Positions 1 through 64,000 are shown, counted from the first letter of the stretch. The stretch: DNA of 64,000 nt from Basidiobolus meristosporus CBS 931.73 (GCA_002104905.1 MCFE01000049.1:62001-126000); one strand, 5' to 3'. Notes: generated from the sequence alone by a model not told the origin. Numbers and translations: made by a program.

Positions 1-639
1 GCTCACACATACTGTCGAAGGCGATTTGCATCAGGACGCTGAAGTGTAAGCATTTCAGAGCTGCGCAGATGTTTCATTTTCCGGTAATCGAGGTTTCAAT
101 GGCTATTAAAAGAATAGCTTGCTCCTCGATCTAAATGGTCACATTAGTGCATGCCTTTCCAATGGGGCAAGGATGATTTAGACCGCCGACCAATTGGGTG
201 GCGGCTGAGTGAAACCCCCACCCATGATCACCGGTTTTCAGACTGGTATCCAATACCTTGAATATTTCTAGCGGTGCGCTACAAATGGAGCAGCAAAAAC
301 CCATCATTGCCAAAAATTATGGTTTGACATGTCGAATGGATGATCTATGATGCTTTCTCTCCCATTGGTGTAATTGGCATTCCAAATCCGTCAAATGGCA
401 TGGTTTTAACCAAAATATTCTTACTCATTTGTATCAAAACGGCAAGTGAAGGAATGTGATCAATGATGTGGTTGCTTTATATCAATTCCTACTTGCGAGT
501 CTTGTGATCAACACTATTGCAATCAGCTGCCAGGCACCCTTATATAAGCCGGTTCTCTTTCACGATGTCGAGTATTCCCACCACCATCGCATCCTTTTCC
601 ATATTCTCCGAACCTCATAAAGCCCTACTATTCTAAACC

Positions 640-882
640 ATGGAAGATTTGAACATCAGCACTCGCGCCAGCACTGGATACATCCGGGCTTCGCTTGGGC
701 ACATTTTCGGCGATGATCAGCTAATCGCCCAAGGCCGCTCGTTAGTCTCGCAGGCCCAAACAGAATTTGTAGCGGCCAAAGATGCCGAGAAGCGCCGATA
801 CTCAATGGAGGTTGAGCAGATGAAGCCCGGCACACCATCCCATAGCGTTGTAGCCGAGACCAACTCCTTGATTTCTGCCTGA
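640..882 (+). CDS. Small 80-aa protein, possibly CsbD-like/Hmp1-like fungal stress protein
   Basis: ATG-initiated ORF ~100 bp downstream of TATATAA (541-547). The segment GYIRASLGHIFGDDQLIAQGRSLVSQAQTE resembles the CsbD-like repeat pattern. Family call is by recall only. Confidence 0.4.
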   Translation: MEDLNISTRASTGYIRASLGHIFGDDQLIAQGRSLVSQAQTEFVAAKDAEKRRYSMEVEQMKPGTPSHSVVAETNSLISA

Positions 883-2198
883 TCACACCATCCTCGCTCA
901 CAAGGGTCAACCATATGTCGGAGTAGTTTAATTCTTAATCAAAAACGCTTTATGTAAATTCTTACCTCTTCACTCTCGCAACAACCCCTCTGCTCTGTGG
1001 TTACCTCTTGGATACTGCTACCGTACTCATAGCACATGTATGCTGTAGTCTCATTACGATGTATATAGATTGGTTCCCGGTCCTTAAATAAACCACACGT
1101 CATCCAGGAGTCTCTTGATTGCCAAGTATTGCACAGCATAAATGATTAACCAACTCGCTGTCTAGTTCAGTCGCATGAAAGTCAGCTCGGCTATTGTTGG
1201 TCCAAGGCATCCAATTTCATCAGATAATCTGCCCGAAACATGAACGGCGTTTCGCCACGGAGGATTGTTTGATTGGCCGCTGCCAAGGCCGGGCAATCAG
1301 TTTCTCAGTTGTGGGCAGTCTTGGTTTGTGGCATTCTGCGCCGCCCGCGAAGAGCCACTGTCCAACGCCCCAACAAATGGTTGCTGGACAGGCTTTTTCT
1401 GATAAAGTGCGAGGCTCACATCCCCAGAGCCAACGGTCTATATGAAGGTGAGGAGAGACCAATCTTCATGCTGTTGGGAATATCGCACTGTATACCCAGT
1501 ATTTAGCCTGAGCATACCGAATGCTTAGGTGTTCTTTTGTCAGCTACGCCAGAGCGGCCACCAAGATTTCTTGACTATTTGTAATGCTCATGTTGCCACC
1601 AGTTGCTATTACTAAGAGGGCCAGATCATGGAGCTACTGCGATGGGCTGGCATCTTGAAGGGTATTGATTGATTAGTGAAAAAGCGAGCAACAATTCCCC
1701 AACCATCGAAGTGTGACCAATCCTTATATATTCTGTCGAGTCTTAATTTCCCCAGTATTTACCAAAGCTTGTATGCTCACGGCGATTTAGTTATCAACTC
1801 GATCTCCCGGTCAAGGTCAACTTAAATTATCAAGCATTCAGGTTACCTGGTATCACGGATACGCAGCCTGTTTTCCACCTCATGATCCCAGTCGCAGAAT
1901 CCACCAGAGTAGGGGATCTATTACAATTTGGATCATCCGAAAATAATGGTTCTACAATGGTTCATTAAATTAAAGCGTCGGTTACGATTATCCCTGATAA
2001 GACCGACTCGTACTTAAGTCTGTTATCGCAGTTCATTACCCTTTTGCGGAATACTTTCCAGGCAAACCAAAGTCAATAACTCTCCCTTCCGACTCGTTCG
2101 ACCTGGTCGCTCGTTATATAAAATACTACTAACTTGCTTAATATCTCGGTGACAGCCCACCACTATCCATTAATTCTATCACAAGCTAGTCTCGATAG

Positions 2199-3687
2199 GT
2201 GGCGTTTGAAATGTTGTTGGAGGTAGCTTCGTCAACCGCTAACAAACCTCTTAAAAAATCCCATCTTTTCATCGAATTAAATGATTTGCCCAAATTCGAA
2301 GTGCCGAGCTCTTTAACTTCGGAGGATGACGAATCGGCTCCACTTCGGGAGGTCACAACACTGAACACTCGTCCTCTCATACGCTCCCCTTTGATACGGT
2401 CAAGTTCGTTCCAAACCACAACCCACGCACCACAGAAAATGCTGGCTATGACCCCTCCACTACCCCGTTTTTCTCAGTCCGTACTCCCAAGGCCACGTAG
2501 CGAGGAGCAGGCGAAGGCCTCTTGTAACCTCTCAAGACAGGAGAAAATCAGCGCAAGAAAAGCTCTGAGCAATCTTGTTGCCTACGAGGATATGCATAAA
2601 ATCATCGAGATCGAGTATATGTTCATGAACGGAAGGGTAGGCTTCAGTATCTCCTATGCTTTGCTGCTGTCCAGCTTGTGCTTACTTTGGTATAGTCCCT
2701 ATTTCATCCAGGACGCATATTCGTCAAGGAAGGGGAGTTGTTGAAAGATACTGGAAAGGCTGCTTCCCCCAGACACTTCTTTCTATTCACTGATGCGCTG
2801 GTGTACGGGACTCCTACAAATACATCGAAATCCTGTGGATATCTTGACAATCAAACTATCATCAGTCTCGCATACGCCAAGGTTGAGTCTGTATGTCAGA
2901 GTACGTCCCAAAATGATGATTTTCCATGGAATGACCACCATTATTAACCTTGCCAACGATGCCAACAGAGAAATGTGTTCTTCGCCTGTATACTAAAAAG
3001 GAGGCATTCAGTGTTATTGCATCGTCCGAGATGGAATACACTTCGTGGTTCCATGCCTTGCAGAACTCCATCGCTTGTCATAAAACCAAGATCGAAACTG
3101 AGGCCAAGAAAAGACGGATGGCTGCCATTAAGAACGGAAAGAGAAGATCCAGTTTTTCGTTAGACATGAACCTCTGGCGCACCATTAAAAGTGTTAGCAA
3201 TATCAAGGATGATCACGGGGATCGATCCTCCGATAGTTCACGTAGCACCTGGAGCGAGAGCCAGAGGAAGTGCAGCGTTAGTAGCTCGAGTAGTGTATCT
3301 TCCATCGTAAATAGCGACTCATGGGTGCCAGATCAAGACGCATCTTTATGTATGTCGTGCAAGGTAACCAAGTTTAGTTTGATGGTTCGAAGACATCATT
3401 GTAGGCTTTGCGGTCGAGTAATATGCTGGAAATGCTCCCACCTCCAAGAAAACATCGAGCCGTCCGGGAAGCTTATTCGGATATGCCAGGATTGCTGGAC
3501 GTGGAAGGCGGTCGGTGCCGTTATTTCACATGGGGAGAATGTTGAGAACCCACACTTTTCCCAGGTAGAAACCAAGTCGGTGATCCGAGGATTTGAACCC
3601 GATGTTTCCTCCGCAAAGGACGCGCCCAACTGTCGGAATAGTTTCGATTCAAGCAGCAGCGAGTTCTTTGTCGAGTCCCCAGAGTAG
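2199..3687 (+). CDS. PH + FYVE domain protein (phafin/PLEKHF- or FGD-like), 3 exons
   Basis: Intron 2637-2695 joins ...MNGR to SLFHPGRIFVKEGELLK...RHFFLFTDALVYG (PH start). A second intron (~2891/2901-2968/2970) leads to KCVLRLYTKKEAFSVIASSEMEYTSWFHAL (PH end). FYVE motif WVPD...CMSC...RRHHCRLCGRVICWKCS...RICQDC. Confidence 0.85.
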
Positions 3688-4206
3688 GGCTTCGACCACA
3701 GGCAGCATTCTTCTGCATGTTTCCGGAACTCCTCTGCTGCACTTTGGCATAATTCGAACTGTCGACGAGCTGGACTCTTTGTTCAAGTCAGGAAGAACCT
3801 CTCGTTTTTATAAATAATCTTGTGTATATATACATTTTGGTTTGCCTTAATGTTGGTACCAGAGCTGCCAGGTTCTCGTGTAATCCTTAGGGCAAACATA
3901 CAAACTGGCTGAAAGGTGATTCACTTGGCCATCATTCTATTAGTTATCCTTGTTTCTTTACACAAGTAATTGCTCTTCTATATATTCTAAGCACTGTACC
4001 TCCATCAGTATATTAAAAGCCACATTGCTCTTTCAATCATGCAGGACATGTCACTCGTTTGCAAAGAATCCACACTACCCTGAGAATCAGACGGTTCAGA
4101 TGTCCAGGTAGTGCCGCTTTATTCCTTTGAAAATAATGAACTGCTGATGGTTTCAATTTCATACAAAATAATCATCAGCGGTTAGCTTTTATTAGACTTG
4201 GCCGCC

Positions 4207-5687
4207 CTATTTCCTGTTGTACGGCTCAAGGATCATCAAGGCTTTTCTCAAGTTCTCCACTGCAGTCTTCACGTCATCGTACTCAAGGGCACTAATGGCG
4301 AATCTTGAATGCTTTTGTGCTGTAGAGATGGCTTTCGGGTCAATGTCCAGCTTTGTGTACATGTCTTGGCTCGGCTCTTGGCGATACTGTTGTGGTTGCT
4401 GTTGGTAAGGCTGCTGCGGAGGCTGAAACGAGGGTTGTGGTTGATAATCTGGCTGAGCTGGTCTCATGTTGTACCCATAGGGGTCATTGGAGGGGTAGTG
4501 CGAGCTTCCTGAGTTGAAGTTGGGCCCGGTTTCGGGATTCGAGTTGTGTGGGGAGTTGTTCATGTGTTGATTACCATAGGGGTCGGATGGTTCGTTGAAA
4601 TCATTTCGCCCAAAGCTGGTTTGGCCTTGATCGTATGACGACTGAGAGGAGGGGCCATCGTGGCTTACATGACCTGGCAAGTTGCTAGGGAATTCAGGGA
4701 AAGATGGGAAGTTTTGTGGAGGTGACTGGTAAGGGCTAGGGTTGGAGTTAAGGTTGTTGAACTCTTGCTTGTTGGTTTCATCAAATGGTGATTGGCTTGG
4801 AGGTGCTGTAGGTGAGTTGAAGTTTTGTTGGTCATGTTGGTCAAACTGAGGAGGGAAGTTTGGTGGCGCTGGGAAGTCCTGAATCTTTGGCACACTATCA
4901 TCGGCAGTTGGAGATTCGTTGATGCTTGCATCTTCATTCATATCATTAGTAGGCTCCCACCCAGGTGGTCCAGGATGCGGAGTTCTTCCTTCCTTCAGAG
5001 CTTTCATGATGTCTGTAGCCTTCCATTTGGAATATTTGATCTTTTCCTCAATCTAAATAACAAGTACCGCTAGTTTAGGTGATGCACTCTGATACTACGC
5101 TTACGGTTCCTGTACCTCAGGATCAATCTCGCCAAAAATCTTTAACAACTCAAGGAAGATAGAGGCAGCGAGGAAAGTTTTAACGGTTTTTCTAGTGGGA
5201 AGGGTTAAAAGTCAAACTTGCTGGGAACCTGATCATTCAAGGCATACGTACTTGCTGGCCTTTCCTGCTCGATCTTCGTTATCTGCATTCAGGAACACCT
5301 TTACAGCGAAACTTTCGATGTAAGCCTTTCCTATGTCATCGTCGTTGACTGCTTCATTGTCGCCGAGAGATCTCTTTTCCTTTGTTAGGAAGCGCCGGTT
5401 AGCTATTGTGATGATGAAGCGAGGGCAAATCGTGATCCTTACTTGCTCCAGGTTATCGAGCAGAGTGACCAAAAACAATTGGCACTCCTTATCCTTTGCC
5501 CCCTTGGCAATGGCAAGTTTGGCAGCATAGTAATTACCTAAAGTAAAAAAGATGAGAAAAACTTGCACGCAAAATTTAAGTCAGAGTTCTTACAATAGTA
5601 GGCGATGACGGGTTCATGATTTTTGAGCTCTTTGGACCGTTGATAGTAGGGAGTAATAAACCTTAATGCTTCAGGTACGTTCTCCAT
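4207..5687 (-). CDS. VTA1: ESCRT/Vps4 cofactor Vta1 (N-terminal MIT domains, P/Q/N-rich linker, C-terminal VSL domain), multi-exon
   Basis: ATG at 5687 gives MENVPEALRFITPYYQRSKELKNHEPVIAYY. Later exons give YAAKLAIAKG...FLVTLLDNLE and AYIESFAVKVFLNADNEDRAG. C-terminus AISTAQKHSRFAISALEYDDVKTAVENLRKAL is the VSL motif. Confidence 0.93.
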
Positions 5688-6443
5688 TATATTAGTTTTC
5701 GAGTTGAGCTTGCTGTGCTGGACTTGTTCGCAAAGCCAGTATTACCATGACAAGTAGATGCATGACTTCATGGATCATCGAATTGTGATTGGGCATATGC
5801 AGGAAATGCCTGATCTGTACATATATATGGAAAAGCCGAAAGAAATATTGGTGAATATGTACGTTTATATCTCCATGGTAGATCGGGATTTCCGGCTTTA
5901 TCGGTAATTTCTCCCCAGTAATTATGGCTTTCAGGGCAATGTATCTACTCCGGTGGATTGCAGATGAGGATCGCAAGAGATTGAATAGATGCCGCACGAG
6001 CAGCTGCTGGTGTTGATTTAAACTTGCATTTGCTCGGGACGTTGCGGTCGAAATGGAGCTACGTAGGTGCGATGTTCTGGGAGTCTCACTCAAGATATCG
6101 GGGAATGTAAGAACTCGACGGCAATAAAGACTGTGTGCAACGCTGGTTCAGCTTCTGGTTTGGAAAGTTTAATTAGACATAGAATTGGTTATATATAAAG
6201 ATAGTATGCTATATCATGAGCCAAGTGGATTTCAAGTTACCGAGTCTCGTATTATAAATTGGGATATATATCGGAGTGCAGGGAACACATTCATGTTGCC
6301 AAGCACCCGAGGTGATAAATTTCAGTGACAAAATGATAAACTATGCTTGGTTTCAAAAGTCTATAGGGATTTCGAAGATAGCCGGATGATAGGGTGGAAT
6401 GATCTGAGATAAATACAGAGATGGTGCTGTTGAATTGGTGAAA

Positions 6444-9400
6444 TCACACTTCAATGATGTGATTTTCGTAGGAGTTCATGTCTCCCCAATAGGGATTGAC
6501 AACGACTCCTTCGAGGTCACATCTAAAAAGAGAGATATACTGGTCTTCTCCACCAACCGCCAATATTGTTCGGTGAGGATGGAATGCCACCGACGAGATG
6601 GGGACCACGCGTTGGGATAGTATGCCTGTGTAATGCCTGATCGTGCTAAGGTTGGTGCCTCCCGCATTCCAAACCTTTAAAGATTGGTTGGAGCTTCCAC
6701 TATACGAGTTGAAGTTACGTTAGCGAACAATGCTCATGGAAATCCAAGGACCACATATATCTCGTACCTAGCAAATACGGGAGCATGCTCATGCACCGCC
6801 AACGCAGTTAGTTCTTGCGTATGTGCTTCGATGGTGAAAATGGATGCTGGATGCCGAATGTCCCAAAGTTTAATATCTCCCGCTACACTGTCGCCATCCA
6901 AAAGGTTTAGTACCATCACAGTTGGATGGGGTTTCTAGAGGGGCTTACCTGCCGGAGACAAGCTCTCTATTCCCACCATGTTGCATGTGGACGTTGACAA
7001 CCCAGCCAGCATGTTCGCGCCAACACATCACCATGCTATCAATATCTGTTAATCACGCTGCGAGGAAACCCCACCGGAAGAAGTCGAACCAAACCTGTCT
7101 CTGGGTTCCAACCGCCTATCGTAGACCCGTACGGTGCCGTCGCCAAAGCCACCTACAATAATGTCTCCAGCGATTTTCTCACTTGTCAAGCTGGTGACAC
7201 AACTTCCAGACCTTGACGGTAGCTCGATAGTGCACGTTTCCCGCGCCGCATCCCAAATCTTGATGCTTTTAACATCTCCGCTTGCAAGCAAGGTTCCTCG
7301 GGATTGCTGCCAGTCCAGGATCACTCCGCTACCACGATTACTTGGGAGCATTTCTGGTAAAGCTCTCCAAGCAGATACCACCTGCATCTCATCGGAATCA
7401 TAGTTTTTGTAAACCCGGACAAGCCCGTCACTTGATCCTGTAACAAGAAGTGCGCTATCTTCCTCGTTGATGATTTTGGTCGATGTGACCGATCTACGGC
7501 TCTTCCCGTTCGCGAAATAGTTGATTCTTTGCTTAGTTTCCCAGTCCCAAACACCAATGGCACCCTTGCTGTCCGAAACTACCAAATGGTTCTCGAACTG
7601 GTGGAAAAGTAAAGAGGTTGGCTGAGAGTCGGTATACATGGTTCCTAAGGATGTCTCCCACTTGCTAGTGCCAGCATGCTCACTAAGGGGATGACTTTCG
7701 AAGATGACTTTTTCATTTCTCGTTCTGCGCCATAAGCGCTCATTGTAGTTAATGCTACCTGGCTCATCAGCTTCGGCTGGCCGCATTTGAGGCTCAGCAA
7801 AGTATTCCCGACACCAATTGTAAAAGTCTGAGCGAAGGGGAAGAGATATTCTTTCGTAGGGATCGTTTCCTCGGATGCTGGTCCCGTTTTCATCTTCCGG
7901 TCCAAATCCATCTAAGCGCGTGAAGGATTCATTTCTATGGGTGAAGGAACGTTTCATCTGGCCTTTGTGGGTGGTGTCGCTTGGGTTTCCGTTTGAAGAA
8001 AGCTCGGTTGTCGTGCCTGCCATATACCCCAGCGCCTTTAATGAGAACGAAGCGGACCGTTTTAGAGTCGAGGTGATTTTCAAACTTAACGGCCTATTTC
8101 CGTTAGTTTGCAGTCCGTTCGATAAATTTTCAGACCCAGGCGCGGTGCCGGTCATGCCATTACCAAAACCGCCACTTCCAGAGCTGTTGGGCGGAGGTAG
8201 ATGCAAAAGAGAAGATGCTGCTGCCTCGGACATGGAGGAATTGATGAGCTGATAATGTACATAGTCTACTATCTTGATAGCATGCGTGGAGACATCAACA
8301 TGGGGATCAACGGATAGATTGAGAAGGGCCTTCCAGACACACGTGTAGGCAGAGCTATGACTGGCGGAGCGGAACATATGTTCAGGAAGGCTTCTTCGAT
8401 CTGAACGGCCGCGTTGCAATATCCGTTCGTCAATGGTCTGAGATGACTGCTTCCGATCTTCTTCAACCAAGTCATAGGCGATCTGCAGGGTGATGCTTAA
8501 ATACTCGTTAACAACGCTAGAGAGGGCAATTACTAGCTCGCGACGGACCATTGGAGATCCATCGTTAGTAGTGGTCAGCATAGCAATGGCGATGTTATGC
8601 TCAATATTAACAATCTGCTCGGTCTTGTCCAAATCCCCAATAAAGAGTCCGAGAGCATAAATAGCAGCTGATCTGACTTCAGGAACGGGATCCGACAGCA
8701 ATGCGCAGAGCTTTTCGTGGGCGTTTTCGCGCACACCTAGCCATTTAGCATCGGCATAACCGGCCCACTGCTGGCCAATACATAAGCAAGACCACTGCCT
8801 TAGCAGTGGGTCTTCGTCCGTTAGGTGGGCCAGACATAGAGTAAGGACACGGCTCCTGAGGCAGGCTTCCTTTCCAGGTTGGAAATCATTGCAGAGAACA
8901 CTCAGGATGAATGTGCACATGGCACGGTGTTCGGAGATGTTGGGGATAGGCGATATCTCGTTATCAATTGTCAACACTTGCACAAAGTAGTTGTAGCCAT
9001 CGTCCTTCAAAAGGTCGTTTTGACAGGACGAGTCCACAGCCAGAATCCTGGCCCATATGAATACAAGCAATGGTTTCAAATCTGCTGCGGGACTTTGAAG
9101 GAGCTTTAAAACATAAGGGAAAATCCCGACGGCAAGTGCTAGATCTACCGCCCACGGACCAAGGTCCAGGAATTTGCAGAGCAAAATAAGTGCCCGCAGG
9201 CGATGGCCTTGACTAAGCAACACTTGGAGAAGGATGGGTAGCTGTTCAGGAGGATTTCTGGCGATAGACCCGTGGGTCAACCAAATCTCGAATGCGGTAA
9301 GCTGCTCGTTGAACAGTGTACTGGGTTTGTACTCAACCGGCGGCCCACCTTCCTCCATCGCCAACAACGCAGGCAATTGAGCCAGACACATGTCAACAGC

Positions 9401-10573
9401 AAAGTCCCAAGATTTCCAAAGCGGGTGTTGATGCGTCGATGGGAGTGGAGGCATTGACATTGGAGTACAGTTGTAAGAACGCATAATTCGATCGGCTAGC
9501 AAGAAATTTCTCAACATGGCCGCTACCATCATATCCTGCCTAAAGTATTTTTTAAAAAGATCGTGAGGAAGTACGCTCCAAGCAATTGTATCAGTGATCG
9601 CAGTAAATATCCAATTAAGCTCACCCAAAGGCGTTCTGCGATCGCTGAGTTTTCCGGGGGTTTTCAAAATCATCTCAGCATCCACATTGTTCAACAATGG
9701 ATTTTGCAAGATGAACCATTGCAAAGCGATCTGGATGGGGGTCGTTAAGCAGCAGGTAAAAAGATCTGCAGGGAGATCTGGGTTCATGGGAAGTATGTCG
9801 TTTGGACTACAGGCCGCTAGTTGTATGCAATCCGCCATCGGTGTGTAGGGAACATGGCCCAGTTTAGCGGCTTCTGAGTCACGTTGCTTAGCAAAGCGAT
9901 TGAATGACAGCAGTATATTTCCAGCAGATGAGCAATCGTAGACATACATACAAGGTGAACCAAGCCAAGATTGAAGGTCGTATAGTGTTAGAGGGATATA
10001 TTGGGTGTAGTTCTTATTGAACACCCAAATCTCACCGCTAGCAGTAGGCTTTGGAACCCCATGACCGTTGTAATGGAAAAGTACACGCTCCTCTTTAGCA
10101 TTTTTTCTCAAAGAGCCGCACAGTTTTTTGATATCTTCTACGCAAGGATCCAGCGAAAGCTTGTATCTAGCTCGTGGTTGCAGAGTTTCGTATTGCGTTT
10201 GGATGTTCCTTCCAATTGCCTCAAGAGCCTTCTGAGCAGGCAACGTAAAGGGATCAATCCACGCTTCTAGTTTGGCACAAGGATTGGTTTTGACAACGTC
10301 AGGTGGGTCTACTCCAATATTCAAGCACATCACAAGCGCGCAAGAGACAGTCTTGATTTTTTCTCGCATTCTCCAGTCATGTTCAATTATACCATGAGCA
10401 GGATGATCAGGGTTGACATTGGCGTTGTTTTCATGGCGTTTATCGGTATAATACATGTAACAAACATTTTCGTTTTTGTCTCCATCGCTCTCCTGATAAT
10501 CCCCGTTATGCACATCCGTTTGATATTGCTCCTCAAAACCGTGGCGAATAGTTTGCTCTACGGTGCTGTTCAT
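6444..10573 (-). CDS. KOG1: TORC1 subunit Raptor/Kog1 (RNC domain, HEAT repeats, WD40), ~4 exons
   Basis: RNC motifs LVMCLNIGVDPPDVVKTNPCAKLEAWIDP, ERVLFHYNGHGVPKP and PPEQLPILLQVLLSQGHRLRAL. Further WD40 exons MVMCWREHAGWVVNVHMQ, GDIKLWDIR and VAFHPHRTILAVGG; stop TGA at 6446-6444. First in-frame ATG (MNSTVEQ) at 10573. Confidence 0.97.
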
Positions 10574-10986
10574 CGTAGTCGCATGAGAATGCGTTAAAAG
10601 GCTCTTATTGTTCTTAAAGGAGAATACCAACTTTAATTTACGGTTTTTATAAAAAGCCAGCTTGGTAAATCACCACATGTAATCGTCAGTGTTCCATTAA
10701 ATATGGATATTGAATATGAGCAATCTACCATGTGAGTCTTGTGTAGAAGATAATTATGCATATTGACTTCTGGTGTTTTTCCCTGGTATCATGATCTTTA
10801 CCACGGGGTTGTATTATCATTGATATGATCATTACTACTGATTCATGGTAAACTATTTTGTTCGGAGAAGTTGATTGTTTGGATCAATCACAAATAAACA
10901 ACACGCTAAATTAAATGTGGAATCGTTGTTAGAACGCTTGTGTATCGCCGATAGAGGACTAACTGCAATATGAAGTTAAACGCTCC

Positions 10987-13900
10987 ATGGACAACTGTGA
11001 ATTATCAACTGGGCCAGTTGAAGTCGGGTTACCAAGACAATCTTCCAGAGATAGCAGAGGTACGGGAAATTCTGTTTCATGGCAATCTGGAAGATTTTGG
11101 CTGATTTTACTTGAAAGGCATGGAAGTCAGTTACTGAAAATGTTCAGCCTAACTGTTTACAAGTCTCTTGCAACGAAGCAAGTATGTAGTTGATCCCCTT
11201 TCTCTTGGGTGATATAGTTTCTTATTCATCCTACCTAGGCGCCCGTACGAAACTAGGGCCTGCAGTGAATACCTTACATAGCGGTGGCCTTGCTGGACGA
11301 CTCAAGGAGTGGTACTTTGGTGAGTGGATTGCACAACGATTAAAACTAGTTGGTGGTACATGCTGATTATGTACGTGCAGGTGTCGTATCTGAAGATTTT
11401 ACTCGATGCATTTCACCCTCTTTGTCCACATGGAGTCATAAGTCCTATGTAAGTAAGGCAGTTGGTGCCTTGCATAGCCATCCTTTCTAATGAGTTTCGA
11501 CCCTAAGCCTGAGGATGACCGAACTTTTGACGACGTCTCGCTCAACCTATTCATGGAGTTAACCAGTACACTTGTTACACGTTTTGAATTGTACTATTCA
11601 GGCTATCGCATTATCTCATTGAAGTATGCTGCATGCATTTTTGATCGCATTCCAGCGCTAACCCGTTTCCTAGTGAAAATGATGACCAGGCATTAACCAA
11701 ACTCCTACGCACCAAACTCAACTCGATTCTGCCCTCCAAATTCCAGAGAGAATGCGTTCTCTTCTTCAGAACGTGGTTTGAAAAATTCCGAAGATACGTC
11801 CGCCATCGACGTCGATTAGGACTCGGCATATGTCTGCAATGGTACGGTTACGATGAAAGATCGCCCCACACAGACCAGAACCACTCGCCGCAGCCGTCCG
11901 ATTCTGAAGACAGTGATGATGATGATGATGATGATGAGGGGCTTGTAGACGATTTTGAAAGAACTCTAGAGACCTCGAAAAAAGCTTGCGATCTTCTCTG
12001 CATCCTGGGTTTAGACCAGTTAATCGAGAATATCACTATTCCGATTCTACACGGGGAGATTGAGAAGATTGTGAACTCAAAGTGCAAAGGGGAATTCGAC
12101 CGCCCCCTGCTCTCTATCATACTCAAAGAGCTTAGCACAGTGATTCTGCCATGGCTTCGTCTCATTCTCACATGCCGAAAAGCCGATAGTAACGCCATTC
12201 ATGCTTTTCCGGAGAGAAGATAGGCACTAACCATCTCTCTTTAGATGTTGCTATGTCGATGGATTACATCAAGAGCAAGACGCGGTTAGAGTACTACATG
12301 TACAAATGCTTTAGCGACATGAGGTAATTCTGCACCCAAGCCGAAGCTTCGTGCACTTTCTTATCTTCCGTGTGTAGAATTGCCGAGCTCTTCGACATCA
12401 TCGTTGACTATCCTGACTCCGAGCCCGCACTGCACGATCTGAAAGTAAGTGCGCTCCCGAATGCATGTGCGGAAAGTTTGATTCTTATATGCTGGATAGA
12501 GCTGCATGCTGAAGGTTGACAGCCGAAGTTATCTAGTAACGAGCCTCGCCAATTCGTAAGTCGATGTCTTCAGTTGAATCTTTACGGGCTGGCTGCTGAC
12601 AAACCAACTGTTGCATGGTGTAGACTGCGGAAGCGTCTCTTGCACCCTGGTGCAAATACTTCTGATATTATTACGCAGTATGTCTCCAGCATCAAATGCC
12701 TCCGAATCCTGGATCCTCCGGGTGTCTTGATGCAAATGATCGTGGACCCCATCCGAAAGTACTTGAGGTTAGCTCTCCCGTTATGTTTGTACGCTTCTCA
12801 CGACTGAGGCTCTTTTGATGTTCGGTAGATGTCGGGAAGACACGATCCGGTGCATCATATCGGATCTGGTTGATGACACGAAGAACGAGTTGTTAGAAGA
12901 GTTGGAGCAAGGTGACGGAGTCATCATTCATGCATCTGACGACGAGGATGACGATTTCAACAACATGAATTGGGTTCCCGACCCTATCGACGCCGGACCA
13001 AGTACATGCCGATTATACTGCCGTTGATGATTGACACACTAACCGATGTGCTCGCTAGATTTCAAATCGGCCAGATCTCGTAACGCCGATATCATCAGCA
13101 TGCTCGTTAACATATACGACACGAAAGACGTGTTTGTCAAAGAGTTCCAGACCCTTCTTGCAGACCGACTTTTGTCCGTTCAGGAGTACGACACCGAGCG
13201 TGAGGTAGGCTTGTTTCGAGCATCCGTCCTCGCTATCCAGGCAACTAAGTGTCATTTAGATTCGCCATCTGGAGCTTCTCAAACTCAGGTTTGGAGAAGT
13301 CAGCCTCCAGTCGTGTGAGGTGATGATCAAAGATATAACCGACTCCAAGCGAGTTGACCATGCCATCCATGCGGATGAACGGTTCAATGAAAACGTAAGC
13401 AGCGAATGTTCCAACCCGAATTGCCCTGGTAGTTGACCCAGTTTGCTCTCTAGATCTCCATCCATGCCACTATTCTGTCCCGGCTATTCTGGCCGAACTT
13501 CCGATCGGAAGATGTTTACCTCCCTGCGGAGTTCACAGAGTACGTGCCTTGACGCGCCTGGCTGGCTCATTGCTTTGGTACTCACTGGGTATTTCCTCGA
13601 CAGGCAATTGGCGGCGTACGAATCAACCTTTGAGAAGCTAAAACCCTCCAGAAAGCTGATCTGGTTGAATCACCTGGGAACAGTCGACTTGGAGCTGGAG
13701 TTGAAAGATAGGACTCTTGCGTTGAATGTGTCACCCGCTTATGCGGCGATCATATGGCACTTCCAGGACAAAGGTACCGAAAGATGCTTTAAAGCGTACA
13801 GTCGACATCAGGTCAGAGAATTGATCCAATCCACCCCATCCTATACTAGACACCTGGGAGCTTGCGGAGCTAGCACAGGAGCTGCAGTCTACGCCCAACA

Positions 13901-14334
13901 ACGTAAAGCGAAAGCTGATGTACTGGATCGGGCTAGGTGTCATCAAGGAGCATCCCTCTGAGGTCTACTCTGTAGTAGAGGAGGCGGAGGAGCTGCCGGC
14001 CGAGAGTAAGTATCTTCGCGGGTTTCCCAGAGTCATTGTCTTAACCTGGTGTTTGCGTCTAGTTGAAAATATTGAAGAGACGGTGTCTTCCTCTGTTCAA
14101 TCCGCCAAGGAACAACAGGCAGAGGAGATGCGTATATACTGGTCGTATATTGTCGGAATGTTGACCAACTTGGGAACACTGCCCCTCGACCGAGTTCAGT
14201 CGATGCTGTCCATGTTTGTGCAGGCGCCTAATAAGTACAACAGAAGCGCGGAGGAGCTTCAGGATTTCCTGGAATTGATGATCCGCGAGGACAAATTAGA
14301 GTTTTCGTTAGGGATGTACAAGTTGAAAAAATAA
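10987..14334 (+). CDS. APC2: Anaphase-promoting complex subunit 2 (cullin-like), many short introns; start uncertain
   Basis: Exons encode ELFDIIVDYPDSEPALHDL, RLLHPGANTSDIITQYVSSIKCLRILDPPGV, WVPDPIDAGP, DIISMLVNIYDTKDVFVKEFQTLLADRLL, LKPSRKLIWLNHLGTVDLELEL and the winged-helix YWSYIVGMLTNLGTLPLDRVQSMLSMF. Upstream exons can be traced back to ~11 kb. Confidence 0.9.
11915..11935 (+). repeat. (GAT)7 microsatellite encoding poly-Asp in APC2
   Basis: Seven perfect GAT units in frame within an APC2 exon. Confidence 0.85.
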
Positions 14335-14852
14335 GTGACTAGATCTATTTGCCTACCCTGTATTTGTGTATTATCCCATTCTCGAGATTGTATAGTATGT
14401 GCTACATCCATATCCACATTCACATTCACATTAAACTACATAGCGTACTTGACTGCTGCTCCTTGACTGTATTGCCGAGCTGACACAGGGTTTCCCCGCT
14501 GCTTGGGCCCTGATTGGTGGCTTGGGTTTATGCACCTTCTTGATGCTTGCTGGAAATCGGAGCTCAGCCGATAAGCAACCATGTGTTAGAGTTAGTCCCA
14601 CAGAAATCTACGTTCAGCTCCCCTAACAACGTTTGCGATTGACTCGTGTGTAAGGCCTAACACTCCCCGCTAGTATGGATATTGGCAAATACACCAATCT
14701 GCCGGACGTCCTGAAACGAAACAGTCGTGCGTATACATTGAGTGGTGCTTGAAACGAAGGCACCCTTTATTTTTTCGACCCTTTCTTACACTGGGGATGG
14801 TATTCCTTTCGTTGACAACCCCGTCTCAGCTGTGAGAAATAACTGGACCGAG

Positions 14853-16099
14853 ATGTTCCCTCCCGCAAAGCTGACCGCCCTCCGCGTAGGTACTGCAGGA
14901 TTGCTTTTAGCTATGGTATTGACCCGGAATTAACGGAAATACAGACAAAGGACGCGCCAGATTCACTCCAATTCTTACAAAACGTACTGTCAGAGGTTCG
15001 AAAGCTCCTCCCGAGTTGACCGTCCCCCTCGTTGACGTAGCCGAAAGAGAAGCGAGGTCTTTCCCCTCACTCTCGGAGAAACCTCAGGATGGTGCAGAGC
15101 ATTTGAATAGAACCTCATTATCTACTTTGCGCTCATGCCCTAGTTTTATCAAGCCTCAGATAACCGGGTAGGGATTCCTGAAGAAGGCAACAGTATGGCT
15201 ACGGAAAACCTCCAAAATGCCATTGGCGTTTCTGAGTCATTCCTCCCCAACCCAAATGAAAAGCGAGAGCCTGTGGTGCTTTCTACTTTGGCAGGCAACA
15301 CAGGGCCTACCAATCGAGTCATAAATGCACAGGATATACAGTTCTCTCCACAGTTAAACGAAGTGGGTGGGGATGCCGCCAAGATTGCCGATAGGAACCA
15401 GCCACATCAATCACCTCAATTCACTCCGATGTTTGCTTTTTGTGAGAAGGGGCTTGGTAGATATGAAGATCGGGCCAGAAACAGAGAAACATCCAGGCCT
15501 TCAAGGAAATCGAAGCTGAGCCGGAGTTATGCTCGCAGCCCACTAAAGAGTGTTGCACGGCCAACTCGCGAGGACAAGAATCCTCCCTCTTCAGCAATGC
15601 CGCAGGAATGGTACCACATTACCTGTACTCTTGTGTGAATCTCCTTTAACCAAGGATCTCTAGCCATTTTGCTCCGCAGATGCGAGTTGTTGATGGGAAA
15701 CTTGCTCTCGACAACTTGTCTCTAAGTGTGGACCTGCACTGCCTGAGTGGTCAACAAGGAGGAGTGCCTCTGGATGTTGTGGATGAATCGACATCTGAAC
15801 GCTTTATAAATAGCGCCACTTATCTCTCGAAGATCAAATCCCAGAGATGGACCCAGAGCGAAACAGACCTGTTTTATGAGGTAGTGAGGTATGCAGAGTT
15901 GCAACTAAGCTTGCGTAACTCACATAATCCTATCTAGGGAATAGCGAAGTGGGGTACGGATTTTGACCTGATTGCATCCATGTTTCCACATCGTACCCGG
16001 AAGCACATCAAGTACAAATTCAAGAAAGAAGAAAGAGTAAATCCGGCACGCATCACTGATGCGGTAATCAGGCGTTGCTCTGGAGTTGGTGTAGAATGA
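14853..16099 (+). CDS. BDP1: RNA polymerase III factor TFIIIB subunit Bdp1 (SANT domain); 3' end uncertain (alternative splice ends ~16186)
   Basis: Spliced N-terminus [41 protein letters not shown]...RFINSATY, then SANT domain [14 protein letters not shown] / [41 protein letters not shown]. Confidence 0.88.
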
Positions 16100-17575
16100 T
16101 GGCTGAAGGGTACCGTTCCTTTCCAGAATGAGTATTTAACCTCAGTTACCATCAGATACTTGGCAATTCAATACAATGCAGAATAGATGGTTTACTTCTG
16201 AGGTGTAATGATGCATCAAATGTTCTTTGAATCCTTCAACTTTTTGTATTTGACACTACCCGTTGCTGATTAAGCAATGTTTGTCATTGGCGTAGTTTAG
16301 CACTGAGGGTTTTGTTGTCTCTCAATACTAAACAAAAGGCTATCACTATTCTGAGGGGGTTGACCATTTTTGCATTTATGGATTTTGTGGTTGCCTTGCT
16401 GATGTGCAACTGAACCTACATCAGCTGCTAAAATTGTATTAACTTTTGCACCTGTAGGACACACTTATGCCCCTCACTTTGCCATATTCTTCAGGATCCT
16501 ATGGATACTCCCCCATAGAGGAATAAATTTTCACTTCTATCAAATGCAATGCTCCAACTCTAAGACCTAAATATTGTACACCTGAGGGTGGAAATGTACT
16601 TCTGTTACAAGCTTAACAACATTCTCATTTTCCCTCTGGCTCATTAAACATATCACATTGGACCACAATAGGCCATTGCAAGCAATCTTCAGCTACTAAC
16701 ATTGATTGGGTATAGTCATATAATTGCTCTAATAGTTAAGATTCAAACTACTTTGTTTGCTGATAAGCATCTTGCTTTGGCACCATAAATAAGCAGCACT
16801 TGGAATAAAGCTATTTATGAGATGGCACAGCAAGCATTCAGCCAATTGAATGAGACTAAGTCAAATCAGGTGGTAGAGCTGGTGTTATGGATGATTTATA
16901 CACCTACAGAAGATTTATTAACTGTGAGTTTTGCCTCAAATACAAGGCTAACTTGCTATTATAAATATGACTTGCTCAAAAGTTATGCATCATCAGGATC
17001 ATGCTGGTTCAGTGCACCCCACAGCAATTGCATCAAAGCCTCCTTGGTTTTTTCTCACAAGAAGCACTACCAAAACATCTTGTAGAGCTTCACTTTGTAC
17101 ACTAGACTACTCCCCTGCTAACCATCATTCAGACTACCTGTGTACTTGTATTCATTATTCTGAATGCCAACTGTAGAGTGTGGTGTTCTGGTCTGGTAGT
17201 GGTGAATAGCCCTAGAATAGATGGTGTACCCAGCATCAAAGCAGTGCATTGGCCTTTTATTCAGTCAAGATTTTTCATGACAATTGCCCCAAGGCTGCTT
17301 TTGATTGGTTCTCTTAAATTTATCTTACTTTCTGATCCTGAAAACTCAATCATCTACTATATCTGTGTACATTGATTGTCTATTGCCTCTTTTTCACACT
17401 CCTTACTTCCTGGCTCAGCCAATGCTCATACTATTCATGCATTCTACTTGGTTCATTTTCATTGAATCTTCAGTTGTAACTTAATCATAGATTGTACTAT
17501 ACATTTATTGTCCAAACAGCCCCTAAATGTGCATACATGCTCTTTGGACCTTCTTATACCCCTATGAAATATTAT

Positions 17576-18412
17576 TGTTATGATCCTGTCAAAAGGCCAT
17601 CACAGACTTAAAGTCCTGTGACTAAGAGGTATTGATCCCATTGTTGCAAGAGTCTTGGAGATATTGGAAGTGATTGGGAGAACAAGTAGATTTTGTGGTT
17701 TTCACTTAATGATTTATTGAATGTAAAAGTAGTATTTATACTTTTACCTGGTCTTGGCATTACAAACACATAGAATAGGTTAAGGAAGGTCCCAAGAACA
17801 TGTGTGCAAATTTTGGGGCTGTTTGGACAACTTTGAGAATTTTCATGTTCTGGGTAAATATTCTAAGTAAATCCCAACAAGGAATTTGGTCAGTATTCTC
17901 TAGGATTTGAAGGTGATGATCTAAGTGACTAAATTAGGTGAATATTTAGGTGGAAATACAAATTTTTACAACACCCATCAGGACACTGTGCAAAGACTGT
18001 CAAAAAATTATTGCACTCCAGATTCACAAAAAACTCAGTCAAAATTTTTCATCACTGCAATACAATGGTGACTTTTGATTGGTTCTGATCCTAGATACTC
18101 TATCACCTCCTACATTGGTGTGAATTAATTGGCTATTGCCTCTTTTTCACACTCTTTACTTCCTGGTTTGCTGCCGGTTTTCTCACTCTCTGATTCTGGT
18201 CACTCTATCACCTCCTACATTTGTGTGCATTGATTGAATATTGCCTCTTTTCACACTCCTTACTTCCTGACTCAAGCATTTCTGTTACTTTTCATATGTA
18301 CAAATTGATTTATTTCTGTTGAAACTTCAGTTGTACCTCATTTGCCAATTTTATTGACCTATACAAGTCCCTTTACCCTACACTAACATTAAGCCAAACC
18401 CCACACTCAACA
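17576..18412 (+). mobile_element. Solo LTR, family B (TGTTATGATCCTG...CTCAACA), with a nested LTR-A and an internal ~105-bp tandem duplication
   Basis: TG...CA termini; homologous to 33029-33444. Duplicated unit ACTCTATCACCTCCTACATT...TTACTTCCTG at ~18096 and ~18201. An older related fragment lies at ~17290-17500. Confidence 0.65.
17642..17973 (-). mobile_element. Solo LTR of Copia family A
   Basis: Reverse complement of the LTR at 25756-26104; perfect 5-bp TSD CCCAT (17637-17641 and 17974-17978). Confidence 0.9.
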
Positions 18413-18594
18413 GACTTGTTCCGTTGGATAGTGCCACATAGTGCCAGCCGGTTTATAGTGCCGGATTGATCTGGCACTCTACGGCACTATCTGGCACTAT
18501 AATTTCTACCATGATGCCAGTGGTATGATACAGTTACTGGTAATTTTACTCAATCTTACTTATGTTGCTCAGAATAGTGCTTTCCTTGCTTTAT

Positions 18595-19479
18595 TTACTC
18601 TTCATAATGCTCCAGACACATTTCTCTCAGTGGATGTCTTCTTGTATGAACATACTGTGCATTGATAAGTATCTTAACTATTTTACCTATTCTGCTGTTT
18701 TCTCCTATATATGACTTTCCTCTGTATTTACCTGCCAATATGCTGAATCTCTTCAGATATCCAAATGTGTGCTCTACCCTTACTCTGAAATGATTAAATA
18801 TCTCATTGTAGAGCTTCTGCTTCCTGCTAAGCACACCATTCCTTGGCTTCCTATAAGCTGTAATACATCCTAATCTCTGACAATCCTCTCCTATATAGGC
18901 CAAGTCTGCCATACATTTCTCCCCTCTACTGAATTCAGGATGATTCTCTACCCAGAGTGCTTTGTCATGCCTACTTCCAGCAAATGGCCCACTAAACCAG
19001 ATGATGTTACCCTCAATGTCAGACAGTGCTTGAAACTTCACACAGTGTGCCTTGTACTTGCCAGAATAAAAGTGCCTCTGCCCTCTAGAAGGTCTGTTAA
19101 TCCTCACTGGGAAGGTATCCAAAATACTCCTGATATGGAACCTGTTGCTGAACACTCTGGGATATGGAAGTCTATTGGAGCTTCTGAACCTAGTATTCCA
19201 AGCTTGCTCTAAGTCATTCATACCCTCTGCAAGGTGGTTCTCCATTGCTGTCAGCTGGGAATGAAAGCTTCTAGGACTTTTGTTGCCATGGATAGTGGGA
19301 TGAAACCTTGTAGGGCAATAGTTCTTGTAATAGCAGAGAAGCTTAACAAGGGATCTCCTTGAGTAGATTGGGGTTGATGGTCCACAGTACTTGGAATAGA
19401 TCTCCTCCAGTGTGTCAAAAGGAAATCCAGTGGTAGTGATGGGATTGATGAGAAAAGACCATTCAGATGAGTAAGTCAT
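18595..19479 (-). CDS. DDE_Tnp_4-type (Harbinger/ISL2EU/IS5-like) transposase, 294 aa
   Basis: ILDTFPVRINRP...FYSGKYKAHCVKFQALSD...SGPFAGSRHD...MADLAYIG...RVRVEHTFGYLKRFSIL, with catalytic D, D and E in the expected order. Confidence 0.9.
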   Translation of the reverse strand: MTYSSEWSFLINPITTTGFPFDTLEEIYSKYCGPSTPIYSRRSLVKLLCYYKNYCPTRFHPTIHGNKSPRSFHSQLTAMENHLAEGMNDLEQAWNTRFRSSNRLPYPRVFSNRFHIRSILDTFPVRINRPSRGQRHFYSGKYKAHCVKFQALSDIEGNIIWFSGPFAGSRHDKALWVENHPEFSRGEKCMADLAYIGEDCQRLGCITAYRKPRNGVLSRKQKLYNEIFNHFRVRVEHTFGYLKRFSILAGKYRGKSYIGENSRIGKIVKILINAQYVHTRRHPLREMCLEHYEE

Positions 19480-19838
19480 ATTAAAATTGATGGATGATCG
19501 TATGGAGGCGGTTTGAATTGATTCGGCGCGATCTGCGTTATTTATCTGATTTTTAACACATTATGGTTAAATCTCCATCAATTGCCATGTATCCCATCAT
19601 TATGTCGCAAAAATCATCCGCAAACAATGCCTTGGTACTTTTATTGATGCTTTAATCATAGGTCTATAATCAAATAGGAAATCTGCGATTGATGTGATCT
19701 GATCCGTGTCAACGCGATCCGAGATGCATCATGCATAATATATGGAAAATTCAACAATCACTTTAGTTTTCATATATATTTCATATAAGACCAGGTTGAT
19801 GCCAATATACTGCTGTATAAGTATTCAAATCCGTTGCT

Positions 19839-21110
19839 ATGGTCCCCATACCAAGCCTCAACTCATCTTTAGTACAACCCAGACAAAACCCATCCCCCAG
19901 CTCACTAGCACGGTCCGGACCGGAGAAGTCAATGTCGGATCCGTTCGAGTTCTCGCCAAATGATTTTAGTATGGCCCAAGTGTCTATGATGAGCCTTCAT
20001 ACAGATATTTGGGCACTACTGATTAATCTAGCAGAACTAGATACCTCAGAGAGTCAACAAAGATGGAAGAATTTGAGTAGAAAGCTGTGGCATGAGTTCT
20101 ACATCAAGATGCCAGCCAATGTATGTAAAAAGATATATAACAAGACAAGTATTGAAATCAAGAATGAGCTGAGAGTGAGGGGATTTGAGGAGGAAGCCGC
20201 GCGGGAACGATTTCGCGCGCAATTTGCGCAGTACGGGCCGGACGCATCCGTTCGTGCCTCAACTTTGGGAACCAAAGAGATTTTGAATGAGTTTTTGCCT
20301 CAAATGACTAATGTACTACGTGATATATTAGTAGAGCTAAGTGGCTTCCAAGAGCAATATACACAGGACTCATCCAGGCAACAGCTCCAAAGTATCAGAC
20401 AGAGGGTAAGTGAATACCTTGAGGAATCAGATGGTGAGCTTCAGGAGGAAGAATACAGACCGCGAGCAACATCGTCCAGATTGCGCCAGCACGCCTTGCT
20501 GGATTCCCTACCATCTCTTGCAACCACAGCGCGCCGGCGCACGTCAGTCCAGACCGCGCCAACACCCTTTACCAGAACGCCCCGCGTTGAGTCAACGCGC
20601 ATTGAGTCAACGCGCATCGGGTCAACGCGCGCGCTTCAGAGCAAAACTACCAGAACTCGCCAAACTGCTCATTTAGACACAAGTCCATTGGAGCGGACCA
20701 AGTTGCGTCAACATGCGGCATCACATCAAACTCAGCCAAGGGCCATCTCAACGCGTCAAGGCGCGCCTGCGCGTGCCGTTTTGCCTGACCATCAGCAAGT
20801 TACTTCTGGTGAACTGACTGATGATGACCAACATGAAGTGACTCAACCACCGGAGCCCTTGGCAAGTAAAAGAACGCGTCAGCGCGTGGCACTACAGGCC
20901 GGTTCAGTTGGTTCAGTTGGTTCAGTCGGAGCAATTCAGCGCGGCCAAGCTGCAGCATTGCACTCATCAACTAGGAGGCAAAATACTGACTACAAATACA
21001 CAAGTAGCCAAGATGATAGTCAGCCAGGAAGTAGTATAGGTGTGCAAAGTGAGTCACTACCAAATGCTTCAGTAGTAATCCCTGTGAGAAAAAAACCCAG
21101 GAGAAGATGA
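19839..21110 (+). CDS. Transposon ORF2: putative Myb/SANT-like (trihelix) DNA-binding protein with low-complexity R/S/T/Q tail and C-terminal NLS
   Basis: 423-aa ORF conserved in both copies. QRWKNLSRKLWHEFYIKMPANVCKKIYNK resembles the Myb-like helix pattern of Harbinger ORF2 proteins; ends RKKPRRR. Domain call is inference. Confidence 0.7.
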   Translation: MVPIPSLNSSLVQPRQNPSPSSLARSGPEKSMSDPFEFSPNDFSMAQVSMMSLHTDIWALLINLAELDTSESQQRWKNLSRKLWHEFYIKMPANVCKKIYNKTSIEIKNELRVRGFEEEAARERFRAQFAQYGPDASVRASTLGTKEILNEFLPQMTNVLRDILVELSGFQEQYTQDSSRQQLQSIRQRVSEYLEESDGELQEEEYRPRATSSRLRQHALLDSLPSLATTARRRTSVQTAPTPFTRTPRVESTRIESTRIGSTRALQSKTTRTRQTAHLDTSPLERTKLRQHAASHQTQPRAISTRQGAPARAVLPDHQQVTSGELTDDDQHEVTQPPEPLASKRTRQRVALQAGSVGSVGSVGAIQRGQAAALHSSTRRQNTDYKYTSSQDDSQPGSSIGVQSESLPNASVVIPVRKKPRRR

Positions 21111-21856
21111 TGCAATTGCTTTGAATCGCTCACATTTGTAATGATCCCAACAACCCTTTTTTTTTGCGATCCAAATTGAGCCATTGCAAATCAGTGATCA
21201 TCAAATTTTTGATATAAGTAATATCAAGGTCGTCTCACATTTGAGACAGAACCCCTATAAATAAACACCCTGCATATATATACGTCATCTGTAATACCAG
21301 TGCAGCTATTGGATCTGTTTTGCACCTACACGATTGCTTGCGTGCTAGCTATGACACCTTGCCCAATCACTAGGATCAGGGATTTACTTGCTCAATGGGC
21401 AAAATGGGATATTTGATGGCAAATCAGGTAGCTTTTTCAGTAGTCAATGAGCCAATTGGGGGCTGCCAGCTTCAGGATACTTTTGGACCAATTAACCACT
21501 GAGATACCGTCCAATTGGAGTGAGGGTAACCAAAATGGTAAGTATCAGTGTAGTTTATAGTGTGATACACATTTATTTCCATTTACATTAAAGAAACATA
21601 TCCAAATACCAGATTTTACCTGCCATTATAGCGGTATCCGATCACGCACGTGATGCAAGCATTACAAGTTGGCGCGATCATCCGCGCCAACCTCATCGTG
21701 TCAGATTGTGCCATAGTGTGCGAGATCGTCCCGCATAGTGCGAAATCGTCCAAGAACAATCCTGCCTTCTGGTAGCTATAATATTGCGCCCGATCGTTCT
21801 TTGCAACCGCGGATTGCGCCGCGTGCCCTGGCACGGTACGATGGAACAAGTCTAAC

Positions 21857-24800
21857 AAGTAACTCCATTAAAATCCAACACTCAATAAGTATTTCTGCTG
21901 TAACACTCTGTTTCCATCGTATTGGCTGGAACCCTGCAGCTTTATGCCACTGTTCATTCACTGGTTCCCATACATCCTGGTCTTCAGCCAGCACTGCAAG
22001 GTCTAGCACCTCATCTGCCAGTCTTTGCAATAAATCTTTGCAATATTCAAGTGCATTTTCTTGAGCACTGCTCTTGAAGAGGTGCTGCAACCTCTTGGTG
22101 TGCCCATTAATGTTCCAAAATTCCACTGAAGCCATTGTGATAACCTTTTGAGTTCTTGATGTTATTTCTTTGTCTGTCAGTAAGATCTCCACTCTGCCAA
22201 CAATGGAGGATGTGGAGGCTGTGGCAGACAAATTGCCTTTTCTGCAAACTCATCTACCTCACTGAAGTGTAGCTCAACTGGCTGCACTTCTGACTCTTGT
22301 GAAAACAGCTGTTTTCTTGTTAGTAATTCTTCTTGGCTATGATGGGATTCAGTCTGTTCCAGGCTTACAGCATTAATTGACAAGAACTGCAGCTTTTTTC
22401 TTGCACTTCCCTGCCTCTGGCTTGGGTAGACTTTTTTCCCCTTACCTTTTCCTTTATCACTGCCAGGTCTTACACTGCTACTTTGTCTGAGTGTTTCTTG
22501 TAGTGAGCTACATTTTCTCCTTGATAAATGCTGCTCTGATGCATCTATTTTGGCTTGCTTGTCCCTTGCTAGCACTCTGCAGGCAACCTGATGCTCTTTT
22601 CCTGCTTGTTTTAAGCTCTCAGCCCATGCTGTGACTGGCTCCTGAGGTAACTGCTACTTTTTATCACTGCTGGGTCCTTCACTGCTTCTTTGACTGAGTG
22701 CATCCTGGGTGAAGCTACACTTTTTCCTTATAAATGCTGTGCAGGTGTATCTGTGTCTGCCTGCTTGTCCCTTATTTGCACTCTTCCAGCTACCTGATGT
22801 CACTTTGACACTTGTTTAGAGCTTTTGGCCCTGCTTGTAATGGGCCCTTGAGGAAGCCACTTGTTTTGAGCCATTGCACCATTATTCTTCTGCCTTTGAT
22901 AGGTTCTGCTATTCTTGAGATACATTCTGAGCATACTAATGCAGGCCCAAAATTTGTTTGCTTGTTTGAGTCCCGGATAATGGTCATGGAACAAGTCAGG
23001 CACATTCTGCTAGGCCTTGAGTTCCTGATGGTCCCATGGTATGCAGGCCTTAAGGTGCTGGCATGCTAGACTTCTAACAATGTGGTAGGGTAAACATGCC
23101 TCCCACAGACAAGTTTATCCTTATAGCTATTCTGATGCACTTATCCTACTTTATCTTATTGGTATTATCCCATTCTACTTTGCCCATATTATTAGTATTA
23201 TCCTCATATGATGCTTACCCTGATTAGTTATTAGCATTAGTAATCCCTGATGTTATTCAGGTATGTGATCTGTATATATATCTGCATTGGGCAAGCACCC
23301 ATGTCAGCAGTTGATCACTGCACATACCTTCAGCAGTCACACCTCAGACCTGCCATCAAGGAGTATTTCAGGTAGTGCGCAAGACACCCCAAGGCCTTTG
23401 GAGACACTTGGAGTAACTAAGAAGCAAGAGAAGCAGGAGCTTTTACCATAATAACATATTGACAAAGACACCAGCAGTTTAGACTCAGAGGTTATTGCAC
23501 CCATCAGACACCTCACACACCTTAAGTTGTGTAGCTTCTCCCAGGAATACCTCTACACCACCACAATGACCTTGTGAATATTAGCCCGCTCTTCATCATT
23601 GCACTCAAAGGCTTTATGGATATTCAATGTCTTTTGATTTTTAGGCTTTGGTGTAAGCACTGCAGCTTCTCCCTCCCATGTTGTGATAGGTTTTTCTGCA
23701 GGCATTATCCTTGAGTACCATTGTTGTGCTTCAAAGACAGTACAGTGTTCCTCTGCAGTTACATTGGGAAATAGCTCAATTCTTGGCTATGACATTCAGC
23801 TACCTGAGTTCCTTCTTTACAGCAAATATACAGCTTTCTCTACCTGGGATATTGATTGCTTTACCCATATTATTCACTCACCCTGTTTCTGGACTATTTC
23901 TTGATTTCTCTGAGCCATTGCACCTATCCTAACAGCCACTGCACCTAGCTGCCTCATTAATGATTTGGTAGAAGCTGACAGCATACTTGCTACTATGTGT
24001 GGTGGTGATGTTACAACAGCCACTTACTGGTCTTCAACTGAAGGTACTGCTTTTGCTACATTCTCATCTGCCTCAGCATTATGGTCAGCTTGCGGCTTTG
24101 CAGAGATTCCCCATTGCCTACTTGACTGAGAGCCTGAGGAGTCTGCATTATTATCTTTAGTGGTCACACTGTCCACAAGGCCTTTTTGGTTGTAGCCCTG
24201 CTTGTGGCATTGAAGGTCAAAGCAAGCTGTTGTCCAACTATTCTTCTACTACCATCCATGGTGGGGTTTAGTTGAGAACCAGACAACTTTGCTTTATTTT
24301 TTGGTGGCATGTATATGGAGGTACGTCAAACCAAAGAGGAAATGGTGTTACATATATGTGTGTATGTAGTGCCACAACTTTATGTATAATGCCTACTATG
24401 GCGGGTCATCATTGAATATTACCTTCCTGTAGGTGCAATGTCTCAAGTGCAAGACTGTTTTAAATTCACAAGAGTATTGACAAAAAAAAGACATAATAGC
24501 AGTATGTTGTTGAGTGTCAAGCTGCTTGCCCCATAGACAATACTACTTTGATTCAATGCTGTAAGAGAAGAGAAAAAAGACCATGTAGCTATGGCAGCAA
24601 GCCTTGCAGCTATGAAGCATGCAGAGAGCATAGGAAGCACTACAAGGATCATGGCCAATGTTTTGCCACACAAGTTATATTTCACCATTCATCAGTCACT
24701 AGTATACCAGCAATATCTTGCTGGCCACTTGATACTTCTATAACAGCACCTGGCTGTACTTGTCACCTTGCGCAAACTGAGTCAGGTGAGTTTGTGATGC

Positions 24801-25755
24801 CTTTAGGCTCACCCCAGCCTTCTGAAAATGGCATGCAGAGTGCTAGCGCTGAAGAAGCAGGCTCACTGATGGCTTGCAAGCCTATCTCCCCTAACAACAA
24901 TCCCTATGAAAAATAATTTGGTCCCGCAGGTGGATCCAATCTGGATCAGCCATCAAGATCCTGTTTAGAGACCATCATAATAGCAGCAGCTTGGAATTAG
25001 TGACCTTCCTAACAATCTTATCACAAGATCATGATGATGTTTTGCTAATTTTACAGCCAAATAAAGGGATAAAACTTGACAATATTTTATTGGTGCTGTA
25101 ACAATATTTGCATGGTATAGTTGCGGTCTTTCAGCGCTCTATAACTATTTTAAGTAAATCCAGGTGGTGAGGACATCCAATTGCCTTATATGGCAAGAGA
25201 CTTGATGGTATTTTGACGGCCTCACAGCAAGACTCTGGTGGCATTACATTTGCAGTATGACAGCCTACCACTGGTTCTTTATAATGCTACCACACCAATT
25301 TACCAAATGGTATTTCCTTTTTCTACCTCCCCTTGTGCAATTCATATATTCCACTGTAGAATCACCTTTCTCTATTTGCTTACCCACTATTACCTTGGGT
25401 ATTCCACATATAGTTCAAATCAAAAAAAACTATGGCCTCCTGCTTACTAACCTCTAAAAACACACACACCTGCCGCAATTGACATACTTCTATCACCTCA
25501 ACTTTACAGCCTTTTAGTGTGATACTTGCAAAGTTACCATATACCATGTACTGCTGGTAACATATACATCTTGCAAACATATGCTTGGTTGCTGCCACTT
25601 CTGCCATGAATACCTCCTGAATATCCGCAAAGAACTTCTTGGTATTTAGCCAATATATTCCTTCTCCCTGCTGGATTCTAGTCCCCCTTTTAGGTGTGCT
25701 CTGGCTTTTGTTTGTGTGAATTCTGTATGGAATGGTGTAAAAGTTGACTGGTGGC
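21857..25755 (-). mobile_element. Degenerate repeated element X, copy A (probably CACTA-associated)
   Basis: Homologous to 33480-33914 + 39656-41225 + 46893-47660 and, inverted, to 54640-55290. Broken K/Q/S-rich ORFs with a repeated ~220-bp module (KQAKIDASEQHLSRRK...GSDK). Nearly CpG-free. Confidence 0.6.
23081..23565. mobile_element. Candidate solo LTR (TGTGGTAG...CCACCACA), 485 bp, inserted in element X
   Basis: Absent from X copy B at the equivalent position; short inverted termini; TATA-like run at ~23272. TSD not cleanly resolved. Confidence 0.45.
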
Positions 25756-28042
25756 TGTTGTAAAAATTTGTATTTCCACCTAAATATTCACCTAACTCAG
25801 TCACTTAGATCATCACCTTCAAATCCTAGAAAATACTGACCAAATTCCTTGTTGGGATTTACTTAGAATATTTTCACCAAAATACCAGGTACCCAGAACA
25901 TGAAAATTCTCAAAGTTGTCCAAACAGCCCCAAACTTTGCACACATGTTCTTGGGACCTTCCTTAACCTATTCTATGTGTTTGTAATGCCAAGACCAGGT
26001 AAAAGTATAAATACTACTTTTACATTCAATAAATCATTAAGTGAAAACCACATAATCTACTTGTTCTCCCAATCACTTCCAATATCTCCAAGACTCTTAC
26101 AACAGGTTATGAGCCCCAAGCAGTCACTCTCTGCAATGTCTACTACGGCTATTACTGGAATTTTTCCCTCTGCAGAAAAGTTGGATGGATCTAACTACCA
26201 AGTGTGGAAGGTGAAGATGAAGATGCTGCTACGAGAAAGAGGCCTTTGGGATATTGTCATGGGAGAAGAATGCCCTCCTAAAAACATGGGAGAGGAAGCC
26301 TTGAAGTACCAGAAGAAAGAACAAATTGCCTTTAACTGCATTTGCCTTAATGTCAAGGACAAATTGCTAATTCAATGCTCAAGAGCAAAAACGGCAAAGA
26401 ATGCCTGGAAGGCATTAGAAGACACCTACCAGTCATGTTCAGCTGCCAAGAAAATGTATCTGAGAAGAAAATTCTTTACTACAAAGATGCTGCCAGGAGA
26501 AGAAATGAAAAATCTAACAGCGCGCAACCCTAACCCTAATTCTGATCCCGCCCATCAAAAATCACCCAAAAATCTCAAAAATTGAAATTTGGAGCTGAAA
26601 CTCTGGATATGCCACCAAAACCTCAACAGGAGCCCACTACACCTGAAAGGAAGGTTCTTGATTGCTTTGACAAGTCTGTCAAGAAGATTTCTTGCCCCAA
26701 CTGTGGAAACAAAGGAACTATCAGAAGGAATGGAAGAGCTAGAGAAAAATCTAATCAACAGAATTACCCTGCTGGTAGATGAGATGGAATCGGTGGGCGT
26801 ACCAACTACTGATGAGGATGTGATAGTTACCATCCTGAATAGCCTGACAGATGAGTTTCAGGGCCTTGTATCAGCCCTAGAGTCCAGAACTGAAGATTTG
26901 ACCTTAAATTACGTATATGGAAGGCTCCTGGATGAAGAATTAAGAAAATCAAGTTCCAATTAAGAAGGTTTTCATGGGTGACAATAGAACACTTGATGCA
27001 GTGGGAGAAGGAACTATCCAAGTAAACCTTAGAAGCAGTGAAGGAAGCCATACACTGACCTTTAAAGAAGTACTCTATGTACCAGAAATAGCCAAGAACC
27101 TACTCTCTGTAAGCAAGGCCACAGCAGAAGGACTCAGTTTCAGTTTTGACAATTTTGGATGCAGGATCACCGATCAAAATGGTGCTCATATTGCTTTGGG
27201 CATCAGAGATCAGAATCTATACAAGTTGACTTATATTCCATCATATCTAGAAGCCAATATAAGTAACTTAAATGAAGAAACACCAATGCTTTGGCACAGG
27301 AGATTTGGACACATCAATTTTGATTATTTGCGTAAAATGATCAAAGATCAGCTAATTTCTGGAGTGAAAATTGATCCCCCAGCTATTTTGGAGCACTGTG
27401 AAGCCTGCATATATGGGAAACAAGCCAGACAACCGTTCAAGAGCTCTGGGTTAATCAAAAATAAGAAAAAATTAGATCTAATTCACTCAGATCTGTGTGG
27501 AACTATGCAAAAATTATCCTTAGGCGGGATGAAGTATTTAATCACTTTTATTGATGATTATACAAGATACACATGGGTCTACTTCATGGAGAGAAAGGAA
27601 GAAGCTCTGTCTAAGTTCAGGGAGTTTAAAGCCATGGTGGAGAGAGAAACTGGTGAAAAAATCAAGAAAATACGCTCTGACAATGGTGGAGAATATACCT
27701 CCAAACTCTTCATCCACTTCTGCAAAATTCATGGGATAAAGCAAGAGACTACTGAACCATACTCCCCACAACAAAATGGAGTAGCAGAATCAGCTAACAG
27801 ATCAATAATTGATATGGCAAGATCTATGATCCATGATCAAAAATTATCCTATGATTTTTGGGCGGAATCAGTTGCCACTGCTGTATATCTTAAAATAGGA
27901 GTTATAACAGAATACTTTGTGATTCTACTCCATTTGAAGCATGGTATGGATACAGACCAAGTGCAGAACATCTAAGAATATTTGGGTGTACAGCATATGC
28001 CAAAAAACTGGCCGGAAATCAGTCAAAATTTGAGCCAAAAAA
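25756..28042 (+). mobile_element. Ty1/Copia family A, 5' part (LTR 25756-26104, PBS, gag, partial pol); defective
   Basis: PBS GGTTATGAGCCC at 26105. gag EKLDGSNYQVWKVKMKMLL; integrase LWHRRFGH, CEACIYGKQ, IHSDLCG, IRSDNGGEY, QQNGVAE. Zinc knuckle and protease DSG motif are deleted between ELRKSSSN and KKVFMGDN; RT, RH and 3' LTR are absent. Confidence 0.9.
26518..26743 (+). other. 226-bp foreign insertion in Copia gag between 11-bp direct repeats
   Basis: GAAAAATCTAA at 26507-26517 and 26744-26754; removing the insert restores gag (GEEMKNLINRITLLVDEME). The insert has AACCCTAACCCTAA and the ORF MPPKPQQ...SCPNCGNKGTIRRNG. Confidence 0.85.
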
Positions 28043-28224
28043 GACTTGTTCCGTGGGATAGTGCGACATAGTGCCAGCCGGTTTATAGTGCTGGATCAAT
28101 CTGGCACTCTACGGCACTATCTGGCACTATAATTTCTACCATGATGCCAGTGGTATGATACAGTTACTGGTAATTTTACTCAATCTTACTTATGTTGCTC
28201 AGAATAGTGCTTTCCTTGCTTTAT

Positions 28225-29109
28225 TTACTCTTCATAATGCTCCAGACACATTTCTCTCAGTGGATGTCTTCTTGTATGAACATACTGTGCATTGATAAGT
28301 ATCTTAACTATTTTACCTATTCTGCTGTTTTCTCCTATATATGACTTTCCTCTGTATTTACCTGCCAATATGCTGAATCTCTTCAGATATCCAAATGTGT
28401 GCTCTACCCTTACTCTGAAATGATTAAATATCTCATTGTAGAGCTTCTGCTTCCTGCTAAGCACACCATTCCTTGGCTTCCTATAAGCTGTAATACATCC
28501 TAATCTCTGACAATCCTCTCCTATATAGGCCAAGTCTGCCATACATTTCTCCCCTCTACTGAATTCAGGATGATTCTCTACCCAGAGTGCTTTGTCATGC
28601 CTACTTCCAGCAAATGGCCCACTAAACCAGATGATGTTACCCTCAATGTCAGACAGTGCTTGAAACTTCACACAGTGTGCCTTGTACTTGCCAGAATAAA
28701 AGTGCCTCTGCCCTCTAGAAGGTCTGTTAATCCTCACTGGGAAGGTATCCAAAATACTCCTGATATGGAACCTGTTGCTGAACACTCTGGGATATGGAAG
28801 TCTATTGGAGCTTCTGAACCTAGTATTCCAAGCTTGCTCTAAGTCATTCATACCCTCTGCAAGGTGGTTCTCCATTGCTGTCAGCTGGGAATGAAAGCTT
28901 CTAGGACTTTTGTTGCTATGGATGGTGGGATGAAACCTTGTAGGGCAATAGTTCTTGTAATAGCAGTGAAGCTTAACAAGGGATCTCCTTGAGTAGATTG
29001 GGGTTGATGGTCCACAGTACTTGGAATAGATCTCCTCCAGTGTGTCAAAAGGAAATCCAGTGGTAGTGATGGGATTGATGAGAAAAGACCATTCAGATGA
29101 GTAAGTCAT
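28225..29109 (-). CDS. DDE_Tnp_4-type transposase, copy 2
   Basis: 294 aa, nearly identical to 18595-19479. Confidence 0.9.
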   Translation of the reverse strand: MTYSSEWSFLINPITTTGFPFDTLEEIYSKYCGPSTPIYSRRSLVKLHCYYKNYCPTRFHPTIHSNKSPRSFHSQLTAMENHLAEGMNDLEQAWNTRFRSSNRLPYPRVFSNRFHIRSILDTFPVRINRPSRGQRHFYSGKYKAHCVKFQALSDIEGNIIWFSGPFAGSRHDKALWVENHPEFSRGEKCMADLAYIGEDCQRLGCITAYRKPRNGVLSRKQKLYNEIFNHFRVRVEHTFGYLKRFSILAGKYRGKSYIGENSRIGKIVKILINAQYVHTRRHPLREMCLEHYEE

Positions 29110-29467
29110 ATTAAAATTGATGGATGATTGTATGGAGGCGGTTTGAATTGATTCGGCGCGATCTGCGTTATTTATCTGATTTTTAACACATTATGGTTAA
29201 ATCTCCATCAATTGCCATGTATCCCATCATTATGTTGCAAAAATCATTCGCAAACAATGCCTTGGTACTTTTATTGATGCCTTAATCATAGGTCTATAAT
29301 CAAATAGGAAATCTGCAATTGATGTGATCTGATCCGTGTCAACGCAATCCAAGATGCATCATGCATAATATATGGAAATTCAACAATCACTTTAGTTTTC
29401 ATATATATTTCATATAAGACCAGGTTGATGCCAATATACTGCTGTATAAGTATCCAAATCCGTTGCT

Positions 29468-30700
29468 ATGGTCCCCATACCAAGCCTCAACTCATCTTTA
29501 GTACAACCCAGACAAAACCCATCCCCCAGCTCACAAGCGTGGTCCAGACCGGAAAAGTTGATGTCAGATCCGTTTGAGTTCTCGCCAAATGATTTTAGTA
29601 TGGCCCAAGTGTCTATGATGAGCCTTCATACAGATATTTGGGCACTACTAATTAATCTAGCAGAACTAGATACCTCAGAGAGTCAACAAAGATGGAAGAA
29701 TTTGAGTAGAAAGCTGTGGCATGAGTTCTACATCAAGATGCCAGCCAATGTATGTAAAAAGATATATAACAAGACAAGTATTGAAATCAAGAATGAGCTG
29801 AGAGTGAGGGGATTTGACGAGGAAGCTGCACGGGAACGATTTCGCGTGCAATTTGCACAGTTCAGGCCGGACGCGTCCGTTCGTGCCTCAACTTTGGGAA
29901 CCAAAGAGATTTTGAATGAGTTTTTGCCTCAAATGACTAATGTACTACGTGATATATTAGTAGAGCTAAGTGGCTTCCGAGAGCAATATACACAGGACTC
30001 ATCCAGGCAACAGCTCCAAAGTATCAGACAGAGGGTAAGTGAATACCTTGAGGAATCAGATGGTGAGCTTCAGGAGGAAGAATACAGACCGCAAACAACA
30101 TTGTCCAGATTGCGCCAGCATGCCTTGCTGGATTCCCTACCATCTCTTGCAACCACAGCGCGCCGGTGCACGTCAGTCCAGACCACGCCAAGCACCCTTT
30201 ACCAGAACGCCCCGCGTCGAGTCAACGCGTGCGCTTCAGAGCAAAACTACCAGAACTTGCCAAACTGCTCATTTAGACACAAGTCCATTGGAGCGGACGA
30301 GTTGCGTCAACATGCGGCATCACATCAAACTCAGCCAAGGGCCATCTCAACGCGTCAAGGCGCGCCTGCGCGTGCCGTTTTGGCTGACCATCAGCAAGTT
30401 ACTTCTGGTGAACTGACTGATGATGACCAACATGAAGTGCCTCAACCACCGGAGCCCTTGGCAAGTAAAAGAACGCGTCAGCGCGTGGCGCTACAGGCCG
30501 GTTCAGTTGGTTCAGTTGGAGCAATTCAGCGCGGCCAAGCTGCAGCATCACACTCATCAACTAGGAGGCAAAATACTGACTACAAATACACAAGTAGCCA
30601 AGATGATAGTCAGCCAGGAAGTAGTATAGGTGTGCAAAGTGAGTCACTACCAAATGCTTCAGTAGTAATCCCTGTGAGAAAAAAACCCAGGAGAAGATGA
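29468..30700 (+). CDS. Transposon ORF2, copy 2 (410 aa, internal compensating frameshifts)
   Basis: Near-identical to 19839-21110 apart from a frame-shifted middle segment and repeat-unit losses. Confidence 0.7.
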   Translation: MVPIPSLNSSLVQPRQNPSPSSQAWSRPEKLMSDPFEFSPNDFSMAQVSMMSLHTDIWALLINLAELDTSESQQRWKNLSRKLWHEFYIKMPANVCKKIYNKTSIEIKNELRVRGFDEEAARERFRVQFAQFRPDASVRASTLGTKEILNEFLPQMTNVLRDILVELSGFREQYTQDSSRQQLQSIRQRVSEYLEESDGELQEEEYRPQTTLSRLRQHALLDSLPSLATTARRCTSVQTTPSTLYQNAPRRVNACASEQNYQNLPNCSFRHKSIGADELRQHAASHQTQPRAISTRQGAPARAVLADHQQVTSGELTDDDQHEVPQPPEPLASKRTRQRVALQAGSVGSVGAIQRGQAAASHSSTRRQNTDYKYTSSQDDSQPGSSIGVQSESLPNASVVIPVRKKPRRR

Positions 30701-31443
30701 TGCAATTGCTTTGAATTGCTCACATTTGTAATGATCCCGACAACCCTTTTTTTTTGCGATCCAAATCAAGCCATCGCAAATCAGTGATCATCAAATTTTT
30801 GATATAAGTAATATCAAGGTTGTCTCACATTTGAGACAGAACCCCTATAAATAAACACCCTGCATATATATACGTCATCTGTAATACCAGTGCAGCTATT
30901 GGATCTGTTTTGCACCTACACAATTGCTTGCGTACTAGCTATGACACCTTGTCTAATCACTAGGATCAGGGATTTACTTGCTCAATGGGCAAAATGGGAT
31001 ATTTGATGGCAAATCAGGTAGCTTTTTCAGTAGTCTATGAGCCAATTGGGGGCTGCCAGCTTCAGGATACTTTTGGACCAATTAACCACTGAGATACCGT
31101 CTAATTGGAGTGAGGGTAACCAAAATGGTAAGTATCAGTGTAGTTTATAGTCTGATACACATTTATTTCCATTTACATTAAAGAAACATATCCAAATACC
31201 AGATTTTACCTGCCATTATAGCGGTATCCGATTGCGCACGTGATGCAAACATTACAAGTTGGCGCAATCATCCGTGCCAACCTCATTGTGTCAGATTGTG
31301 CTATAGTGTGCAAGATTGTCCCGCATAGTGTGAAATTGTCCAAGAACAATCCTGCCTTCTGGTAGCTAGGATATCGCGCCCAATTGCTCTTTACAACCGC
31401 AGATCACGCCGCGCGCCCTGGCACAGTACGATGGAACAAGTCT

Positions 31444-31677
31444 ATTATCATACAGAAATAGATATATCAAATAGGTTCTAATTGGGTGATGATGATGCAA
31501 ACAAATGAGTCATCAGCCACAACCTACATTAGAAAATACAATTAGTCAGCAATTGATCTGGCAAAATATATATAAGGAGCTGCTGGAACCTAGATAAAGA
31601 TCAGTACAATCTTTAGTGAATACAATTCTAGCTTAACTCCCTATTCTTTTACAACTCTTAAATTAAGACCTGAAACA
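31444..31677 (+). mobile_element. 3' half of a diverged Gypsy (family C) LTR
   Basis: Matches the second half of the LTR at 58574-58941 (…CAGAAATAGATATAT…GAGCTGCTGGAACC…). Confidence 0.8.
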
Positions 31678-31985
31678 GTACTACCTGATATATCAGTAGA
31701 GTTAAGTGGCTTCCAAGAACAATCTATACCGGAATCATCAAAGCAAAAGTCCCAAAGTGTCACACAGGGCAAGTGAATACCTTGAGGAATCAGAAGGCAT
31801 CTAGATTGTGCCAGCATGCCTTGCTGGACTCTTTGCCATCACTTACAGCTCCAGCATGCTGGAGCATGTCAGTCCAGTCCATGCCAACACCCTTCACAAA
31901 AGTAACACACACCAGGTTGACACACATCAGGTGTGTGTGTGCAGCCTAGAGCAAAACTACCAGAACTTGCCAAACTGCTCAATTA
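31678..31985 (+). pseudogene. Old relic of PHIS ORF2 (third copy)
   Basis: Aligns to ~20315-20670 (GTACTAC.TGATAT…GAATACCTTGAGGAATCAGA…AGAGCAAAACTACCAGAACT); CpG runs are converted to TG/CA runs. Confidence 0.8.
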
Positions 31986-31989
31986 AGTA

Positions 31990-33020
31990 CCTATCAAGTC
32001 AACTCAAGCTTCAACAGCTGATGGGTACTCTCACTTAATCAGCTATATTTTTCAGCCAGTAAGTATCATGATCAATGACTATGAAGAAGACCTTCAGGCC
32101 TGCACATATAGAAACTTCAAGTTTGACCTTGTACTTGAAAAAAGCCAGGCTAAATTTCTGTGATATATCAATCAACTAGAGAAACCATGCAATTGAGATC
32201 CAAAAGGACAACAAGACTTAAAAGCTACTGCCTACCAGATGGGATTTCAACTGGGACAATTACAGTGTGTTTAACATAAGTAGGCTTAGCAAAACACAGT
32301 TCTGTAGTGTGCCTAGGAAATAACACCAGAGGCCTCTTATGATGGTTTTACAGAGTGATTCATCTACTTCAGCTCCCCAAAAACTCTAGACTCTTGTGAA
32401 GGAGTATTTAGAAGGATCTCCAGATGAGCTTGTAATCCTGCCAATAGTCAGAGAGGCAGATCATATAATCAGCACAGGTGATAGCCCTCTAGGATGCAGG
32501 ACACTTTACAAGGTGTGTTCATAAGAATTGAAGAAATGAAGATGCAAGTTGATCAATTGTTGGAGCAAGACTACATCAGGCCCAGCAAGTCACCTTAGGA
32601 ATGTTGTAAAAATTTGTATTTCCACCTAAATATTCACCTAACTTAGTCACTTAGATCATCACCTTCAAATCCTAGAGAATACTGACCAAATTCCTTGTTG
32701 GGATTTACTTTGAATATTTTCACCAAAATACCAGGTACCCAGAGCATGAAAATTCTCAAAGTTGTCCAAACAGCCCCAAACTTTGCACACATGTTCTTGG
32801 GACCTTGCTTAACCTTTTCTATGTGTTTGTAATGCCAAGACTAGGTAAAAGTATAAATACTACTTTTACATTCAATAAATCATTAAGTGAAAACCACATA
32901 ATCTACTTGTCCTCCCAATCACTTCCAATATCTCCAAGACTCTTACAACAAGGAGTAACAGTAACTTTTGTGAAGAAGTATGATGGGGCACTGATAATGT
33001 GTGTTGATAACACCCTATAA
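31990..33020 (+). pseudogene. Degenerate Gypsy C protease/RT fragment
   Basis: Homologous to ~60090-60760 (GATCAATGACTATGAAGAAGACC, CAGGCCCAGCAAGTCACC); multiple stops; interrupted by LTR-A. Confidence 0.8.
32602..32950 (+). mobile_element. Solo LTR of Copia family A
   Basis: Near-identical to 25756-26104; TSD AGGAA/AGGAG (one mismatch). Confidence 0.88.
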
Positions 33021-33028
33021 AAAATAAC

Positions 33029-33444
33029 TGTTATGATCCTGTCAAATGGTTATCATCGAATTAGAATCCTGTGACTAAGTGATATTAATCTTGTTAAAAC
33101 ACTGTTCAAAAACCATTGAAAAATAATTGTACCATAGATTTCACAAAAAACTTGGTCAAAAATGTTCATCACTACAGTGAATGAGTGGCTTTTGATTAGT
33201 CCTCTGCTAATTTGTTTACTTTCTGATTCTTGACACTCAACCACCACCAACATGTGTTTATATTTGTTGGCTACTGACTCTTTTGCAAATTCTTTATTTC
33301 CTAACTCAACCAATTCTCTTACTTATCCTGCCCACAAACTTATTTAACTCTATTGAACTTTGGTTGTATCTTAATTACAAGTTATATTAACCTATATTAA
33401 TCCCTATACCCAACATTAACATTAGCCCCAACTCCCACTCAACA
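33029..33444 (+). mobile_element. Solo LTR, family B
   Basis: TGTTATGATCCTGTCAAA...CTCAACA, homologous to 17576-18412. Confidence 0.65.
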
Positions 33445-35075
33445 AAGAACCCTATTAAAATAACCTCTCAATATGTATTTCTGCTGTAACACCCTTTTTC
33501 CATGAATTTGGGAGGAACTCTGAGGATTTGTGCCACTGTTCATTCACTGGTTCCCATATGTCCTGTTCTTCAGCTGGCACTGCAAAGGCTGGTATCTCAT
33601 CTGTCAGTCTTTGCAATTGACTATTATAAGGTCTAGCACCTCATCTGCCAGTCTTTGATATAGGTGCTTGCAATATTTAAGTGTGTTTTCTTGGGCACTG
33701 CTCTTGAAGAAGTGCTGCAACCTCTTGGTATGCCTATTGCATTCCAAAACTCCACTGTAGGCATTATTATAGCCCTTGAGCTCTTGATGTTGTTGCTTGT
33801 CTAACAATGGGATCTTCATTCTGACCATAATGGAGGATATGGAGGCAGTAGTGGACAAATTGCTTTTCTCTGCAAACTCATCTACCTCACTGGAGTGTTG
33901 CTCAACTGGCTGCATGTTACAAGTCTCAATACAAGAGTTGTAGGGAAATAGGAAGTTTAGCTAGTATTGAACTCACTAAAGCTTGAACTGATCTTTATTG
34001 ATGTTCCAGCAGCTCCGTATATATATATTGCCAGATTAATTGCTGACTAATTGTATCTTCTAATGTAGGTTGCGGCAGAAGACTCATTTATTTGAATCAT
34101 CATCACCCAATTAGATCCTACTAAAAATATGTAGTTCTGTCTGATAAAGATCTGCTGATTCATCTGCTGACTAATGCTACTGATGCAATAAAACAACTGA
34201 TCAAATTACTGGCTAAACATAAAGCTAATTGACATGTCTAAAAACTCATCTAACTTAAATATTCCAGCATTGGACTATGACATTCTCCCCTACTACAGCT
34301 GAGAAAGTTCTCCTGAATCTCCTTTCTTGTGATACCAATATCTGGCTGGCTCAGTACTGTCAGCAAGTCTTGCAAGTTTGAGTCTGTCTCTATGAACTAA
34401 ATCCTTGTGGATATTCCCTTGCTTGTCCACTAGTTGGCAAGTTGCAAATGGACATTCTCTGGTGATCTTGAATGGCCGTGTTCATAGTGGCTCAAACTTC
34501 TTCAAAGTGTACTTTTTCAGCAATATAAAGTTCCCAATGCTCAATACTTCTGGTGATATAGTCTTATCAATTCTCTGCTTCATCTTTTCTACACTTTAAG
34601 ATACTTTGGCCTGTGCATCTTGTCATCTTTGTTCCAGTTGTAGGTGTCTACTTGGCTGACTGAGCTTATCTTCCAAGGTTTGTGTAAGCTTTAGTGGTGT
34701 GAGATCTCCTGCAGTCCTTGGTTCCCATCCAAATACTAAGTAAAGTGGCAATTTTTGGGCTGTGTTGAGCACTCCAACTTTCTAGGAAAATAGTGCTTGG
34801 TCTATATACTCATCCCATCTACTGACAGCTTTATTTGCATTTTTGGTCAGCATTTCTCCAACTAATCCATTAAGCTGCTCAGTGACTCCATTAGTTATAG
34901 GGTGATATGTTTAGGTTTGGAAGTGTTTGATCTGCTATGTTAGAGGTAAGCTTCTAATGTTATTGCTATAGAGGTAACTACTCTATCAGATAAACTCTCC
35001 ACAAGGCATCCAAATGTCATCAGGGTCTGATGGTAGATGGAACATGCAGCTTCTTGGTCACTAGGTATAGGTATT

Positions 35076-35436
35076 GGGACTAATATTTAAATATAGTGCC
35101 AGAGAGTGCCAGTGGACCAAGAAAGTACCATGCATTTCATGATATATTACAATCCACAGGAGCTAGATTTATAGTGCCATGGGTATTGAGTACCAGATAG
35201 ATATCCTCAGCTCTTTGGTGCTCTTACACATCCAGCACAACATTGATCCACAAAAAAAATCAAAAAATGAGTTTTCTACATCACAATATGTGAAACAAAG
35301 GGGCTGCTTTGCATGAGCATGCAGAGCAATGTTTCACACTCTGTGGCCGGGTATAGGCTCACTCTACATCCCTAGTACACTATGGCATCATTTGGCACTC
35401 ATGACTCAATGTGGCACCATCCTACCAGACATGTCT
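35076..35436. mobile_element. Half copy (one arm plus part of spacer) of the fold-back MITE
   Basis: Matches the right arm of 43652-44385 with a degenerate TIR end (…CAGACATGTCT). Confidence 0.75.
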
Positions 35437-36473
35437 GTGCACTCCATCTTGTCATACTTCTGAACAAATCCATTGGATTAGCTATATACATGAGTGAGGC
35501 ATGATCAGTCTTCATGATGCACTTGACTCCTTCAATGTAGCATCACCAGGTCTTCAAGCAGTGAAGTTGTGGCAAGCATCTCCTTCTCATGCACTGGATA
35601 GTTCTGTTCAGCTGAGTTCAGTTTCTTGGATTCAGATGAAACTGTATAGTCCTGTTTTCATGATCTTGGCTCAGTACCCCAGCAATTACTTAATCTGATG
35701 CATCAGTTCATAGAGTAAACTCTTCTCTGAAGTCATGTATTCTTAAGCTTGGAAGCCTGGGAAGTTCATTCTTGAGAGTCAGAAAGGCAATCTCACAGGC
35801 TACATCCTAACACTTGTAGGTCTTGTCTTTCTTGATGATATCAGTCAAAGAGGCTGCAATACTTGCAAAGGACTAGACAAATCTCCAATAGTAGGAAATC
35901 ATCCCAAGGATTGATCTGAGTTCTGATATTATATGGGACTGCTTTGGTCTCTTGATGACTTCAGACTACTGGGGGTCTAAATTCACTCATGTGCTACTCA
36001 CTGTATCCCCCAGATACTCAATGTATTCCTTCAAGAGTTCACACTTTGCTACCTTGCCATATAGCTTGTTCTCTCTTAGCATCTTCTAGACCGTTTGAAT
36101 GTGCACCAGGTAGTCCTCTTCTGTCTCGCTGAATATAAATATGTCTTCTAGGTAGTTTATCACCAACATGTCTAAGTACTCCTTGAAGATGGTTTGCATC
36201 AAGGTCATAAATGTTGCAGCAGTATTGGTGTTGCATCAACTCATGACTGAGGACTTGTAATATCCATATATGGTCCTAAATGCTGTCCTAGGGATATCTT
36301 CTGGTTTCACTCTAATCTGGTTGTATCCTGACATGAGATCAATGTTGCTGAATATGGTGGCTCCATTGAGTTGGTCCAAAAGCTCATCAATCTAAGATAT
36401 TGGGTACTTATTCTTGACAGTAATGGAGTTAAGGGCTTGGTAGTCAATGCTCATCTTAGGTGTCTGATCCTTC

Positions 36474-37532
36474 TGTTGTGTTGTATTATGATTAGTGGAG
36501 CTTTTCCTACAATGTAGAGACTAATCAACAATAACAACAACTTTCAGTATGCTAATATTGAAATAGTTTACTGAGAGTCTGATATACCAACAGAAGATAT
36601 AACTTTCACTAATATCTTCAATCTTAGGCTCAAAATAAACTATGGGCAGTGTTTGTCTCTTCTACAGCAGTGTTTTGACCTTCTGTTGATTCATGGGTTT
36701 ATTTACTTTTATAATAACTTTTCCTTATTTGGAAGTCCCTTTCCTCTCTGAGAAAATAATTCCTAATATGCAAATTCTGAACTCCCCTTTAACCTAAAGG
36801 GGTGTGTTGTAGAAGTCTCTAAAGGGGTCTTTAGAGTAAAGGTGTTTCTTAGAGATGACTTTTCCAACAGAAAAGTGGTAGTTTCTTGTAGAACTTAGAT
36901 TGGATTCTTGTGCGCTTTGCAGTCTCTTTACTGATGTAGTACTGATCAAAGTCAGAATACCCAACAGTGGAGGTAATGCAGGGGAAGTCTTATAACCTTT
37001 TAACTTGTAATTGTAGTGTGGAGATTCTGGAAAGAGAGGCTCTCCTTTACTTTTCAGCTGGGGAAGTCATATATATGAAATTTCTGAAGGATCAAAGTTT
37101 TTGGGCAATTGTGCAAGCAATACACAGGATGCAAAGCTAAAATTTTGCAGTGGTGCAGTATGGACATAGGCACATCCCCTGTCAAAGTTTACATGATTTG
37201 ATTGGCTGGTTTGAAAGTTACACGTGATCAAAGTCACTATGGTAATCTTAGCTATAGAGACTTAGTATATATAATAATTGGACTCTTTTGGTCATAACTG
37301 CTTAAGTACTGCTTCAAATGAGCTGTAATTTGAAACATGTATTGGCCACTGCATGCTCTGTATGATTTAATACTCTTAGGTGGATTGCTTGTCAGGGTCT
37401 GGAGTATTTGTCCTTCAAAGTTGTAATTTCTTGATCTTTCACTTGTGTTACAATAGCAAAAAGTAAAATAAAGAAATGAGTGCAATATTGGTTTTGAGGT
37501 ATTGTAGTAATGGAGTACTTTCCATTACCACA
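36474..37532. mobile_element. Candidate long solo LTR (1059 bp) inserted in Gypsy RT
   Basis: TG...CA termini, 4-bp TSD CTTC on both sides; the Gypsy RT sequence resumes correctly across it. Confidence 0.6.
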
Positions 37533-40500
37533 CTTCTTCTTTGCAAAAAGCACTGGTACTCCTCAAGTTGGCCTGCTGGGTCTGATATTTCCTTGCTCCA
37601 ATGACTGAATTATATATCTCTTCAACTCATCCAACTCCAATGGACTCATTATGTGGGTGTCTTGCTCACTGGAGGGCTGTCTCCTGTGTCAATGACATGA
37701 TCCATGTCTCTGGCTGGTGGTAGGCTTACAGGTTTGTCTGAAAACATGCCTGAATATTACTTCAAAAAAGTCTGGACCTTATGGGGAGCTGTTGTAGAGG
37801 AATTCTCCAGTAATACCACCATCAGGAACAACTGGGCTCCTATCCTATGTGCTCTGCATCAATGTGGCTTGTGAAGCTCACTTGTGTCACATATACTGGA
37901 ATTGACCAAGTTGAAATCCAATCTGGCAGGTAATAGCTTGTAGGTCTTGTTGTCTAAGTGAATTTGAGTAGCATGGGTTCTACAGCTGATTGATGGGTTA
38001 CAACAGTATAGTTAGGTCTATTCAAGTTCAAGGTCAAGCTTGCAGTTTCCAAATAGATATGCCTGTATGATATCTTCATAGTAATTGATGTTTATTTTTG
38101 CTGGCTGAGTAATAAGGTTAATTATGTGAGAGTTCCCACCAGCTGTTGAAACTGAAGTTGATTTTGTGGGCTTCAAGTTGATTCCAGCTTTTAAGGGAAA
38201 TTGCTCAGACATGTACGCATGTGATGCTCCTGAGACACTCATCATCTTGACAGGTACTCCATTGCTTGCTCCATTCAAATATTATGGCTTTCCTGAGTTT
38301 GATGTCATTTGGGGCAATTACTATTCTATAATATGGAAGGTGAGTTCTGAGTCTGCTTAAAGTTCATCCTCCATGTTACTATGCTCATGGGCTTCAATGT
38401 TTTTGAAGGTTCTTTTTTACTGCTGTCCATTTCTCCTCTGAGGGCTGTATTTTGGGATATGCCCTTACTGGTGGCAATTACAAAAAAGTCCTTTCTTCTT
38501 GCATTCTACTGAGGTAGGATTCATCTGCATAGCATCAATTTCCATTGGCACAGCTTCTGATTGTCTTTTTTCATAGCTATTGTAGCCTTTCTGATTAGTC
38601 ACTGTAGGCTTGCCATCTTCAGACATAGCCAAGTAATAGTTAAAGACAATCTTAATGGCTTCTTCAAAAGTCTGAGGTCTTCAAAAATTCACTTCCTTAC
38701 AAGTTCTTTCTTTTAACCCATCAATTGAGTATTCAACCTGATCAAGGGGGTCCATTCTTTTGACTTTTCCAAGTAGGCATACATACTCCTAGGTATATTC
38801 TTGAACCATTCCTTTCTGCTGGAGTGTCTACAGCTTCCTTCTTAGTAGTGTCTGCCAGTGGGGAGGTTCAAAGGCATCTTGAATTTCCAACACAAACTCA
38901 TTGCTGGCCAAGACAGTTGAGCATACAATTATAGTGGCTGACCTGATCTTGTTGTGGTACCACTGTAAGGCTGAATTGGCCATGTAAGAGGCCTCATTAT
39001 GTAATTTGCTTTTTGAGGCAATGCCTTTAGCCTCAAAAGCTGCTTCAATCCAAAAGAGCCAAGTTGCCAGGTTCTCATTGACTCTACTATGGTACTGCTT
39101 GATCTGCACAATAAAGTTGTTCTTGACAGGGCTTTGCTGGTTCTGCATCATGGTGGTCATACCTTGTTGCTGCTGGATGAGAATATGGAGTAATTGTTGC
39201 TTCTGGGCCAGGATTTGCTGAATAACATTCTCTCATTCTTGATTTTCTGACATCTTGAGGGAGGCTTCTGGTGATTGCTGCTACCAATGTTAAAAGTCTT
39301 GATATAAGAGTTGTAGAGGAAAACAGAGTTTAGCTTGTGCTGTATTCACTGAAGCTTGAACTGATTTTTATTTGAGCTCCAGTAGCACTGTACATACATT
39401 TTGCCAGATCAATTGCAGACTAGTTGTATTTCCTAATGTGGGTTGTGGCTGATCACTCATTTTAATGCATCATCATCACCCAATTAGATCCTACTTAATA
39501 TTTCTATTTCTGCATGATAACAATCTGCCAACTGCTTTGTTGACTAATAAAATTTACTCTATAGATAGTACCAATCTGGTGTTAGGTTAAACATCAAAGT
39601 AGCTGATTTGACTAAAAACTGCTCTAACTTAAATATTCATGTAATGATCATAACATACACTGCCAACACCTGAGATAACAGCTTTTGTCTTGTTGGTAAT
39701 TCTTCTTGGCTATAATGGGATTCAGTCTGCTCTGGGCTAATGGCACTAATTGGTGAGAACTGCAGCTTTTTTCTCGCACTTCCCTGTCTCTGGCTTGGGA
39801 AATCTTTTTTCTTTACCTTTACCTTCATCACTGCCAAGTCTTTCACTCCTACTTTGACTGAGTGCCTCTTGTATTGTATCCTGCTATCTCCTTGATCAAT
39901 GCCACACTGATGAATCTGTTCTTGTCTGCTTTCCCTTGTTAGTACTTGCCCAGCAACCTGACTTATCTTTGCTGCTTGCTTAGAACTATGGGCCCTGCTT
40001 GTGACAGGCTGCTGGGAAAGTCACAGATTCTTATCACTGTGAAGTCCTTTACTAATACTGTGACTAAGTTTGTATTGTATTGTAATTTGCTTTCTCTTTG
40101 ATGAATACTGAACTGGTGCATCCATTTTTTACTTGCTTGCCCCTTGCTGGCACTTTATTGGTAACCCAACTCCTGTTTGCTGCTTGTTAGGAACTTCCAG
40201 CCCTGCTTGTAACCAGCTCCTGAAAAAGCTGCAAATTGTTATCACTGTCAGGACCTTCAATGCTACTTTGACTAAGTCCTTCTTGTATTGAATCATGTTT
40301 TCTCCTGGATAAATGTTACACTGATGCATCTGCATCTGCCTGCCTATCCCTTACTGGCACTCTTCTTGCTACCTGACATTTTTTTCCCACTTGTTTGGAG
40401 ATTTTAGCCCTGCTTGTGACAAGCTCTTTACAAAGCTGTTGATTTTTAGCCATAGCACTCTTATACTACTGCCTTAAATAGTTTCTGCTATTCTGGAGAT

Positions 40501-43460
40501 ACTTTTCTAGCTTACCAATGCTAGCCCAAAATTTGTTTGCTTGCTTGAATTGTGGATTATGCCCATGGAACAGCTCAAGCGCATTGTGCTTGGCCTTGAG
40601 CTCATGATGGTCCCATGGTATACTGGCCTTAAGATGATGCCATGCTAGAGATCTAATGGCATCCTGAATAACAGCCCACTTGTCATCATTGCACCCAATG
40701 GCTTCATGGTGCTTCAAGGTCTTTACCTTTTTAGGTTTGGTATTAACACCATAATCTCTCCCTTCCATGCTGTGGTAAGTTTTTCTGTGAGCTTTATCTT
40801 GAGGCACTATTGTTGGGCTTCAAAGACTGTGAGGTGCTCCTCTGCTGGTACATTGGGAAGTGGCTCAATTCCTTGCAGTGAAATTGAGCTACTTGAGTTC
40901 CTTCTTTGCAGCAAAGATACTGCATTCACTATCTGGAATTTGAATGCTCTACAAATATTTTCTTTTTATCCTGTTTCTGGACTATTTCTTGATTCCTCTG
41001 TGCAGTTGCATCTGTCCTATTAGGCACTGTACTTAATTTCCTCATTAGTGCTTTGGTATGAGCTGACAGAATACTTGCTAACACAGGTGGTTGTGATGTT
41101 ATGACTGCCACTTCTGATCTTCACCAAAGGACTGCGTTGCTACATTCCCAGCTATCTGAGCCATATGGTAAGCTTGTGGCTCTGCAGAGATTCTCATTTA
41201 TCTTTTTGACTGAGAGCCTGAGGATGACTATTTGGTATCATTCTGCAGCTAGAAGTTTACTTAACAGTTCTGAACTAGTCTTGGTCACTGTGGGACTAAC
41301 TTACAGCTCTAAATTTGCCACTTACCTTAGATCTACCATCTGATGACTATTCCCCCATAGTCAGGATCAAATTAGCACTAATGCTAATTATTATATATTA
41401 ACCCCAAAACTGCTAAAGAATGCTCCTAGATATTGAGAAACCCTTCTTACTTAGTGTTACAGCTGTATTACTTCTACAAAGGTATAAATACTGAGCTTCT
41501 TTACTAATAAATAGCAGTTTAACTATCATCACTGTTTCTTGATAAGTTCCTTATATCCAAATCACTTCTTAAATTGCAACATGTTATGAGCCCTGATTGC
41601 CTTAATCTATTCTAAAGATGACTTCTACCAGCAAACAGAAAAACACAATAAAACTTCCCTGTAAAGGAGAGGTTTGATGGAAAGAACTACAGGCTTTGGA
41701 GATTCAAGATGCAGATCCACCTTGAGGAAAGGAAGCATTGAAATATAGTAACAGGAAAAGAGGTTAAGCCCAATGGAACAGCAGAAGCAGTGGAGAAGTT
41801 TCAAGAGAAGGAGAGAAAGGCCTTTAGTGCCATATGTTACAATGTGCAAGATTCCTTCATTGGACAAATCCATGCCTCAAATACTGCCAAAGCAGCATGG
41901 GAATCCTTAGAGAAGATCTTCAGAGCAAAGTCAGTATCAAGCAAGCTTTATTTAAAACAAAAGTTCTTCAACATGAGGGAGAAGCCAGTTGATGACATGC
42001 TACAACTCTTTACCAAAGTGGAGACACTTGCAGAAGAACTTTACAGTATTAATGCCGGCATAGATGATGAAGAAAAGATACTCTGTCTGCTTTGCAGCCT
42101 ACTAGACAAGTATGAGCCACTCATACTTTCCTTCAAAAGCAGAGAAGACAATTTGACTTTAGACTTTATCAATGGAAGACTTTTCCATGAAGATCTCAGA
42201 CGTAATGATCAAGCAGAGAAAATAAAAAATAATGCTTTATTCAGTTCAGAAAGGCACTCAGAAAAGAAGGGAAAGCAACAAAATTAAAGAAAACCTGGTT
42301 GCTGCAACTATTGTAAAATACCAGGACACTGGGCCAGAGAATGTAAGAAGAAACAAGCAGACAAAAAATAGAAACTAGTGCAGGCAAACCATATAACTAC
42401 TGATGAACAGTTATTTGTAACCGTACAAGAGAGTGCAAGTAACCAAAGTAATAAATGGTATATTGACTCTGGAGCCTCACAGCATATTTGTGGTATAAAG
42501 GAGTGGTTCAGCAACTTACAGACTATTCCCATAAGAAAGGTTTATCTTGGAGATAACTCTGCTGTGGAAGCTACTGCAAGTGGGTCTATACAACTAATTA
42601 TAAGTGATAGCTCAGGGGCAACAACAGCAAGACTCACTGATATACTGTATGTACCTAGAATAGCTAAGTACCTACTCTCAGTCAGTAAAGCAACTGTTCA
42701 GGGACTAAAATTTTTTTACTAAGATGAGCTGCTCAATATTGAGTGAGAATGGACAAAAATTAGCTCTGGAAATCAGAGACCACAATATATACAAGTTACA
42801 ATGCAAGATCACTGTACTTGAGTATGTCAGCATTGCTGAAACTGATGAAACCAACTGGGAGACGTGGCATAGCAGGCTAGGACACATTGTAGAATATAAA
42901 ATGAGCCAATTGGTAAAAGATCAGTTTGTTTGGGCCTAAAATACTCAATTCCAATCAAATTGAATGTTTGTAATGGATGTTCATATGGCAAACAAGCCAG
43001 GCAATGTTTCAAGAGCTCAGAAGGCATCAATACCTCCAAAATATTGGCTATTGCACACTCAGACATATGTAGCCCCATGAGAACACTGTCCTTTGGAGCC
43101 AAGAGATACTTTATGATGTTTATTGATGACAAAACAAGATATACATGGGTGTACTTCCTCAAAACAAAGGATGAAGCTTTAGAGACGTTTAAGCACTTCA
43201 AGAACATGGCAGAAACACAAACTGGGTGTAAATTGAAGGTACCACAAAGTGACAATGGAGGAGAATACTGCTCAAAGGTGTTTGCAAAATACTGCTTGTC
43301 TGCTGGTATACTTCAACAGCCCACAGTTCCTCATACTCCACAGCACAATGGAATAGCAGAATGTGCAAATAGAACAATAGTAGAGATGGGAAGATTTATG
43401 CTACATGACAAGGGAATGAACTACAAGTTTTGGGCTGAATCTGTTGCTACTGCAGTATAC

Positions 43461-44565
43461 TGTTGCAATTTAAGAAGTGATTTGGATATAAGGAACTTAT
43501 CAAGAAATACGATAATAGTTGAACTGTTGGTAATTCATAAAGAGGTTGAGTATTTATACCCTTGTAGAAGTAATACAGCTGCAACACTAAGTAGGGAGGG
43601 TTTCTCAATATTCAGGAGCATTCTGTAACAGTTTCAGGGTTAGTACATAATAGACTTGTTCCGTTGGATAGTGCCACATTGAGCCATGAGTGCCAAATGA
43701 TGCCATAGTGTGCCAGAGAGGCCATGTGAGCCTCTACCTGGCCACAGAGTGTGAAACATAGCTCCGCATCTTCATGCAAAGCAGCCCCTGTGTTTCACCC
43801 ATTGTGCTGGAGAAAATCCATTTTTTGACCTTTTTTTTTGGATCAATGTTGTGCAGGATGTGTTAGAGCACAAGCAGATTGAAGAGATGCATCTGGTACT
43901 CAATACCCATGGCACTCTGAATCTAGCTCCTGTAGCTTGCATCATGTCACAAAAATGAATGGCACTATCTTGGTCCACTGGTACTATCTGGCACTATAAG
44001 TGCTTTGTATAGATCTTACTTTAGGGCTAATATTTAAATATAGTGCCAGATAGTACCAGTGGACCAAGATAGTGCCATTCATTTTTGTGACATGATACAA
44101 GCTACAGGAGCTAGATTCAGAGTGCCATGGGTATTGAGTACCAGATGCATATCTTCAGTTCTCCTGTGCTCTTACACATCCTGAGCTACATTGATCCACA
44201 AAAAAAGGTCAAAAAATGGATTTTCTCCTGCGCAATGGGTGAAACACAGGGGCTGCTTTGCATGAAGATGCGGAGCTATGTTTCACACTCTGTGGCCAGG
44301 TAGAGGCTCACTTTACCTCTCTGGCACACTATGGCATCATTTGGCACTCATGGCTCAATGTGGCACTATCCAATGAAACAAGTCTAATGTTTGGTAATAG
44401 TGCTAATTTGATCCTGACTATAGGGGAATAAGCATAAGATCATATATCTGGAGAAAGTGGCAAAGTTAAGGCAGTAAATGAGTCCTACAGTGACTAAGAC
44501 TAGCCTGGAATTGTTAAGTAAATTTTTAGCTGCTGAATGATACCAAATAGTCCGATATTTCAACA
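43461..44565 (-). mobile_element. Solo LTR-D inserted antisense into Copia D integrase; contains a MITE
   Basis: Perfect 5-bp TSD TATAC (43456-43460 and 44566-44570). Confidence 0.9.
43652..44385. mobile_element. 734-bp fold-back (hairpin) MITE related to the PHIS element
   Basis: ~345-bp inverted arms with a ~40-bp spacer; termini AGACTTGTTCC/GAAACAAGTCT; 3-bp TSD AAT. Confidence 0.92.
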
Positions 44566-46379
44566 TATACATCAAGAACAGATGCACAACAACAGCACTA
44601 CGTGATTCTGCACCTTTGAAGCATAAACAGGCAAAAATACCAGATCTCCAGCACCTCAAGATCTTTGGCGGTGATGTTATTTATCACATCCCTGACAAAA
44701 AATGCTCAAAGTTGGAACCAATGAGTAGGAAAGGGATCTTTCTTGGGTATTGTGATCATACTAAAGGGTATAAATGTATGATGGTAAAATTTAGAAGCTG
44801 ATCAAGAGCAGGGATGTTGTATTTGAGGAGAACTCAGATCAGAAAGCCACAGAAATCATTGGCCAGCTGCCTGATAGTGTAATCATTACTAATGAAGAAG
44901 ATAAGTACCAAATCTAGCCAGATATGGGGATACTTCTACCAGTTCCAGATCAGAACAGATAATCCCAGTTAGGAGATCTACCAGAATAAGAAATGCCCCT
45001 GGATCCTGGTGGCAGACATCCAATGATCATGAAGAAGCTTATCTTGCCTCATGTGCCAAACCTCAGAATCTGGAACAGTCAATGCAAAGTCCCAATGCTA
45101 CTATGTGGCAACAAGCCATGCAGGAGGGGTACCAATCACTGATCAAGGCAAAAACGTAGGAACTGGTAGATTTACCAAATGGGAGAAAGTCAATAGGATG
45201 TAGATGGGTCTATGAGGTCAAGATAACCTCAAATGGTGCTCTTGATAAGTACAATACTAAATTGGTGGCTAAAGGCTATTCCCAGATCCAGGGACTAGAC
45301 ATTCAGGAAACATTTGCTCTGGTTGCCAAGTTTAACTCCATTAGGACAGTTCTAGCCCTGGCAGCTATACACAGCTTAAATCTACACCAAATGGATGTCA
45401 AAAAAGCCTTTCTGAGTGGGGATTTTTAAGAAACTATACATATGGAGCAACCAGAAAGTTTTACCAATCCAAAAGACCCCCATATGGTGTGCAAAGTTAG
45501 AAAATGGTTGTACAGGCTTAAGCAGGCACCTAGAGCATGGTACAACAAAATTGACATATATCTAGAGGAAATTGGGTTCACTTGCAGCATTTCAGATCAC
45601 AGTATATATGTGAAACAGCTTAAAAAGGGTGTGATCATCCTAGTTCTTTATGTGGACAACCTAATTATAGCTATAAGTGGCCAAGAGGCACCTAAACAGA
45701 CAAAATCAGATCTCTTCAGCAAGTTTGAGATGAAAGATCTTGGAAAATTGAGCTCTTTTCGTGGAATTGAGGTCAAATTTGACATACCTATGCGGAAAAT
45801 TGTGCTGAAACAGTCTAAGTATATCAGGGACACTGTTAGATGCTTCAAAAAGGAAAATTGCAAACCTGCAGCTACCCCTAGTTTTAATTTAGATCAACCA
45901 ACATGTATTTACAAGGATAATAAAAGTTGTATTTCATTGGCTAGAAAGCCTACTAACCAAGCCAGAACCAAGCACATTGATATACAGCATCAATTTGTGA
46001 GGGAAGCTGTAGAAAATAACTTAGTAAAGTTGGTGTACTGCCAAACTAACAAAATGGTGGCAGATATATTGACAACACCACTAGCTAGCCAACAGTTTGA
46101 GAATCTCAGGGAGGAGTTTGGATTAAGAAATTATTTAGTTGAGGGGGAGTGTTCAAATATTGGACTATTTGGTATCATTCTGCAGCTAAAAATCTACTTA
46201 ACAATTCTGGACTAGTCTTGGTCACTGCGGGACTAATTTAGAGCTTTAACTTTGACACTTTCCTCAGATCTACAATCTTATGACTATTCCCCTATAGTCA
46301 GGATCAAATTAGCACTAATGCTAGCTATTATGCACTAACCCTGAAACTGCCACAGAATGCTCCTGAATATTGAGAAGCC

Positions 46380-46748
46380 TGTTGAAATATTGGACTATTT
46401 GGTATCATTCAGCAGCTAAAAATTTACTTAACAATTCTAGGCTAGTCTTAGTCATTGTAGGACTCATTTACTGCCTTAACTTTGCCACTTTCTCCAGATA
46501 TATGATCTTATGATTATTCCCCTATAGTCAGGATCAAATTAGCACTATTACCAAACATTATGTACTAACCCTGAAACTGTTACAGAATGCTCCTGAATAT
46601 TGAGAAACCCTCCCTACTTAGTGTTGCAGCTGTATTACTTCTACAAAGGTATAAATACTGAGCTTCTTTATGAATAAACAACAGTTCAACTATTATCACT
46701 TTTTCTTGATAAGTTCCTTATATCCAAATCACTTCTTAAATTGCAACA
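46380..46748 (+). mobile_element. Solo LTR-D inserted inside the 3' LTR of Copia D
   Basis: 369 bp, TG...CA; perfect 5-bp TSD AAGCC (46375-46379 and 46749-46753). Confidence 0.9.
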
Positions 46749-47719
46749 AAGCCCTCCATACTTAGTGTTACAGCTGTATTACTTCTACAAATATATAAAT
46801 ACTGAGATTCTTTACTAATAAACAACAGTTCAACTATTATCACTATCTCTTTATAGGTTCCTTATATCCAAATCACTTCTTAAATTGCAACAGTGGGGTC
46901 TGCATTAGTACCTTCAGTGGGCACAGTTTCACCATGGCCTTTTTTGTATGTGGCCTTGCTTGTTGCAGTCAATGTTAAAGCAAACTGTTGTCTAACTGCA
47001 CTTCTGCTGCTGTCAGCAGTGTGGTTACGTCTGGAACAAGACAACTTTGCTTGATTTTTGGCAGCATATATGTGGAAGTGGGACAGCTTAGAGGGGAAAT
47101 AGTGCTATATATACATGTGCATGTGGTGCAACAGCTTTATTTACAATGCTAACTATGGTGGGTCATCATTGACTCTTAGATTCATGTAGGTTCAACATCT
47201 CACACACAAGACTGTCTTTATCGTACATGAGTATTGATAAAAAGTGATTTAATAGCCTTATATTGTTGAGTTTCAAACTATTTGCCCCATGTTGACAACT
47301 ACTTTGATTCAACAACATAAAAAAAGAGAAAAAAGACCATGTGGTTAAAGTAGCAAGCATGTCAGTCATGAAGCACTCAGACAGCATAGAAAATATTACA
47401 AGGATTGCATACAGTGTCTGCTACATAAGTCCTACTTGACTATTATTCAGTCACTATTGTACCAACAACATCTTGCAAGCCACTTGATAGTTCTTGGTTG
47501 GCATCTTGATGTACCTGTCACCTTGAGTGAACTGAGTCAGGTGAGTTTGTGATGCCTTAGGCTCACCTCAGCCTTCTGAATATGGCATGCAGAGTGATAG
47601 CTCTGACAAAGAAGGTTCACTGAAGTATTGTGAGCCTATCTCCTCTGATAGCAGTACCTAGCATAAGACTGGTCAAATCCCATTAGTCATCACCCATTGA
47701 AACAAATGTCAAGAATACT

Positions 47720-50700
47720 CTGGAGCTATGTTCCAAAGCTTTCTTTCCTCAAGGTGGATCTGCATCTTGATTCTCCAAAGCCTGTAGTTCTTTCCATCAA
47801 ACCTCTCCTTTACAGGGAAGTTTTATTGTGTTGTTCTGTTTGCTGGTAGAAGTCATCTTTAGAATAGATTAAGGCAATCAAGGCTGATAACATGTTGCAA
47901 TTTAAGAAGTGATTTGGATATAAGGAACTTATGAAGAAATAGTGACAATAGTTGAACTGTTGTTTATTAGTAAGGAATCTTAGTATTTATACCTTTGTAG
48001 AAGTAATACAGCTGTAACACTAAGTAAAAAGGGTTTCTCAATATTCAGGAGCATTCTGTAGCAGTTTCAGGGTTAGTACATAATAGTTAGCATTAGTGCT
48101 AATTTGATCTTGACTATAGGGGTATAATCATAAGATCTTAGATCTGAAGAAAGTGGCAAAGTTAGAGCTGTAAATTAGTCTGGCAGTGACCAAGACTAGT
48201 CCAGAATTGTTAAGTAAATTTTTAGCCGCAGAATGATACCAAATAGTCCAATATTTCAACACTCCCCCAACTAAATAATCTCTTAATCCTGACTCCTCCC
48301 TAAGATTCTCAAACTGTAGCCTAGCTAGTGGTGTTGTCAATATATCTGCCACCATTTTGTTAGTTGGGCAGTACACCAACTTCACTAAGTTATCTTCTGC
48401 AGCTTCCCTCACAAAGTGATGCTGTATATCAATGTGCTTAGCTCTGGCATGATTAGTAGGACTTCTAGCTAATGAAATACAATTTTGATTATCCCTGTAA
48501 ATACATGTTGGTTCATCTGAATCAAAACCTAAGTCTTTGAATAATTTTTGTAGCCATATAGCCTCCTTAGCTGCTTGACATGCAGCCATATATTCTGCTT
48601 CAGTTGTAGATAGAGCCACAGTTGGTTGTTTCTTGCAATTCCAAATAATAGCTGCACCAGCATAAAGAAATACAAAGCCTGTGGTAGAGCACCTATTGTT
48701 CAGATCCCTACCCAAATCTGAATCACAATAACCATCAAATATATGCCTATTAGCTGCTCCAGAGTATTCCAGTACTATATTTATGGTACCTTGTAGACAT
48801 CTCAAAATTTGCTCAACAGCTGCAATTTGATCTGATCCATAACTCTGCATAAATTGACTAACTATTCCAACTGCCACTGCAATATCTGGATGTGTAGACA
48901 CCATCCAGTACACTAGGCTACCAACCATTGATTGATAGGGAAAGTTTTGGTACATATTTGAGCCGTTTTCATCTATGACTGGCTAAGATTTGCTAAATTC
49001 AGGTTGTTGTCCATAGAGGTAACTGCAGGTTTGCAATTTTCCATTCTGAAGCATTCAACAGTGTCCCTGATGTACCTAGACTGTTTCAGCACAATTTTCT
49101 GCGCAGGTATGTCAAATTTGACCTCAGTTCCAAGAAAAGAGCTCAATTTTCCAAGATCTTTCATCTCAAACTTGCTGAAGAGATCTGATTTTGTCTGTTT
49201 AGGTGCCTCTTGGTCACTTATAGCTATAATTAGGTTGTCCACATAAAGAACTAGGATGATCACACCCTTTTTAAGCTGTTTCACATATATACTGTGATCT
49301 GCAATGCTACAAGTGAACCCAATTTCCTCTAGATATGTGTCAATCTTGTTATACCATGCTCTAGGTGCCTGCTTAAGCCCGTACAACAACTTTCTAACTT
49401 TACACACCATATGGGGGTCTTTTGGATTGGTAAAACCTTCTGGTTGCTCCATATGTATAGTTTCTTAAAAATCCCCACTCAGAAGGGCTTTTTTGACATC
49501 CATTTGGTGTAGATTTAAACTGTGTACAGCTGCCAAGGCTACAACTGTCCTAATGGAGTTAAACTTGGCAACCAGAGCAAATGTTTCCTAAAAGTCTAGT
49601 CCCTGGATCTGGGAATAGTCTTTAGCCACCAATCTAGCCTTGTACTATCAGCAGCACCACTTGAGGTTATCTTGATCTTGTAGACCCATCTATGTCCTAT
49701 GGGCTTTCTCTGATTGGGTAAATCTACCAGTTCCCACATTTTTGCCTTGATCAGTGATTGGTACTCCTCCTGCATGGCTTGTTGCCACATAGTAACATCT
49801 GGACCTTGCATTGCCTATTCCAGACTCTGAGGTTTGGCACATAAGGCAAGATAAGCTTCTTCATGATCATTGGATGTCTGCCACCAGGATCCAGGGGCAT
49901 TTCCTATTCTGGTAAACCTCCTAACTGGGATAATCTGTTCTGATCTGGAACTGGTACAAGTATCTTCCATATCTGGCTGGATTTAGTACTTATCTTCTTC
50001 ATCAGTTTTGATTGTATCATCAGGCAGCTGGCCAATGATTTCTGTGGCTTTCTGATCTGAGTTCTTCTCAAATACAACATCCCTGCTCTTGATTAGCATC
50101 TGAATTTTGCCATCATACACTCTATACTGTTTAGTATCTTTACAATACACAAGAAATATCCCTTTCCTACTCTCTGGTTTGAACTTTGAGCGTTTTTTGT
50201 CAGGGATGTGATAGAAAACATCACTGCCAAAGATCTTGAGGTGCTGGAGATCCGGTTTTTTTTGCCTGTATATGCTTCAAAGGGTGCAGAATCACGTAGT
50301 GCTATTGTTGTGCATCTGTTCTTAATATATACTGCGGTAGCAAAAGATTCCACCCAAAACTTGTAGTTCATTCCCTTATCATGTAGCATAGATCTTCCCA
50401 TCTCTACTATTGTTCTATTTGCACATTCTGCTACTCCATTGTGCTGTGGAGTATGAAGTACAGAGGGCTGTTGAAGTATACCAGCAGACAAGCAGTATTT
50501 TGCAACCAGCTTTGAACAGTATTCCCCTCCATTGTCACTTTGTAGTACCTTCAATTTACACCCAGTTTGTGTTTCTGCCATGTTCTTGAAGTGCTTAAAT
50601 GTCTCTAAAGCTTCATCCTTTGTTATGAGGAAGTACACCCATGTATATCTTGTTTTGTCATCAATAAACATTGTAAAGTATTTCTTGGCTCCAAAGGACA

Positions 50701-51677
50701 GAATTCTCATGGGGCCACATATGTCTGAGTGTACAACAGCCAAAATTTTGGAGGTATTGATGCCTTCTGAGCTCATGAAACATTACCTGGCTTGTTTGCC
50801 ATATGAACATCCATTACAAACATTCAATTTAATTTGAATTGAGTATTTTAGGCCCAATACAAGCTGCTTTTTCACCAATTGGCTCATTTTCTGTCCCCCA
50901 ATGTGTCCTAGCCATCTATGCCATGTCTCCCGGTGGGTTTCATCAGTTTTGGCAATGTTGACATACTCAGTTACAATGATCTTGCATTGTAACTTGTATA
51001 TATTGTGATCTCTGATTCCCAAAGCTAATTTTTGTCCATTCTCACTCAATATTGAGCAGCTCATCTTGGTAAAAACAAATTTCAGTCCCTGAACAATTGC
51101 TTAACTGACCAAGAGTAGGTACTTAGGTATTCCATGTACATAGAGTATGTCAGTAGGTCTTGCTGTTGTTGCCCCGGAGCTATCACTCATATTTAGTTGT
51201 ATAGACCCACTTGCAGTAGTTTCCAGAGCAGAGTTATTTCCCAGATAAACCTTACAGGATTAGCTTTTAAGTTGCTGAACCACTCCTTTATACCACAAAT
51301 ATGCTGTGAGGCTCCAGAGTCAGTGTACCATTCATTACTTTGGTTACTTGCACTCTCTTGTACGGTTACAAATAACTGTTCATCAGTAGTTATATGCTTT
51401 GCTTGCTCTAGTTTCTGTTTTTTGTCTGATTGTTTCTTCTTGCAATCTCTTGCCCAGTGTCCTGACTTTTTACAATAGTTGCAGCAACCAGGTTTTCTTT
51501 GGTTTTGCTGTTTTCCCTTCTTTTCTGAGTGCCTTTCTAAACTGAATAAAGTATTATCTTTGACTTTCTCTGCTTGATCCTGAACTTTAAATTAGTCCCA
51601 CAGTGACTAAGACTAGTAAAGAATTGTTAATTAAATATTTAGCCGCAGAATGATACCAAATAGTCCAATATTTCAAC
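47720..51677 (-). mobile_element. Copia D, second degenerate copy in the opposite orientation, with tandem/permuted structure
   Basis: On the minus strand: LTR fragment (51677-51589), gag C-terminus, protease, integrase (50093-50776), RT, RNase H (48128-48955), PPT, LTR (48261-47893), then PBS and gag start (47892-~47720). Confidence 0.88.
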
Positions 51678-52250
51678 GGATGCAACTTACCATGTAGAAA
51701 GTACAAGTGGACAACTGTCACACTGCTGGCAGCATATGATCCTGAGACTCTCCTGGTTCCAACATGTGTCAGCAATTGCATGGCATTCACATCCAGTAAT
51801 GTTATTATGTTGTGGCTTGAGAAGTGGTGTGTTTCTACAAATATCAGTAATGTGGGGGGCACAAGGCTCACTGATAGATTATAAGCCTAAATCCCCTTAG
51901 AGCAGAGCCTAGCATAATCCTGGTCAAATCCTACTCTGCAATGGGTCAACACCTGTGGAGCAAAATACTATGGATACTTTATGGAGCCAAGTGAGCCCAG
52001 TAACCTATCCACTGGTTAATGATGTGATGTTGTGGCTTGAGAAGTGATGTATTACCACAAATAGCAGTAATGGGGACTTTGAGGATTTACTATCACCTCT
52101 TGACAAAATCATACCAGGATGCAACTTACCATCCGCATAGTACAAGTGGACAACCATAATGCAGCTGGCTATATATGACCCAGAGACTGCTCTTATACTA
52201 GCATGTGCTAACAGTTATATAATATTTCATATCAGAGAATCCTACCATTG
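51678..52250 (+). repeat. Imperfect internal duplication of a decayed coding-like sequence (possible MULE-type transposase relic)
   Basis: GGATGCAACTTACCAT…AGTACAAGTGGACAAC and GTTGTGGCTTGAGAAGTG each occur twice. Translation DATYH…YKWTT…YDPET loosely recalls the MULE first-Asp motif. Confidence 0.3.
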
Positions 52251-52399
52251 GAAGGTGTCCAACTTGACAGTAATCCATCACTATTGGAGGAAAACTATTA
52301 CACAATCTGATTATATTCCAGTATTACCCTGTCTGAAGAAGTTTACAAAGTCCAACAAGTATTGTGAAGCTATAAAGTACCACACTTAGTGTCAATCAA

Positions 52400-54300
52400 G
52401 TGCAAACATTTCCAATATATTTGACAGCAAACATTATAAACAGCTAAAAAGTAAAGACTACTTTGAAGTATGTATGACCATGCCTTTGCCTTGACACTTC
52501 ATGAATTCTCATTAAACAAGTACTCTGCCAGCAAATCCTGCTGGCCACTGATTTGCAGCAACCTTAACCCGCTTGATAATGTATGGTATCAAAGCAAAAA
52601 TCTGATGGTAGTCTCACTGGTATCTGTTCCTAGATCACAGCTCAATCTAGACAGCTTTGCGTAGCCATTGCTGGATGATTTTGTATGCTTTTCAGTGGGA
52701 TACTACTACATAGCCCTCATATCAATGCACATATTATTTTCTGCATTGGAGATATCCCGGCCATCAGTAAGAGAGCCAGCGTTTCTGGGCAAAATGGACA
52801 GTTTTGCTGCCAAATGTGTGAGATCCAGGGGGCTTACTTCTTAACTCACACATATCATTGTTAAACAAACACCAACACTAAGAGCATTATCTTCCCACAG
52901 AAAGAATTTACAGAAGTCAGCATGCAAATGCTGCAATGTTGGTAAACTTTAATCTATTGGCCAGAATATGGAACTATTTGGGAACCAGAAAGAGTTAAGA
53001 TAGTGGGCATCTGTTGGAGCAAGGCTTTTCACTGTGGGCAATGCATTTGCTTTTCAGCAATATTCTTATACTAATGACCAAGAAAAACATGAGGTATATC
53101 ATGCTGAATGAGCCTTTTGGGGTACCAGAGTTATTGAAAAAAATTGGCAAGATATTAGACTTGTTCTGTTGGATAGTGCCACATTGAGCCATGAGTGCCA
53201 AATGATGCCATAGTGTGCCAGAGAGGCCAAGTGAGCCTATACTTGGCCACAGAGTGTGAGAAATAGATATGCATCCTCATGCAAAGCAGCCCCTGTGCTT
53301 CATCTATGATGCAGGAGAAAATCCATTTTTTGACATTTTTTTGTAGATCAGTATTGTGCAGGATGTGTAAGAGCACTAAAGGATTGAAGATATACTTCTG
53401 GTACTTAAGACCCATGGCACTCTGAATCTAGCTCCTGCAGCTTGTAACATGTCACTAAAATGCATGCCACTATCTAGGTCCACTGGTACTATCAGGCACT
53501 ATATTTAATTATTAGCCCTAAAGTAAGATCAATACAAAGCACTTATAGTGCCGTATAGTACCAGTGGACCAAGATAGTGCCATGCATTTTTGTGACATGT
53601 TACAAGCCACAGAAGCTAGATTCAGAGTGCCATGGGTAATGAGTACCAGATGCATATCTTCAATCCTTTTGTGCACTTGCAAATCCTGTACAACATATTC
53701 CTAAAAAAAAAGGTCAAAAAGTGGATTTTTTCCATCACAATGAGTGAAACACAGGGGCTGCTTTGCATGAAGATGCAGAGCTATGCTGCACACTCTGTGG
53801 CCAAGTGTAGGCTCACTTGGCCCCCCTGGCACACAATGGCATCATCTGGCACTCATGGCTCAATGTGGCACTATCCAATGGAACAAGTCTATTACAGAGT
53901 ATATACTATCCAAAGCACTTCTTGAGGGCTCTTATTAATACACATATGAATATACAACAACACAAATGCAAGGACTGGATGGACCAGATATGTTTTTATA
54001 TAAGTGGCCTTCTGAAGCTGCTTCTACCAGGCTTACCTTGGATGCATTGGCAGTCATACTTTGACTTTGTGGGAATATTTATCCAGAAGCAGATCCCCAT
54101 GCCAACTTAACACACCTACAGCATTTATGCAAGGAGCTTGTGACAGAATTTGAGTGCCTATACTACAAGCATCAAGCTGAATGCATAGATATATGCTGCT
54201 ACTGTATCTATTTTCTATTCCATCTTGCTTGGCATGTGGAAATGTCAGCCCTTGCTTCACCTTTTAGTATTTCTCCATGAAATGGATATGTGGGGAGAAA
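52400..54300 (+). pseudogene. Degenerate CACTA/En-Spm (Transposase_21-like) transposase, split by a MITE
   Basis: Fragments SCWPLICSNLNPLD…NLMVVSLV…LDSFA*PLLDDF; FCIGDIPAISK…SGQNGQFCCQMCEIQG; CKDWMDQICFY…LLLPGLPWMHW; LFHLAWHVEM…PFS match the Tnp2 motif order. Confidence 0.7.
53157..53890. mobile_element. 734-bp fold-back MITE, second full copy
   Basis: Same arms as 43652-44385 with the spacer in the opposite orientation; TSD ATT on both sides. Confidence 0.92.
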
Positions 54301-54639
54301 GGAAGGCAAGTCAAGCTGCAAGTACTACTATATTTCAATCACATCAAGAAACTTATCTTGAAGTCCATCATGTTGGTGTTGAGTTGGCACATGGAGGACA
54401 ACCAGGAAGAGTTGGAAATACTGGGGACAAATATGCCAATGGAGAACCTTATGCCTTTGGCATCATGAAACTAAGCAGCCCAGTTAATGCATAGCCAGTC
54501 AAGTAATGCAAAGCAGGGTTAGGCTCAACAGTAAACTAATTGTTATTAGGTCACCCCTACCATAGTATGCTAGGTCTCTCCTGGTCACAGGTCAGCTTCT
54601 ACACCTTTCAATATGGATTTCCATAAACAAGGGCCATGG

Positions 54640-55290
54640 CACACTATGAAGGGGACTAGTACTCAGCAGGGAGTAGGGTTATATTGCGTAAGTAGCACAA
54701 AGTTCTTCGCAGATAATCAGGAGATATAGATGGCAAAAGTGGCAGCAACTAAGCCTATATTGGCAAGATGTATATGTTATCAGCAATACAATGTATTTGG
54801 TAACTTTGCAAGTATCACACTTAAAAGCTGTAAAGTTGAAGTGGTAGAAGTATGCAAATTGCTGTAGGTATGCAATTGTGTAGAGGTTACTTAGCATGAG
54901 GTCAAAGTTTTTTTGATTTGAACTCTATGTGGACACCAAAGGAAGTGGTGGGTAAGCAAATAAAGAGTGTTGATTCTGCAGAGGAACATATCAATGGTAC
55001 AAGGAAAGATAGAAAAAGAAAGTACCACTTGGTATGTTGGCACATTGGCTTTGAACAATACAGTCTGTATGCTGCTGTACTAATGTAACAATGCTAGCAG
55101 AGATTAGAAATGAAACCATCAAAACACTGTCAAGTTTCTTGCTATATTAGCAAACTGGATCTATTGGCCAAATAAATGAAGGGTGCACTAAGACTATATC
55201 AATGCCTGGCAATTCTTATTCAAAGACTGCATAAACATTGTAAAACTTCTTAATTTATCTGGCAATAAAATTACCAAAACATCTTTACAG
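54640..55290 (+). mobile_element. Element X fragment, copy C, directly downstream of the CACTA transposase relic
   Basis: Reverse-complement homolog of ~25030-25740 (MA.VAATK…ARCICYQQY.V.GNFASITLK.CKVEV). Confidence 0.6.
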
Positions 55291-55307
55291 TCCTATCACA
55301 AGATTGT

Positions 55308-55616
55308 ATGAAGGATCAGAAATTCCAAGCTGTGGGCACTGTGATAGACTCTATGCAGGAACATATTAAACAGGTTCCAAAGAAGCAAATAGAGAACAAG
55401 CTGTATGGTAACCTAGCAAAGTGTGAGTTCTTCAAGGGGGACGTTGTATATTTAAGACACATGGTGATCAGCACAGGAAAGACCTTTGACCTCAAGAAAG
55501 TGGAGGTTATCAAGACTCTGAAGCTGCCCAAACACATATTGGGGCTAAGATCATTTCTTGTAATGGTTTCTTATTATCAGAGATTTGTTGTGTCCTTTGC
55601 AAGTACAACTATTTGA
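55308..55616 (+). pseudogene. Gypsy C RT fragment
   Basis: [15 protein letters not shown]…LRSFLVMVSYYQRFV, homologous to the intact element. Confidence 0.75.
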
Positions 55617-55619
55617 ATA

Positions 55620-56728
55620 TCCCCCGCAGTCACTCAGCTTAACTTCAATTGAGTGAATTAGGCCTAAAACAAGTTAATTTTACAATGATTAGCTCATTTT
55701 CTGTTCCCCAATGTGTAGTAGCCTCCTATGCCTTGTCTCCAGTTAGTTTCAACAGTTTCAGCAACTTTAACATACTCAGGTGCAATACTCCTGCATTGTT
55801 ACTTTTCTATATTGCAATCCCTGATTCCTAAAGCTAGCTTTTATCCATTTTTACTCAGTATTGGGCAGCTCAGATTAGTATCAGCAAGTTTTAGTCTCTG
55901 AGTGGTTCCATATTTCTATTCTAGGCACACAGAGTATTTCAATCAGTTTTGCTGTTTTTCCCCCTGAGATATCACTCATATTTAGCTGCCTCAACCCACT
56001 GGTGGTAGGTTCTATTCCAGAGTTGTCTCCCAGATAAGCCTTTCTCACAGTAGAGTTTAGAAGTAGCTGAGTCACTCCTTTATCCTGCAAATATGCTGTG
56101 ATGCTCCAGAGTCAATATACCATTCATCACTTTGGTTACTTGTACTCTCATGTATAGTTGCATATAACTATTCATCAGTAGTAATATGGTTTGCTTGCTG
56201 TATTTTCTGCTTCCTGACTGCTTGTTTCTTCTTGTGTTCTCTTGCCCAGTGTCCTGGCTTCTTACAGTAGTTGCAGCAACCAGGTTCTCTTTGGTTTTGT
56301 TGCTTTCCCTTCTTTTCCGTGTGCCTTTTCAAGCTGCATAAAGCATTATCTTCAATCTTCGCTGCTTGATTGTTATGTCAGATTTCTTCGTGGCAAAGTC
56401 TTCCTTTGACCTGGTTCATAGTCAGCTAGTCTTCTCCGCTTTTGAAGGAAAGTATAAGTGGCTCATACTTGCTGGTAAGGTGCAAAGCAGACAGAGTATC
56501 TTTTCATCATCATCTACACCAGCACAGCTATAGTAAAGTTCTTCTGCAAGTGTTTGCATTCTAGTCATGAGTTGTAAAATGTCATCATCTGGCTTCTTCC
56601 TCCAGTTGTTGACTTTTGTCTTAGATAAAGTTTGCTTGGTGTTGGCTATGCTCTAGGATCTTCTCTAAGGATTCCCATGCTGCTTTGGCAGTATTACATG
56701 CATGAAGTTGTCCAATGACGAAATCTTA
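55620..56728 (-). pseudogene. Copia D gag/protease fragment (third copy)
   Basis: Homologous to 41900-42950 and 50850-51580 (knuckle, WYIDSGAS regions). Confidence 0.75.
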
Positions 56729-58573
56729 TATTATAAGTCTTGGTATAAGAGTTGTAGAGGAATAGGGAGTTTAGCTAGCATTGCGCTCACTAAAACTTGA
56801 AATGATTTTTTGAGGTTCCAGCATTTCCTTATATACACTGTGCCAGATCAATTGCCCACTAATTGTACTGCCCAATGTGGTTGTGGCAGATGACCTATTT
56901 GTATGCATCATCATCACCATACTATATCCCACTTAAAATATGTATTTCTGTCTGACATGGATCTGCTGATTCCTCTGCCAACTAATACTACTGATTTAAT
57001 AAATAATACCAATCTAGTGTTAGGCTTAAAATCAAACTAATTGATTTGACTTGAAACTGATCTAACTCAAACATTTAAGCAGTAGATCATATCAATACCC
57101 CTTACAACACTTGAGAGGGTTGTCCTGAGTCTCATTTCTTGTGATACCAGCATCTTGATGGTTCAGTATTGTCAGCAATTCTTGCAGGCTTGAGTCTGTC
57201 TCTATGAACTAAATCCTCCCAGATGCTACCTAGCTTGTCCACTAGTTGGTAAGTTGCAAATGGACAAACTCTAAGAATCTTGAAAATTCCCATCCATTGT
57301 TGCTCAAACTTCTTCTAAGTGTTGTTTCTGCACAATACAAAGTTCCCTACTGTAAACAATCCTGGCAATTTAGTCTTGTCAAATCTCTGCTTCATATTTT
57401 CTACACATTGAGATACCTTGATCTATACCTCTTGACATCTTTTTTCCAATTGCTGGCATCTACTTGGCCAGCTGAGCTCATCATCTAACACCTCTGTAAG
57501 CTTTGGATGTGTGAAATCTCACACAATACTGGGAGGTGTTGTTCACTCTAACTTTGCAGACAAAAAGTTCTTAATCTATTTATTTATCTTATCTTCTGGC
57601 AGTTCCATTTACATACTATATCAGCATTATTCCAATTATTCCATTAAGCTACTCAGTGACTCCATTGGTTCTGAGGTGATATGTCAAGGTTTCAAGTGAT
57701 TGATCTGCTGCATTTTCAGGTAAGCTTCCAGTGACTTTGCCAAAACGTTTGATCCACTATCAGATAAAACTTTTACAGGGCATCCAAAGTTTGTATGGAT
57801 CATGTTGGAAAGAAAACCTACAACTAATATTTCACTTGCTACTGGTGCAGATTTAGCCACTGGCCATTTGGTGGCATGATTAATTGCCACTAAAATCCAA
57901 AACTTGTATTTACTAGTTGTTGGCAGTCTTCCAATATAGTCAATCCCCCATCTCTCAGCTGGTCTTACAAGCTCTAAGGGTACAAGTTAAGCAATTCTTT
58001 GTCCTCAGTGGATTTTGCAATTTGTGCTGTGTTTTCACTACCTTCTCAATACCTTGTTTCATTTGGGGCCACCGTGCACTAGCTTTGACAAGACTATGGG
58101 TTCCTTGAGTTCCAAGATGTTGGTATCAAGTGTGTAGCTTATGTATTAAGTCCAGGCAAGCAACATAAGGGCAATAGGCCATATGTCAACCATCACAAAT
58201 TTGGTAAAGTGCTTCATCCTGTACTACCAATTTACTGGCTTTATCCCAGATTATCTTCTTGATCTTGTCATCACCTTGGTAGGAATGGCTTTGTCCTCTA
58301 AGTACTCTGATGATAAGCCAGGCCAATTTGGCTCATGCACTAGGTGGAGTTGTGCAACTGGTTCTTGTCTTGATAAGGCACCAGCAGATGTGTGGCTTTT
58401 CCCAGAGCAGTAGATAATCTCCAATCAAATTGCTGGATGTAATCACTCCATCTTTTCACACTTCTGGGTAATACCCTTGGAGTATATACATACTTATTTG
58501 GGGCATGCTCAGTGCTCACAGTGAACTTGGCCCCTTCAATTTAGCATCTTCAGGTCTTCAAGCTGTGTATTAT

Positions 58574-61500
58574 TGTTATGATCTGCCGCTTGAATGTTTA
58601 AGTTAGATCAGTTTTTAGTCAAATCGATTAGTATATGTTTAGGTTATCAGTACATCAGTATTATCTATGAAATCAGTAGCATTAGTCAGCAAATGAATCA
58701 GCAGATCCTTATCAGACAGAAATAGATATATTAAGTAGGATCTTATTGGGTGATGATGATGCAATCAAATGAGTCATCAGCCACAACCTACATTAGGAAA
58801 TACAATTAGTCAGCAATTGATCTGGCAAAATGTATATAAGGAGCTGCTGGAACCTCAATAAAAATCAGTTCAAGTTTTAGTGAATACAATACTAGCTAAA
58901 CTCCCTATTCCTCTACAACTCTTATACCAAGACTTGTAACATTGGTAGCAGCGATAACCAGAAACCTCCCTCCTGAAGAAAGAAGAAACCACCCTCAAGA
59001 TGTCGGACAATCAAGAATGGAAGAATGCCATGCAGCAAATCCTGGCCCAACAGCAACAGCTACTCCAGATCCTCAGCCAACAGCAACAAGGAATGACTAC
59101 CATGGCTCAGAGCCAACAAAGCCCTGTCAAGAGCAACTTTAGTGTGAAGGTCAACCGGTACCATGGCAGAGTCAATGAAAACCTGGGAACTTGGCTCTTT
59201 CAGATTGAAGAAGCTTTTAAAGCTAAAGGAATTGCTCCAGAGAGCAAGTTGCATTATGCAGCTTCTTACCTGGCAGATGCAGCTTTACAGTGGTACCACA
59301 ACAAGATCAGGTCAGCTACTATGATGGGATGCTCTACAATCTCTACCTGGGATGAGTTTGTGTCGGAAATTCAGGATGCTTTTGAACCTCCACACCAGCA
59401 GACACTACTAAGAAGGAAGTTAAAGACACTCAGACAGAAAGGAATGGTGCAAGAATACATCTATGAGTACAGATGTCTACTTGGACAAATTGAAAGAATG
59501 GACCCCTTGGATCAAGTTGAATACTTTATTGATGGGTTGAAAGAAAGAACTCGCAAGGAAGTCAATTACCGAAGACCTCAGACTATTGAAGAAGCCATCA
59601 AGATTGCCATTGACTATGACTCAGCTATGTTTGGAGTTGGGAAGCCTACAGTGACTAGTCAGAAAGGCTATAATCATTATGAAAGAAGACAATCAGAAGC
59701 AGTACCAATGGAAATAGACGCTATGCAGAAGAATCCCTCCTCAGAAGAATGCAAGAAGAGAGGACTTTGCTTCAATTGCCACCAGCAGGGACATATTGCA
59801 AAGTACTGCCCTCAGAGAAGAAATGGACACCAGCCAACAAGAACCTTCAACCATATTGAGTCCCATGAACACAGTAATGTGGAAGATGAGCTTGAAGAAG
59901 ACTCGGAACTCACCTTCCATATGACAGAGGAGTACTTGTCCCAAATGACTTCAAACTCAGGGAAGTTATTGTACCTGAATGGAGCAATCAATGGAGTACC
60001 TGCCAAGATCATGATTGACTCAGGAGCATCGCATGAGTACATGTCAGAGCAATTTGCTTTGAAAGCTGGAATCAACTCGGAACCTACCAAATCAACTTCA
60101 GTTTCCACAGCTGATGGGAACTCCCACATAATCAACCGTATTACCCAGCCAGTAAGAATGAAGATCAATGACTATGAAGAAGACCTACAGGCTTATATAT
60201 TTGGGAACTGCAAGTTTGACCTTGTACTTGGGAAAACCTGGCTATTTTGTCGTAATCCATCAATCAACTGGAGAACCCATGCTACTCAGATCCAAAAAGA
60301 CAATAAGACCTATGAGCTATTACCTGCCAGGCTGGATTTCAACTTGGTCAATTCCAGTGTGTGTGAGACAAGTGAACTTAGCAAGACCCAGTTCTGTAGA
60401 GCACTTAGAAAAGGTACCGAGATGTTCCTCATGGCGGTATTACAGGAGGATTCCTCTACCCCAGCACCCCAGCAGGTCCAGACTCTCTTGAAGAAATACT
60501 CAGACGTGTTTCCAGATGAGCTTGTAAGCCTACCACCAGGCAGAGACGTGGATCATGCCATTGACACAGGAGATAGCCCTCCAGTGAGCAAGACACCTTA
60601 CAGAATGAGTCCATTGGAATTGGAGGAAATGAAGAGACAAATTGATCAGCTATTGCAGCAAGGATACATCAGGCCCAGCAAGTCACCCTGGGGAGCACCA
60701 GTGCTTTTTGTGAAAAAGAAGGATGGAACACTTAGGATGTGCATTGACTACAGAGCCCTGAACTCAGTTACCATCAAGAATAAGTACCCCATACCCCGGA
60801 TTGATGAGCTTTTAGACCAACTTAATGGAGCCACTATTTTCAGCAAGATTGACCTCATGTCAGGATACAACCAGATTAGGGTGAAACCAGAAGATATCCC
60901 TAAGACAGCATTCAGGACCAGATATGGACATTACGAGTACTTAGTCATGAGTTTTGGCCTCACTAATGCCCCTGCAACATTCATGACGCTGATGCAGACT
61001 GTCTTTCAGGAGTACTTAGACAAGTTTGTGATAATCTACCTGGATGACATATTGATATACAGCAAGACAGAAAAGGATCACATGGTGCACATTGAAAAGG
61101 TCTTGAAGAAACTAAGAGAGAACAAGCTATATGGCAAGCTAGCCAAGTGTGAATTCTTCAAGGAACACGTAGAATATCTGGGACACATAGTGACTAGCAC
61201 AGGAGTAACCTTAGACCCCAAGAAGGTGGAAGTAATCAAGAATTTGAAGCAGCCCCATAGCATATCAGAACTCAGATCCTTCCTTGGAATGGTTTCCTAT
61301 TATCGGAGATTTGTCAAGTCATTTGCAAGTATCGCAGCCCCTTTAACTGATATCCTCAAGAAAGACAATACCTACAAGTGGGACATAGCTTGTGAGACTG
61401 CCTTCCAGACGCTAAAGAATGAACTTGCTAAGTTGCCAAGCTTAAGAATACCAGACTTCAGAAAAGAGTTCACTCTATGCACAGATGCTTCAGATTATGC

Positions 61501-63511
61501 AATTGGTGGAGTGCTGAGCCAAGAACACGAGGGAAAGGACTACCCTGTTGCCTTTGAATCCAAGAAACTGAACTCAGCAGAACAAAACTATCCAGTTCAT
61601 GAGAAGGAGATGCTTGCTATAATACACTGTTTGAAGACATGGAGATGCTATATTGAAGGAGTCAAATGCACTGTGAAGACTGATCATGCCTCCCTCAAGT
61701 ATATATTTACTCAGAAGGTACTCTCTAGAAGAATGACAAGATGGAGTGAATACATTCAGCAATTTGACCTGGAGATTGTCTACTGTCCTGGAAAAAACAA
61801 CACGGTTGCTGATGCCTTATCAAGATTAGATCAAGTTGCACAACTCAACTTGGTGCATGAATCAGATTGGCCTAGCCTATTACCAAAGTACTTGGAGGAC
61901 CAAGCCATTCCTAATGAGGTGGATGAAGATATCAAGAAGATAATCCGGGATGAAGCCAGCAAATTTGTTGTACAGGATGAAACACTCTACCGAATTGTTG
62001 ATGGAAGCCCTATTGCCTATTGTCCTTATGTTGCTCGCCTGGATTTAATACATAAGCTACACAATGGATATGGACATCTTGGGATTGAAGGAACCTATAG
62101 CCTTGTGAAAGCCAGAGCATGGTGGCCCAGAATGAAACAAGATATTGAGAAGCTAGTGAAAACATGCCCAAACTGCCAAATCAATCAGGGCCAGCCACAA
62201 AGAATTGCCGAACTCTTCCCTTTGGAGCCTGTAAGACCATTTGAGAGATGGGGAATTGACTTTATTGGAAGACTGCCAACTACCAGGAAATGCAACCGTT
62301 GGATCCTAGTAGCAATTGACCATGCCACTAAATGGCCAGTTGCTAAAGCTGTACCAATAGCCAGTGAACAAGAAGTTGCAAGTTTCATTTACCATGAGAT
62401 CCTGATGAAGTTTGGATGCCCTGTGGAGATCTTATCCGATAGAGGTGCAAACTTTATGGCAAAGACATTAGAGGCTTACCTGGAAATGCAGCAGATCAGA
62501 CACTTGAAAACCTCGGCATATCACCCCAGAACTAATGGAGTCACTGAGCGGTTTAATGGATTATTTGGAAAAATGCTGACCAAGTATGCAAATGGAGTTG
62601 TCAGTAGATGGGATGAGTATATAGACCAAGCACTCTTTGCATGCAGAGTCAGAGTACACAACACCACCCAGCAATCACCATTTTACTTAGTTTATGGATG
62701 TGAACCAAGGATTCCAGGAGATCTCACACAACCAAAGCTTACAGACACCTTAGAAGATGAACTCAGTCAGCCAAGTAGACACCAGCAACTGGAACAAAGA
62801 CGTCAAGAGGCACAGACCAAAGTATCTCAAAGTGCAGAAAAGATGAAGCAGAGATTTGATAAGACTATAGCAACAGAAGCATTGACAGTTGGGAACTTTG
62901 TATTGCTAAGAAACAACACTCGGAAGAAGTTTGAGCCACAATGGACAGGACCATTCAAGATCATCAGAGAATGTCCATTTGCAACTTACCAACTGGTGGA
63001 CAAACAAGGCAATATCCGGGAAGACTTAGTGCATAGGGACAGACTCAAGCTTGCAAGACTTGCTGATAATACTGAACCATCAAGATATTGGTATCACAAG
63101 AAAAGAGATTCAGGAGAACCCTCTCAACTTTAGTAGGGGAGAATGTTATGATCTGCCGCTTGAATGTTTAAGTTAGATCAGTTTTTAGTCAAATCGATTA
63201 GTATATGTTTAGGTTATCAGTACATCAGTATTATCTATGAAATCAGTAGCATTAGTCAGCAAATGAATCAGCAGATCCTTATCAGACAGAAATAGATATA
63301 TTAAGTAGGATCTTATTGGGTGATGATGATGCAATCAAATGAGTCATCAGCCACAACCTACATTAGGAAATACAATTAGTCAGCAATTGATCTGGCAAAA
63401 TGTATATAAGGAGCTGCTGGAACCTCAATAAAAATCAGTTCAAGTTTTAGTGAATACAATACTAGCTAAACTCCCTATTCCTCTACAACTCTTATACCAA
63501 GACTTGTAACA
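58574..63511 (+). mobile_element. Intact, very young Ty3/Gypsy LTR retrotransposon (family C)
   Basis: 368-bp LTRs (58574-58941, 63144-63511) with no differences seen by eye; 4-bp TSD TTAT; PBS TGGTAGCAGCG (58943-58953, initiator tRNA-Met type); PPT at 63131-63143. Confidence 0.97.
59000..63133 (+). CDS. Single-ORF Gag-Pol polyprotein, 1377 aa (Gag, CCHC, protease, RT, RNase H, integrase)
   Basis: [14 protein letters not shown]; MIDSGAS; YLDDILI; [10 protein letters not shown]; HNGYGH…CPNC; WGIDF…AIDH…SDRG…VTERFN. No chromodomain recognised. Confidence 0.96.
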
Positions 63512-64000
63512 TTATTGCAAGAATCTTCTTCTCATGCACTGGATAGTTTTGTTCTGCTATGTTCAGTTGCTTAGATTCAAAAGGAGCTGGGTAGTCCTTT
63601 TACTCATGTTCTTGGCTCAGTACTCCAATAACTGCATAATCTGAAGGATCTGTGCACAGCATAAATACTTTTCAGAAGTCAGGTATTCTTAAGCTTGGCA
63701 GCTTAGCATATTTCTTCATGAGTGCCTGAAAGGCAGTCTCACAAATTATGGCCCACTTCAAGGCATGGTGCTTATTGAGGCTATTAGTTAGGGGAGCTGC
63801 AGCACTTGCAAAGGACATGACAAATCTCTGATAATACCAAACCATTCCATGGAATGATTTGAGCTCTGATATACTATGAGGCTGCTTAAGATTCTTAATG
63901 ATTTCAACCATCTTGGGGTCTAAGGTCACTCCAGTGCTGCTCACTATGTGTCCCAGGTATGCAATGTGTTTCTTCAAGAATTTACACTTTGCTAGCCTAC

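Follow-up and report, generated by a model that had tools for sequence, protein, structure and literature searches.

A PIF/Harbinger transposon with CpG-free coding cores and CpG-dense patches that decay in inserted copies

In mammals, young L1 and Alu copies combine CpG-rich regulatory with CpG-poor coding sequence, and their CpGs decay rapidly after insertion. In maize, the activity of DNA transposons is governed by the methylation state of CpG-rich regions or sites, namely the UCR-DCR of Spm/En with TnpA and the subterminal AAACGG sites of Ac. Some fungal DNA transposons carry TET/JBP genes, counter-measures against 5mC (PMC12730594). In the window analyzed here, i.e., the whole stretch of 64,000 nucleotides, one transposon displays two regimes, with cores that stay CpG-free through saturating synonymous change versus CpG-dense stretches that vanish in dead copies. 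This contrast makes it possible to measure the mutational force of a CpG-directed defence on the repeats of a fungus-like genome of early divergence, to tell which copies serve as sources, and to ask whether a transposable element (TE) gene can become immune to such a defence through missing substrate alone.

The element belongs to a young PIF/Harbinger family of DNA transposons with a very high copy number; it is autonomous, and the copy referred to below as copy 1 (18412-21853; 3,442 bp) is intact. Its features are as follows (no strand is given where none applies).

18412..21853: copy 1; the identity with copy 2 begins and stops exactly at these ends, which have identical 3-bp flanks
18412..18422, plus strand: left TIR AGACTTGTTCC, 11 bp, whose exact reverse complement at 21843-21853 is the right TIR (a perfect pair)
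18428..18500: left subterminal repeats ATAGTGCC / GGCACTAT, five copies, common to the MITEs and a sister family
18595..19479, minus strand: transposase ORF, 294 aa, DDE_Tnp_4, by Pfam match and conserved D121/D192/E236
19480..19955: divergent intergenic region and 5' part of ORF2, with CpG in short clusters
19525..19545, minus strand (that of the transposase): promoter block ATAAATA-N5-GATCGCGCC, conserved in copy 2 and in the sister family
19839..21110, plus strand: ORF2, 423 aa, an orphan divergent to the transposase
20196..20256, plus strand: patch A, within ORF2, 13 CpG in 61 bp
20458..20945, plus strand: patch B, within ORF2, 44 CpG in 488 bp
20583..20633, plus strand: 15-bp tandem with TCAACGCG, three units and one inverted arm, by comparison of copies
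21630..21853: right subterminal CpG patch, 24 CpG, with 8-mers in common with patch B and the promoter

The transposase matched PF13359 with E = 8.7e-24, and D121, D192 and E236 were invariant in an alignment with nine relatives; together, the DDE_Tnp_4 domain with its catalytic triad and the TIRs with a 3-bp TSD place the element in PIF/Harbinger. An exact-protein lookup for other copies of the transposase returned no record. The TSD of copy 1 is AAC (18409-18411 and 21854-21856), and its TIR is also found on the MITEs and, in part, on the sister family. Each of the four CpGs in the left subterminal interval 18428-18500 lies in a CCG/CGG context.

The initial annotation had described a CpG mosaic within this element; all of its counts were reproduced, and the pattern is well beyond chance. 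The transposase ORF holds 0 CpG in 885 bp, where 38.6 are expected from base composition, and falls in an uninterrupted CpG-free run of about 1,016 bp (18483-19498), while the chance of a 1-kb CpG gap at the element's own CpG rate is P ~4e-15. The part of ORF2 at 19956-20195, for which zero CpG had also been claimed (~19960-20195), again counted 0. Patch A, reported as 13 CpG in ~62 bp, has an observed/expected ratio (o/e) of 1.9, and the dense patches claimed for the promoter, ~20458-20945 and the right end were recovered at o/e 1.27 (14 CpG in the intergenic interval 19480-19838), 1.11 (patch B, GC 57%) and 1.45 (right end, 224 bp, GC 54%), respectively. Additional segments absent from that annotation are 20257-20457 with 1 CpG, 20946-21110 with none, and 21111-21629, which is intermediate (o/e 0.36). 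CpG clusters at 19499-19536, 19686-19720 and 19911-19954 are separated by CpG-free gaps, and scattered CpGs of the fast-decaying type are retained in the 3' region. By sequence, patch B and the right end both qualify as CpG islands (length at least 200 bp, GC at least 50%, o/e at least 0.6).

The element lies within a TE compartment with a CpG o/e of ~0.09 (TE debris, 0.088) and an excess of TG and CA, and the adjoining host genes have an o/e of 0.83. Within the same window, a very young Gypsy element served as control; its o/e is uniformly 0.18-0.20, LTR and ORF alike, and therefore active TEs here do not as a rule have a CpG island at the promoter, nor does coding constraint alone yield zero CpG. 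The four CpG-poor segments of the transposon (1,638 bp) hold a single CpG, which has P = 8e-5 against the young Gypsy o/e of 0.18 and P = 0.02 against the 0.088 of long-dead TE debris. All 28 of the 28 transposase Arg codons are AGR; codon usage was rejected as the cause of the CpG-free ORF, since CpGs across codon boundaries are missing too and CGN is freely used by host genes.

ORF2 is itself mosaic, with two helical parts that are CpG-free and with a linker and a long Arg/Thr/Ser/Ala-rich stretch that are CpG-dense. Patch A encodes the linker, modelled at low confidence (low pLDDT), and its Arg codons are all CGN (4/4); patch B (17 CGN, 5 AGR) is in frame, and indels and changes in tandem copy number between copies are located in it. 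The codon-phase counts of the CpGs (24/23/18) show no bias. A reading of patch B as an in-frame intron of 534 nt, running from GTAAGT at 20406 to TTCAG at 20939, was judged unlikely: patch B has 0 stops when read in the frame of ORF2 but 3 and 9 in the two alternatives, and where copies differ by indels the reading frame is not shifted. ORF2 gave no Pfam match and no detectable DNA-binding domain, word searches over residues 30-205 of the full ORF and with the 176-aa piece alone found no homologue, and the family and homologue searches found no similarity to VANC or any known anti-silencing factor. The ORFs lying divergently beside a relative with 42% identity showed no similarity to ORF2 either. 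The atlas search score of ORF2 was 0.76; its AF2 model, made from single-sequence input, is all-helical with a pLDDT of 64, and a Foldseek comparison with the PDB returned generic helical bundles only and no match. A sequencing-run search for the element in RNA runs found no match.

Further copies, relatives and the control element within the window are listed below.

28042..31443: copy 2, 96.3% identical to copy 1; its flanks form no TSD
31678..31985, plus strand: old dead ORF2 fragment, matching 20313-20675, with decayed patch CpGs
17020..17210, minus strand: second old fragment, comprising the ORF2 tail and 3' region, by alignment
43652..44385: fold-back MITE, TIRs as in copy 1, TSD AAT, 4 CpG
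53157-53890: second MITE, TIRs as in copy 1, TSD ATT, 1 CpG
58574..63513, plus strand: control Gypsy, very young, its two LTRs identical and its 1,377-aa ORF intact

The transposase of copy 2 is intact and 99.3% identical to that of copy 1, with only 3 differences in 885 bp, and the non-CpG divergence of the two copies is 0.92%. Their differences are mostly CpG>TpG/CpA: among 124 ancestral CpG sites 12% were lost in copy 1 and 34% in copy 2, and by flanking context the loss was 56% for WW, 34% for SW and 24% for SS. In inserted copies CpGs were lost ~30-60x faster than other sites. Of the 182 variable places among the genome's copies, 122 are C>T or G>A; the depth drops in the patches, decayed forms of the promoter cluster and of both ORF2 patches (A and B) are present, and the CpGs at 19687, 19716, 19954 and 20253 are missing in ~80-88% of the depth. 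Dead copies retain ~99% identity in the transposase, and their patches diverge at up to 1 site in 11. The patches thus confer no lasting protection, as the 34% loss in copy 2 and the 122/182 changes indicate.

The old ORF2 fragment, at a non-CpG divergence of 18%, carries TG/CA at 24 of 26 positions that are CpG in the young patches and CG at 0 of them, so the patches are ancestral and retained rather than recent captures, a possibility that the initial annotation had allowed for. In the transposing lineage the patch CpGs were kept, changing no faster than ordinary sites. Hence the earlier suggestion that they are protected or selected stands for that lineage, in which the patches are ancestral, alongside their fast decay in inserted copies; decay like that of other TE DNA, the contrary outcome envisaged, was found in inserted copies but not in the transposing lineage. 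A four-way alignment of the old fragments gave homology only at 20313-20680 and ~20931-21359, and longer old fragments sought by C>T- or G>A-collapsed BLAST were discarded, the long matches being noise. The two MITEs, with 1-4 CpG, transposed without the patches.

The sister family encodes a transposase of 62% aa identity whose ORF contains 1 CpG (o/e 0.03), between flanks with o/e 1.0 and 0.53. Relative to the element, 61% of 4-fold sites differ and synonymous sites are saturated, and in this two-family transposase comparison 0 of 146 synonymous CpG opportunities were used. Relatives in other hosts, at 42-43% identity, have a normal ORF o/e of 0.83-0.85, and a metagenome scan for sister-family loci found no relative. 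On the strength of these sequences, the CpG-free ORF persists across two sister families.

Directly observed are how the element is built, how its inserted copies decay, that the patch CpGs are ancestral and were retained, and that the CpG-free ORF persists in two families. The explanation of them that we favour, with about an even chance of being right, is that the patches are exposed sequence, either regulatory or free of constraint, which source copies alone keep intact, and not an anti-silencing shield. Under this two-regime explanation the host would hypermutate CpG to TpG/CpA in repeats, most likely by deamination of 5mC, the mark itself being presumed. In the first regime the transposase ORF together with its UTRs, and likewise the folded parts of ORF2, would have reached a CpG-free end state from which any new CpG is lost; only copies with surviving genes would found new subfamilies, and this lineage sorting would keep the ORFs CpG-free. 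In the second regime the promoter, the termini and the two GC-rich stretches of ORF2 would be as rich in CpG as host DNA that is not methylated, the source copies being presumably unmethylated in the patches, until insertion and silencing of a copy would set off the ~30-60x faster decay of its patch CpGs. As parts of the same explanation, and with the same even chance jointly, patches A and B would be low-constraint, GC-rich stretches of ORF2, and the core-promoter block, at least, would be under selection. The CpGs are intact in the source lineage and decay after insertion, and therefore the patches behave like the mammalian L1 CpG-island promoter; as old family features that erode fast in dead copies, they look like exposed control regions. 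What this explanation does not account for is that, within one and the same source copy, the ORF is purged of CpG and the patches are spared: without methylation of the source copies, the ORF should regain CpGs at synonymous positions, and with it, the neutral CpGs of the patches should disappear. Against it also stand the uniform depletion of the young Gypsy, LTR included, the patch o/e of 1.1-1.9 with GCGC at 2.9x expectation, which exceed the level of host genes, and the above-chance recurrence of CpG words among the patches, which hints at selected motifs and not neutral DNA.

This recurrence also favours a second explanation, which we regard as a tentative possibility, that selection maintains the CpG clusters as methylation-sensitive cis-control modules, with sites for host factors or for proteins of the element, similar to a CpG-island switch; a methylated element would then shut off, and its CpG-free genes would outlast dormancy intact. 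With the tandem collapsed, nine 8-mers are present at least 3 times versus 0.78 in simulations, and 67 8-mers are repeated versus 34 expected, with CpG words common to the promoter, patch B and the right end. GCGCGATC, previously reported as shared by promoter and right end, was found at 19526 and 21672. The promoter block lies ~45 nt upstream of the transposase ATG in copy 1 and recurs with equal spacing in copy 2 (at 29155) and in the sister family (L001; at 127-147, 41 nt from the ATG). It contains CpG and GCGCGATC, and its conservation, GATCGCGCC included, across saturated synonymous divergence favours selected control modules, as do the tight clustering of the intergenic CpGs amid CpG-free DNA, the CpG-island character of the patches and the fact that the transposing lineage kept its patch CpGs, with change no greater than background. 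The shared 9-mer GATCGCGCC alone is not rare (P ~0.24); chance conservation of the whole block was rejected, as ATAAATA occurs at identical spacing and at a similar distance from the ATG (~1e-5, our own estimate from sequence lengths). AACGCG(T) and TTTCGCGC presumably resemble MCB and E2F G1/S sites. This explanation is opposed by masters lacking the CpGs at 19687, 19716, 19954 and 20253, which amplified well (~80-88% of depth), and by the MITEs, which have moved without patches; moreover, ~100 CpGs without codon-phase bias are much for selection to hold, and the scattered fast-decaying-type CpGs of the 3' region argue against a universal purge. It is doubtful that the mosaic as a whole is an evolved architecture under CpG-directed defence, in which CpG-free recoded genes are joined to CpG-dense methylation-sensitive switches, located in the promoter, within ORF2 and at the right end and intact only in source copies; genes without CpG would be reached neither by methylation nor by its mutagenesis, and, if this were true, thousands of silenced copies would form a reservoir of intact genes.

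Among the recurring words, TCAACGCG is found at 19709, 20592, 20607, 20622 and 20748 and, reversed, at 20583, i.e., 6 occurrences versus 0.08 expected in CpG-rich DNA, and the 15-bp palindrome GCGTTGA-G-TCAACGC lies at 20584. All of these positions and the palindrome had been described in the initial annotation and were recovered, but three of the six copies are units of one 15-bp tandem inside the ORF2 coding sequence. The tandem is reduced to a single unit in copy 2 and is present as decayed units in the old fragment, the palindrome is imperfect in copy 2, and the promoter TCAACGCG reads TCAACGCA in ~80% of the depth across the genome's copies.

It is unlikely that the GC-rich patches, above all A, B and the right end, joined the element later than the purged cores and had too little time or exposure to decay in the master lineage, whether unmethylated host DNA was captured or GC-rich repeats expanded. 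The Arg codons of the patches are host-like, as a later arrival would predict (21 CGN / 5 AGR in patches A and B together; 40/25 in the host gene Raptor), and those of the ORF2 cores are AGR only (four in the N-terminal part, 19956-20195, and six in the C-terminal tail, 20946-21110). Similarly, the 15-bp and 9-bp tandems in the patches vary between copies, and the parts of patch B at 20482-20596 and 20827-20941 do not align at >=85% in relatives from a second isolate. However, patch A and the part of patch B at 20597-20826 do align there, and the patches, the tandem units and the junction of 20257-20457 with patch B are older than the fragment at 18% non-CpG divergence. In addition, the sister family already has CpG-bearing flanks around a CpG-free ORF, and no donor of the patches was found within the window.

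Very unlikely, in turn, is region-specific targeting, by which homology- or RNA-directed methylation would strike only the cores, near-identical to the pool of older copies; the CpG-dense patches of a fresh master, being unlike the decayed pool, would so escape. A single mechanism would then cover both regimes, and the ~99% transposase identity of dead copies beside patches diverged at up to 1 site in 11 is as this predicts. However, siblings from one burst are identical over their full length, so that their patches would be recognised too, the 61-bp alternation at patch A is fine-grained for such targeting, and this analysis gave no sign of RNA- or pairing-directed methylation in the organism. 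The remaining proposal, that of the initial annotation, in which CpG motifs of the TCAACGCG type would be bound by ORF2 as part of a VANC-like anti-silencing system that detects methylation or works against it, is scarcely credible: ORF2 is indeed element-encoded and uncharacterised, the motif recurrence is real and patch CpGs are retained in the transposing lineage, but the heavy CpG decay of inserted copies means no lasting protection, nothing supports binding of ORF2 (without DNA-binding domain or family similarity in our searches) to a motif that is mostly one coding tandem and whose promoter copy is lost in most copies, and the repeat common to autonomous copies, MITEs and sister family is ATAGTGCC, not TCAACGCG.

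Compared with the described systems, the element resembles VANDAL21 VANC, HDP1/HDP2 and ALP1 in having an element-encoded accessory protein and motif arrays; it differs in that no homology to ORF2 was detected, its motif arrays are largely a coding tandem and its copies decay at CpG like other TE DNA. Where a VANC-like system would be expected to show hypomethylation, we found decay of the methylation type, with 34% CpG loss in copy 2 versus 0.9% elsewhere. As in RIP-like fungal defence, in which C in repeats is marked and mutated by genome defence (PMC12730594), repeats are the target; in contrast, it is CpG that is mutated here, preferentially between W flanks, the element has no TET/JBP-like gene, and the apparent adaptation lies in genes without substrate instead of removal of the mark. 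With PIF/Harbinger (PHIS) elements it shares a DDE_Tnp_4 transposase with intact DDE triad, short TIRs, a 3-bp TSD, a divergently transcribed second ORF, short subterminal repeats and Tourist-like MITEs with the same TIRs, but its transposase is short (294 aa; 276-296 aa in the nearest relatives), its TSDs are AAC, AAT and ATT versus the usual TWA, and its second ORF has no recognisable Myb/SANT domain. The likeness to the L1 5'UTR and Alu consists in CpG-rich control versus CpG-poor coding sequence, in CpG decay that is many-fold faster and in CpGs kept only in sources; here, however, the element is a DNA transposon of the cut-and-paste type, resident in a genome that is fungus-like, CpG is wholly absent from its coding cores, one terminus and part of a coding frame carry dense patches as well, and a co-resident young Gypsy is without a CpG island. 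Like Spm and Ac, it is a DNA transposon, and its CpG-rich stretches may correspond to their GC/CpG-rich control regions or to their protein-binding sites that contain CpG; the sequence of ORF2 shows no relation to TnpA and the analogy is functional speculation only, but if the CpG clusters were methylation-sensitive, Spm/Ac-type epigenetic self-regulation would extend from plants to fungal Harbinger elements.

The element at 18412-21853 is, by its anatomy, a member of the PIF/Harbinger group, and its CpG content is a mosaic whose counts in the initial annotation were all reproduced on recount, the motif positions also proving correct. The features used in this analysis were as follows.

Features of the window and of the element
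1-16000, host-gene compartment (CpG o/e 0.83), with Raptor (one 1,193-aa ORF), a Vta1-like gene, an FYVE gene and a cullin fragment
16000-64000, transposon debris (Copia, Gypsy, MITEs)
18412-21853, PIF/Harbinger element (copy 1), perfect 11-bp TIRs AGACTTGTTCC, 3-bp TSD AAC
18595-19479, minus strand, transposase ORF of the element
19839-21110, ORF2, divergently transcribed relative to the transposase
20211-20218, 20750-20756, 20873-20879 and 21668-21690, words TTTCGCGC, AACGCGT (twice) and the hairpin-like TTGGCGCG-N6-CGCGCCAA
28042-31443, copy 2, a second full copy (96.3% identity)
31678-31985, old fragment, aligning to 20313-20675 of copy 1
43652-44385, fold-back MITE, 734 bp, TSD AAT
53157-53890, fold-back MITE, 734 bp, TSD ATT
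58574-63513, very young Gypsy, identical LTRs (370 bp; TG...CA ends), apparent TSD TTAT

The transposase ORF has 0 CpG in 885 bp vs 38.6 predicted from base composition, the CpG-free run extending beyond the ORF (18483-19498), and 19956-20195 also has none. Within ORF2, patch A (20196-20256) holds 13 CpG per 61 bp and patch B (20458-20945) holds 44 (o/e 1.11), while the right end (21630-21853) has 24 (o/e 1.45). Together, the four CpG-poor segments contain 1 CpG in 1,638 bp, which is significantly below the intact 1,377-aa gag-pol ORF of the young Gypsy at 58574-63513 (o/e 0.18; P = 8e-5) and below long-dead debris too (P = 0.02). The recurrent 8-mer TCAACGCG occurs 6 times vs 0.08 expected and, with its tandem collapsed, nine 8-mers were seen at least three times in CpG-rich segments vs 0.78 in simulation. 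Given that the young Gypsy is depleted uniformly (o/e 0.18-0.20), the mosaic is not a general pattern of active elements here, and the finding therefore remains of real interest; a literature search of limited extent found no published fungal transposon in which a CpG-free transposase is combined with CpG-dense modules. Debris at 16000-64000, excluding the two young copies, has a CpG o/e of 0.088 with an excess of TpG and CpA, and its residual CpG is best kept with G/C neighbours (o/e ~0.2) vs worst with A/T neighbours (~0.03). The compartment boundary is sharp, CpG o/e falling from ~0.83 to ~0.09 within 15500-16500. Basidiobolus meristosporus is listed with a CDCA7-type protein, a factor that nearly always co-occurs with DNMT1 or DNMT5 (PMC10538959).

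The 294-aa transposase matches DDE_Tnp_4 (E = 8.7e-24), with D121, D192 and E236 present and invariant across nine relatives. ORF2 could not be placed in the Myb/SANT class expected of a second PIF/Harbinger ORF; domain and similarity searches gave neither a Pfam match nor a homologue. Its single-sequence structure model is all-helical; helices are predicted confidently where ORF2 is CpG-free, and a low-confidence linker coincides exactly with patch A. Patch B has 0 stops in the ORF2 frame vs 3 and 9 in the other frames; its probable product is a low-complexity stretch rich in Arg, Thr, Ser and Ala. Just upstream of patch B lie the splice-donor-like GTAAGT (20406-20411; GCAAGT in the old fragment) and GTGAGC (20434-20440), with in-frame acceptor-like CAG at 20939 and 20955; a putative 534-nt intron would excise patch B.

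The family is very abundant, ~23,000 contig pieces being matched in DNA runs containing the source genome, and a second isolate under the same species label has only relatives at 85-90% identity. The base-by-base comparison rests on two full copies and two fragments. Ancestral CpG sites were lost at 12% in copy 1 and 34% in copy 2 (n=124), whereas divergence over the remaining 3,153 aligned sites is 0.92% (3/885 in the transposase), which we estimate from the two-copy counts as a ~30-60-fold excess per site; loss was highest at A/T-flanked (56%) and lowest at G/C-flanked CpGs (24%). Among the variable places listed for all copies in reads, 122/182 are C>T or G>A, and read coverage of the family drops in CpG-dense bins. 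At the CpGs of copy 1 at 19687, 19716, 19954 and 20253, one of which converts the promoter TCAACGCG to TCAACGCA, the decayed base makes up 80-88% of depth; since independent decay would divide between TG and CA, masters already without those CpGs were evidently still amplified. Copy 1 reads CA at 20055-20056, within a CpG-free domain of ORF2, but T replaces the first base and G the second in ~35-40% of depth, which looks like an ancestral CpG decayed both ways in different subfamilies. Relative to 20562/20698, copy 2 carries +1 and -1 indels 136 bp apart in patch B along with 30-bp and 9-bp tandem-unit deletions, a combination by which the ORF2 frame is regained downstream. No TSD is recognisable around copy 2 (AAA left, ATT right; 28030-28045, 31440-31700). 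To its left lies a Copia integrase ORF, and an old decayed fragment of the family begins ~235 bp past its right end; this arrangement suggests nesting or recombination between copies.

The old fragment has TG/CA at 24/26 alignable young-copy CpG positions, decayed TCAACGCG tandem units included, and CG at 0/26, with 18% non-CpG divergence from the young copies. Exposure for even half that time at the two-copy rate would leave <1% of CpGs, and yet the young lineage retained at least 92%; on this comparison, patch CpGs in the still-transposing lineage have changed no faster than ordinary sites. Patch A, patch B and the promoter cluster are moreover seen in decayed form among the genome's copies. 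The patches are thus ancestral, not recent captures, and the transposing lineage kept them. The closest transposase relative (P0001, 62% identical), from a sister family seen over a 1,250-bp contig only, has 1 CpG in its ORF (o/e 0.03) between flanks at o/e 1.0 and 0.53, the contig sharing the ATAGTGCC repeats and TIR start with the element. The two ORFs differ at 61% of shared 4-fold sites, so that synonymous sites are saturated; no appreciable part of ~146 synonymous CpG opportunities is used in either, and all Arg codons except one are AGR. Given that relatives at 42-43% identity in other hosts have an ORF CpG o/e of 0.83-0.85, the depletion is a product of this host environment and is continuously maintained in it.

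Together, these comparisons showed two evolutionary regimes within the transposing lineage. Had CpG hypermutation acted on the whole element alike, neutral patch CpGs would have gone as well; had it not acted at all, synonymous CpGs would have reappeared in the ORFs. The best account, to which we give about an even chance, is a joint one, in which the regulatory parts of source copies and their GC-rich, weakly constrained stretches would escape exposure, the promoter block, at least, would be under selection, and the coding cores would be held at zero CpG through ongoing loss and sorting of lineages with surviving genes. ATAAATA-N5-GATCGCGCC, within which GCGCGATC falls (a word noted earlier in both promoter and right end), is common to both families at the same spacing 41-45 nt upstream of the ATG, where the upstream regions otherwise align poorly, and looks like a core-promoter block. 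Selection on part of the CpG sequence is further suggested by intergenic CpGs grouped in tight clusters with CpG-free gaps between, and by CpG-containing words common to promoter, patch B and right end above chance. The words TTTCGCGC, AACGCGT and TTGGCGCG-N6-CGCGCCAA may resemble E2F and MluI-cell-cycle-box sites. Both MITEs share the TIRs and ATAGTGCC repeats of the element, each being built from two left-type ends with 1-4 CpG, and their mobility counts against a role of CpG sequence in transposition itself. It is possible, though we consider it doubtful, that the CpG clusters are selected methylation-sensitive control modules. That the GC-rich modules arose later than the cores would fit the CGN codons of the patches, which resemble host usage, but is unlikely: the patches are already present in the old fragment. 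Homology-directed targeting of the conserved cores is very improbable, and the original proposal that ORF2 binds the CpG motifs as a methylation-sensing or anti-silencing system is the least probable of all.

In mammals, the L1 5'UTR is a CpG island and the CpGs of Alu decay, and this pairing is the closest match to the behaviour of the patches. Maize Spm has UCR/DCR regions with TnpA, and Ac sites contain CpG; these may be functional analogues of the element, if speculative ones. According to PMC12730594, TET/JBP genes are carried by some fungal DNA transposons; the element has no such gene, and those transposons represent a different counter-measure.
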